From positions 15,066,001-15,130,000 of the forward strand of contig NC_135905.1 of assembly GCF_964194155.1 (NCBI RefSeq): a stretch of 64,000 nucleotides of DNA, given 5' to 3'. Below, in pieces: positions 1 to 64,000 of the stretch. The position numbers and the translations under genes were made by a program. The stretch is from Cetorhinus maximus. Its lineage: Eukaryota. Numbering within the stretch: the first letter of the stretch is position 1; every line of letters begins with the position of its first letter. The notes beneath the pieces were generated by a model. The model saw only the letters and a program-made list of their open reading frames with translations, had not been told where the DNA came from and did no database searches.

Positions 1-360
1 GGATCACCATAAAAATGGAGAGAAATTACCAGGAGAGTCTAACATGGGTTCTCAGCATGCAATGTGCAGAGCAGCACTTGTGTACTGTGAACAAATTCTG
101 CCTCAGCCCTCTCTAACACAGCTAGAGAGGAATAAGAGGGAGATTACCCAAAATGTTAAAAGAAATTGAAGCTTACATATTAGAATCACGCTTTTTGCCC
201 AAATAAATTTTTAAAAGAGGAGTAAAACAACAGAGGAATGATTATTACATTAATTCAATTTCTATACCTCTTTAATAGCAAATAGTAAGTGAAGACAATA
301 GCAGAAAAAAACAAAATCGAATATTAAAAGCATTATGGGAATGATAATTGAACAGAAAAG

Positions 361-526
361 GCAAAGTACTATGGATGCTGGAAATCTGAAATAAAAACCT
401 GCTGGAAACACTCAGCAGGTCTGGCAGCATGTGTGGAGAGAGAAACATGAAGAATGGTCACAGATCTGGAAAGTTAAATCTGTTTCTCGCTCCACAGATG
501 CTGCCTGACCTGCTGAGTATTTCCAG
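361..526. mobile_element. Short Penelope-like repeat with internal inverted repeat
   Basis: ctcagcaggtctggcagcatgtgtggagagagaaaca (~411-447) is inverted at ~481-526; related copies near 21050, 21150, 32030, 38025, 58760 and 60535. Confidence 0.6.
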
Positions 527-699
527 AAAATTGCCCGAAAAGCTTCAGAGGAGCAGATCAACACATATTTGGGCTACAGAAATAGTTCCTCTGGTTTGAA
601 GAGGTAGCTGTATCCCAGTGTCTATATGTATATACTCTACTCATTAGTAGTGAAGTACTTTAAAAGTATAAAATAAAATCATATTAACTGAATACTTAC

Positions 700-1277
700 C
701 TATCCAGGAATATATCTGGTAGGGGTGGATAAGTTTGCATGTCAGGCACACGTTCATGAACTACTACCATGACAATCGATGTAAACCCAAAGACTACAAA
801 TACATAAACAGAGCTCAGAGCTGTCTTCCAAAACTCTGGGTCAAGCCTTCGTGTTTGATATTTGTAGTGTTTACCATTCTGATATTGTTCAGTTCTCAAG
901 TCTCCACTAGAGCCACCACTGTCCCTGGAATGATCCACACCATTACACTGACAGTCTTTGCTTTGTGATGAATTACCAGCATGTGCAAAAGTACCAGCAA
1001 GGAATTCGTCACTGGCATAGCCCATCTCCACCAAGATATCCTTATGCTGCTTTTGTAGCTTCCGAATGGACACCATAAGCCTTTTAATATCACCCAACAC
1101 TTTCAGTTCTAAAGGTGGGCAACGTAAATCATATTCAGTCAAAGTTAACAAGGCAATACCATCCAGTCTGTGCTTATTACATAGAAGATCAACATATTCA
1201 CTGAAGCCTTCTTCCTTTAGCCACTTGGCGACGTGCTTGCTGGTCCAACGTCTGATATTAAACTGGCTCCCCGTCAT
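700..1277 (-). CDS. SAMD8: Sphingomyelin synthase-related protein 1 (SMSr), first coding exon: SAM domain and first TM segment; gene continues past the left edge
   Basis: Translation [41 protein letters not shown] (SAM) and [20 protein letters not shown] matches SAMD8. Acceptor ttttgcag|CTGAAACATG (exon starts 1284); donor GATAG|gtaagt at 700/699, phase 2. Confidence 0.96.
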
Positions 1278-2529
1278 GTTTCAGCTGCAAAATAAAAAAC
1301 ACAAAATGTCGAATAACTGGGTGGAAATACATATTTCATTATTTGGCAGAATATCTGATAGTGTGAAAATAATTTTTACTATGTATTAGGGAATGTTTCT
1401 AAGAATAAAGATTCCTCACTTTACTTGGGCAATTCAACGCAAGATATTGTCTGCCCCAGGAGGCCTTCTACACCATTTGAAGTGAGAATGCCCTTTAATA
1501 TAAATGGAAATAACTCCAGATACCAATCTTTAGTTCATGAAACACAGGCTAATAATAATGGCCTGCACTGCAGTCTCAGAATGAAAGAATTCTGTCTTTT
1601 CTTGCTCAAATTTTAATGCAGGCTTCAAAGTTATTGATGCAGATATCCCTCATAAAGCTGAGTCCATAGGTAAATAGATTCATTACCTTTCTGAAATGTT
1701 TTGAATCCAAGACCATGGTTTCATTAGAATTGGTACAACCACTCCCATTACACAAAAAAGATGAATTTAACGAGATGTGACTGTACTTCACTGAAAATTT
1801 GATATTTTTTTGGAAGTCACCTTTAGACTTAATCATTTTGCAAGAAACACAATTGAGCTGCAAGTGGTTTATTCGCACAAAAATATCCCAATTGACCAAG
1901 TGGGTAATCATGTTGAAGGTAAATGATGAAACCCTGCCCCTCAATACATTGCACAAGAAAAAAAAACTCTGATGTCAACCTCTTGCTTTCTCTGCCCTTT
2001 GTGACTCATGCCTTCAACCCAACCCTGCACAATGAGCAAGCTGCTCCTCAAATATAAAACGTACAATAAAACCTAGCAAACACAAGCATCTGAAATATTG
2101 TTACCAATGTCAAATAAATATCTTGATCAAGAATTTCATTAAGAACTCAGTGTTATCCTGTGACCATTGGGGATGTAAAAGAGAATGAGTAGTTCTCCTC
2201 AGACCATTAAATGTGTTCCAGAACATTAAGGAGATAATCTACACCAGGGAAGAAAGCAGAGCCAAATCAGTAACATCAAACTGTAACTAATGTTCTTCCT
2301 GAAAAACAGAAGATGCTGAGATCACCAATACAAGTCAAGCTACGAACACAGCCATACAACATTTACAGTAATGCTGCTGGAAAAACTAATTATTTACCTT
2401 TGTTCCCATCCTACATATCCAACTCAAAGAGACTAATTTACTCTCCACTTTTCAAGAGTGAAAAAAGATACACCATTTAATGGTCAGACAATATAATTAT
2501 GAAACTCTCCCAAAACTTGTCCTCAATTT

Positions 2530-3535
2530 ATCACCCTCCCCCTCAGCCTCGACACTGAGTGACTTCTATTTCTTGGCAATTTTAATCTCCATCTCAGATC
2601 TTTTTGCAATCTACCCACTGAACTCACTACCTCCTTTTCTTCCCTAAATCTCTCCTATATAAACTCTCCTACCCATATTCACCATCACCCCCTAACCTTG
2701 TCATCTTCTGTGGCATCTCTGCTCCCACTGTACCTATTATAGAAAAGGCCATATTTGGCTACTTTTGTATTTTTCACCGCCCACAGTACCCTTGCCCCCT
2801 TCCAATTAACACTTCCAGTGAAGCAAAATGTTTGCAACTTCATAGTCCTGTTCAAGCACAAGCTGAGGTTCTGACCCCTTTTCCTGCTCAGCAAAAAGAC
2901 TGCCCACTTCCACCACCCACCAACCTCTACCCTTACCTCAACCCACCTGCAGCCTAAACACTCAGCCATGCATTTATCACATTCAAACTCAATTGTTCCA
3001 ATGCTCTCTTGACCAGACTCCCAACCTCCACCCTCCATAAACATCAGCTCATCCAAAATTTTGCTGCCCATACCCCATCCCATCTAGCACCAAGTCTCAC
3101 TCAGCTAGCACCAAGTCTCACTCAGCCATCACCCCCATCCTTGCTGATTGGAGATGTTGGAGAACCAGGAACCAATTTAAAATTCTGATCTTCATGCTTA
3201 AATCCTTTTATGGCTTTGCCTCTCTCAATCTCCAACTTCTTCTAGCCCTGTTCTACTCTGAATGCATGTGCAACCCTCCACCCCCTGCCTTTTGCCCCAA
3301 CATTTGCAGTCATGCCTTTAGCCATCTAGAATCTGTATTTTGGAACTACCTGACTAAACTCATCCTCTACTCTCTCCTTCAAAACATTTCTTAAAAGCTA
3401 CACCTCTCAAGCGTTTGGCAACCATGCCTGCATTAACCCAGCATCCATTTACTTCAGACTAGGCATCTGAAGCACCTTAAAACATTTTTCAATATTATAG
3501 GGGCTATATAGCTGTAAATACAAATTATTGCTGTT
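2530..3535 (+). mobile_element. Degenerate L2-type LINE 3' fragment
   Basis: C/T-rich L2-like sequence (accaagtctcactcagccatcacccccatccttgctga), with a local 21-bp tandem duplication at 3084-3125. Confidence 0.55.
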
Positions 3536-4812
3536 ATTAAGGATAAAGCAACCATTAATTTAGCCAACACAAACAGAACAGATTTGACAATAACAACAAT
3601 ACAATAGTAGTGTTCAATGTGACATGGTATAAGTTACAGTATTACAATCTTAGTGGGATGCACAAAATATAGAACAAGGGAGGTTAGTATTTTTTGGCTT
3701 ACACATCGCAAGTTAAAAAACACCAATTATCCTCATCAATTTAAGTTTGTATCTACCAAATAATTCAACTGTCATATCAGAACAGATTCAACTTTTGCTG
3801 CAATATACTGAGTTAGCTTTTCTGTTTTTGTGATGTGTTGTTCCTGGGATCTGATTTATGCCTTCAACATGCCATCTGGAATCTTTATCTGATTCAGCTA
3901 GCACCCTGCATCTACTTAAAGACACATTTCTAATAGCTATCATAATCATTAAACACAGTCTGTGAACTTAGTCATGAGCACAGTCTAACTGTTCTGTAGA
4001 GATCTGTCTTCAAAGTTTTTCTGAACTAACATCAACTGAATCTTCAAACAAAACCCAAAAATTTAGGGTAGCTCTTTCCACAATAGTTGTGGCAACATGT
4101 AATCCATGGCTGATATCTTTGGGCAAGAAAATAACTCACCCAGAAGTGTAAAATCTGCCACAGCAGTGAATTTATTGTGATTATGATCCATTCTCATGCT
4201 TGATATACAATGCTTTCTTTTGTAACGTTAGCCGAGTCTCAGGAAAGCAATGCAAGTACACTGCTCTCCCCTGCATCTGCTCAAATAGAGTAGAGGCATT
4301 CTGTGTAAACCAGCTACAAGGCATGTAGTGTAAGGGCAAACTGACTGTTCACACCATTTTCAAACCAGCAGCACACACATTTGTTGCTGATTTGAAGGTA
4401 CTGCATGTTGATATAACTGCAGAGAATTAGGTGGTTGTTGAGTTCATTTGCTAAGAAATGGCAGAGCTGCAACAATGGGGAAGTTCCAGTTTAAAAATAA
4501 AAAGAGCCTTTCAGTCCAGTCTTAAACCTGCCCAGTTTAGATTCCTGCTGGTTGCACAAGACAATCAAATCATTAGTCTGCAACACAAGGGCAATATGAA
4601 AGCAGCTTCCTGGTTCAACAACTCAGTCAGGGCCTTCTACTTATTTGTAGCAGATGAGGCAAGTCTTTAATTTCATTGCTTGAATGCCCAAACTACTTAC
4701 TGGCATTCAATAACTAAGGGCTGAGCATGGATTAAATTGTAAAGCTGTTAAGGCACTCCACAGAATTTTCAATGCAAAAAAAAACTTTTATTTTTACAAC
4801 TAAGTTGCATCG

Positions 4813-6050
4813 ACATACGAACATACAAATTAGGAGGAGTAGGCCACTCAGCCCCTCGAGCATGCTCTGCCATTCAATAAGATCATGGCTGATCTGAACG
4901 TAACTTCAATCCCACATTCCTGCCAGCCCGATAACCTTTCAACCCCCCTGTTAATCAAGAATCTATCTAGCTCTGCCTTACAAATATTCAAAGACTCTGC
5001 TTCCTCTGCCTTTTGAGGAAGAGAGGTCAAAAGACTCTCAGCCCTGTGAGAGAAAAAATTTCTCCTCATTTGTCTTAAATAAGCGACCCCTTATTTTTAA
5101 ACTGTGAGCCCTAGTTCTAGATTCTCCCACAAGAGGAAACATCTTCTCCACATCCACCCTGTCAAGGCCCCTCAAGATCTTAAAGGTTTCAATTAAGTCG
5201 CTTTACTCTTTGAAATTCCAGTGGATACAAGCCTAACCTGTCCAGCCTTTTCTCATAAGACAACCTGCCCATTCCTGGTATTAGTCTAGTAAACCTTCTC
5301 TGAACTGCTTCTAATGCATTTACATCTTTCTTTAAATAAGGAGACCAGTACTGTACACAATACTCCAGATGTAGTCTCACCAATGCCCTGTGCAACTGAA
5401 GCATAACCTCCCTACTTTTGTAATTGATTCCCCTCACAATAAATGATAACATTCTATTAGCTTTCCTAATTACTTGCTGTACCTGCATACTAACTTTTTG
5501 CGATTCATGCACGAGGACACCCAGATCCCTCTGTATCACAGAGCTCTGCAATCTCTGACCACTTATATAATAGGCTTCTTTTTTATTCTTCCTGCCAAAA
5601 TGAACAATTTCACATTTGCTCACATTATACTCAATTTGCCAGATCTTTGCCCAATCACTTAACCTATCTATGTCACTTTGTAGCCCCCTCACATCCTCTT
5701 CACAATTTACTTTCCTACCTATATTTGTGTCATCAGCAAATTTAGCCACCGTTCCCTCAGTCCCTTCATCCAAGTCATTTATCTGAATTGTAAAAAGTTG
5801 AGGCCTCAGCACTGATCCCTGTGGCACACCACTCGTCACATCCTGCCAAGCAGAAAAAGACCCAGTTATGCCAACTCTCTGCTTCCTGTTAGCTAGCCAA
5901 TCTTCTATCCATGCCAATGTGTTACCCCCCACAACATGAGCTTTTCTTTTCTGCAATAACCTTTGATATAGCACTTTATCAAATGCCTCCTGGAAATCTA
6001 AGTACAGTACATCCACCAGTTCCCCTTTATCCACAGCACATGTGACTCCT
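4813..6050 (-). mobile_element. CR1 LINE, 5'-truncated (RT C-terminal half and 3' UTR)
   Basis: ORF 5189-6034: YLDFQEAFDKV, GVPQGSVL, KFADDT, LEYCVQYWSPY; short-repeat tail near 4815. Confidence 0.92.
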
Positions 6051-7269
6051 ACATCCTGACATCCTACATTACATAGGTGCTGTAATGCTGTTCTCCTCGT
6101 AGCGCTAATTGTCCTCAGTGAAATTATATAACATTTGCTACCTTGGTTTTAGAAAGTACTCGTCTACCGTTTAATAAAAACTTTGATATTTCCTCCTGAA
6201 TGTTTTGACCTCATTAGGATCCACTCAACAGGCAACTGACACTTCTTCAGTTCTATCTCATTGCATTATCGAACTAATTTCTATACAGTCTACTCTTGAC
6301 TGAATGTTTCAGTCAATTGTGGCACAAGTTACTCCTCCACAGCTTTTGTTTTTCTCTTCTACTCCCTTCACTTCTATCTCTGTTACTCCTCCTTCAGTCA
6401 GTTTACTTTCCCCTCTATGCCACAACTCAAAGTGGAAGACAATTGGTTTAACTGACACTTTTGAAGGAATCGTGAAGGAACAAGATTTCTACGTTGCATT
6501 AATCAGATGAAAATTGGAATCTGTGATAACCCTAAAAACTACAGTAATATCCTGACATTCCTAATTTAATACATGCTGCAATTGTAAAATGTGAACAAGG
6601 AGTGCAGAATTGATAAGGAAATGGGCATTTTCTAATGAAAATAAAGATGAGAAACACAAAGATTAATAAAAGACAACGGAGGCATTACAGACCATTACAG
6701 AAATTTAAGTATAACAAGTGGCAACTTCAGAATTCTAACCAAAATGATTCCTGCCGACTTGCTGCTGATGGCAATACTTACCAAAGCAGAGTACTGCATC
6801 TTTTCTAGTCAAACTGCTTCCCACAGCGATTTATTTTTATAATGTAGTGACTGTTATTAGGCAAAGGCACGGAGATGAATGACCTGTCAGTCTGTTTGCG
6901 TTTGGTGATATTTGTCGTAAGAGGAATAATGAACAGAAAACCAGAACATCTGCTATTCTTGACAGTGCCATGGGTGGTTTCAGCATGCCATCAATAGCTC
7001 TGAAAAGACAGGGAACTGAATTAGGTATGATAAGACCTGGCTAAACACCAGGAGTTCCAGATTGCATCACTCCAGAGCAAAACATCATACATAGAACAGA
7101 GATTTGTGTGCGCATATGGATACAGGATTCGAAATACCTTGTACAGTTTGGTGCTGAATAACGTATACCAAACAGCTGAAATAACAGGAGTGGATAAAGC
7201 CAAAAACATTGACAAACGCAAAAAAAAATGCACTTCTAAACTGATGCTGAGAAACCAAAAGTATTGTCT

Positions 7270-7625
7270 AAACACAAGTTCTTTAATGTAGAAGAAACAC
7301 ATCCCAAGGCACTTCATAAAGCGTAATCAGGCAAAACTGGATATCAAGCCAAAGGAGGTGGTGACTAAATTCTTGGACCAAGAGGTGGTCTTTTAGGAGG
7401 GTTAACGTAGAGATGAGAAATAAGTGGGCTCAAAACACAGATCCTTAAGGGACTCTGGAGGTAACAGTGCAGGGGCAAGAAGAGACTCATCACTAGAGAT
7501 GCTCTGGCAATGATTGGATAGGCAAGTTTGGAATGAAGCAAGGCCACTCCTACACAGCTGCACAATGGAGGGTAGGTATTGGAAGGGAATGGTGTGGTCA
7601 ACTGCATCAAAGGTTACAGAGGATG
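7270..7625 (-). mobile_element. L2-type LINE RT fragment
   Basis: Minus-strand translation FDAVDHTI resembles the L2 RT motif AFDTVDH; degenerate. Confidence 0.5.
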
Positions 7626-7689
7626 TCATTTAAAGCTTTGATTCAGGATTTTTCAGAGCTGTAGCAGGGGCACAAATCTGGTCACAGAG

Positions 7690-8160
7690 ATTAATTTGTG
7701 ATTTATACACTTGCCCCAACGTGGGTCAGGTAAAAGCTTCCATTTTCCCCAGTAATGGTGCTCCATGAATCGAAACCCATTTCTCCAACAACAATCTGAG
7801 TCATGCCTTCAACTCTCTGATCTTATTTCCCCTAGGCCAATTTGCTTGTGGCTCATATAATAATCCCGAGATTATCATCTTTGTGGTTCTGCTTTTTAAT
7901 TTTGTCCCTAGCTGGTCATACTCTCTCAGCAGAACCTTTCTTAGCCCTATCTTTATCGTTTTACATGGGCCATGACAACTGGATCCTTCCCCTCCCACTC
8001 TAGGTTCTCCTGAGGAGATGTCCTTAACCCTGGCACCAGGCAGGCAATGCCGCCTTCAGGACTCACACTCCTGGTTACAGAAAAAAGCATCTTTCCCCCT
8101 AACTATACTGTCTCTGACTACAGGTACATTCCTTTTTGCTCCCCCCACTTGAATGGCTGC
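7690..8160 (-). mobile_element. CR1 ORF1 (esterase-like) fragment
   Basis: LLREYDQLGTKLKSRTTKMIISGLL parallels LKADFSELGWKLKSRTSRAII in the CR1 ORF1 at about 26.0 kb. Confidence 0.7.
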
Positions 8161-10089
8161 CTGACTTACTGCAGAAGTGCTTGCCATGGATCAGACAGGT
8201 GTCCATCACCTCTGATATGCTACAGCTGCAACACATTACCTCCCCTCCATCTTTAATTTGTTTTTATTGAACTAATTAGGTTTCAATTTTAGGAGAATGA
8301 TTATGCAGAGTTATTATGCAGAGTAATGCTATAAATTTAGTATAATACTTATATTTCCCCAGTACCAGTTTAAAGTACTGCCCTTTTTTAGAGGGGGAAA
8401 AACTTAAAACTCATCAACAGTCACAGATTGCAACTTCTTTCGAGTACAATCACAGTTTCTTGGTTTCCGGGAGTGGGACATGAACCCACAACCCTCTGAT
8501 TCAAAGGCGAGGGTGCTATGAACTGAGCCACAGCTGACACCTCCCAAAACTTAAAACTCATCATTCGCCTACCTATACAACTAATTAATGCCTCCGGGCC
8601 GCAGCTCTCGCTGTCTCTGGCTGCCCCTCTTGGGCTACTCCTTTTTGTGAAGGCTAGATCAGCACCTCCTTTCTCACTGCGCTAAATTCCCTCACTTACC
8701 AACTTCCCAGCTAAGCACCTGGTCTCCACTGCCACCTTCATGCAACTTACTTTGTGCATCTGCGAAACCTCCTGTATTTATATTAGTTCCAATTCCAGTG
8801 AGCTGAGTTAGCCACTGCTGGCTAGGAAACCAGTGCAAACTAGGTACCTAATTAACGGACCACAGCTGTCTCTAGCAATGACCTTGTTTAACACCAAAAA
8901 AAACCTACAATTTACTGAATGCGAAATGCAAATCTAGTATTTTGACCAGATTTTAAAAGAGATCAACCCTTAAAACTTATCAAATTCCCGGATTTAAGCA
9001 CTCAGTCTCCACTGCCACCTTTGTGCAGCTTACTCTGGTTCTCAATCCTTCCACCAATGGGAACAATTTCTACCTATCTACTCTGACCAGATCCTTCATG
9101 GTTTGAATACCTCTATCAAATCTCCTCTCAACCTTCTCTTAGACTGGAGAACAACTCCTGCTTCTCCAATCTATCTACATAACTGAGGTCCCTCACCAGG
9201 AAAGAGGACGAAGGAAACTAGAGAAAGTCAAAGGCTTAAGGTTAGCGAGGAGATATATACCATCCTTAGTGAACAAGGGTGGCAGAGTTGCAGCAGAGGC
9301 AATGAACAGATGGTCTCAATCTTGGTGACCAAAAAAAAAGTCCACAAGCTCTTTGCATGCAAAGGTGGTGGGACAAGCATATGTTTGGTAGATGTATGGA
9401 GAAAAGAGGTCAGGGGCTATCCTTACTCTCCAGGATGATCCTGGAGTAGTGACTGAATTTGGCAGGGAACAGCAATGCTAGAACTTGCTTGATGTGGCCA
9501 AAATCAATACCCATGACCTACAAGCACTGTTATCATTATGAGAAACCCTCAGAATTCCCCCAGTAATTAGGAAGAACTTGGTAGGGCCAGTACAACAAAG
9601 GCATACATGAGGTAAAAGTCACTTACCTGAACTTGTCAGGTTTCACTGATAACATACTGTTGGCACAAGATGTGCAGGATTCTTATCACTATAAATCACT
9701 TTTAAAAAGCTGAACCAGCAATCTGGCAGCAGCCCTTGCTATTGACTATAATTTTTAAAAGTTACAATAAAAACACTCCTAATTAGCTCCATTCTTTGTG
9801 ATTTCTGAACCTGTAGCTCAACATCTACCATGTTGGCACTGTTATCCAAAGTCTGCCTACTTCGAACCCGGACCTTGTATTCAGGATTTCACAATACAAA
9901 GTTGGGTTAAATTTGTACAATGACCCATAACTGGTGAATATTTCAGGCTTTATCAGTAAATATTTTCTAATTACAGAGTTATCGTAACTTTCCAAACCAT
10001 ATATAAGTCTCTCACACTTTGTGCACAGTAAGAACTTTAACCCCTACAAATATTTAATGGCTGCAATTGAGTGATAATAACAGATCATC

Positions 10090-10730
10090 AGAAATAGGAG
10101 CAACTGTAGGTTTGCCAGCCCTTTGAGCCTGCTCCACCATACAATAAGGTCATGACTGATCTGATTGTGGTCTTAACTCCACTTTCCTGCAAACCATAAC
10201 CCTCCACTCCCTGTAGATGAAAAATCTGTCCAACTAATATATTCGATGACCCCGAACTCCACTACTCTCTGGGGAAGAGCGTTCCAAAGACTAATGGCCC
10301 TCTGCGAGAAGAAATTCCTCCTTATCTCAATCTCAATTAGATGACCCCTAGTTCTAGATTCCCAGAAACATCCTCTCAGCGTCTACCCTGTCAAGCCCTC
10401 TCAGAATCTTATATATTTCAATAAGATCATCTCTCATTCTTCTAAACTCCAGTAAGTATAGGCCCAACCTACTCAACCTTTCCTCATAAGACAACCTCTT
10501 AATCCCAGGAATTAGCCTAGTGAACCTTCTCTGAACTGCTTCCTATGCATGTATATCCCTCCATAAGTAAGGAGACCAAAAAGTACTCTAGGTGTGATTT
10601 CACCAATGTCCTGTACAGTTGTAGCAAGGCTTTCTTATTTTTACCCCATCCCCCTTGCAATAAAGGCTGACATTCCATTTTCCTTCCCAATTATTTATTG
10701 TATCTGTATGATTTTTTTTTGTGATTCAGA
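10090..10730 (-). mobile_element. CR1 LINE 3' fragment
   Basis: Closely similar to the 4820-5500 CR1 3' sequence (ctagttctagatt.., gtgaaccttctctgaactgcttc). Confidence 0.85.
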
Positions 10731-11999
10731 GAGTAATGGCATATTATTAATATGCCAAATAACAAAACTAGGACGCCCATCTATGGATAAAACAGCTGTG
10801 TTTCATTGTTTTAAAGGACATGCCTTTTAAAAACGTTACCTTGATGTTTTGCCATTTCCAATCTCTTCTCACCTACACTGTCTCATACTACGACCAGTAG
10901 GTTCCGACAGAGTTCAGGATACATACTGCTCCACCACTACAATTAGCAAACAAAAAGTATACTGTACAGGACTTTTCTCCTCTCTTTCACTCTCAAAATG
11001 TGAAGCATTTCATGACAGCTCAAGTAATCTGCAGCAATATTTGGCCAATGGTCTCAAAAACTCAACCTCTGGATGTCAGTTCAGGCAAGATTTAAACTCT
11101 AGGTCAGAGCAGTGTTTGTTCTTTCAGCAGAGGGCCCAGATCGACCTACTGGATTGTAACAATTTTCATTGAATAGAGTGATAAAATACAACTGTACAAT
11201 GTTGATTAAGGTCAATGAACACAAGTCACTTTAACCAAACATTTACTGCAAGCACTGGGAAATATTCAGAATGCAGGACTCATTCTTCAGCAAAAACCAG
11301 ATGGACTCAGCTTCACATCTCTCGTCTCATACACAGAACACCCAAGGCTATATCGGCTTTTCCAGCAGAACCATCCGCAACTTCCTCCAACCCCGTGACT
11401 GAGCTCACACCTTCTGCTCCACTAATTCTGTAACAATTATGGATGGACCTTGAAAACAGATAAGAATATCAGTCTCTCGTCACAATTATCTTAGGGAAAA
11501 ATGGATGCAATCAATCCAAGAAGGAGCTCACTGCAACTTAATTAACTCCAAACATCTGCTTGATGTTAGTGTAGTTCCAAAGCCATAAAAAAATCTTCAA
11601 CTAGATAAATGCATCCAGCTTTTAAATTTCTGGAAGGTGTCCTCAAGTTCAGTTAGTAAAATTTTGCTATTCCAAAAGTGCAATGTCCACATTCATCAAG
11701 ATTTTGAGAAACAAGCACATTCCTGCAGGAGTTAGAATTTGCTTGAGATAAATTAGCTAACCACCTCGGAACAAACATCAGGAGTATGAATACTGCAAAT
11801 TTGCACTAGCATTGTTTCACTCCACATACTAAAAGCCTGAACTATGTGGCAACACATTTTATTTGCTCTGGCATTAATAGAGGCAAGGTATTTCCCTCTC
11901 TATTTGTGGATCCTCGATGACTTGGTGAAAGTGTGCACAGCTTAGTCACAATATCGATAAAAAGGAAGCGCAGTGGAAGAGGGAAAAGTTTATTTCAAT

Positions 12000-14985
12000 A
12001 TCTATGACTATTTAGAGAAAAGGATGAGGCCAAGCGGTAAAAAGATGTATGAGTGGCATGGAAGAAAATTCACAAAGTGACAACATGGCGGTAAGTTACA
12101 GGTAAATATTTATAGTAAATCCACCGATGACTTAAACTACATTGAGTAGTTATTTAAAAATCTAAAAATTTAAGCCTAGTTGATCAAATACATGAAATTT
12201 AATTAACTAAATAAATAAAACAAGGTTAGATAGGGATGGCAGTGCAGGCGATGTGCCACAAATGCAGCATGAGTGAGTTTGTAAACAGCAGCATGATCCC
12301 AGAGAACTACATCCGCAGTAAGGATCTGTATCCCAAGGAACTTCAGCTCAGATCTGTCAAGCTAAACTCCAAGGTGCAGTGTGCAGGGCAGCAAAGAAGG
12401 GGACAGTTACCTGGTTACATTGAGTCAGGAGCCAGCCAGCCACACCCCTTGGGTTACATGCTGGTGGAGGTCAGGTTAGTGATCGGGGACATTAGGTGTA
12501 ACTAAGGGAACCTCAGGAAACTGTTGGATAGCCTTGGCATTTGCCCTTATTCAACAGGTACAAGGTTCTTGCCGCCTTCGTGGATTAGGGCAAAGTCTGC
12601 ATGGTGCATGAGAAAACTGGCCACGGAGAACTAGAGGCCATATAAGTGGAAGCAGTGAAAAGGAATTTGATATGGTGAGGCACATCACAGTCAGGGGAAT
12701 AGATACGGTGCTCTGCAGCCACAACTAGGAGTTTCGAAGGTGGTGTTGCCTGCCCGGTGCCAGCATCAAGAACGTTACCTCACGGTTGGAGAAAAATTTG
12801 GAGTGGGAGGGGATGGAGGCAGTTCTCATGTCCTATGTAGAAACCAATGACATGGGTAGGACTTGGCTTGGGGTTTTGCTGAGAATTTGAGCAGCTAGGG
12901 TTGAAATTAAAATAAATAACCTCACAGGTAATCATCTCTGGATTGTTGCCCAAACCACGTGCAAAGTGACCTAGGGTTAAAGATTAATGTGGCTGAAAGA
13001 GTTGTGTGGGAGGCAGAGGTTTCAATTCCTGGTGCACTGAGCGCAGTCTTGGGGTAGGACTGTTCTGCTGGGATGGGCTCCACTTAAACCAGGATGGGAA
13101 CAATGTCCTGGTGAATCAAATAACTAGATAAACTAATGAAGGGGTAGGGGCAAGGAAATCAGGAAAGGAGAAATTCAAAGTTGGTGAGAGAAATGTCAAG
13201 GCTACAGAACACACTAACAACTTTGGTAAAAATAAGCAGAGTGGGTCAGGAAGCGTAACAAAGGTAATAGAGCATTAGTGTCTAAGGTGACATCGAAGGA
13301 AATTAGAAAAAAGTTAAAGCTAAAACAACTATACATGAATGCAAGATGCACTCAACAAAATAGATAAATTAAGAGCACAATAAAAATAAATATGTTTGTT
13401 CTAAAAGTCATTCTGGAGATATCACTGCAGAACGACTATGGCTCGGAGCTAAATATTCCAAGATGCTTGATTTTTAGAAGAGATAGGAGTGGGGAGGGTA
13501 GCCCTGATAATAAAGGATGGGTTAAAAACAGTAGAGAAGGCATCTTACCGTGGTAAATCAAGATGTAGAATCAATTTGGGTGAAGTTAAAAAACGAGGGG
13601 CTGAAAGCACTCGTGGAAGTAGTCTATAGGATCCCAAAAGTAACTTTAGTGTCAGGCAACTTATAAATCAGAAAATTAGAGATACATACATCAAGTGTAA
13701 TACAGTAAACATGGAGGACTTTAATCTTCGTATCAACTGGGCAAACCAAATTTTCAGCAATAGCGTGAATTACAATTATGAAATGAATTCAAAATAATTT
13801 TCTAGATGAGTACATCAGGGAACCAACTAGAGAAAAGGGTATTTTAGATCTAGTATTGTGCATTACTGGAGGGGATTAATTACATTTATAACCTAGAAAT
13901 AAAGAAACCTCTGAAGAAGAGTGATCATAACATGATAGAAATGTATATCAAGACAGAGATGGATTTAACCAAGTCCGAAACGAAGGTAAACTATGTAGGT
14001 ATGGGGCAGGAGTTAGTTATGGTAGATTGGGAAGCTAGATTAAAAGATACAATGATAGATAAGCAATGGCAAATATTTAAAGAAATAATTCAATGAACCT
14101 ACATTCCATTAAAGAATAAAAACCCTCATTGAAAAAAGCTGTCAAACTATAGCCAAGGGAAGTTAAAGAGTAGTAAGCTTGAGGATTCAGGGAATTTGGG
14201 AATTTAACAAAGCATGACCAAGAAATCGATAGACAGGAATGAAATAGGTGAAAGTAAACTAGCAAGAGACACAAAAAAGATTGTAATAGCTTCTATGGTA
14301 AGTAAAAAGTAACAGATCAGCAGAAGTAAACATGTCCCTTATAGGGAGAAACAAAATAATTTATAATGGGAATAATGGCTGAGACATTAAACTAATACTT
14401 TGTATCTGTCTTCACAGTGAAAATCCAAATACTTATTGTACAGCCATTAATTCCCCTTTATCCTGCTGGTTACAACATCAAATCCCTCAAACATTTAAAC
14501 ATTCTAGGAAAAGTGGGGCCAAGGGTTGTGTGAGAATGAGGAATTTAAAGAAATTAGTACTAGTGCAAGAATAGTGCTGGAGAAATTAATGGAACTAAAA
14601 CCCAACAAATCCACTGGACCTGATGGCCTACATCCTAGAGTTTTAAAAGAGGTGGCTTCAGAGAAGGTGGATACATTCTTCATGAATTCCCTAGATTTTA
14701 TAACGGACCCCGTGGATTTGAAGGTGGCAGGCATAAGAAAGTGGGGAGAGCGCAAATAGGGAACTAACTATAGGCAGTTTGTCTGACATCAGTAGTAGGG
14801 AAAATGCTAGAATCTATTATTAGGGTAACAGGGCACTTACAAAATCACACGTTTAGGCAGACTCAACATTGATTTATGAAAGGAAAATCATGTTTGACAC
14901 ATCTGTTAGAGGGTTTTTCGGGTTGTACCGAGCAGGATAGGTAAAGAGGAACCAGCGTATTTAGATTTTCAAAAAACATTTTAAA
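12000..14985 (+). mobile_element. Old degenerate CR1 LINE: ORF1, endonuclease and start of RT
   Basis: MAVQAMCHKCSMSEF (CxxC ORF1 start), esterase remnants, tacatgaatgcaag (YMNAR), KSTGPDGLHPRVLKEVA, ttagattttcaaaaa (LDFQK); many stops and frameshifts. Confidence 0.82.
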
Positions 14986-16879
14986 ATTCCACAGAACAAC
15001 CACCTGTATTTTATAGCACCTTTGACGCCCAAGGTGCTTCACAGGAACGTAATAAAAGAGTAATTGGACACCACGTCACTTATTCATGTTACACTGCAGC
15101 CTACAGTGCTGTATGCTGCAATCCCACTCTCAACTACAGCTGAAAGTGGAATACAGTACAATCATTGCACTGCCCAGGACATTCAAGGCATTGTTAAAGC
15201 ATATGCCAACAAATCTCAACAACAATTAGCAATCTGCTCCCAAGTCCCTGGAACACGTAATATTCTAATCTCTCCTAAAAGCTAACTTCTACCTCCATAA
15301 ATTCAACTAAACAAAAGCAAGAAATAACATTTTTTCTATTCCACAAAACAAATTGCACAAGCGGAATTTCTCAGCACCTTTGGCCTTAATAAACATTCTA
15401 GAATATCATTTATCCCGTGAAGCTATTAGAGTCAGTGAAATCTATCAGACTCTTGCCTTGAAGACCAGCTGGGAAAGCTTGTTCAGCTGACAGGGCAGGG
15501 GGGACATTCTAAAGATGTAAACAATGTGCATGACAAAGTCTTATTAACAGACTGAGTAAGGAGTACTGTAAGTAGTCATTCGTACAAGAGTTTATTGGCC
15601 TTTTACCTTTGTTGCTTCCTCATGATCAGGAGCAGAGGCCATATCTGTGTGTGAGCCCTCACTCACTACATACCCAGAAAGTAAGCTTTACATGCTCAAT
15701 ATCTGGGTCAGAGTACATTTGGGAATTTTTTTAAAACGCACTGTATTTTGGTTTACGTGAATCTCTGGTCTTCGAAAAAGTGACCAAATTAACTTGCAGC
15801 CAAGGCTATTAAACTACCAAACAGATTAACATATTAATGTTATTTATAGTAATTAGATAAGTAAACAGTAGCAAAGGGCAACCAGATACACAGGGTCCAG
15901 CTCCTGCATCTTGGAATATAGAAAATCAATCACATCTACTGCACTAAAACATTAATGAAAAACTTGACTCTTATTTTATGTGAGGGGAGAGGGCCTTGCT
16001 AAGTTTAGACCTTGTCTCTGATAGCTCTAAGTAACTGGTGAATTGGGTCAAACCAATGCGACTCATACTTTCTAATTGTTTTAAGTTCACCTAGCAAACA
16101 AACATGTATTTCTCCTGCTTGCATCAAGCTCCCAAAATATCCACAGGATGTTACAGGTAATGTCTGAACTTCCCAGAAAATGTCTCAAAGATGCTAACTC
16201 AGGGAGCTGAATAGGACACTGTCTGCCCAATAGCTACTGGAACAGCTGAACTGTCACATAATTGTGGCAGATCTTTGGAAATAATACGACACACAACCTC
16301 AATATTTATACCTTAGCCTCCGATAATTCTGTAGGATAGCTTACAAGGCATGCTTGCATTTCCACTTATTATAAAAATTATTTTATGGCTAAACAGTGTA
16401 ATTTTCTAAGAGTGACTATTCAAATCAAAATATTAAAGTATGAGAACTGGCTTAAAGGAATAGAAGGAAGGTAATGTTTTATCTAAGGAGGAGACAAGGA
16501 CAAAAGTGCACTGGAGTAAATGATAATTTTGTCCCCATTAAAGGTTACATTCTAATTGCTGCAAGCAAATTCCCCCAAGGCTGGGCATCAGCCCTCATGA
16601 ATTAAGTAAAAAATGTCTAATATCCTATTTATATTCGAGATACATCCCATTTTTAACACTAAGAAAATAGGAAGAAATTAAGGTGGAGCGGGTATGAGGG
16701 AGGGGACAGCAAAAGCGATTTGATCCAGCTACTTTCAATCAAACAATCACTATCAATTGGGACGTCAGTAAAACTCAAGACCACAACAAAGTAAAACGTA
16801 AGGCACAGTTAAATTAAATAGTAACTTGTAACAAATTTGATATAGGTGCTGCAAAAAGTCAAGGTCTGAGAAAGCTGCA

Positions 16880-17330
16880 GACGGTACAGTGAAGGTTCAC
16901 TGGAATGAGAGGGTTGTCCTGTGATGAGACACCGAGTAAATTAGGTCTATATCTCTGGAGTTTAGTCGAATGAGAGGTGATCTCATTGAAACATCCAAGG
17001 TTCTGAAGGAGCTTGATCAGGCAGATGCTGAGAGGTTGCTTCCTTGGCTGGGGAATCTAGAATGCAAGGGTACAGTCTCAGGATAAGGGATTGGATGAGG
17101 AGAAATTTCTGCACTCCAAGTGTGGTGAACCTTTGGAATTCCCCACCCCAGATGGTTGTGGATGCTCCATCGTTGAATATATTTAAGGCTGTTATAGGCA
17201 GATTTTGGTCTTTCAGAGAATCAAGAGATATGGGGAGCAGGCAGGGAAATGGAGTTGAGGCAGAGGATCAGCCATGATCATATTGAACAGTGGAATAGGT
17301 ACGATCTACCATTGTTCTTTAAGTTCTTAC
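16880..17330 (+). mobile_element. CR1 LINE 3' fragment
   Basis: MRRNFCTPSVVNLWNS..SLNIFKA, typical CR1 ORF2 C-terminus and 3' UTR. Confidence 0.8.
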
Positions 17331-19939
17331 ATTACCATGCATCCAGAATCGGTCCCATAATCATTAATTCCCCCATTTTCCTTATTTTACTGTTCCCTGT
17401 TATTAGTATCCAAGTTGATTAGTTGCTATATGGATCTGCCTCCAATTGGCTATTTACAGACAAACGATGACATGAGAAAAAAAAGCACAAAATGCAATTA
17501 TAGGTACTGGTGTTTCTATTTTGCTGCAAAAAGAGACTTGTCTAAGCTTAGACACGTCTCTTTTTTCAGCAATACTCAAGTTCTGTACTACCAAACAACA
17601 ATTTGTTTTTATATCTATAAGTGTTATATAAAAGACTTCTCTTGCTCTAATACATGTTTTGCATAAAGCAAAATATGCATCTGTTGTAGCCATTCCATTT
17701 ACCAGCGCTCACTATTTTAGAAGCCTAGAAGGATGCTGTTGCTTTTAGTAATGCCCAGTAATAGCACTAGAATTATTATGAGGAAAACTTCACATGTTAC
17801 GGGGAGAAGGCGGGAGAATGGGGTTGAGAAACTTATCAGCCATGGTTGAATGGCGCAGCAGACTCGATGGGCCGAATGGTCTAATTTCTGCTCCTATGTC
17901 TTATGGTCTTATGGTTCATTCATTTACACCAGCTGATTACTTTGGTTGCAGAGTTTAAATTGATTATATGGAGTACATGTTGTGCAGTCTCCATTTATTT
18001 TCTGCATACTCCATGTGACATCACACGCACATCTCTGGACGCAATTTCAGGCAAGACAACAGGGAGAAAGCTCTGGTTAGTGTGGGGCGGGGTGGGAATG
18101 GACTAATTTCTTAACTGATCAGCCACATCTGAAGGCGTCCATGCTGACTCACTATTAATATGGTACTGCCTATACTACTCCAGAGCTACAGCTAGTCAAC
18201 AAGCAAAGGGCTTTCACTGCATGCCTCCAGAAGCAACTGTTGATGGTGACTAAGATCAGTGGCTGCTGCCAGCAACACAGGATTGGTTGGTTGCTACACA
18301 ACTGGAAATGCTAAATATTATTTTTCAAAGCCGTAAAAGTTCTTCACAACATTTTTGTAAACACTGGTTAGTGTGGGTAAAGAGCTGCTTTTAGTTCTGA
18401 CAACAGGGCAAATCTATTCCAGTACAGCACACTGAGAGTGATGATTAAGAGACTGAAGTCAGCATGTCATTTACAAATCACAAGATTTAAAACCATGAGT
18501 CAGAATAAGGAAGCTCACAATGAGGTCATTATCACTTAAGCAATGGAAAAAAAACCACACCATTGCTAAATATTCATCAGGATGTTAGCCCACCAATGCC
18601 CAAGAATCATGGCCAGTGTGCAGATGGATAGGAATCATGAAACCAGTTCTCTTGGGAAAATCATAAGCTAAACTCTGCTGTTGAATCCTTTTTTTCAATG
18701 AGAGATTAGTAACACAAAATGCAATTCTAAATGCGAAATGAAATAATGTTCCTTCAACCATAAAGCTAATCATTCTATAAAGCATTCAAGCTTTTTGTCC
18801 CTGTAGGCCACTTAGATGCAAACCATGGAGCATTATGGCTTACATATTCAATCTTTGCAGAAATTGAGTAAATGTCAGTGCAGTGTGGCTTCACCTTCCA
18901 CAGATGTACCCCTGACTGCAGCTCACTTTCTGATTTCAGGTCACTTACATTATTTGAACAAGTGGGTCTGCCCAGAGTGGGGCAGAGATTGGCTACAATC
19001 AGCCTCACAGCGTAACACTGCAAGCTTCAACAGGACGGGCTGCATAATTCAAGAGAACTGGATGAGTATCTGAAATGGGCATGATACCTATCAGTATTTC
19101 CTAATTACAGGATTAGCAAGATGGGCTGCAGTTGTCCTGTACATTTTGATGTAAACTATATCAGAATCCTTCCAGCTGAGTGTAAACCTTAGTCTCAGGA
19201 AGAACAGAGAATATAGTACCTCGATTTGACCATGTGGGAGTTTACCAATTTCAAGTTATGTCATCTGTTAGGACATGAATTTTAAACTGTCACGAAGACT
19301 CAGTCAATGAAATGTTTGTCACAAAGTTTCACTACAATGTGTCATCTTTCACTGGAAAATGTTAGCTTACACACTCTAATTTGCCAATGTTACACTTCTC
19401 CGCACTATGCTTACAGATCTATTACTGATCTTTAATTTTGAGAAATTGCCCTCTCAAATTAAACCCATTAACAGCCCCACACACAAACTTTTAAACATAA
19501 AATAATGTAATTTAGTATATTTGTGAATGACGCTGCCCATCCAATCCAAATGGAGAAAAAAAACAAGCTTTCCAAAAACTAATTTACATCTATCATCATT
19601 CATAACTGTCTGATCCAAGTTTGCTGCATCAACAACTTCCATATCATTTATATTTTTCCATTTGGAGCAATAACGAACAAAACTGCCACTTCACAGAATA
19701 CACAATTGAAGTACACAAGCAATCAGATAGCTGGATGGACGAAGCAATTCAGATCCAGAAAACAATCTACTGACTGGAGCCAGATCAGATGGGAGCAGAT
19801 CCTGAAACTTGTTTGCCAGTCAGTGTAGTATTTATCTGCGTCAGGTTTCATTGACCTTCAGCCAGATATATGAAATTTAATTAATTGGGCAGATATTCTT
19901 ACTGACCTGTTTCCCACAACACGGCTTGTGAATTAACAG

Positions 19940-20227
19940 ACAAGCGTTGCTCAGGCGCTCATCAGTCCAGTCAGCGATGGAGGTCTGGGTCTGGCAGCAA
20001 CCCTGCTCATACCCGCCACAGCTGGGCCTATCACAGCAGCCCCGCTGCTGCTTACTTCAAAAACTCTTGGCGGCTGTTACTTACCCCACAGACCCGCTCC
20101 CCTGTCAGGAAGCAGATTCCGCTTCTTCTGCTAAAGCCAAAGCCGAAGCCCAGCCCCTATGTCAGATGTACGCCCGGGGAAGCCCAACTGCGCTTCATCG
20201 TCAGCTCCTGCACACGGCAGCATAACA
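19940..20227 (-). promoter_or_regulatory. SAMD8: CpG-rich promoter and probable non-coding exon 1 of SAMD8 (donor at 20085/20084)
   Basis: CpG-rich non-TE stretch; minus-strand donor TGTGGG|GTAAGT at 20084-20079. The coding exon at 1284 has an acceptor 7 nt before the ATG, so an upstream exon is required. The TSS cannot be placed. Confidence 0.6.
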
Positions 20228-20740
20228 CAGCGTCCCCTGCAGCCCCGCACAACACAGAGCTCGGCTCCAGACACAGCGCCACCTGCAGCGGTGGAGGTAC
20301 AGCCAGCCCCCCCCCCCGCACGACATGGACACCGGACTCCAGGCACAGCGCCCCCTGCAGCCCCGCACAACACAAAGTTCGGCTCCAGAAACAGCGCCAC
20401 CTGGAGCGGTGGAGGTACAGCCAGCCCCGCACGACACGGACACCGGACTCCAGGCACAGCGCCCCCTGCAACAATGGAGGCACAGTCAGCCCCATACAGC
20501 GGGGAGCCGGACTCCAGACTCAGCGCCCCCTGCGGCAATGGAGGTACAGCCAGCCCCACACAACACGGACACAGGACTCCAGGCACAGCGCCACCTGCAG
20601 CAAGGGAAGTACAGCCCAGCCCCGCACAACACGGACACCGGACTCCAGACACAGCGCCACCTGCAGCAAGGGAGGTACAGCCAGCCCGGCCGAGCACGGA
20701 CACACGGACTCCAGGTACACCGCCACCTGCAGCAGTGGAT
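20228..20740 (-). repeat. GC-rich minisatellite (~65-bp unit, two 46-bp variants), 9 units each carrying a CTCF-like motif
   Basis: Core cagcgcc(a/c)cctg at 20228, 20274, 20346, 20392, 20457, 20521, 20586, 20652 and 20718 (first and last with one mismatch). Confidence 0.9.
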
Positions 20741-20802
20741 GTTCAAGTGCAGAAGAAAGGTCCTGCCCAAAATATGAACCTGTCTTTTATCTTTACAGGT
20801 GC

Positions 20803-20956
20803 TTTTTTTATTTGTTCATGGGGTTTGGGCGTCGCTGACTAAGCCAGCATTTATTGCCCATCCCTAATTGCCCTTGTTCAGAGGACATTGTTTTAAAGAG
20901 TTAACCAGATTGCTGTGGGCCTGGAGTCACCTGTAGGCCAGGCCAGGTAAAGCCGA
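20803..20956 (-). mobile_element. 3' part of tRNA-headed SINE sharing its tail with the 34.3-37.5 kb LINE
   Basis: ccagcatttattgcccatccctaattgcccttg tail followed by ctggagtcac..gtaggccag body. Confidence 0.7.
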
Positions 20957-21046
20957 CTGACCTAATCTGTATTTTCAATATTCCTGCTTTTAATCTTCAT
21001 TAGCACAAGGCTAATTGCACAAATAGCTCTTTTCCCACCCGCTATA

Positions 21047-21245
21047 AAATGCTGGAAGTACTCAGCAGGTCAGCCAGCATCCTGTGGAGAGAGAATCTGA
21101 GTTTCAGGAGATTGTTTCCATCTGGACCCAGCTTGAATTTTTAAAACAAAAGCAAAAATAAAAATACCTGGAAAATCTCAGCCGGTCTGACAGCATCTGC
21201 GGAGAGGAGCACAGCTAACGTTTCGAGTCCGGATGACTCTTCAAT
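21047..21245. mobile_element. Two Penelope-like short repeat fragments
   Basis: atgctggaagtactcagcaggtcag.. and tctgacagcatctgcggagagg..ctaacgtttcgagtccggatgactcttc. Confidence 0.6.
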
Positions 21246-21330
21246 TAGTTTTAAATCGAGATCCACAAAGTAAGTGTGATTGTGCATTGACTAAGTCAAG
21301 TAATTATTGAATTATGTAATCAATAATAAC

Positions 21331-22220
21331 TGTGGATTTGTTTCCTCCCCCTCCCCCCACCAAGGACTCCTTTGCTCTGTTATCATTCTGGTCAAAGCAG
21401 GTCATGTTCACAGTTGTTGTTTTGTCTAAGCTACTAGTTTTATTTCTCTTCCTGCGATTTGTTTTCTATTGTCTAACAGGAGTCAGTTCTTACGGCATTC
21501 AATGACCCGTGAACTACATGCCAGGACAACGGATAGCCTTGCACATGGGCTGGTCAACAATGGTGTGGAATAAGGTGATGGAGTTTGATTGATGAACTAT
21601 ATAACCTGGTTAATGGCAGGTGGAAGACACCATCAAAAAGAGGTGCAAACTGCCTTAGTCCTGCAGAGTCTTTAAACCTCTCAGTGCCTGTGAAAAGAAT
21701 TTGATAAGGACTCATGGTTGGCAGACTCTTGTTCTGAGAAAGTTTGGATAGTGGCCTCGGAAAGCTGGAATGGAGCCAGAAATTGGACTTATAGGCGTAC
21801 AGCGTCCAGTGTTCAGGGATGTAGCCGGAGTGGATTAGTCAACCACTGAAGACAATGGAGGAAAGGACATCGATGGAGTGACAGACTGGAGAGTCTATCC
21901 CTGTGCAATGTTGTTCATAGACTTGGTGATGTATGTAACAAGGGGAACTATCCGCCTGCTGTTTTACTATTTTAGAGAACCATCTTGAACAGACTAATTG
22001 GGGTGCCATTTGTGCTATAATAAAGTTGTCTTCCTTCCTTTTTAATTTTTTCTTCCTTTGTTTTGAATAAAGTTACCTTTCTTTCCTTTTATCATTAATA
22101 ATTGTTTAATAAAATTATTGTTTTCACACATTAATTGGTATTTAGTCACTCATTCCTGTTATGTCTAGAGTACGGCTCCAAGCCTAAGTGAGACTCTGCA
22201 AGGGACTCTTGCCCCCTACA
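21331..22220 (+). mobile_element. Possible solo LTR
   Basis: Bounded by TGT...ACA, TATATAA near 21598, three AATAAA (22019, 22066, 22108); no matching TSD found. Confidence 0.3.
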
Positions 22221-22447
22221 ATGTTTGAGTTTCTTTTTAATAAGGAACAGGAAACTCCAGAAAAACTGGCAGCAATGCAGAGTAACTCCAATTTCTAATG
22301 CTGTTTTGGAGACACTTTGAATCACAAAGAGGCTATGCTTCCCAGGAAGGCCATCATGCCTTCCTGGCTCTTTGGATTAATTGCACGGATCTTTCAATTT
22401 CTTTGCCCTTTCCCTATAGCTCTTTGATTTTTTGTTTCCCCTTTTTA

Positions 22448-23190
22448 AGGATGTGGGCTTCGCTGGCTGGGCCAGCATTTATTGCCCATCCCTAGTTGCA
22501 TTTGAGAAGGTGGTGGTGAGCTGCCTTCTTGAACCGCTGCAATCCCTGTGATGTAGGTACACCCACAGTGCTGTTAGGAAGGGAGTTCCAGGATTTTGAC
22601 CCAGCGACAGTGAAGGAACGGCAATATATTTCCAAGTCAGGATGGTGAGTGGCTTGGAGGAAAACTTCCAGGTGGCAGTGTTCCCATCTATCTGCTGCCC
22701 TTGTCCTTCTAGGTGGTAGTGGTTGTGGGTTTGGAAGATGCTGTCTAAGGAGCCTTGGTGAATTCCTGCAGTGCATCTTGTAGATGGTACACACACTGCT
22801 GCTACTGTGCATCGGTGGTGGAGGGAGTGAATGTTTGTGGATGTGGCGCCAATCAAGTGGACTGCTTTGTCCTGGATGGTGTACAACTTCTTCAGTATTC
22901 TAGGCGCTGCATTCATTCAGGCAAGTGGGGAGTATTCCATCACACTCCTGACTTGTGCCTTGTGGACAGGCTTTGGAGAGTCAGGAGGTGAATTATTCGT
23001 CGCATGATTCCTAGCCTCTGACCTGCTCTTGTAGCCACAGTATTTATATGGCTAGTCCAGTTCGTTTCTGGTCAGTGGTAACTCCCCCCACCCCGGATGT
23101 TGATAGTGGGGGATTCAGTGATGGTAATGCCATTGAATGTAAAGGAGCGATGGTTAGATTCTCTCTTGTAGGAGATGGTCATTGCCTGAT
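22448..23190 (-). mobile_element. 5'-truncated copy of the 34328-37518 LINE family
   Basis: Collinear and highly similar to 34345-35070. Confidence 0.9.
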
Positions 23191-23199
23191 ACTTCTTTC

Positions 23200-23670
23200 T
23201 CTAGTTTCTCTCCTATCGCCACTCCTGCCTGTTGTCCAGCAGACCCACATTCTGCTCCTTTGACTCCACTTCCACTATACTGCTGACCATGCAACTTTCC
23301 TTCCTGGCCGCTGTGCTAGCTGACATTGTAAATAGTTCCCTCGCCTCAGGTACTCTACCCTTCCCTATCAAAGCCATCAACATTGTTCCACTTCTCAATT
23401 AAACCCATCCTTTCCCCCCTCTGTCTTTGCAAACTACCGATCCATCATCAGTTTCTCTTTTCTCTCCAAGTTTCTTGAGCATCGCCCTCCCAAAGCCATG
23501 CACACATTTCCTACAAATACATGTTTGAATCTTCCTCATTGAGTTTCCACCCACGTCACTGCACTGACACAACCCTCATCCAAGTCACAAATTACATCCT
23601 CCGTTACAGTGACTAGAGTGCACCATCTCTCCTCATCCTCCTCAATCTAGCTGCAGCCTTTGACAATGTC
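23200..23670 (+). mobile_element. L2-type LINE RT fragment
   Basis: gcaaactaccgatccatc (NYRxI) and gctgcagcctttgacaatgtc (AAFDxV); degenerate. Confidence 0.55.
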
Positions 23671-23679
23671 TCACAGACA

Positions 23680-23915
23680 GTAATGAAATAAACAGATCAG
23701 TTTTATTTAGTGATGTTAATTGAGAGATAAATACTGGCCAGACCACCAGGAAAGTTCCCCTCCTCTTCTTTGAATCATGTCATGAGATCATTTACATCCA
23801 TTCACCTCAGACAGCAGACAAAGCCTCAATTTAAGGTTTCATCTGAAGGACAGCATATCTGGCAGTGCAGCATCCCTTCAGTACTACACTGCATTGGGAG
23901 CTTAGCTCATGTGCT
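23680..23915 (-). mobile_element. DeuSINE (SacSINE1-like) fragment
   Basis: Reverse complement resembles the Deu domain as recalled; related to copies near 43460, 46000 and 60700. Confidence 0.5.
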
Positions 23916-24243
23916 CTTAGAAGGCAAGGTTCCCCATACATTAGATATACAAGTTGCAGTGGGAATTGAGGGCAGGCAATGTTACACTACTGTTCCAAAT
24001 AGGAGACAGGAAACTGGCTAACCATAGACAGTCAGTTGTGGGCAGACACTCAAAGCCCAAGTTTAACTCTGTCTAATTGTATGAGTTTTCAGTGAGTTAA
24101 AATCAGGCCCTTAGGATAAATAATCCAAGATCAAATTGATGAACATTTAGAAAATACATAAATAATCTTTGAAGACAGGAGGGGTGTTAATTTAAACAGC
24201 ACTAACAGAAAGGTGTTTTTGATTTGATTTCCCCTTTATAAGC

Positions 24244-25141
24244 TGTGGCATATTTCCCAACCCCTCAGTTATTTCTATTAATAACCCAATAGCAAACTCA
24301 AGAAAGGATGAACTCAAGGGGTTAGTTTATGTGCACACACTAAAAACACGGGGGGGGAAGGGGGGTTTACAAAATTGCCTCTTTTGCATTCATACAGTAA
24401 AAGAGGGATAGAGAGAAGAAAGACTTACAATGCAGAGACCACAGAGAAAAGAAATATTGTTTTACAAGGGTTCCAGGGTCCAGAATCACAGTCCAATGAG
24501 GTATTCCTTCACAAAGGTCAGCGGGTTGAAAGCCAATGCTGTATAATTCACTTTTCCATTGGTGTTGACTTCACACAATGAGAAAGCCATGCAGAGATGA
24601 ATCCGTCTTACGAGCGATGGTATAGAATTTCCAGCAGAAGCGGTGTAAATGGGGTTAGGTGTCCAACCTGGGCCAGAGCTCTTTGTCTGTGAGGCTGCTA
24701 GTCAGATGATAAAAAAGCAGACTGAGACTTTGCAGTTCAGCAAGGCAATATTACTGGTTACACAAGACATGACTCCAACTGTCTTTAACAAAGGATATGC
24801 ATCCCTTGTCTGGGTCCCCGAGATTTTTAAATGTTGCAACTATTAAGAATTGAAAGGAAGGTTGGGGGGCCCTTTGTCTTAGCAGTCGAGCAGACTCCTG
24901 GAGCCAGCCTGGGTTATGAAATGCAGATGGCCTTTGTATAGCTCTCTTTGAACTTGGTCTGTGCAGCCCACAAGGGGTCATTAGTGGCTCTTCAGGGATA
25001 ATGATGCGTGAGTTTCCCCGATACTGCAAGGTAGCTTCTTTCATTCAGGATCACAGACAGATGTAAATTCAGCCATCTTAGGTCTTTGTCCAGTTTGAAT
25101 TTTTTAGCGAGAGCAATGAGCATATCTCTATATATTTTACA
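24244..25141. mobile_element. Possible solo LTR
   Basis: TGTggcatat...atattttACA termini, about 0.9 kb, non-coding; no TSD seen. Confidence 0.3.
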
Positions 25142-25189
25142 AAAAAAGATACACAGTGAGGTCTTCATCCCTCATAGGTCCTAGGGAGA

Positions 25190-28100
25190 TGATAATCTGC
25201 CTCCACAGGAGCGGAGCTGGAGAGTTAAAGGAGCACAAGAAGGGGTGAGACTGAGAGTGGAGTTAAAAGAGCGCAAGAAGGAGCGAGATTGAAAGCAGAG
25301 TCGGAGAGTTAAATGAGTGCAAGATCAGGCGCGACTAAGATAAACACAGTAAATCGAATTATTCTAAATGAAGATAATAATTAAAATAAATTAGTAAATA
25401 CTGTAGTAAACACTTTATATATAAGGTATGCCAGTGCAGCTCAGCCACGTGGAATGTGCATCCTGTGGGATGTGGGAAGTCGTGCAGGCACAAAGTGCCC
25501 TCAATGATCTGCAGTGAATGTCACCAACTGCAGAAACTTGAGCTCCAAGTTGCAGAGCTTGAGCGGCAGCTGGGGTCACTGTGGTGCATCCACAAGGCTG
25601 AGGATTATGTAGATAGCACATGTAGAGAGTAGTCACACCGCAGCTAAAAAGTACACAGGCAGAGAGGGAACGGGTGAACCCCAGAGAATTTAAGAGAAAC
25701 AGGCAGGTAGTGCAGGAATCCCCTGAGGCTATCTTCCTCTCTAACCGCTTTTCCATTTTGGATATGGGTGAGCGAGAGGGTTCCTCAGGGGACTGTGGCA
25801 AGAGCTAATTCCGTGACAGCTGCACAGGAGGGCAGGAGGATAGTGGTAGGGATTCCATAGTTTGGGGAACAGACACGTGTTTCTGCGGTATGTTCCCCCC
25901 CCCCGGTGCCAGGGTCAAGGATGTCACAGAGCGGCTGCAGGACATTCTTTTGGGGGAGGGTGAACAGCCAGAGGCCGTTTCTCATATTGGGACCAATGAC
26001 ATAGATAGGAAAAGGGATGAGGTCCTGAAAGCAGATTTTAGTGAGTTAGGATGGAAATTAAAAAGCAGGACCTCAAGAGCAATAATTTGAGGATTAATTC
26101 CAGTGCCGCGTGTTGGTGAACATAAGAATAGGAAGAGTGAGCAGTTCAATACGTTGGAGAAATGGAGTAGGAGGGAAGGCTTTATACTTTTGAGGCATTG
26201 GGATCAGTTCAGGGCAGATGGGATCTGTACAAGAAGGACGGGTTACACCTTAACACGTCTGGGACAAGTGTCCTCACAGGGAGGCTTGCTAATGCTGTTG
26301 GGGAGGGTTTAAACTAGATTGACAGGGGGATGGGAACCTGGGGGGAAATTCAGATTGCAGAGGAGAAAAACGGGCAGTGGGAAGTAGTGAAGTAACAACT
26401 GATAACAAGGATATATCAGAGAGTTGCATCAAAGTAGATAGAATACTTGGACAGTTTGATAGAATTAGAGTTGGTAACATTAAGTCATTAGATGGGGTCA
26501 GAATAAGTGGGAAAGTAAAAACGCCTAAATCAGGGCTAATGTGCATGTATGAGAATGCACGGAGTATGGTTAATAAGATTGGTAAACTGCAGGCACAGGT
26601 TGGCAAATGGAATTATGATATTATTGCTATAACAGAGACCTGGCTCAAAGAAGGACAGGACTGGGCATTAAATATTCCTTGGTATAAGGTGTTTAGGAGA
26701 GACAGGAAAGGAAGAAAAGTTGTGGAGGGGGGTGGGCAATATTGGTTAAAGATGGAATTATCATACTGGAGAGGGAGGATGTCCCAGAGGGGTCAAGGTC
26801 AGAATCTCCCTGGCTAGAGGTAAAGAATGGGAAAGTGTACAATAATATTGATTGGTGTAGTATATAGACCACCAACTAGTGGAAGGGATGTGGAGAAATA
26901 AATTTGCAAAGAAATTACAGAGAGGTGCAAGAGTTATAGAGTAATCATAATGGGGTCTTTTAATTATCCAAATATAGACTGGGATAGGAATAGTACAAAA
27001 GGACAAGAGGGACGAGAGTTCCTGGAATGCGTTCAAGATAATTTTCTACAGCAGTATGTTTCCAGTCCAACGATAGGACATGCACTTTTGGCCAAAGTGG
27101 ATCAGATATCAATGGGAGAGCCTATAGCGACAGTGACCATTGTATCATAAGGTTTAGGTTAATCATGGAAAAGGACAGAGAACAATCCAGAGCAGGGATA
27201 ATTAAATGGGGGAAAGCCAACTTCGATGGGATGAGAATGCATCTGAGTCGAGTGAGTTGGAATCAAATGTTGGCAGAAGAGACGGTGGCTGAACAATATT
27301 GGAGGTGATGTCAAGGTATATTCCCCTGAAGGGGAAAGGTAGGACAAATAAATCCAGAGCGCCCTGAGGGACAAGAGAGGTAGAGGTAAAGATGAAAAGG
27401 AAGAAGTGCCCGTACGACAGATGTCAGGTAGAAAATACAATGGAGAATCAGGCTGAATATAGAAGGACCAGAGAGGAAGTGAAGAAACTAATAAGAAAAG
27501 CAAGGAGAGAGGATGAAAACAGGCTGGCAGTGAACATAAAAGGGCATCCCAAGGTCTTCTATAAGCATGTAAATAATAAAAGGGTGGTGAAAGAAAGGGT
27601 AGGGCCGATTAGGGACAAAAAGGGGACTTGCATGTGGAGGCTAGAGAAATAGCGGAGGTGTTGAACGAGTACTTTGCATCTGTCTTGCTACCCAGGCTGA
27701 GGTGAGTGAGGAGGTAACTGGTACACTAGAAGAACTTACAATCAGGAGGAAGGAGGTGTTGGAAAGGCTATCTTTTCTTAAAATGGATAAGGTACCAGGA
27801 CCGGATGAGATGCATCCAAGGGCCCTGAGGGAAGTGAGAGTGGAAATTGGAGAGGCACTAGTGATAATCTTCCAGTCTTCCTTAGACATAGGGGAGGTGC
27901 CAGAGGACTGGAGAACTGCAAATGTTACACCCTTGTTCAAAAAAGGATGCAAGGATAAAGCTGACAACTACAGGTCAGTCAGTTTGACCTCAGTGCTAGG
28001 GAAACTTCTGGAATCTACAGTATGGAATAAAATCAATAATCCCTTAGACAACTGCAGGATAATTAAGGAAAGCCAGCATGGGTTCATCAAGGAAAAATCA

Positions 28101-29338
28101 TGTTTAACTAACTTGCTGGAGTTTTTTGAGGAGGCAACAGAGAAGGTTGATAAAGGAAACACTGTTGATGTGGTGCATATGGATTTTCAAAAGACATTTG
28201 ATACAGTGCCACACAACAGACTTGTGAGCAAAATTCTAGGTCATGGAATAAAAGGGAAAGTAGGCACTTGGATAAGAAATTGGCTGAGTGACAGGAAAGA
28301 AAATAGTGATAAATGGTTGTTTTTCAGATTGGAGGAAGGTTTGTAGTGGAGTTCCTCAGGGGTCAGTGTTAGGACCCTTGCTCGTCCTGACATGTATTAA
28401 TGACCTAGACTGTGGTGTGCAGGGAATGATTTCAAAATTTGCAGATGATATGAAGAAAGGAAATATTGGCAACTGTGATGGGGATAGTCTTGAACTTCAA
28501 AAGGACATAGACATGTTGGTGGATTGGGCAGACAAGTGGCAGATGAAGTTCACTGCAGCGAAGTGTGGGGTGATTCGTTTTGGCAGGAAAGATATGGTGA
28601 GGCAGTATAAAATAAAGGGAGAGCTTCTAAAGGAGGTGCAGGAACAGAGGGACCTTGGTGTATACGTACATAGGTCATTGAAGATGGCAGGGCATGTTGA
28701 GAGAGCAGTTAATAAACCATATAATATCTTAGGCTTTATTAATAGGGGCATTGAGTACAAGGGTAAGGAGGTCATGTAGTTAGGTCTCATCTGGAGTGCT
28801 GTGTCCAGTTCTGGGTGCCATACTTGAGGAAGGATGTGAAAGTACTGAAGAGAGTACAGAGGAGATTCACAAGAATGATTCCTGAGATGAAGAGCTGTAG
28901 CTATGAGGATAGATTGGAGAGGTTGGGACTGCTTTCCTTGGAGAAAATAAGGCTGAGAGGAGACTTGATAGATGTATTCAAGGGGTACGGACAGGGTAAA
29001 TAGTGAGAAAATTTTCTCACTCAGGAAAACATCTAGAACTAGAGGGCACAGATTCAAAATAATTAGCAAAAGGAGTAAATGTGATGTGAGGAAAAAAAAT
29101 TTCACCCAGAGGGTGGTTGGAGTTTGGAACAAACTTCCTGAAAAGGGTGGTGGAGACAGGTTCGATCGAGGTATTCAAAGGGAATTGGATTGCTATCTGA
29201 AAAGAGAGATGTGCAAGGTTACAAGGATAAGGCAGGGGAATGGGACTAGGTGGAATGCTCTTTCAGAGAGCCAGTGCAGACTCAATGGGCCAAATGGCCT
29301 CCTTCTGCACTGTAAAAGATACTGTGATACTGTGATAC
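25190..29338 (+). mobile_element. Near full-length decayed CR1 LINE (repetitive 5' UTR, ORF1 CxxC + SGNH esterase, ORF2 endonuclease + RT, 8-bp repeat tail)
   Basis: ORF1 ATG 25428 (HVECASCGMWE; HIGTNDI); EN YENARSMVNK..IAITETW; RT EDWRTANVTPLFKKG..NYRSVSLTS, GVPQGSVLGP, KFADD; tail gatactgtgatactgtgatac. Frameshifted. Confidence 0.95.
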
Positions 29339-29915
29339 AAGATGTTGGGACTGGATCATTACTTTATAAAACTGTTAGATTGCATAGGAGTAAAGGATTA
29401 AAATATAAAATTCCCACTCCAGTTTAATAAAGACAAGGCACACAAATGTAAATGATCATTCAATTCTCCGTCTCAATCATCATTTGGAGAGGCAGAATCC
29501 ACCTGGCACCCTTATATCATTCCTGGAACCTCAGGAAGATACCATGTCTGGAGCAGCCTGTTAATAACCTTGTTAAACCTTCATTAGAAGAATGGTGTGG
29601 ATATCTTGGGGCAGGACAGATAAGAGGAACTCACTCACTTTGGTGGAATTAAGATAATGGATAACTGGCTGACTGAATGTTGAGTCAGCTTCATTCTTAT
29701 CAATAGGACAATTGAATCATGTACACTCTATCTTAGAAATGTACATAAATGTGAACAAGATGTAATCCTGTAATGCAGGAAGGTTACTCAAGAGACATGG
29801 GTGCTCAGATTGACAGGAACAGATTTTCCGATCCCAGGGAGGTTGTGGGTAGAGTTTCAGTCCAGACACTGGGAATTCCTCACATGCTGCATGGTTTTGA
29901 CTACACAGCATGTGA

Positions 29916-30204
29916 CTTATTTATCACCCATCCCTAATTGCCCTTGTCTAGAGGGCATTTAAGAGTCAACCACATTGCTGTGGGTCTGGAGTCACATGTA
30001 GGCCAGACCAAGTAAGGACGGCAGATTTCATTCCCTAAAGGACATTAGTGAACCAGATGGGTTTTTTACAACAATCGATAATGGTTTCATGGTCATCATT
30101 AGACTTTTAATTCCAGGTTTTTATTGAATTCAAATTCCACCATCTGCCATGGCAGGATTCGAACCCAGGTCCCCAGAGCATTACCCTGGATCTCTGCAAT
30201 ACTA
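29916..30204 (-). mobile_element. tRNA-headed SINE, apparent internal-deletion derivative of the 34.3-37.5 kb LINE
   Basis: B-box GGTTCGAATCC at 30165-30155; body matches 37255-37480 and joins directly to the LINE 3' tail. Confidence 0.8.
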
Positions 30205-30347
30205 AATTATTAAATAACGAACATGCTTCTTAAGAGCCATTTGGCTGCTCACCCCCTTGTCCCGCCTCCATTAAATCCAAAAGTGTCTGACTGGAGACAA
30301 ATTGAGGTCAGGTTTGAGATTTTAAATGTTTTTATATCCTAGCCCAT

Positions 30348-30357
30348 CCATATTTGG
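30348..30357. promoter_or_regulatory. Perfect CArG box CCATATTTGG upstream of DUSP13A
   Basis: CC(A/T)6GG about 560 bp upstream of the ATG, in non-repeat sequence; function inferred. Confidence 0.4.
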
Positions 30358-30919
30358 GTGTTAAAATTAACTCATTGTTAAACACATTGTTTCCTAACTA
30401 AGCTTGCTTGGTGGTAAATACTTTAAGGCATTCTACTTTGAATAAATGAACGTGGCGTGTGAGTTTTGCTGTTATTGATTGATCTCAGAGAAGCCAGTTG
30501 ACTAATTAACAATATGATTATTCTTATGAAGCTGTAACCTAGCTTGTGCCTGTACGAGGAACATACTTTAACATTAAATGTCATTCCCAGAGGGTAGACA
30601 GAATCTTTTTGAGAGTACTTTGTCCCAATATTTTTTTTTAACCAATAATAAACTGAAATGACAAAGTTCTTGTCAGAAATTGTTCATTTATTTTAACTTC
30701 CATTGTTTCCTGAATAGCATTTTACTTTGGTACCTGTAAGATCTGAATTTAGATACTGAATTAAAATATTGTGTGACTTAGCAGAATCTGTATTTGCATC
30801 TGTTCATAAAGATCACAAAGTTTGGATATGATCCAAGGCTGGCAGGGAAGGACTCCAACACAGTCAACACTGAACAGTCCTCCTGAACCACAGAAATATC
30901 AAAACAAACCCAGCTTATA

Positions 30920-31089
30920 ATGACATCAAAAGACGTAACTCAGGCCAGCGGCAATCTCACTTTTTCCAAGAACTCTGGCCCAAATGTCAACACTCCCACA
31001 GTCACAGAACTGGAGGAAATCTTACTTAACAACAGAGTTCCACTCAGCCGCATTGACGAGGTCTGGCCTAACCTATACATAGGAGACAT
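30920..31089 (+). CDS. DUSP13A: DUSP13A (MDSP) coding exon 1
   Basis: MTSKDVTQASG..TPTVTELEEILLNNRVPLSRIDEVWPNLYIGD; in-frame upstream TGA; donor GACAT|gtaagt; 170 nt, phase 2. Not in the ORF track (short). Confidence 0.9.
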
Positions 31090-31368
31090 GTAAGTACCAA
31101 ACAGCAGAAATAGTGCTGGCAAGGTCACTGTTTTGAGAAACACTGATTAGGTGAAACCTGTGAGTGGGCAGGTGGGCGGGGGGGGGGTGCGTGGTGCAGG
31201 TGTTGGGCAGGAGAAAGAAGCTAAGATCTCTTCAGAGTGTCTAAATCATCATATTTTAAATTGTGTTCAGTGTGAGGCTGGTGGAGCCTTCCAAACTCTC
31301 ACTTAAAGGCTGGCTTAATCTTTTTGTAAACTGCCCAGTTCTGGTATGTGCTTCTTATAAAAGTTTAG

Positions 31369-31437
31369 CAGCTGTATTGTGGGGGAAAGAAGAATGGAAA
31401 CAAAGGGCTTTAAGCTCTGTTTCTGTGCCAAATATGG
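31369..31437. promoter_or_regulatory. Candidate muscle enhancer in intron 1: E-box CAGCTG (31369) and CArG CCAAATATGG (31428)
   Basis: Motifs seen directly; function inferred from muscle-restricted expression of mammalian MDSP. Confidence 0.4.
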
Positions 31438-32027
31438 ACTATTTCACAAAATCAGGGGGATTCTCACTATTCTTTTATGTAGAGGTAAAAAAAAAAGGGT
31501 AGAAAAAATAACAAGGCAATCCATGCCAGTCATACAACGAGTAGAAAGCTGATGATTAGTAAAGGGATTCCTGAAGAAGAGGAATAAAAGTAATTTGCAA
31601 AACTGTAGGTAAAGTTAGAGGGGCAATAGGCTTGGTGAGGTAACCGAGAGGGGGGGTTAATTCTCCCTACCCTCTCCAGCCTTTGACTTTGTGGATAAGG
31701 ATTTCTCAGTTTGGGGATCCATGCGATTGGTCTCCACAAACATATGGTCAACCGGCTTTCCAGCAGCAGTTTGGCCATATGCAGCTCGAGGCAAAGACTG
31801 CAATTGTGTTTTTCATAATTGCCTGGATCGGTGTTCAAAAAATATCTCTGGAAACTCATTGCTAGAAAGCTTCACTGCTTTATAAAATGATGAGAAGATT
31901 GCTATGATCCAAATAATTCAACAGTGAGACAGAAAACAACTTTGAACGATCTTCAGCCAAAGAGCAATAAACCTAAGATCAATGCCTAGTACAGATGACA
32001 CTGGACATTGAGGCATGAATAAAATAA

Positions 32028-32156
32028 AAGCAAAACACTGCAGATGCTGGAAATCTGAAATAAAAAATAGAAAGTTCTGGAAAACTCTGCAAGTCTGGCA
32101 GTGGAGAGAGAAACAGAGTTAACGTTTTGAGTCAAATATGACCCTTCTTCAGAACT
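32028..32156 (-). mobile_element. Penelope-like short repeat with degenerate hammerhead motif
   Basis: Minus strand AGTT-CTGAAGA-AGGGTCATATTTGACTC-AAAAC-GTT-AACT. Confidence 0.6.
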
Positions 32157-32439
32157 TTGAAGCTTGGGTTCTGCTCCAGCATTCCTCATGTGGCGAGTTG
32201 CCCCAAGTGTAGCCAGGAAGTCCTATGAGAAGTTGAGCCTAGACCAGACCTTTTTTATCAAAGAAAACGGATAGTCAGAAAGTTGAGTCAATGCTGTCAC
32301 TCTCAATCGTTCATGATTGCATTGTGACCGGGACCCAAGTGGGGAAGCCCCTGTGGCTATCTCACCAAGCCGAACCAGGTTAGCATGTTGTGGGAAAGAT
32401 GAAGGTCAGTGTGAAACTTGACAATTAGCCACAAGGAGG

Positions 32440-32723
32440 ATTACATCCCGCCTGTGGATGAGGTTCCATGAAAAATGCGAGGGCCACCTGGGCTCTTCGC
32501 CTGCCCATCGCCAACCTTAAGGTTGGACGGTCAGCTCAGTTTATTACTTTAATTGATATTTGAACGGCCTTAATAGGCCTTTGACAGTTCATTGGGCACC
32601 CGCCGAACTGAAAATCTAAATCACGTGCGGTGATGTCGGGACGCCCGCTCGATGTCACTGCGCATCATTTTACGCCTTGGCGAGTGGGCCCCGCCCTTGC
32701 TCACCGAGCCGAAAATTCTGGCC
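32440..32723. mobile_element. Partial GC-rich Harbinger-type MITE
   Basis: Similar to 44020-44282; ends in the TIR aaaattctggcc. Confidence 0.7.
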
Positions 32724-33174
32724 AGGAGTTCTTAACTCAGAGTTTGAGAGATAAGCAGATGAACAATTCCCAGAGGTTCCCTTAAGTAATTTCTAGTGCA
32801 ATCAATGTATGTCAAAGTGAGTAAGGGAACACCAGGATGCTAAAGTAACAATAAATAAAACAACAGATGTAAATTGCCTGGCTTGCTGCTTACCCAATGA
32901 ACCACAACCTGCAAACTTATGTTTCAACAAAGTAGCAGTGTCATGGGTTATAGAGATCGGAAACATTACACTAAACACTTTGATTCATGTGTCAGGTGGC
33001 AGAATAAGCTAGAACAGTTGTTTTACCTCCAAGGGCTGACTTGATTCAAGCCAGAGGGTGTGGTGATGATTTGACATTTCTGAAACAGTTCCCTATCACT
33101 GTGGGCATGAAACTATTGGAGAATTTAGTACAAATTGACAATCCTTTCAGAGAGGCTGCTAAATATGATGATAT

Positions 33175-33650
33175 AGAATCATGGAGTCATTTACAGCACA
33201 GAAGGAGGCCATAGAGTCGACGACTGGATTGCTCTATGGAGAGCCAGCAGTCTCATTCCCCCACCCTTGTAGTGCTCTACAAGTTTATCTCTTTCAAGTG
33301 TCCATCCAATTTTCTTTTGAAATCATTCTGCAAAATGGAAAATTCCATCCATCGCCTCTGCTCGTGGGCAGCAAATTCCAGGCCACTGCACACACTAAGT
33401 AAAAGTTCTTCCTCACACCCCTCCCCCTCTATCTTTTGCCCAAAATCTTAAACCTGTGTCCCCTAGTCCTTGCATCATCAGCTGATGGGGACAGTCTTTG
33501 CTTGACTACCTTATCCAAATTTGTCATAATCTTGTGCATGCCTATCAAATCTCTCCTCAATCTCTTTTGCTCCACCTTCTCCAATCTAACCTTGTAGCTA
33601 AAATCCCTCCTCTCTGCATCCATTCTGGTAAAGCTCCTCTGCACCCGCAA
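33175..33650 (-). mobile_element. CR1 3' fragment
   Basis: RVQRSFTRM..RTRGHRFKILGKR on the minus strand. Confidence 0.75.
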
Positions 33651-33917
33651 AAATCCTCACTGGGTGCAATGAGAGGTATTTTGGGCTGGTGAGAGTAAAG
33701 GGAACATTAATTTACTTCTGGGTGTGCTGTACCTGATAAGGGAGAATTTAACACTGACACTATTGCGTCCAAATTGGGAAAGTGAGCTATTTTCATAACC
33801 AGGCTCCCTTCACCTTGAGAAGCACTTCACCCACTGTACAAGAAACAGTACTCAAATTGCATTGTAAACATGTTTGTACATTCATAAAATATTTTCTGAT
33901 GTATCTTGCCTCATTAG

Positions 33918-34135
33918 GACAATAGCCCCTGACAGATTCCGCCTGTGGAAGTTGGGTATCACTCATGTGTTAAATGCTGCACACAAACAGGTTGCGTCCA
34001 GTGGATGCCAAGATTTCTATGGTACCAGTGTGGATTATTATGGTATAGCAGCTTGTGACTTACCAAATTTTGACATTACTTCATATTTCTATTCTGCAAG
34101 CGACTATATACATCAGGCACTTGATATATTGGGAG
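33918..34135 (+). CDS. DUSP13A: DUSP13A coding exon 2
   Basis: tcattag|G ACA ATA..; DRFRLWKLGITHVLNAAHK..DFYGTSVDYYGIAACDLPNFDI closely resembles mammalian MDSP (RFELWKLGITHVLNAAHK, DLPDFDI, as recalled); donor GGAG|gtaaga; 218 nt; phases join exons 1 and 3. Confidence 0.93.
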
Positions 34136-34327
34136 GTAAGAAACCATTCTAACATTTCAAATAATCTTATAAACTGTCTTGATTCTTGATTGCATTATAA
34201 AAGGGAAAAAATGATGTGCATAATGTTCTCCCAGTAACTCAGCTGATTAAGGTAATTATTAATTGAACTATATAAACTGGAGCAGTCCTAGGTTTAATCC
34301 TCAATCTATATAGTTCTGATATTAACT

Positions 34328-37300
34328 TTTTTTTATTCGTTCAGGGGATGTGGACTTCGCTGGCTGGGCCAGTATTTATTGCCCATCCCTAGTTGCCTTT
34401 GAGAAGGTGGTGGTGAGCTGCCTTCTTGAAGTGCTGCAGTCCATGTGGTGTAGGTACACCCACAGTGCTGTTAGGGAGGGAGTTCCAGGATTTTGACCCA
34501 GCAAAGTGAAGGATATATTTCCAAGTCAGGATGACGAATGACTTGGAGGGGAACTTCCAGGTGGTGGTGTTCCCATCTATCTGCTGCCCTTGTCCTTCTA
34601 GATGGTAGTGGTCGTGGACTTGGAAGGTGCTGTCTAAGAAGCCTTGGTGAATTCCTGCAGGGCATCTTGTAGGTGGTACACACTGCTGCTACTGTGCGTC
34701 GGTGGTGGAGGGAATGAATGTTTGTGGATGTGGTGCCAATCAAGCAGACTACTTTGTCTTGGGTGTTGTCAAGCTTCTGGAATGTTGTGGGAGCTGCACT
34801 CATCCAGGCAAGTGGGGAGTATTCCATTACACTCCTGACTTGTAGATGGTGGACAGCCTTTGGGGAGTCAGGAGGTGAGTTACTCATCACAGATATTCCA
34901 AGCCTCTGACCTGCTCTTGTAGCCACAGTATTTATGTGACTAGTCCTGTTCAGTTTCTGGTCAATGGTAACCCCCAGGATGTTGATAGTGGGGGATTCAG
35001 TGATGGTAATGCCATTGAACATCAAGCAGCGATGCTTAGATTCTCTCTTGTTGGAGATGGTCATTGCCTGACACTTGTGTGGCGCAACCTTGTCAGCCCA
35101 AGCCTGGATATTTTCCAGGTTTTGTTGTATTTGAACATGGACTGCTTCTGTATTTGAGGAAGTGTGAATGGTGCTGAACATTATGCAATCATCAGCGAAC
35201 ATCCCCACTTCTGACCTTATGATGGAAGGAAGGTCATTGATGAAGCAGCTGAAGATGGTTGGGCTGAGGACACTACCCTGAGGAACTACTGCAGTGGTGT
35301 CCTGGAGCTGAGATGATTGATCTCCAACAACCACAACCATCTTCCTTTGTGCTGGTATGACTCCAACCAGCAGAGAGGTTTCCCTTTAATTCCCATTGAC
35401 TCCAATTTTGCTAGGGCCCCTTGATGCCACACTCGGTCAAATGTGGCCTTGATGTCAAGGGCAGTTACTCTCACCTCACGTTGGGAGTGCAGCTCTTTTG
35501 CCCATGTTTGAACCAAGGCTGTAATGAGGTCAGTAGCTGGGTGGCCCTGGCAGAACCCAAACTGAGCATCAGTGAGCAGGTTATTGCTAAGCAAATGCTG
35601 CTTGATACCACTATTGATGACCCCTTCCATTACTTTACTGATGATCGAGAGTAGACTGATGGGGCGGTAATTGGCCAGGTTGGATTTGTCCTGCTTTTTG
35701 TGTACAGGACATACCTGGGCAATTTTCCACATCACCAGGTTGATGCCAGTGTTGTAGCTGTACTGGAACAGCTTGGCTAGGGACACAGCAAGTTCTGGAG
35801 CTCAATTCTTCAGTACTATTGCCGGAATATTGTCAGGGCCCTTAGCCTTTGCAGTATCCAATGGCTTCAGCCATTTCTTGATATCACGTGGAGTGAATTG
35901 AATTGGCTGAAGACTGGCATCCGGAGGAGGCCGAGATGGATCATCCACTCGGCACATTTGGCTGGAGATTGTAACAAATGCTTCAGCCTTATCTTTTGCA
36001 CTGATGTACTGGGCTTCTCCACCATTGAGGATGTGAGAATGGGGATATTTGTGGAGCCTCCTCCTCCAGTGAGTTGTTTAATTGTCCACCATCATTCATG
36101 GCTGGATGTTGCAGGACTGCAGAGCTTAGATCTGATCCATTGATTGTGGGATCGCTTAGCTCTGTTATCACTTGCTGCTTATGCTGTTTGGCACACAAAT
36201 AGTCCTGTGTGATAGTTTGACCAGGTTGACACCTCATTTTTAGATATACCTGGTGCTGCTCCTGGCATGCCCTCCTGCACTCTTCATTGAACCAGGGTTG
36301 ATCCCCTAGCTTGATGGTAATGGTAGATTGGGGGATATGCCAGCCCATGAGGTTACAGATTATGCTCAAGTGCAATTCTGCTGCTGCTAATGGCCCACAA
36401 TGCCTCATGGATGTTCAGTCTTGAGTTGCTAGATCTATTCAAACTCTATCCCATTTAGCACGATGGAGGGTACCCTCGATATGAAGGTGGGACTTCGTCT
36501 CTACAATGACTGTGCAATGGTCACTCCTATCGATAATGTCATGGACAGATGCATCTGTGGCAGGCAGGTTGATGAGGATGAGGTCAAGTATGTTTTTCTC
36601 TCTTGTTGGTTCCCTCACCACCTGCCGCAGTCTAGCAGCTATGTCCTTTAGGACTCGGCCAGCTCAGTCAGTAGAGGTGCTACCGAGCTACTCTTGGTGA
36701 TGGACATTGAAGGCCCCCACCCAGAGTACATTCTGCATCCTTGCCACCCTCAGTGCTTCCTCCAAGTGATGTTCAACATGGAGAAGCACTGATTCATCAG
36801 CTGAGGGAGGGCGGTATGTGGTAATGAGCAGGAGGCTTCCTTGCCCATGTTTGACCTGATGCCATGGGACTTCATGGGGTCCAGACTCGATGTTGAAGAC
36901 TCCAAGAGCAACTCCCTTCTGATGAATACCACTGTATCACCACCTCTGCTGCGTCTGTCCTGCCAGTGGGACAAGACATACCCAGGAATGATGGTGGTGG
37001 AGTCTGGGACATTACCTATAAGATATGATTCCGTGAGGATGACTATGTCAGGCTGTTGCTTGACTAGTCTGTGAGATAGTTGTTCCAATTTTGACACTAG
37101 ATGTTAGTAAGGAGGGCTTTGCAGGGTCGACAGGGCTGAGGCTGCCATTGTTGTTTCTAGTGCCTAGGTCAATGCCAGGTGGTCCGTCCGGTTCCATTCC
37201 TTTTTTGAGACTGTAGCAGTTTGATAGAACTGAGTGGCTTGTGAGGCCATTTCAAAGGGCATTTAAAAGTCAACCAATTTGTTGTGAGTCTGGAGTCACA

Positions 37301-37518
37301 TGTAGGCCAGATTTCCTTCCCTAAAGGGCATTCGCGAACCAGATGGGTTTTTACAACAATCAGTTCATGGTCATCTCATTAGACTTTTAATTCCAGATTT
37401 TATTGAATTCAAATTCCACCATCTGCCGTGGTGGGATTCGAACCCCAGTCCCAGGAACATTACCCTGGGTCTCTCAGTTACTAGTCCAGCAACAATACCA
37501 CAATGCCATTGCCTCCCC
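34328..37518 (-). mobile_element. Full-length single-ORF CR1-group LINE (APE endonuclease + RT) with tRNA-like Pol III head; decayed copy in DUSP13A intron 2
   Basis: EN: SHRLVKQQPDIVILTESYL, PTREKNILDL; RT: NYRPISLLSIISK, LDIKATFDRVWH, VPQGSVLSP, MFADD. A-box-like 37508-37498, B-box 37444-37434, A-rich tail, TSD ATTAACT at 34321-34327 and 37519-37525. Confidence 0.9.
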
Positions 37519-38084
37519 ATTAACTGCCTTAATTAGTCACTCCTGAGTTTGTACATCTATCAGAGGCTCTCTACTTGGCTTTACCACCCTTGGTTAGGAC
37601 AGGGAAATCAATCAGGACTCCATCTCCTGATGAATATTCAGTAATTACTTTTGGAACTGCATGTTAGGGAGTTCAAGAACCTTTCAAGTTTAACCAATCT
37701 TTATGTATCAAGGATTGACCTGGCCATGTCGGTGACACAACAATGTCAAGTTTCAGACTTTGGTCTTATAATTGGTTGAAAAACAAAAACGGGCATTGAA
37801 GCTGGGTTTCATTAAAAATAAAAAGAGACCATCAATTCACCGACTGCCTGCACTTAAATCTGAATTCCAGAGCTTAAAATCCAACATGTTTCACAACCTG
37901 TGCCTCTGTTTGTTTCACCTCATCTCTTTTCCCAAAAAAAAACCCCATTAAATCCCATTTGGAGGTGGTGGGTGTGAGGTGGGATGGCAGGTTAGTGGTG
38001 TCAACCTTTTAAAAAATGGAACAGAAACAAAAATAGCTGGAAAACTTCAGCAGGTCTGACAGCATCTGTGGAGAGGAAGACAGA

Positions 38085-38121
38085 GTTAACGTTTCGAGTC
38101 CGTATGACTCTTCATCAGAAC
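38085..38121 (-). ncRNA. Minimal hammerhead-ribozyme-like motif within a Penelope-like repeat (38023-38121)
   Basis: Minus strand GTT-CTGATGA-A-GAGTC-ATACG-GACTC-GAAAC-GTT-AAC: core CUGAUGA/GAAA, 5-bp stem II, short stem I, palindromic AACGTT in place of stem III. Activity unknown. Confidence 0.55.
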
Positions 38122-38399
38122 AGACTTTTAAAAAATCGACTTCCATTGTCTCAAATGAAGGCTTGCTGTTATTTAGTGAATTGAAAGCTCAAATAATGAA
38201 GACTGATCTCTGATGTGTGCAAATATATCAAACAGAAGGGCTTCTTCTGAACAATGACCTCTGGAGACACAGAGCACTCAGAAGAATAAATTCATCAGCA
38301 ATGTATCAAGGTTTAATTTACCGCTGCAGTAATTCAAGATATCTAAAAATGCATTCAGAGTAATCACAAGAATTAGACTGACTGACAACTGGGGACAAA

Positions 38400-38765
38400 T
38401 AGGACGCTTAAAATCGTGAAGGGTTTCGAAGAGGGAATAATGAGGAACGGTTTCCAACGTCTGAAATATTGCTTGACCAGAGGGCACAGATTTAAGGCAA
38501 TTTCCAAAAGAACCTGAGGTGATATGGGGAAAACTGTTTTATGTAATGAGTAGTTAGGATTTGGATTGCCTGATAGGGCGGTGAGTACAGATACAATATT
38601 TATCTTCAAAAGGGAATTGGATAAATATCTGAAAGAGAAATACTTGCAGGGATATGAGGGAAAGATTGGGACAGTGGGACTAACTGGATTGTTCTTTGAA
38701 AGAGCCAGTGTAGGCTCAATGGGCCGAATGCCCTCGTTCTGGGCTATACGCTGATCCTATGAAAA
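38400..38765 (+). mobile_element. CR1 3' fragment
   Basis: accagagggcacagatttaag.., FKRELDKYLKEK. Confidence 0.75.
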
Positions 38766-38865
38766 TGCTGAACCGTTGTTATTCAGTGAAACTTTTCAAC
38801 ACAATACTGAACATGAGAACGGAATAATTTAAACATTTTTAATTCACAGGAAGTTTAATATTTTA

Positions 38866-40070
38866 ACTTAGAAGCAGCTCAGAGAAGGTTCACTTGACTG
38901 ATTCCTGGGAAGAAGGGGTTATCTTATTAGGAAAGGTTGGAGAGGTTGGGCCTGTATCCACTGGGGTTTAGAAGAACGAGAGGTGACCTTATTGAAACAT
39001 ATAAGATCCTGAGGGGACTTGATAGGGTGGATGCTGAAAGAATGTTTCCCCATGTGGGAGAGTCTAGGGGCAGAATTTTTAGGTTGGTGTGCGGGCGTGT
39101 GCTGAACCCAATCAAACGCAAAATCACACGAGATGACATCGGGTGAGTGTCCCGGCATCACCCAGCGCTTGCGCGATATTTCGGTCAGCCGGCACGCGCA
39201 GAAGTCGGAAGCACGCCTGCCGACAATTAAAAGGCCAGTTAGTATAATTAAAGTTGCAATTGTCCCCGATTTTTCGTGGTCCCTCCAACCCTTACGGTAG
39301 GCGGACGGGCAAATCGGCCAGGCGGACTTTGCATTTTTCGTGAAACCTCATCCAAGGGCAGGATGAAGTTTCCGTTATTAAACTAAAAAGAATAAAAATC
39401 TAAAGACAGAATTTTTATCATATATATGTTCAGGTGACGGATTGTGATGCTTGGACAGTTTTCTCCTGATTTTAAAAACTTTATTTAATTGTTTTCAGGT
39501 CTTCAGTTCCCCGAGGCAGCTCTCTGCCTTCGGGGAGCTTTCATTCAGCGCTCGCTCACCCCCGCATTTACGTCAGCGCCCACCCTCCTCCCACCCCCAC
39601 TCCGGCAGCGCTGAGCATTTCAGCGCGCGCTTCACGCTGGCCGGCCGTTAATTGGCCAGCCAGTGTGAAATCACAGTTGGGGGCCGATCGCAATCGGTGG
39701 TCTGTTCCCCAACTGAACCCGAACCCGAACCCGAACCCACCGATCTAAAAATTCTGCCCTATAACTATAGAGACGCAATTTAGAAATAAGGAGTCTCGCG
39801 TTTAAGATGGAGATGAGGAGGAATTCCTTCTCTCAGAGGGTCGGTAGTCTTTGGAATTCTCTACACCAGAGAGCAGTGGAGGCTGGGTCATTGAATATAT
39901 CCAAGGCAGAGGTAGATAAATTCTTGACTAACAAGGGAGTCAAAGGTTATTGCAGGTAGGTGTGAACATGTAGTTGAGGCCACAATCAGATCAGCCATGA
40001 TCTTATTGAAGGGTGGAGCCAGCTCGAGGGGCTGAATGGCCTCCTCCTGCTCCTAATTCATATGTTTGTT
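38866..40070 (+). mobile_element. CR1 3' fragment interrupted by a MITE
   Basis: LERLGLYPLGFRRTRGDLIETYKIL..GESR, then CR1 sequence resumes after 39762. Confidence 0.85.
39068..39759. mobile_element. PIF/Harbinger-type MITE nested in CR1
   Basis: TIRs gggcagaatttttaggttggtg / caccgatctaaaaattctgccc (20/22 match); 3-bp TSD TAG/TAT. Confidence 0.85.
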
Positions 40071-40129
40071 TGCATTTTATCTGGGCCAAAGCAAAACATA
40101 CTAAACCCATTTTTTTAAAAATTGTCTAG

Positions 40130-40590
40130 TAACAACAACTTGCATTTTTACAGCATCTTTAACAAAGTAAGACATCCTAGGCGCTTGACAGGAGCATTAT
40201 CAAACAGAATTTGAGTGATATTATGAGATATTAGGGCAGGTGATCAAAAGCTTGGTCAAAAAGATAAATTTTAACAAGTATCTTAAAGAAGGAGAGAGTT
40301 CTGGAGGTGGAGAGGTTTAGGGAGGGAATCCCAGAGCACAGAGCAGCTGGAGGCACGGCCATCAAAGGTGAGTGAAGGAAATTGGGGATTCTCAAGAGAC
40401 CAGAATTGGAGGGGTGCAGATATCTCAGGGGGTTGTAGGACTGGAGGAGATGACAGAGATGGAGAGGGGTGAGGCCAAGGATTTGAAAACAAGGATGAAA
40501 ATTTTAAAACTGAGGAGTTGCTGGACCGGGAGCCCATGTAGGGGCGATGAAGAGATGGGACTTGATACGAGTTAGGATACAAACAGCAGA
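40130..40590 (-). mobile_element. L2-type LINE 3' end
   Basis: aacaacaacttgcatttt tail; aggagttgctggaccgggagcccatgtagg; similar to 50198-50530. Confidence 0.65.
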
Positions 40591-41771
40591 GTATTGATAC
40601 TGCAGGCGCTATCAATACATTCATATTTCATTAATCATGGAACATTCAAATATAACAGAAAAGATATGGGTGGATTTATGACTAAGCACTTCTCGTGTAG
40701 GGTGGCAAAATTCAGCTCAAACCCAAATGTACCTGAATTATGCTATAAGAAAAGACTAATTGACAACCTGCCCCTTGGTTGGTGAAGCTTAGAGCTCATG
40801 ATTAATTTGCAATGCAAAATATGGCTCAGCTGTAAGAACAGGCAAGGAGACTCAATACTGAAATGTTAATTTAAAACCTAGCAGTCAAAGTGTGAAAACA
40901 CCAAACATGGATGGGACAATTCCCCAAAATGTACAAAATTTATGCAAAATTGATTTTTTTTTGTGCCGTATTGAGAAACAGGATTATTCAGATTGTTGAT
41001 GAGTTAATTCCCTCGTGAATAACTCACTTTGTTCAATTCTTCTTCTTTGTGTTTGAGAGAGATATTTGAAAAACAAAGCTCCTACTGCAGTTATGTCATC
41101 CACATGAGCTTAGCGAAGGAGACGGTGCATGAATACATTAAAGACAATTTGACACACTGGTCTCTCTCTGCTAGCCAATTTTCTGCGCTGAGTCAGGTGG
41201 CACTAAGAAATATCACACTGAGCTCTGTTTTTGTGTGTATCTCACGCAAAGCAGGGTTAACGCCAACCAGGCATTGTGTCCAGCCTTGGTTGAAAATGTT
41301 TCTTCTCTCAAAGTTAAGCTGAGCTACACCTCTTGAATCCCAAACTCAAGTTCCAATCTCTGTTCCCTCCTGCCCACCAGAAATCTGGGCATCTCCATGG
41401 CAACAGGTTTCCATGGATACCTTGGGGGTGGCATATTTTGATGCAATTACATGCAAATCAGCAGAGGTGGAAGAGTTCCTCATTGAAGCTTGACATTTGC
41501 CTGTTTGATAGATTTTTTAAAAAACAATGAATATTGTTCACGAAAGTGCCTGTAGAGGGAATGAGAGGCACATTTGGTGTTGAACAAGGAAGCTGTCTCA
41601 TGTATTTGTGATTGGTTTTAGAAATATTTTTATGTCAGGTATTGCTCCGTAAACTAATATTAACAAATGTACTTTAATCTTAATAGGAGTTTTGTTATCT
41701 CAGCAGAAGCTTTTTTGATTCAATCAGAAGAAAGGAAACATATAAACCTCACAAAAGGTCAAGTACATGAA

Positions 41772-41798
41772 ACACACACACACACACACACACACACA
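41772..41798. repeat. (AC)n microsatellite
   Basis: About 13 AC units. Confidence 0.95.
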
Positions 41799-42447
41799 AA
41801 GTAATTAATTAAAGGCGCGTATTTCTACATACCACAATTAAAAATCAAGTTAGCAATTTCTTCAAAGGATTACTGCAATTTGAGGCTGTGATGACTGCCA
41901 CTTTAAGACCAGTTCAACTGAATAGAGGATCATTTGATTTGTTCAACCAACGTGTGGCTAGCGCAGGGAAATAAATTCTAGGGCGGGGTTTCCTAGGGAA
42001 CAAAAATGGCTGTGAGAGGGGCTGGCTGGATACAAGCAGCCATGGAAGCGCTCGTGTCAATAAAGTTTGTTTTGCTTGACTAAGGAGCCTCCCACAGTGC
42101 GATTCTACAGAGACAAGAGTCAATTTTAGTGTCATGGTGTAAACTTTGTTCTTGGAAGCTGTGATATTGATTTGCGTGTACACATTACACTTTGTTCATT
42201 TACGGTACTTACAAAGGTTTTGGAATGTCTCCATCTCACTACAGGTGTTACGCTATTACCTGTTTCTGTGTCACATTTTTAAAAATTAGTATTAACAAAG
42301 GGAATAAACCCAATTATTACCGCTCTATATAGAAAGTTCCTCACCAAAAGGCCACAGCATCAAATTGATTCCAGCAATCATATTTAAAACCAAATTAAAT
42401 CCAAAAGCCAACCTGACCACTGGACTTAAGGACCTGGTTAAGGACAA

Positions 42448-43158
42448 GGCTGGATTTTACACTCCCCTGTCAGCAGGTTTGAAGGCAGGGAGCTGTGTAA
42501 AATGCAGCGTCTGACCTCCCGCCCACCCTCGACTTGTCTCTCATTTTATGGGGGCAATGGAGACAATTAATGGCCATTTAATTGTCTCACCCCACCCCCC
42601 CACCTCCCCCCCACCCGCTATCTTATCTTAGCCGCGGCAGAGGGAGGCCCACACCAAGTAGGTAAGCCAGCAGCTTTTACTGGGCAGGCTGGTGTCAGGC
42701 AAGGGGGCGAAAACAACTCCTTTGGGGGTCCCTTGTGCCCATCAGTCACCCCACCACACTCCCCCAAGTCATACCCCTCTTTAACTCTCCCTGCGCCAGT
42801 CTCTCAAACCTACCCACCTCCCACCTCACGCCCATCGCTGGGACCTTCCAGCCAGGACCCATCAATATACCAGACTTATCTTCAAACCGGCCTCCATAAC
42901 CTACTCTTCTTCAGGGACTGGCTTAGTCCCAGCGGTGATCACCACTCGGACCTGAGGTTGCTGGGACTACAGAGCTGCCGGCCAATCAGAAGCAGCTCTC
43001 TAAGGTGGGGCTTGCTCCCTAGATGCCCTGGTCCAGTTAACACCCTGCCAAGCATAAACTGGCTGTGGGGTAGCTGGCTTTCTTGTGGACGGGCTCACAA
43101 CTGACTTTTTATGCAGTGTGGGGGTTACAGGGAACACAGCACCTCATAAAATTTAGCC
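42448..43158. mobile_element. Harbinger-type MITE (related subfamily)
   Basis: TIRs ggctggatttta / taaaatttagcc; 3-bp TSD CAA/CAA; GC-rich interior. Confidence 0.7.
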
Positions 43159-43624
43159 CAATCAAAATCTAACGGATTTCAGGAAGGGACAGCAATTATA
43201 TCTTGTGGACTTAAGGGAGCACTCAGGTTACATACTTGAGTGTTTTATTGCTCCTGTCATAAAGCACACACTAGATCATTTCTTATGTAGAGAAATTGTG
43301 ATGTTTACACATAGTCTCATTCTGGGCCAGAAAGTGGGTCACAACAGGGTCAAAGGGCAGAGGACAATGTAGGAGGGAAAGCAGAGTGAACCCTAGCAAG
43401 GAGGAGGAGGAAGAGTACAAAAATAATCACTGTGTCTCAAGATTAACACCATGAATGGCAGTGTCAGAGGTACCATCTTTCAGGGAAGATGTTAAACTGA
43501 GGCTCATCTGCCTGTTCAGATGGATGCAAAAGATCCCATGTCCCTTGGCACAATTTGAAGAAGAGCAGGAAAGTTCTCCCAATGTCCTGCCATATCTTTA
43601 GTGTTCTGCCACTGAACGTCCACT

Positions 43625-44282
43625 GGCCTGAATTTTTAGCTGGGTGGGCAGGCGTGATTGGCAGGCCCCGGGTTGGCCGGGAACCGGACTGCTGACCACG
43701 ATCGGCCCCCGACTGTGATTTCACGCTGGCTGGCCAGTTAACGGGCAGCCAGTGTGTAGCGCGCGCTGGGAAGCTCAGAGCTGCTGGGGTGGGGACAGGA
43801 AGAGGGCAGGCGCTGACGTCAGCGCGGGCACGGGCGGGCACTGAGAGAAATCTCTCTGAAGGCAGAGAGCTGCCTCAAGGAGCTGCAAACCCAAACATGT
43901 TCCAATAAAGTTTTAAAAAAGCAGAAAAAAAATGTTCGAGCATCACAATCAGGCACCTGAAAATATAGATGATCAAAATGCTGCCCACAGATTTTTATTT
44001 TTATTTTATCTCATAACCTTGGATGAGGTTTCATGAAAAATGTACAAGTTGCCTGGCCAATTTGACGTCCGCCAACTGTAAGGTTGGACAGGCAATGAAA
44101 TACAGCAGACAACTGCACCCTCTTAACTGTCGGCGGGAGCACTTCTGACTTCGTGCACCCGCCAGGTGTAATATCGCATGAGTGCACGGTGATGTCGGGA
44201 CGCTCGCCCAATGTCATCTCGCGCAATTTCATGCCCGATCGGGTTGCGCACACGCCCACCCGACCAACGTAAAATTCAGCCC
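43625..44282. mobile_element. Harbinger-type MITE, inverted relative to 39068-39759, next to a DeuSINE-like fragment (~43455-43600)
   Basis: TIRs ggcctgaatttt / aaaattcagccc; TSD ACT/ACT. Confidence 0.82.
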
Positions 44283-45196
44283 ACTGAGTCTAACAAGGAC
44301 TAAGGCCACACTCCTGATAAAGAAAGGGAGTCCCATCCCACAGAGCCATCCAGACGATTCAGCATTGCATCAGGATCCTGCCGCCCTTGTAAATTATGAA
44401 CAACATTGATTTTCAAGGCCAAAGTTTTTCAAACATCTGTTGACACACTTGAGATGCTGGTGAGAAGTAATTGAAATGCAGTTTTTAATCACCTGCTGGT
44501 CAGCAGAGGGAGCACTAGAGCAACATTCACAGGATTTCACAGATCAGATCCTGGACATACCACCCCACTCCATTCCTTACCTCCTGAAGGTTTTTACCTC
44601 TGGCTGGGTTGGTTCCACAGGTACCAGTCGCCTACTGGCATGTTGCCCCTGTGGGCGTTATTCATGGTCAAGCTGTTGAGCAGAAGGTGGGACAGCAGAG
44701 TTAAGCCTGACCCCTGCCCTCCCAATTAGCAAGATCAAGCAATTTACTCGTCCCCTCCGATTATCGTCACCCATCCTGCAGTCCTGGCTGTGATCTACCT
44801 CAGCCCAGACTGTCAATAAAACCTGGGCCCTTCCTGACATCCACAGCCGAATACTCACAGGCTATCCCACTGGGGGAACATTCTGTTTCAATCTAATGGG
44901 TCAATCCCACAGGAATTATTTAATGTTCAGCCAAGTGACTGATGTCCTGTATTTTGTACATTGTAGTTTATGGAGTAAAACAAAGTGAAATCATGACATA
45001 TTTTCATCTGTTGAGACTGGTTAATAACGCCTACAGCTTGCATTTCGGTATCTGTTAACTAGGAGGTTTTGTGCTGTCATATTGTAAAGATGGTGTTGCA
45101 AATGACAAAAGATGGTACAATGTGCAAAATTAAACTGTGCAGACGTTAAACATTCTGTTTTGTTTTTTCCTCCTCCCACCCCCCCCACCTCCCCAG

Positions 45197-45396
45197 GGAA
45201 GATCTTTGTACACTGTGCTTTTGGATACAGCAGATCAGCCTCTTTAGTGTTGGCCTACTTGATGATTTATCATCACCTTTCACTGCTCGATGCAGTTAAG
45301 ACAGTGACTGCTCGCCGACGTATTTTTCCCAATCGAGGTTTTTTAAGGCAGTTACGGAATTTTGACATAAAATTACAACAGGAAAGGATTGTTTGA
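45197..45396 (+). CDS. DUSP13A: DUSP13A coding exon 3 (catalytic HCAFGYSRS); spliced product 195 aa
   Basis: ccccag|GG AAG ATC; [33 protein letters not shown]; TGA ends 45396; 170+218+200 = 588 nt. Position head-to-head with SAMD8 matches mammalian synteny. Confidence 0.93.
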
Positions 45397-45646
45397 TGTT
45401 CTTCCTCTATTGAGTCTGAACTGTGGCTTTTTGACAATGCTTAACGATACCTGTGTGCAGCATCGCTAGCATTCACCATTATGGCATTCTGTGTACCACT
45501 GGGATTGCAGCTAATATGGTTTAAAATCCCATCGCATTATCAACAGAGATACAGGTTCACCTCAATTCTTATCTCAGTCAAAATGAACTTATATCAGATT
45601 TGTAAACGTTTTGCTTTTTATTTCACCGCTATCTTAGCAGCATGAT

Positions 45647-45652
45647 AATAAA
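45647..45652 (+). terminator. Candidate polyadenylation signal of DUSP13A (second AATAAA at 45803)
   Basis: AATAAA about 250 nt after the stop codon. Confidence 0.5.
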
Positions 45653-45984
45653 ATGCATCAACATCAATTCTGCATCAATCATCAGTATATTAACATATCC
45701 ACAGTTTAGTAACCACACAAGCCCCCTGTCACTCGGTCAGATTGTTTAATATTCTATTTAAATATAATCAGTAATTTTGTACAGCCTCTTTAAAAAAAAA
45801 TGAATAAATATTCAGCTTATCACCCGGACTGTCATATTCCATTTGGGTTATTGCCATTCATGATTATGAAGCTAGGTTACTTGGCGAATGTTTTATGTGT
45901 TTAACTCAGTGATACAAATTCACAATGGTTTGTTGTCACTCAAACAGTTAAAACCATTGGTTTTAATGAAGACTTTTTTTAAAG

Positions 45985-46365
45985 CCCAGGGCAACACTTT
46001 TGCCTCTGATTTGGAAGATTGTGGGTTCAACCTTCGTTCTAAAGACTTGAGCACATACCCGAGGCTTTAGCACCTTAGCGCCACACTGGTGGAGAGCTGC
46101 AATGTTTGACCTGCCTTTTTTTTGTATGAGACATTAACCTGAGGTTCCATCTGTCCCCTCATATTAAAGGCTCCATGGCCCTATTCAAAGAAGAGTAGGT
46201 GAGTTCCACTGATGGCCAACATTTATCCCTTAAGGAAACAAATTATCTACTCACTTATCTCATTGCTATGTGTGGGATCCTGCTGCGTTCAACTTGGTTG
46301 TCCTGTTTGTCCACATACAGTAGTAAATACACTTCAAAAGTAATTAATTGTGAATTAATAGGGCT
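45985..46365 (+). mobile_element. DeuSINE (SacSINE1-like), degenerate
   Basis: tRNA-like gtgggttcaacc head, then atgagacattaacctgagg..ccatggccctattcaaagaagag..ggccaacatttatccct. Confidence 0.55.
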
Positions 46366-46884
46366 TGTGAAGCCCTTTCTGAGAGCTTTTTCCTCTCCCA
46401 ATAAGTTGGATACTCTTACCTTTTTAGGTCATGGCTGAGGCCTGTTCCTCTCTCATTTGGGGGGAGAGGGGAGGGGGTGGGTGTGGGGGGCTTCTGCCTA
46501 TTTTAAACTGTTCTGCCTCTACAAGTGTTGACCCTGTACCAGCACTGTCAGAATGTCCCTTATTGGCAGAAGTGAGCTGCCACTTACTAGTGGGAATCCA
46601 ACTGGAAGCCTATCCTGCGAAGCTAATGACCCCTGACCCAAACTTTTATGTATAACTACCCCCCACCCCACTCCATCACACGGGAAGAACACCAAGACCG
46701 GAAAGCTTGCCAACATCCATGCACCACCACTGAGAAACTGGAGGAGGGAAATGCTATTGCTTTGAGAAAATGCCCATCATTGATAGCAGTCAGGCAAAAT
46801 ATTTGATTCATAATCCAAGGGTTGTGAATACAACCTCAAACTGAGATCTTTCATTGGGGAGAGTTTCGCTGCACACCAAAATGA

Positions 46885-47212
46885 GGGGGGAGATGGTGGT
46901 CTAATGGTAATGTCACTGGTCTAGTAATCCTGAGGCCCAGGCTAATGATCTGGGGACATGCGCTCGCATAGCAGCTGATGGAATTTAAATTTAATTAAGA
47001 AATATGGAATATAAAACTAGTCTCTGTAATTGTGACCACAACAACTATCATCGATTTTGTAAAAACCTACCAGGTCCACTAATGTCCTTTAGGGAAGGAA
47101 ATTTGCCATCCTTACCTGGTCTGGCCCACATGTCACTCCAGACCCACAGCTAAAGTGTGGTTGACTCTGTAGCCACTCAGTTCAAGGGCAATTAAGGGTG
47201 GGCAATAAATCC
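46885..47212 (+). mobile_element. tRNA-headed SINE (LINE 5' head joined to LINE 3' tail)
   Basis: ggggagatggtggtctaatggtaatgtcactgg head, body shared with 37230-37518, junction gccactcagtt|caagggcaattaagggtgggcaataaat. Confidence 0.75.
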
Positions 47213-47344
47213 TGAACCATTGCCATCAAGCACATGCCTTTGTTCTACTTCAGCTCCCATTTCAGCATTATCAAACTGGTTGTATTGATTGTCTGACTTT
47301 AGCACACATCATCATTTCCTCTGCAACTCCTGGCAGATAGGAAC

Positions 47345-47610
47345 ACAGATATTAAGAAATAGGGTCAGAGTAAGACATTCAGTTCCTCAAGCCTGCTCCG
47401 CCATTTAATAAGAGCATGGCGGATCTGACTGTGGCCTAACTCTACTTTCCTCCCTGCCCCCCATAACCCTCGACTCCCTTGCCGATCAAGAATCTGTGTA
47501 ACTCAGCCTTAAATATATTCAATGATCCAGCCTCCACTGCTCTCTGGTCTAGAGAATTCCAAAGACTACCGACCCTCTGAGAGAAGGAATTCCTCCTCAT
47601 TTCCATCTTG
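47345..47610 (-). mobile_element. CR1 3' end
   Basis: Matches 4820-5075. Confidence 0.8.
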
Positions 47611-48349
47611 AGTAATGCTGAATGCAGTCGTTACTTGATTCAAGAGTCAAGGCAGCTCCAGGACTTCAGCTCCTCACCCAAGATCCTCGTGACCTATCTG
47701 TGAGGCACTGAACCCTCATTTAACACAGCTCAAGAAAGCAGTAATTAGCTCATTTTGTGCTGATGCGAGATCATTTATTCATACAACTGCAGGTTCTGTC
47801 TGGCCTGCCATCTCCATGTCTTATTCCAATCAGGTTTCATTAAAATGCACATCATATATTAAATAAGTAATGAAAGAAAGCATTTTCTAAAGCACCACCG
47901 CCAAATTATCTAATTGCTGTCACTGCTTTGGGCACCTGGCACTTCCCAACTTAAGAAAACATTTCCACTTGAATTGCTTTTTCCCTTAATAAACAATGAC
48001 GAGAAAACCAGCCCTCCTGCCACCATGATTCAGTCTCATGCAGCCTAGCCTTCAAGTGAACCCTCTTTATAAACACAGAATCCCTTGACTGTACGTCACA
48101 CTGAGGTTATGTTTCACTTTCTGTGCCTTGTCAAGGACAAGCGCATGGAGGGAGGCAGATGACAAAGCCAATCTGTAAAAATATTTATTTCCAGCTTTTA
48201 AGACACAAATAAAGCAGGGAATATTTTTTAGGACAGTATATACCGCAGCTTAAAGCCCAGAAATATATTAAATCCACACACAATGCCTCATAATTAGGTT
48301 CATTCAGACTTAGCTTTTTCTCCAAAATAGTTCACACATGCAAACGGAC

Positions 48350-49120
48350 TCAGAGCAGGAGCAGGTCATTCGGCCCCTCAAACCAGCTCCGCCATTTGAT
48401 AAGGTGATGGCTGATCTGATTGTGGCCTCAATTTCACTTTCCAGTCTACCCCGCACCCCTGTCACCCTTTGACTCCTTTGTTGATCAAGAATCTATTTAC
48501 CTCAGCCTTTAAAGTATTTAATGGCCCAGCCTCCACTGCTCTCTGGGGAATAGAATTCCACAGACCAAATACCCTCTGAAAGAAAAAAATTCTCCTCAGC
48601 TCCATCTGAAATGGGAGACCCTTTAATTTTAAACTGTGCTCCCTAGTTCTAGTTTCTCCCACAAGGGGAAACGTCCCCTCTGCATCCACTCTGTCAATTC
48701 CCCTCAGGATCTTATGTGTTTCAATAAGATCACCTCTCATCCTTCTAAACTCCAATGGATACAGGCCCAACCTCTCCAAACTTTCCTCACAACATAATCC
48801 CTTCACCCCAGGAATCAGTCAAGTGAACCTTCTTTGAATTGCTTCTAATGCTTTTATATCCTTCCTCAAGTAAGGAGACCAAAATTGTACACAGTACTCC
48901 AGATGTGGTCTCACCAAGGCCCTGTACAATGGTAGCAAAAACTTATACCTACTATACCAAAAACCTACTTTTATATTCCATTCCCTTTACAATAAATGAC
49001 AATATTCCATTTGCCTTCCTAATCACTTGCTGTACCTGCATATTAACATTTTGTGATTCATGTGCCAGGACAACTAAATCCCTCTGTGCCACAGAGTTTT
49101 GCAATCTTTCTCCATTTTAT
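48350..49120 (-). mobile_element. CR1 3' fragment
   Basis: ORF 48462-48806 LERLGLYPLEFRRMRGDLIETHKIL. Confidence 0.88.
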
Positions 49121-50197
49121 ACTCATTAAACGCATAATAAACTTCTAAATAACTCCTAAAACTTGTCTTTTCTACCGTTTGCCAGAAAAGTCCAGTCATT
49201 GCATCAAAACAAACAATTTAACACAAAACCTTAAAAATACAAACTATTTGCAAAAATAATTCATTAATATGTCCCCTGTCTATTAAAAACATTTTGGTAT
49301 ACCATATTCAATCATATATCAACAGTTATATTACCTGACATTCACATCCATACAGTCTCAAGTAACACAATGTAATGACATACAATATGTTGCAATAAGG
49401 TATCACACAATGCCATACAATCTTATATCGTTCACTTCAACAGGATGTCCCACCACTGTAATCTTATCATCAGGAGAGAACAGAAGCAACAACGCTGTGG
49501 GAACACAGGCACCTCCAAGTCACACACTATCCTGACTCGGACATATCTTGCCACTCCTCCATTTGTGCTGGGTCGGGATCCTGGAATTCCCTTCCTTACA
49601 CCACCATAAAGGAGTGAAATGCTTCAAACAACACATCCTGCACTGACTTCCCAGGGCAACTAGTGATGGGAAATGAATACCCCCTTTTCCACATCACCCA
49701 AGAACAAACTAAAACAGGATGGCTCAAAAACAAAAATTGACTTTATAAGTGAAACAGATTATTATAAGCTCATATAACCCAATGGCAAAGTCACATTCAG
49801 AACAGTGAGTGTAATTTGGGGAACATGCCTACAATAGGACATTGCTATTTCAGAGATCATTCATAGAAAAATGAAAGCGATGAATCCAGGGCACAGAATT
49901 CTAGAATATGAAAACCCTTTATTTAATTTATTTTCGATGTTGAATGAAGGGTTCAGGAAAGATCTGATGCAGGTCTTTCAAATGCTTAAAAGCAAAATAA
50001 TGTAAATATAGGCAAGTTATTTTAGTTAAGCTGTGGCCAAAGAGCTAGAGAGCACAAGTAGCAAAAAGGATTACATTTTTAAAAATCCCCTCCACACAGA
50101 CAGATTAGTTAATACAGGAAATAGACACCTTTGATCAAAAGTAACAAACAGTGAATTGATCTAATTCATTTTTAAAACTGCGCAATTAATATTTCAG

Positions 50198-50700
50198 AAC
50201 AACAGCTTGTATTTATATATCACCTTTAACATAGTAAGATATCCCAAGGTGCTTCACAGAGGCTTTGGCAGACAAAAACTAAATTTGGTACCAAGCTACA
50301 TGGAGAGACATTGGTTTGATCAGAGAGATTAATTTTAAGGAGCATCTTAAAGGAGAAGAGAGAGGTAGAAGCCAGGAAGATTTAAGGAGGGAATTCCCGG
50401 GCTTAGGGCTTCTGCGGCTGAAGGCATGGCTACCAATGGTGGAATGATTAAAATCAGGGATGTGCATGAAGCCTGAGTTGGAGCAGAGCAGAGACCTTGG
50501 GTGATTGCAGGGATGGAGGAGGGTTCAGAGATAGGGGCCAGGATTTCCCGGTTGGCGAGCGGGGGGGCGGGGCCCGCTCGCCGACCCGTAAAATGACACA
50601 GGATGACATCAGGCAGAACTCCCGACGTCTCCACGCCTCATTTCAATTTGCTGGTCGGCGGGGGCCCAGCTGAATCTGATATGAGCCAGCCGACCTGTCA
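50198..50700 (-). mobile_element. L2 3' end (to ~50530) followed by a truncated Harbinger-type MITE arm (~50534-50700)
   Basis: aacaacagcttgtatttatat tail; gggccaggatttcccggttggcgagcggg TIR-like start similar to 62034. Confidence 0.6.
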
Positions 50701-51289
50701 ACATCAACTTCACAACCGCATTACCTACATTTTTTTACCTGTGGTGAATAATCTTTCTGAGGAGCTGATTGAAACCATGGATGGGCAAACTGTACATGGT
50801 ATCTTCAAGATATACCTTTAAAATGATAGAATTAACACAATTGCTTCTTACACAGGCGCAACTGTTTGATTCAATATCTAACTTTGCAATAATCATATGG
50901 AGAATTTTGAGTAGAACTGGTACCAACCAGCTTTAGAATGGATGTTACAGAAATAACTGTCATATATACTAGCACAATAAAACCTATTGTTTGAAATAAA
51001 AGTCAATTTCTTTTCACTGACATCTTATGTCTTATGATCCAGAGCCTTCAATTAATAAATTTATCAAGAATTTCAAGAAGCAAATCAAACCTTTTAGCCA
51101 AAGCCATGATCCTGCCTTCTGCCTCATTCCTACCTGTGGTCACTTTTGCACTTGGTGGAATGTTCCAAACTCATTCCTGAGTAACACGTCTGGAGAAGAA
51201 ATCACCATGAGGCTTGAGTGGCTGCCTCTTTGGGTTGGCGGAACATTTCTTTATGCATGAAAAGCTTTGGAAGAAAGAATGGCTGGGGC

Positions 51290-51465
51290 AGAGTGTTGAG
51301 AGAGCTGCCTCACAGACTAGTCAAGCAACAGCCTGACATAGTCATACTCACAGAATCATGCCTTACAGCTAATGTCCCAGGCACCACCATCACCATCTCT
51401 GGGTATGTCCTGTCCCCACCAGCAGGACAGACCCAGAAGAGGTGGTGGCACAGTGGTATACAGTG
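51290..51465 (+). mobile_element. Endonuclease fragment of the tRNA-headed LINE family
   Basis: ELPHRLVKQQPDIVILTESCL..SGYVLS, near-identical to 36950-37080 on the minus strand. Confidence 0.8.
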
Positions 51466-53308
51466 ACACCCACATCTTATAAACAAATTTAAAAAAGAGT
51501 CCATTGCATCGGTTTCAGGCAAAGCTGGACATATATTTGAAGCAGAAACAATACAGGGTCGATCACGTCCTTGTGCAGTGGGACTAATTTTGGTTTGTTG
51601 CAGCAAAGAGCCAGCATGGACACAATAGTCCAAATGTCCTCTTTCTGAAATGTAAATTCACTGGTTCTTTGGTGTTGTTCACTTTGTTTTCCAAGGAAAA
51701 AACCCTCCTTGTGTTGGTCCTGTGAGGAAAGCTGAAGCTTCTAACTTTTGCACCATTTAGTACAGTACAAGACAGGAGATATTATGGCTGTATATCATTG
51801 GACAGTCATATATAAAATCTCAGGGACAGTACAATTGGGTGTAGAGGTTGGAAACTGATAGCACAGAGCTGCATGCATTAACAGGCTTTGCCATGGGGGG
51901 AGCTGTAAAGCAAAATAACCAAATTAACTAAATGACCCCCAAATGAAGAAATTACGAACAAGATTTACTTTAACGTGAATCAGAATCAATGTAAAGTAAG
52001 CACGGATTAACAGGCAAATGGTACTTCAAATAAAAAGGCAAATTTCACTTTAACTAGTCAGTACATCAAAGATATGTCTTACACAAACACAAGCATTTCC
52101 CTTTAGCATGTATAGCATTACGTAGCTACACAGTCCCACAATATGCTGTTCTTCATTCACACAGGGGGGATCAGGAGTCCTGTCCAACAACAAGTTTCAC
52201 CCCTTGAGTTTCACGTGTGTAATTATCATCAGCAAGGCACACTGCTATGAACTCTGCTTTCCACGGGTCATGACAGTCCTGATGGTACAGCTCCCCAGAG
52301 CTCCTTTTCTATCAACCAGTCAATAACATCCTGAGTCACGGTTTGGCCTCTTCTGAGAAAACACCCAGCTCTTTAGCATCTCCAAGCTATTTCACAGAGC
52401 TTTATAGGTTTTTGCCAGCTCACAGAGCTCCAAGACCTCCTGTTTCTTTTTTTGCCAAACAGCACAACTGACCTCTTCCTGAGGGTGAGTTGCTTCTTTT
52501 CCTCACAAGGATTCTCTGTGTTCCTCTTTCTATCTGCTTTCCCTTTGAGTCTGCATCTGTGCATTCACTCTCCAGCTCCTCTGCTTGTAGCTCTCCTTTG
52601 TGTCTGGCCACATGGCTTTTCGTCTTAACTTCCTTTCTGTTGGTGCTTCCAGGTCAATGGTCACCAGGTCATACATGCTAGTATTTCTTATTATCCAAGA
52701 AATAAATTGCCAAATCAATAAATTGATCCCTTTACAGTTAATGCAAACTATTAAAAGTCCTTTCCAACATTCTTAAAAACAATACAGATTCCACAGACAT
52801 CTTAAAGAAATTACAAGTTTCCCCTACTCTACTGCTTCTGGATCAAAGATCACACAGTCCATAAGCCAGTGTAAGACATTCAGTGTGGGAATATAATGGA
52901 CAGCTAGCTGAGCTTTGCCCATTAACCAGCAAGCCAACTTGGGTGCTACCATTAAACAGGTGAAGGTTGCATGGTGGAAGACTGACTGTCCCACTTACCA
53001 TGACCAGTCACACAGTGTGCAGCCAACATCATTTCTCATCTATTCTAAATTAAACTGGAGTGGAATTTATTGAAGTCTTCTATGATATGCTTTGTATTAA
53101 AAGCAGAAATTTAAATGTTGTACAGCATAAAATGGAGACTGCTCTTAATAGACATGTGGCGGCATGAAATGGAGCAGGGAATCACAGCTGTTTGCAAATG
53201 TCAAAGCGATCAGCATAATCGCATACACAGTAATGAACATTTAAACAGTGAATGTTGGGGAGGACTGACAAGCCTGCAAAAGCAATATTTCCGGAGAAAC
53301 TGAGGACC

Positions 53309-53478
53309 ATGTCAACAACTGAATCTCTATCCGGAGACAGTCCTGATCCCTCCATTGGTAACACCATCTGTGATTCAAAAACTCCTTCTGTTATAGAACT
53401 GGAGAGTATCCTGGAGAACAGCAGAGCCCAGCTAAACCATATTGATGAAGTATGGCCTAACCTATACATCGGAGATTT
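53309..53478 (+). CDS. Second DUSP13/DUSP29-family phosphatase, coding exon 1 (alternative in-frame ATG at 53252)
   Basis: accATG; MSTTESLSG..KTPSVIELESILENSRAQLNHIDEVWPNLYIGD; donor GATTT|gtaagt; 170 nt, same as DUSP13A exon 1. Confidence 0.88.
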
Positions 53479-54544
53479 GTAAGTATACTTACACATGCTC
53501 CAGAGATACCACACTTGTAACAAACAGCACTCGGGGCAAGTAACTCAGTACAGATTTATTTAAGTGTATTCATTGATGCTATAAATCGGTACAAATTAAA
53601 TTACTTTAGCGCATTGTTTTAAACTGTTTACTATAGAAGGAAATACTCAGTGATAGTTCTATGTCAATGATATAATGGATAAGTTAGAGAACAAATTAAG
53701 AAGTTGTAAATTTCCTACAGTTCACACAGGTGCTGACTGCAGTTTGCACTAGAACTAGCTTCTGAAAGCTATGTGATAGCTTGTCAATTGGGAATCTGTG
53801 GTGATGGGAGGGGATAAAGATGTTGTCATTTGGTCTCTAGTGATTCATGGTGATTGTTGGGGTAAGACTGCTAGCACAATGACCTGTTTCTTGTGAGGAG
53901 AGTGAGGCTTTTGATGAATATTTTGTTAGTAAGAATCCATCTAGTAGCCCAGATGAGAACCATCACCATTCCCTCCCCAATGATGTTCACTAAATCTATC
54001 AAAGCTGGCACTTATGTACACAACTCTGGACCAGAAACATAGCAACAGGGGGTGGCCGTTCAACGCCTTGATCTTGTTCCACCATTCAATTAGATCATAG
54101 CTAACAAAACTGGAGGTAGGATGAGAGAACAACAACCTGAGCTTCTCCATCAGTGAGTCACCCTTAATCTTCCGCAGTTCAATTCTCATAACAAGACCTG
54201 GCTTTGTGTCAATCCCCTCCTGCATATACGATATTTTGTGGTTACTCAGTTAAGACTCAAACAGTGGCTTCTATTTTCTGGATCAACAACAAATCTGAAA
54301 TGCAAACATACACATTAGTTGCGAAAAATATTACATTTTTGCTCCATTTTCCATCCTCCTTATCTGGAGGTTCCACGGGCAGTGTCAATTCTCCATTAAC
54401 TCACTGAGCTTGTACATGAGGTTAGACAGTGAATGTCTGTTGACTATTTGACTGTGGGGGGCATGACAGGCAATCCTGATCTCATCTAACGTTTTTCACT
54501 GGGAATAAAATCAGAAACATGAACTTTGGCCAATTCCTCTCTCA

Positions 54545-55465
54545 GAAATTTACAGCACAGAAGGAGGCCATTCGAGGCAGCTGAAAAGGAGCCATCCAGT
54601 TTACTCCCACTTTCCAGCTCTTGGTCTGTTATTTTCTAGCTTACGGCACTTCAAGTGCATATCTGCCTCTACCACCCTTTCAGGCAGTGAGTTCCAGATC
54701 CCCACTATCTTCTGAGTGGAAAAGTTTCCCCTGAAGTCCCCCCTAAACTTCCTCCAACTGACCCTAAATCTAGGCCCCGTTATGGACCCTTCAATAGGGC
54801 CTTCCAATTCACTCTATCCAGGTCCCACATAATCTTACACAATTTTAATTAAGCCTACTTTGTGACAAAGAAAATAACCCAGCCTATCCAATCTTTACTC
54901 ATAATTAAAATTCTCCAGTCCATGCAACATCCTTGTAAATCTCCTCTGTACTCTCTCAAGTGCAATCAGGTCCTTCCTGTAGTGCAGTGACCAGAACTGC
55001 ACCCAGTACCCCAGCTGTGATCTAATTAGCATTGTCTATACTTCCAGCGTAACCTCCCAGCTCTTATATTCTATGCCTCGGCTAATAAAGGACAAGTATC
55101 CTGTGTGCTTTCTTGACCACCTTCTCTATCTGTCCAGCCACCTTCCGGGATCTGTGGACATGCACTCCAAGGGTCTTCTGTTTTTCTACGCTTCTCAGTA
55201 TCCTATTATTTATTGTGTATTCCTTTTCCTGGTTAGGTTTCCTGAAATTCGTTGCCTCACACTTCTCCAGATTGATCTCCATTTGTCACTGTTCCACCCA
55301 CCTGACTAGTCCATTGATATCTTCCTGCAGTCTACAGCTTTCTTCTTTATAATTGTCCATACAGCCAATTTTTGTAGCATCTGCAAACCTCCTAACATTC
55401 CCCTATGTTCAGGTCCAAATCACTGATATATACCACGAAAAAGAAGGGACCTAGTACTGAGCCGT
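54545..55465 (-). mobile_element. CR1 3' fragment
   Basis: RGNFSTQKIVGIWNSLPERVVEA; LGVHVHRS. Confidence 0.8.
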
Positions 55466-55592
55466 CTGGAAGTATCACTGGCTGTGCTACTCAGTGCACA
55501 GCAGAGACTGTGCCACAGGCTTTCCCGATCTTTACAGTAAATTGTACAGCATCACAGTGTTGTCTTACATGATCATTCTGTTCTCGTTATAG

Positions 55593-55810
55593 GGTGATAG
55601 CCCATGACAAAAAACAATTAAGGAAGATGGGGATCACTCATGTGTTAAATGCTGCACATTCCAAATGGGGTAGCGTGGGAGATCAAATCTTCTACGGCAA
55701 GAAAATAAATTACTATGGCATAGTGGCTGACGATTCCCCAGAATTTGACCTGAGTATATATTTCTACACTGCAGCTGAACAGATACATCAAACACTGAAT
55801 ACTCCAGATG
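55593..55810 (+). CDS. Second DUSP13/DUSP29-family phosphatase, coding exon 2
   Basis: gttatag|G GTG ATA; IAHDKKQLRKMGITHVLNAAH..YYGIVADDSPEFDLS; donor GATG|gtaagg; 218 nt. Confidence 0.92.
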
Positions 55811-56258
55811 GTAAGGCATGTTTTGACATTCATTGCATTTAGATGTGCTAAATAGGCAGTGCTGCTGTTGGTAAATTTCTTTGCTATATGGAAATACCCA
55901 ATTAGTAAAGAATGGTAGCATGCCCTAGTTTATGAAATATAAACATTGACCTTTTTGGTACAGTCATGTGGTGTGGTCCATTGGTACATCATGGACTGAC
56001 AAAGAGCCACAGAGGGAAGCTTCATCTCCGTATGAAGCTTCTGATATCAGAGGGAGGTGCCGGGCAAAGGCTAGATGTTCAGCTGGTTAGGGAGAGAAGC
56101 AGAGCTAGAAGGGAAGTCAACCCAGTGACAGTTGTTGAGCTATTAATGACCTGCTACAGTAATGGTTGAAACCTGACAACATTTTGAGAGGCCTGCAATT
56201 ATCCTTCAGTCGGTAAATTCCAAGGCTCCACTGGGAGCACAGGGTATTGCAGAATTTA

Positions 56259-56261
<3 letters not shown>

Positions 56262-56298
<37 letters not shown>
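56262..56298. repeat. (GT)n microsatellite
   Basis: About 18 GT units. Confidence 0.95.
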
Positions 56299-56299
<1 letters not shown>

Positions 56300-56437
56300 A
56301 CAATGCTCACACATGCTACAGATTAAAATCACAAATTGTTCATGTAAATGCACAGTGAGTAAGTTGGAAAAAGAGAGATGCGGACAAATATTATTGCTTT
56401 ATATTGTAATCACGGAATCCCTAGCTTGGCCCAGTGT

Positions 56438-56613
56438 CAATGTTCCCTCTAAGCTGCATGGTCACACAGCAGCCTGAAAACTCCTGCGTAGGCTGCACAC
56501 GAGTCAGCCCCTTTAAGCTGCTGTGTGTGACAGCCACGCAAAAAATAAATTAAAGGGCCCACGCACTCAAACAAATCACCTGCACATTCCCAAAAGCATT
56601 AGAGGCTACATTG
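56438..56613. mobile_element. Small MITE, possibly hAT-type
   Basis: TIRs caatgttccctctaa / ttagaggctacattg (13/15); TSD not clearly preserved. Confidence 0.45.
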
Positions 56614-57409
56614 TCCTGCATCTTGTACTAATGGAGTGCTGTGTTAGGCTCACGCTCCACTAGAATTTTCTAACTGTGAATAGTTCTTTACTATTTCACA
56701 ATCAGTAGCCCTTTAAAGAGCAGTGACAAAAAATTATGACAAATGTTAATATCCTTCTGATTTCTGTTTTGATGTCAGTATTCACCTGAGCAGGAGATAA
56801 CGTCATGTTGAGGGAAATAAATTAGCACAAACCAGAAAACCGGAGGTTAATGTTGATATCTGCAAGTTTTAATTAATCTGGTTAATAACTCCCTGAAGAT
56901 AACTATATTAATGAAGTCATTGACTCCTGTTTAAACAAAAAGGTGAAAAATAAGAAATTCACAAGAACGTATTTGGTGGAGTTTTGTTTTTGATTTGTTT
57001 CTCTTTTCTTCTTTTTAATTTGCAGAGGGTGGGACATTATTCACTGGTGCCAGTCGGCTTCTGTCCCTTCACCCATTCTCCATGTGTGAGGCTGAAGTGA
57101 ACTCAGCAATTTGATCCAATGTGAAGAATGTTTCTGCCAAACCTGATCCTTCCCCACTTCATGTCCACACATGTCAGCCTGGTAGCATGGGTTATTGGAC
57201 GTTAGCTGAGATGAAGAATCCCCACAGAACTTCCCCCTCCCAGTCCTGGGGTGATGTGGGTAAACGTAATCATCTTGACTGAAATCAGCTGATGGACTGG
57301 GCCTTCCCAATTGGGTATAGCTCAGTGCCCCTCCTACCAGTGCCCTTACCCTTAGCGACTGGGGAACCTGGTACAGATCTTTTCCATGATTTGAAATTTA
57401 GGAACAGGG

Positions 57410-57812
57410 GAACATAGGATTTAGGGACAGGAGGAGGCCATTCAGCCCTTTAAACCTGCCTTGCCATTCAGTAAGATCATGGCTGATCTGGTCGTGGTCT
57501 TAACTCCACTTCGCTCTCTGTCCCCATAACCCTTGACTCCCTTGTCTATCAAAAATCTGTCAACTCTGCCTTGAATAAATTCAATGACCCAGCCTCCACT
57601 GCTCTCTGGGGAAGGCAAATCCATAGACTGACGAACCTTTGAGAGAAAAAAATGTTTCCTCATCTCCATCTTAAGCAGTAGACCGCTTATTCTTCAACTG
57701 TGTCCCCTGGTTCTACACTGTCCCATATGTGGAACCATTCTCCTGGTATCTACCCTGTCAAATCCTCTCCGGATCTTATATGTTTCAATAAGGTCACCCC
57801 CTCATTCTTCTA
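57410..57812 (-). mobile_element. CR1 3' fragment
   Basis: Matches 4820-5220. Confidence 0.82.
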
Positions 57813-57900
57813 GTTTAGAATGCAACATTTATGTGACTCGATTCCGATTGCCTGTAGCTGAATAATCCAAACACTCAGCCGTTATATCTTTCTCTTGCAG

Positions 57901-58136
57901 TGAAGTTACTGGTGCATTGTATTCTTGGCATGAGCAGATCAGCCTCGCTGGTACTGGCCTATCTTATGATTTATCACAATCGCTCCCTGCTCGATGCAGT
58001 AAACCGCCTCGTTTTATACAGGCCTGTTTCACCCAACTGGGGATTTCTGCAACAATTGCGCCTATTGGACATTAAGTTAAGTGAAGAGAAGAAACTGCAG
58101 TCCACAGAAGGTGCCATTTATCGCTCGGATTGCTGA
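57901..58136 (+). CDS. Second DUSP13/DUSP29-family phosphatase, coding exon 3 (HCILGMSRS); spliced product 207 aa
   Basis: tctcttgcag|TG AAG; [33 protein letters not shown]; 170+218+236 = 624 nt. Confidence 0.92.
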
Positions 58137-58756
58137 GGGACAACCGGCTGATACAGTGTCGTTGCCTCTTGCTGAAGGTTTTAGATGTTTCTTCACTGCA
58201 GAAGTTCAGAGACAGTCTGATGATATTACTTATTAAAAGGGACATTACAATCCAAGCTGACTTACTGCAATGGCTTACTCCAAAAAATATTCTCTGCATC
58301 CCTTTGCAAACTACAATAGGAGCAGACAGTCCTTTCAACCTATCCGGCTCTTTTTGGTCTTTGTAACAGGAATGGCAGCAACTCTCACTCCCTATCCCCC
58401 CTCCCCAATTCCACCCTAGAGGATTCCTCTCAAAGTCAGGCAACTCTGAAACAAAGTCGTCAACATTTGTATCTTGATCCCGGGCTTCAATTCAGGGTGA
58501 TGTTTGACAGGAGGCAACTTGTCAGATTGTTCCCTCCTCCCTGTTGGGAAATGTCCTCTTCTGAACCTTCTCGGAGATAAAGGGATTGTTTAAAAAAAAA
58601 ACAACTATCAAAATTGAAGTACAATTTATAGTGAATGATTCGGTGTGTAATGACATCACAATATTAAAGAATATGTCAGAATATTGTAGAAGACTTAGAG
58701 AATAACGATACTGTTTAAATAGCCGTTTTTATTCTTATTAAATGATTATATCTGCT

Positions 58757-58878
58757 CTGAAAAGGAGTCAAACGGACTCGAAACTCTGTTGTTCTCTCCA
58801 CAGAGGCTCAGACCTGCTGAGTTCTTCCAGCATTTTCTGTTTTTAGTTCAGATTTCCAGCATCCGCAGTATTTTGTTT
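58757..58878 (+). mobile_element. Penelope-like short repeat with degenerate hammerhead motif on the plus strand
   Basis: ctgaaaaggagtcaaacggactcgaaac followed by ctctccacaga..gacctgctgagt..tttccagcatccgcagtattttg. Confidence 0.6.
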
Positions 58879-59223
58879 TAATCAAATTTATGGGTTATTT
58901 ATGGAATTTTACGCTTAGTTAACGCCTAGTCTGGGATTTTCCGTGGCAGCTGATTTCTTTTGGAATATTCAGTGTCTTCTATTTAATATTTGACACTTTT
59001 TAAATGTTAATTTGCAACTCGCAACATAAGAGAAGAAAGCAGCTCATTCTGGACCAGTTGTTTGTATTGTCAGTGTGACGATAATGAGATTCAAAAAGGA
59101 AGCTTCTCTCTCCATCTTCCAACTTAGTGTAACTTGTAACAATTCCTTCCATTGCATAACTTCAAAAGCTCCCCCAGTATCTGCTGGCCTGATTTAATCA
59201 GCCTTTAGTCCCACCTCTACTTC

Positions 59224-59281
59224 CTGGCAGTAACTCAGGCTGACATCTGGCAGTGACTCAGGCTGACATCTGGCAGTAACC
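59224..59281. repeat. 23-bp tandem repeat x2.5
   Basis: ctggcagt(a/g)actcaggctgacat at 59224, 59247 and partial at 59270. Confidence 0.85.
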
Positions 59282-60534
59282 CGAGACCTTTGTGCGGGTT
59301 ACATCGAAGATGACATCGCACACAGACACGGTGTCACATGCTTTGCTCAGTAAACTGATAGGGGAGGGAGTGTACACTGTATCACTTCTGAACTGGGGGA
59401 CGGAGTAGGAAAAAGGAGCCCGCAAAACACCTTCACAGCCTTACATAAGAACTGAGGACGGTAAGTTCACAGGCAACTTCTCTTTGTAAATGGGGGGATA
59501 GAGACCATGTTCATGTCAGCTCAGTCCTTGCCTGTTTGCTGACAGAAGCGATTCTGCACTTGAGAAGCTGGTACAGTGGCTGTGCTTAAATGTTTGATGA
59601 AAGCTAAATGTGGTTGGTTATTCCGACTTTGGGCGAAGGCTGATCTTTGTTACCATGTCTCAAAAGTTCCTAGTAGCCAATGAGTTGCCTTTTGATAGGC
59701 AGGCACTGTTGTTATGTGGTCAAACTTGGCAGCAAACATGTGCCCAGTATGTCCCACAAAAGCCAATGAATAAAGCAAGTTAGCAAATGCTGAGTGGCCC
59801 ATGGTTCAGTGCTAGGATGGACTATCCTACTGTCACAAGATATTAGCATGCAAATTCACATCCACCTGGATGTCCTGATATAACTGTCAACATCTGATAA
59901 TTAAAGAAGTAATGTAGAAGTTAATGTCCTGAGATATGACTAAATAAAAACAGAACAAAAGCACCTGCAGGCCAGAGAATAAAATTACTCCCATGTCTCA
60001 ATGACTTTGACAGTCATTCAAGCAGCCGAAGTGCATAGTAAGGTGCAAAGAAAATGACTAATGTAAGCAAGATATTCAGTCTAGTAAATTTTATTCACTA
60101 ACAAATAACTGATATGGTTTCCACACATTATTCTTTGACAATTTTTAAACATGGCTTAAACCTTATTCAACAGAAGTGCCTGGAGAAATCCACATTGGTT
60201 TCTTATCATGGGTTTATTTTTAGACATGCGGTGAAAATCAAGGTGGGAATGCTGCATTTGGCTACAATTACACTTACTGCATCTTTGAACTGGCTTCTAA
60301 AGTTGCACGTGCAATAAATAGAAGCCAGTTGTAGGCCCTGACCCCAGCTCCAACTGAGATGACCAAGTTCAGCACAGACCCAGAAAGGGGCCAATCTCAG
60401 CTACAAGAGAGCCCATAATTTGATACAATACTGTCTGTTGCTTTCTTTCAGAAAGAAGACTTGCATTTATATATTTATACATTATAAACCTTTCACAATT
60501 TCAGGATGCCAGATAATCTATTCAGGGTTAATGA

Positions 60535-60875
60535 AAGCAAAATACTGTGGATGCTGGGGATCTGAAATAAAAACTGAAAATACTGGAGAATCTCAGCAGG
60601 TCTGGCAACATCTGCGGAGCAAGAAACAGAGTTAATGTCTCAAGTCAACTATGGCTCTTCTTCGGAACTTGTTCTAGGTGTTAGTTCAGGGATAAATGCC
60701 AGGACCCAGGAGAACCGTCCTGCTCCTTTTCGAATAATGTCAGTTTTGTGCCCAACTGAGGGGGCAGACGGGGCCTCAGTTTAACATTTCATCCAAAAGG
60801 CGACACCTCCAACCATGCAGTAGTCCCTCAGCATTGCATTAGCGTCTTAGCCTAGAGGGAGCTCTGCAGTGGGAC
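60535..60875. mobile_element. Penelope-like short repeat (~60535-60670) followed by a DeuSINE-like fragment (minus)
   Basis: gcaaaatactgtggatgctgg..; agacggggcctcagtttaacatttcatccaaaagg..ccctcagcattgca. Confidence 0.6.
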
Positions 60876-61699
60876 AGAGTCCCCATAAGGATGGGTGGTT
60901 TGAAAAATGATGTAGTTTGAGAGTTGCTTCTCTGAAGTTCAGGTTAAGATGCACCCTTGTGAAATACAGTACAAATTTATCATTCAAACACTTTTGTGGT
61001 TTTGCTCTTTTCTGAAAAATCCTTACATCTAGGTAGATGTTCTGTTACAGTAAGGACCTGCCCAGATTTCCATTTGTGTCCTCCATCAAGAGAATTAATA
61101 TCTGCATCTAGAGCAACTTTAACTATTAGAATGCCATGTCCAACAACAGACACTTCTAGGGTAACAATCAACAACAAAAGTCTGTGCAATGATTCACACA
61201 ATAATTAACATATTTTTTATATAAAAGCCACATGAACTGAGTAATCTGATATTGATAGTTTGCTCCACTAACTACTGGCATCGTGTTGCTCAGGCAGAAG
61301 GTCTAGGCATAAGGACATAGGTTAATGTCCTCATTGATCTTCACACCAGGGAATGGGCAAGACAGATGGATTCTATCTCATCTTCCTTTAATTACTGATA
61401 ATGCTGCCCAGTGGCAGAGCAGCAATGGCAGACATGATGGAGTACCATATACCCCTGTCTGTCTTTGCCTCCCATCTGTGGGTGTGAGTGACTGATAAAG
61501 GGGGAAAATGAGAGGAAATCAGTAAAGAAAAACATATATAGGTAGAGCTGAATTAAAGGAGCTCAATGCGGGTTTTTCCACGAGGCACATGGGAATCAAA
61601 TACTCTTTCATAATGTGGACTCCCCTCTATCCTAATAAGACACAATGACACATAGGCATCAAAACACATTGAAAACCTTTTAAAAAACTAGGTTTGTTT

Positions 61700-61960
61700 T
61701 GCAGCTCAAAATTAGGCTGACGCCATTTAGGAGTGGAAATCTGGAACCCTGTCCCCAAAAGGCTGGGGAATGCTGAGTGAACTAAAATTTACAAGATTGA
61801 GATTGATCCATTCGTGTTAGACAAGGTATCAAAAGCTATGGAACATAGACATGGAAATAGAGTTGAGGTACACGTCAGCCCTGGTCTAATAGAAAATGGC
61901 ACAACAAGGTTGAGGGGCTGAATTAGCCATTTCCGGATCTAATGTTCCTTCCTATGACTA
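61700..61960 (+). mobile_element. Degenerate CR1 3' end
   Basis: ctggaaccctgtccccaaaaggctg..agttgagg..tcagcc..gaggggctgaat. Confidence 0.6.
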
Positions 61961-62033
61961 GCCACTTATCCTTTAAGAGAGTCAGATTTGACAGGGTCAG
62001 ACAAAAGACAGGTGTTGAGTCTTTGCAAACTTA

Positions 62034-62686
62034 GGGCAGGTTTTTCCAGTTGGCAAGCAGGGGCAGGGCCTGCTCACTGACGCGGGAATACGCTGGGTGT
62101 GTGTCCCGACATCACCCTGCGTCACTTAGGCTTTCAGTTCAGCGGGTGCGCAGCTGAATTGGCTGCGCACCCACCAAACTGTCAACGGCCTATTAAGGCC
62201 ATTAAAAAAACGAATTAGCTTGATTGATGGACCTGCCCGTCCAACCTCAGGGTTGGCGGGCAGGCCGGGAGCCCAGGCAGGCCGAACGGGATGAGGTTTC
62301 ATAAGGGCTTTTAAATGTTTATCAAATGTTTAAATAAAAGTTAAGGACATGTCCCAACTCATGTGAGAGTCAGATGAGGGGACGTGTCAGGGAAATTTAT
62401 TTACTGTCTTTCTGACAGTTTTTGAATGGGAGCCGATCTCCCTGAGGCAGCACTTTGCCTCAGGGAGATCTGTGTGCTCTTCTGCGCACATGCGGGAAAG
62501 AGCGCACTCCTGGCTGAGGGAATCCCCCCCCTGCCCACACAGGGAGCACAGTGCTTCCTGGCAGAGGTCACGCTGGCCCACCCACATAAAACAGCAGCAA
62601 CCCCCCGACTAGGGGGGCCGATCGGAAAGCCGGCCACTGGCACCCACTCCCGCACATCCCCCCCTGTCAGGGGGATAATGTTCCCC
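62034..62686. mobile_element. PIF/Harbinger-type MITE
   Basis: TTA TSD at 62031-62033 and 62687-62689; degenerate TIRs; interior homologous to 39068-39759; internal hairpin ctccctgaggca..tgcctcagggag. Confidence 0.8.
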
Positions 62687-64000
62687 TTAGAAAACTGCAA
62701 ATTAAATGTTGTACAAGTCTGCTTGCTAATGAACAAAATAAATTGAAAATCAGGGTGACACTCTGGTAACATGACACTGACACAAATGTGCAGTGGAACA
62801 TAAATTGACCTCTTTGCATATCATTTTAGATTTTTATTAGGGAGATGGAAGTCACACATTTGAGGTTATTCTCTTTTCTCTCCTTCCTCTTTCCAATGAT
62901 CCCCTTGAACTATTACCAGACCCATGGACGATGATAGGTAACCTGACTCTTGATCTTTACCAATGCTATTCTGATGCTCACTGGAGAAATGTATAAATGG
63001 GCAGCTAGCTTTAGGGCAACTCACTCTTGTATCCTGTGGGAAACAGTTAGATTGTCTCCAATCATTATGCCCATTTGATACTAAGTCTCTGATTGGATAA
63101 TCATCAAATAATGACTCATAAGACCAGATTTTCCTCCTCGAGATGGGTGTCAGGAGTTGGGAATTTTCCTGATTCTGTGATCTCTTCTCTGTTGTGGAGG
63201 TTCCCATCAGCTCCTATATTTATCCTGGGGAGGCAGATTTGTGATGGGGATGGGCCCACCAAGTCTCTACACAGGCTTCACAGAGTCGGAAATGGGCCCG
63301 GATGTGGAGGTGGGAAAATGGCGTCGCGGCCCCCAATAAAAAGACCCACCTCTGACACCATTGTTGAGTGAGGAGACAGCGGACCCAGTACTGTGAAGTC
63401 GTCTCTGACTCCCGTCACGCGAGTAGTGAATTTTTCTCTGACTGTATGTGTTGGCCAACAGGTTTTTAACTGTGGTAAAGTTGACTCAGGGTGAGCCAAC
63501 CCTATGAAGGCTGCAATTCGCTTGCTGCCTGCCTTGATTTCTCATGTGATTGCCGCACACAGCATTGACTCACTGCTGGCACTTGTATCTGCTGTCATAT
63601 CAAATGTCTGCGCTCTGCAGTAATTGTGATCAGTAGTGCAGTTTAGTGCCTGCCCCCTGCACCCAGCCTTCAGTCACAAGACTGCTAATTCTAGCAGGTC
63701 ACTGAAGTCCTGACACATGAAGCCACCCAGCACCTCACACTGTTGTTACGCTCCTGCACACCTCATGATCCAATGGTCCCCTGGGTCACGACCGCTCATT
63801 AATCGCTCTTGTCATGCAGCCAGACACGGTGATGACACTCACCTGGCATGTAGATAGCCTGGCACCAGTTATCAGAGTCCCACTCACTAATGTTGCCCAT
63901 TATCCAACTGGACCCATGGACTGTAACTCTTCACATGAGGCGAGCACACATCATGACACATGTGTTTTGTTTGTTGCTGTGCCAGAATGTTCCAGAGGAG

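What the first reader, a model, noticed from the sequence alone, without database searches (positions are those of the whole stretch)
20228..20740. Minisatellite of nine co-oriented CTCF-like sites between the SAMD8 promoter and the DUSP13 cluster
Seen: nine units with spacings 46, 72, 46, 65, 64, 65, 66 and 66 bp. On the minus strand a typical unit reads GGCTGTACC-N6-GCTGCAGG(T/G)GGCGCTG; unit 6 is GCCGCAGGGGGCGCTG. Established: the CTCF core is about CCASYAGRKGGCRS, and ZF9-11 bind a TGCAGTNCC-like upstream motif 5-6 bp away. Six units carry an upstream-like motif at 6-bp spacing, the two 46-bp units have lost it, and unit 9 is degenerate there. All point toward SAMD8. The motif is better conserved than the linkers. 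Inference: a repeat-amplified, possibly copy-number-variable and methylation-sensitive boundary that separates a housekeeping promoter from tissue-specific phosphatase genes.
Basis: partly seen in the sequence, partly recalled or inferred. Interest (0 to 1): 0.7.

Follow-up and report, generated by a model that had tools for sequence, protein, structure and literature searches.

The report
Amplified CTCF-like sites at SAMD8 promoter
Nine head-to-tail copies of a DNA unit resembling a binding site for the genome-folding protein CTCF sit just in front of the likely first exon of the SAMD8 gene in this (likely shark) genome, and same-direction repeats of the motif stand in front of about a dozen other likely everyday genes, so the repeat likely multiplies a promoter-activating site rather than walling off neighbouring genes; binding is untested.

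Summary
The nine-unit repeat is real, and a second species carries it, rearranged, at the same place. Its cores are moderate CTCF-type motifs: they lack the 5' C and A, and score 11-17 bits on a recalled matrix against 22 for canonical sites. The claimed ZF9-11 upstream motif is 2-3 bp off register. The array lies inside the SAMD8 CpG island, 143 bp before the likely exon-1 donor and 10 kb from the first DUSP start codon, so it reads as promoter rather than boundary. It belongs to a class. Of 33 other loci with the motif repeated, 14 lie directly upstream of a likely first exon, 12 of them in the gene's direction; 0 of 29 control repeats do (judged by eye). A 17.5-kb satellite sharing 26 of 28 bp abuts SMARCD1. 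Best reading: tandem amplification of the forward, TSS-proximal CTCF site that activates housekeeping promoters in mammals. No RNA, ChIP or methylation data were available. The scan noted this class before at MEAF6 (e1-9551748); the orientation bias, matched controls and SMARCD1 link are added here.

The parts
20228..20740 (-). Minisatellite of nine units (46-72 bp), GC 67%, CpG o/e 0.59; motifs point in the direction of SAMD8 transcription
20228..20243 (-). Core 1 (closest to the gene; A at core position 11; 13.1 bits on recalled matrix)
20274..20289 (-). Core 2 (11.4 bits)
20346..20361 (-). Core 3 (17.4 bits, best); position 9 shows the G/T wobble in organism B
20392..20407 (-). Core 4 (12.0 bits)
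20457..20472 (-). Core 5 (position-2 C lost; 4.4 bits, likely unbound)
20521..20536 (-). Core 6 (11.0 bits)
20586..20601 (-). Core 7 (14.5 bits)
20652..20667 (-). Core 8 (14.5 bits)
20718..20733 (-). Core 9 (11.7 bits); the base at 20720 matches the array consensus in sample S1 contigs
20085..20227 (-). Likely core promoter and non-coding exon 1 of SAMD8; donor GT at 20084-20083; start site not mapped; about 4% diverged in organism B against about 8% in the intron
   Evidence: sequence; inferred, no RNA
699..1285 (-). First coding exon of SAMD8 (SMSr): SAM domain, acceptor just before the ATG at 1277
20803..20950 (.). High-copy interspersed repeat (likely a SINE; label recalled) bounding the array on its upstream side
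   Evidence: depth and loose ends
30920..45393 (+). First atypical DUSP gene (DUSP13/26/DUPD1 group), ATG about 10.2 kb from the array
53309..58133 (+). Second atypical DUSP gene

Best explanation
The repeat is a tandemly amplified CTCF-like motif, oriented in the direction of SAMD8 and lying in its CpG island just upstream of the likely first exon, and it likely works as a cluster of promoter-bound CTCF sites that helps keep this housekeeping promoter open and active. Shown: repeat, orientation, position in the island, presence in two species, recurrence of the layout at other loci. Inferred: a single promoter CTCF site with its flanks was duplicated by slippage or unequal exchange (65-bp unit, a 46-bp deletion variant, then a 118-bp pair); several moderate sites, bound through ZF3-7 only, together give occupancy; the unit closest to the start site recruits Pol II, the outer units would limit upstream antisense transcription and encroachment from the adjacent interspersed repeats. 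Any insulation from the DUSP genes would be a side effect.
For: Last core ends 143 bp before the likely exon-1 donor; no other CpG-rich bin lies between it and the coding exon. 8 of 9 units p<3e-5 on the recalled matrix; only one other site of 12 bits or more in the 64 kb. Of 33 other loci with the motif repeated, 14 lie directly upstream of a likely first exon, 12 sense and 2 antisense (binomial p=0.013), against 0 of 29 composition-matched control repeats (p=3e-5; stricter count 11 of 33 against 1 of 29, p=0.003). A mechanical CpG-flank rule gives 12:4 against 3:9, p=0.02. Loci on C1-C10: 21 against 2 and 8 for the two controls. Unsearched core position 2 is C in 13 of 16 promoter arrays against 3 of 19 others, position 5 is Y in 13 of 16 against 4 of 19. 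All nine cores keep their CpG. In mouse, forward CTCF a median of about 79 bp upstream of the TSS activates housekeeping genes, and promoter sites more often lack the canonical motif (PMC12695661).
Against: No binding, RNA or methylation data. Cores lack C1 and A3; that double-mismatch class is not enriched genome-wide (3239 found against 2390-3370 expected, canonical 1768 against 450-750). Core no better conserved than linker within the array (p=0.41) or against organism B (3 of 48 against 22 of 132, p=0.09). First-exon calls were by eye and not blind; 5 of the 12 sense cases are non-coding exon-like only, one without a donor. The 19 'other' arrays include about 8 members of one 33-bp family, so that contrast is inflated. 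Single promoter sites show no clear bias (3 sense, 2 antisense). The SMARCD1 array has lost many core CpGs (115 CG against 53 TG and 35 CA), so amplification can run without upkeep of the site.
Confidence: 0.5

Rival explanations
1. Neutral by-product: an ordinary single promoter CTCF site was caught in a minisatellite, because GC-rich, G-skewed, unmethylated promoter DNA slips and recombines; the extra copies do nothing.
For: Core not significantly more conserved than linker. Copy numbers range from 2 to about 479 with no pattern. The SMARCD1 array shows CpG decay. The sense strand of these promoters is G-rich (skew 0.18). A CpG-containing motif survives best in islands.
Against: Control repeats of the same composition and CpG count do not sit upstream of first exons (0 of 29 by eye). 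Unrelated units of 26-66 bp repeatedly contain the motif. The array is kept in two species about 8% apart.
Confidence: 0.23
2. The reader is not (only) CTCF but CTCFL/BORIS in the germ line, or another long zinc-finger protein that reads an extended element, core plus GGAG at positions 22-25; binding would also favour amplification.
For: SAMD8 and SMARCD1 units share 26 of 28 bp, 10 of them beyond the CTCF core; the 20-mer occurs at only these two loci, about 0.03 expected by chance. GAG at 23-25 in 6 of 16 promoter arrays against 2 of 86 single sites (p=1e-4; 4 of 14 without the two discovery loci, p=0.003; post hoc, 11 positions looked at). The known ZF1 GAG is at 19-21. Sharks have testis-biased CTCFL (PMC7471279); CTCF+BORIS co-bind clustered promoter sites and simple tandem repeats.
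Against: The two arrays found later by another search show GAG at 22-24 or not at all. The units are G/A-rich. The shared stretch could come from transfer between the two loci. CTCFL was not looked for in this genome.
Confidence: 0.15
3. One reading: a high-affinity, ZF9-11-anchored insulator that shields SAMD8 from the DUSP13 cluster.
For: It lies between head-to-head genes; tandem co-oriented CTCF sites can insulate, and one paper gives linkers of 2-7 bp in curated insulators, which would admit the 3-bp linker here (PMC12885311 passages). CTCF orientation rules hold in skate (PMC10115646 passages).
Against: Structure puts ZF9-10 contacts at C-9, C-10, T-12; the units have A/G, T, T there. 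In this genome the U-to-core gap is 8 in 12 and 9 in 25 of 100 listed matches, 6 in 1. Cores are moderate. The array is 143 bp from exon 1's end and 10 kb from a DUSP start. The same layout occurs at unrelated promoters.
Confidence: 0.12

Closest known systems
Forward, TSS-proximal CTCF sites that activate housekeeping promoters in mouse (PMC12695661; passages and sections 16-17 read)
   Same: Forward orientation, position just upstream of the gene start, housekeeping targets, less canonical motif.
   Different: Single sites there, tested by depletion and reporters; here 9 (up to hundreds of) tandem copies, in a likely shark, untested.
Clustered CTCF sites (2xCTS) and CTCF+BORIS-bound simple tandem repeats (PMC4562119 passages; PMC5007689 abstract and section 6)
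   Same: Closely spaced motifs at active promoters; tandem repeats that build clusters; spacing of tens of bp.
   Different: Described for human and mouse; no class of promoter-upstream, gene-oriented minisatellites in the parts read; BORIS occupancy untested here.
CTCF-bearing tandem repeats DXZ4/Dxz4 and DXPas34 (search listing only; details recalled)
   Same: Tandem repeat carrying co-oriented CTCF motifs.
   Different: X-inactivation structures, single loci; this is a recurring promoter layout of unrelated units.
U-motif insulator sites, such as IL3 and HS4 (PMC12885311 passages; PMC10484683 sections 12, 16 and passages)
   Same: CTCF core with an upstream element of similar letters.
   Different: The upstream element here is 2-3 bp too close and the core lacks C1 and A3.

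Membership tests
CTCF binding site (core) | Match to the ZF3-7 core motif | tested here: met
   8 of 9 units p<3e-5, 11-17 bits, on a matrix recalled from memory; C2, A6, G7, G10, C12 kept in 8-9 of 9. Moderate only: canonical sites median 22 bits.
CTCF binding site (core) | 5' CCA triplet (ZF7) | tested here: not met
   Position 1 is G in 9 of 9, position 3 is T in 8 and C in 1; only C2 is kept, in 8 of 9.
CTCF binding site (core) | In vivo CTCF occupancy | not testable with these tools
   No ChIP run among the 24 runs listed.
Extended CTCF site (U motif, ZF9-11) | C-9, C-10, T-12 (or shifted one base further out) upstream of core position 1 | tested here: not met
   0 of 9 units fit either register; the element sits at -7 to -15. 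Gap 6 in 1 of 100 listed genome matches, gaps 8 and 9 in 37.
Extended CTCF site (ZF1 motif) | GAG at core positions 19-21 | tested here: not met
   GAG is at 23-25.
Promoter-activating CTCF site | Forward orientation relative to the gene | tested here: met
   9 of 9 units in SAMD8's direction; 12 of 14 other promoter-upstream loci sense.
Promoter-activating CTCF site | Within about 200 bp upstream of the TSS of a broadly expressed gene | tested here: inconclusive
   143 bp from the likely exon-1 donor; TSS and expression not mapped.
Promoter-activating CTCF site | Promoter activity falls on CTCF loss or motif mutation | not testable with these tools
   Needs a reporter or depletion.
Insulator / TAD boundary | Cohesin co-occupancy, contact insulation, enhancer blocking | not testable with these tools
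   No Hi-C or ChIP available.
VNTR minisatellite | Head-to-tail units of 10-100 bp | tested here: met
VNTR minisatellite | Copy number varies between individuals | tested here: inconclusive
   Only one sample of this species covers it; organism B differs in arrangement, copy number unresolved.

The most novel reading that the evidence does not exclude
This lineage has a genome-wide class of 'promoter amplifiers': the forward CTCF/CTCFL site of housekeeping promoters, in an extended form with a downstream GGAG, is independently and repeatedly expanded into tandem arrays of 2 to about 480 copies, the bound factor itself favouring expansion in the germ line, so that copy number acts as a heritable dial on housekeeping gene output.
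Probability: 0.2. Interest if true: 0.75.

Novelty: new variant of a known kind. Interest (0 to 1): 0.52.

Why it matters
If the arrays are bound, they show that CTCF's loop-independent promoter-activator role, so far tested in mouse cells, is old and leaves a visible mark in a cartilaginous fish genome. They also offer a natural dose series (2, 5, 9, 16, hundreds of sites at comparable promoters) for asking how site number and orientation set housekeeping expression, and why these sites get amplified. If they are neutral, they still mark promoter CTCF sites as birthplaces of minisatellites.

Tried and rejected
No RNA holder and no ChIP run listed, so start site and expression stay open. Target-capture reads X21 do not cover the array. 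Rfam on 19000-22000: no match. Coding role: long open frames cross the GC-rich repeat but unit lengths of 46, 64 and 65 break any frame; not pursued with a protein search. Dispersed-repeat origin: the DNA search of the own genome found only this locus and the C40 satellite (the tool warns that this is a lower bound). The tool's read-backwards control was dropped: Markov expectation shows it about 10-fold too low for these motifs; shuffled, CpG-matched controls were used instead. U-motif check on 30+30 single sites was too small to inform. Nora 2017 was not held. PMC9878928 passages gave no position for the ZF1 motif; PMC13470930 passages count spacing from a different core edge. Literature searches for this class in sharks listed no paper describing it; only listings were seen, most subscription papers are not held, and no supplements were opened.

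Full report
Setting. The window is G000:C28:15066001-15130000 of a 3.99-Gb genome, likely a shark (inferred from its repeats and size). A minus-strand exon at 699-1280 encodes the SAM domain of SMSr/SAMD8 (E 1.7e-80). Plus-strand exons encode two atypical dual-specificity phosphatases with start codons at about 30920 and 53309; their best solved relatives are DUSP26, DUSP13 and DUPD1, so the name DUSP13 rests on recalled synteny.

The observation. Nine minus-strand units with core GCTGCAGG(T/G)GGCGCTG lie at 20228-20740 with the stated spacings. The six long units are 64-72 bp; the two 46-bp units are deletion variants, and the 46+72 pair is itself duplicated (family D1). Contigs of sample S1 tile the array with one substitution, which restores the consensus in unit 9; this may be the source sample. 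The claim that the motif is better kept than the linkers does not hold up: 6 of 96 against 29 of 294 mismatches, p=0.41.

Is it CTCF? Numbering the core as in the crystal structure (PMC10484683, sections 12 and 16 and passages read), the units keep positions 4-16 and C2 but have G at 1 and T or C at 3. On a JASPAR matrix recalled from memory, 8 of 9 score 11.0-17.4 bits (p<3e-5), unit 5 scores 4.4, and 30 canonical single sites have a median of 22.0. Canonical cores are enriched in this genome (1768 against 450-750 expected) but the class lacking C1 and A3 is not (3239 against 2390-3370). The upstream element is off register: ZF9-10 read C-9, C-10 and T-12, while the element lies at -7 to -15. 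Among 100 of 103 listed genome matches of an upstream motif plus core, the gap is 8 in 12, 9 in 25 (16 of them one family, by eye), 6 in 1, and 4 in 47 (46 one dispersed family, by eye). One paper allows linkers of 2-7 bp (PMC12885311 passages), so weak use is not excluded. The downstream GAG is at 23-25, not at the ZF1 position 19-21.

Position. The array lies inside the only CpG-rich stretch of the first 20.5 kb. Its last core ends 143 bp before a GG|GTAAGT donor at 20085/20084, and the coding exon has an acceptor just before its ATG. This exon 1 is inferred; no RNA was available. The first DUSP ATG is 10.2 kb away. All nine cores keep their CpG, array CpG o/e 0.59, which fits an unmethylated germ line.

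Conservation. Runs of organism B, 30 substitutions in 395 bp of intron and 11 in 284 bp of exon/promoter, carry the array at the same place; one contig runs from the intron into unit 3. Joints going back 176 and 369 bp and unrelated inserts show another arrangement. Of 25 differing places in 20314-20493, 3 fall in cores (positions 3, 4 and the position-9 G/T wobble), 3 of 48 against 22 of 132, p=0.09; these may be comparisons of non-orthologous units.

It is one of a class. A 20-mer from the unit occurs 50 times in the genome, 5 here and 45 in a 37-bp, 479-copy, 17.5-kb satellite on C40, about 0.03 expected. That satellite ends about 90 bp before the ATG of SMARCD1, with the motif in the gene's direction; the two units share 26 of 28 bp. 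I then searched for repeated AGRKGGCGCTR and fetched all 33 other loci in the listed rows (first 100 of 296 and first 100 of 141 matches). By eye, 14 of 33 lie directly upstream of a likely first exon: 12 in the gene's direction (L059, L060, L061, L063, L064, L070, L072, L075, L078, L085, L089, L090) and 2 against it (L067, L082). Pfam supports Tom7, ATG2, PXA, Nop53, WD40 and, weakly, API5; the names PIGO, SNX19, SDF2, SEH1L and MED15 are recalled, and L061 and L075 had no Pfam hit. L069 (EHD) and L073 lie downstream of an exon 1. Two shuffled motifs matched for composition and CpG gave 2 and 8 loci on C1-C10 against 21. I fetched 29 of their 35 listed loci, leaving out five further copies of one C29 family and the C282 satellite; two had no flank to score. 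None lies upstream of a first exon by eye, three lie inside genes, one (L200) is uncertain. Tests: 14 of 33 against 0 of 29, p=3e-5; stricter 11 of 33 against 1 of 29, p=0.003; orientation 12:2, p=0.013; mechanical CpG-flank rule 12:4 against 3:9, p=0.02, a rule that wrongly counts L080 and misses L059. In the 16 promoter arrays the unsearched position 2 is C in 13 and position 5 is Y in 13, against 3 and 4 of 19 others, though about 8 of the 19 are one family; position 1 is C in only 5 and position 3 is A in only 2. Two arrays found by another search add one sense case (L223) and one ambiguous one (L224). Single promoter sites split 3 sense, 2 antisense.

Mechanism. In mouse, CTCF bound in forward orientation a median of about 79 bp upstream of the TSS activates housekeeping genes without cohesin, sites further upstream repress antisense transcription, and promoter sites more often lack the canonical motif (PMC12695661, passages and sections 16-17). 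Clustered sites mark active promoters and are shared with BORIS, also on simple tandem repeats (PMC4562119 passages; PMC5007689 abstract and section 6), and sharks have testis-biased CTCFL (PMC7471279 passages). The layout here matches that promoter class. I therefore read the array as an amplified promoter CTCF site (0.5), ahead of a neutral by-product (0.23), a CTCFL or other zinc-finger element (0.15) and an insulator (0.12). Against function: no excess conservation of cores, and CpG decay in the SMARCD1 satellite.

Novelty. Each ingredient is known; the recurring, gene-oriented amplification at promoters was not found in the paper searches (listings only). Verdict: new variant of a known kind, interest 0.52.

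Noticed in passing
G000:C40:7773683-7791244 (L044-L046): 37-bp satellite, about 479 copies, ending about 90 bp before the SMARCD1 ATG; shares 26 of 28 bp with the SAMD8 unit; core CpG partly decayed (115 CG, 53 TG, 35 CA).
   Followed up: partly
G000, many contigs, 12 or more copies on C29 (rows): Dispersed family (about 46 of 100 listed rows) with a near-perfect CTCF upstream motif only 4 bp before a canonical core; possibly a transposon spreading CTCF sites.
   Followed up: no
G000:C24 and small contigs (rows): Family of 16 listed sites with upstream motif and core at the canonical 9-bp gap, 12 of them on C24.
   Followed up: no
L059, L078, L085, L090, SAMD8 and SMARCD1 arrays: GGAG at core positions 22-25 in 6 of 16 promoter arrays, against GAG at 23 in 2 of 86 single sites; post hoc.
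   Followed up: partly
L065, L066, L074, L079, L088, L091: A common 33-bp minisatellite family carrying the 3' half of the CTCF motif without C2, not beside promoters.
   Followed up: partly
L223 (C29:17.93 Mb) and L224 (C13:44.83 Mb): Two more arrays of the motif, 5 and 7 copies; the first upstream of a likely exon 1, the second between two CpG-rich flanks.
   Followed up: partly
window 20720: Assembly has C, sample S1 contigs have G at full depth: allele or assembly error.
   Followed up: no
window 44497-44515 (+): Only other CTCF-like site of 12 bits or more in the window, inside the first DUSP gene (recalled matrix).
   Followed up: no
window 5192-6148 (-), 27645-28343 (+), 34474-35385 (-): LINE reverse-transcriptase remnants (RVT_1).
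   Followed up: no
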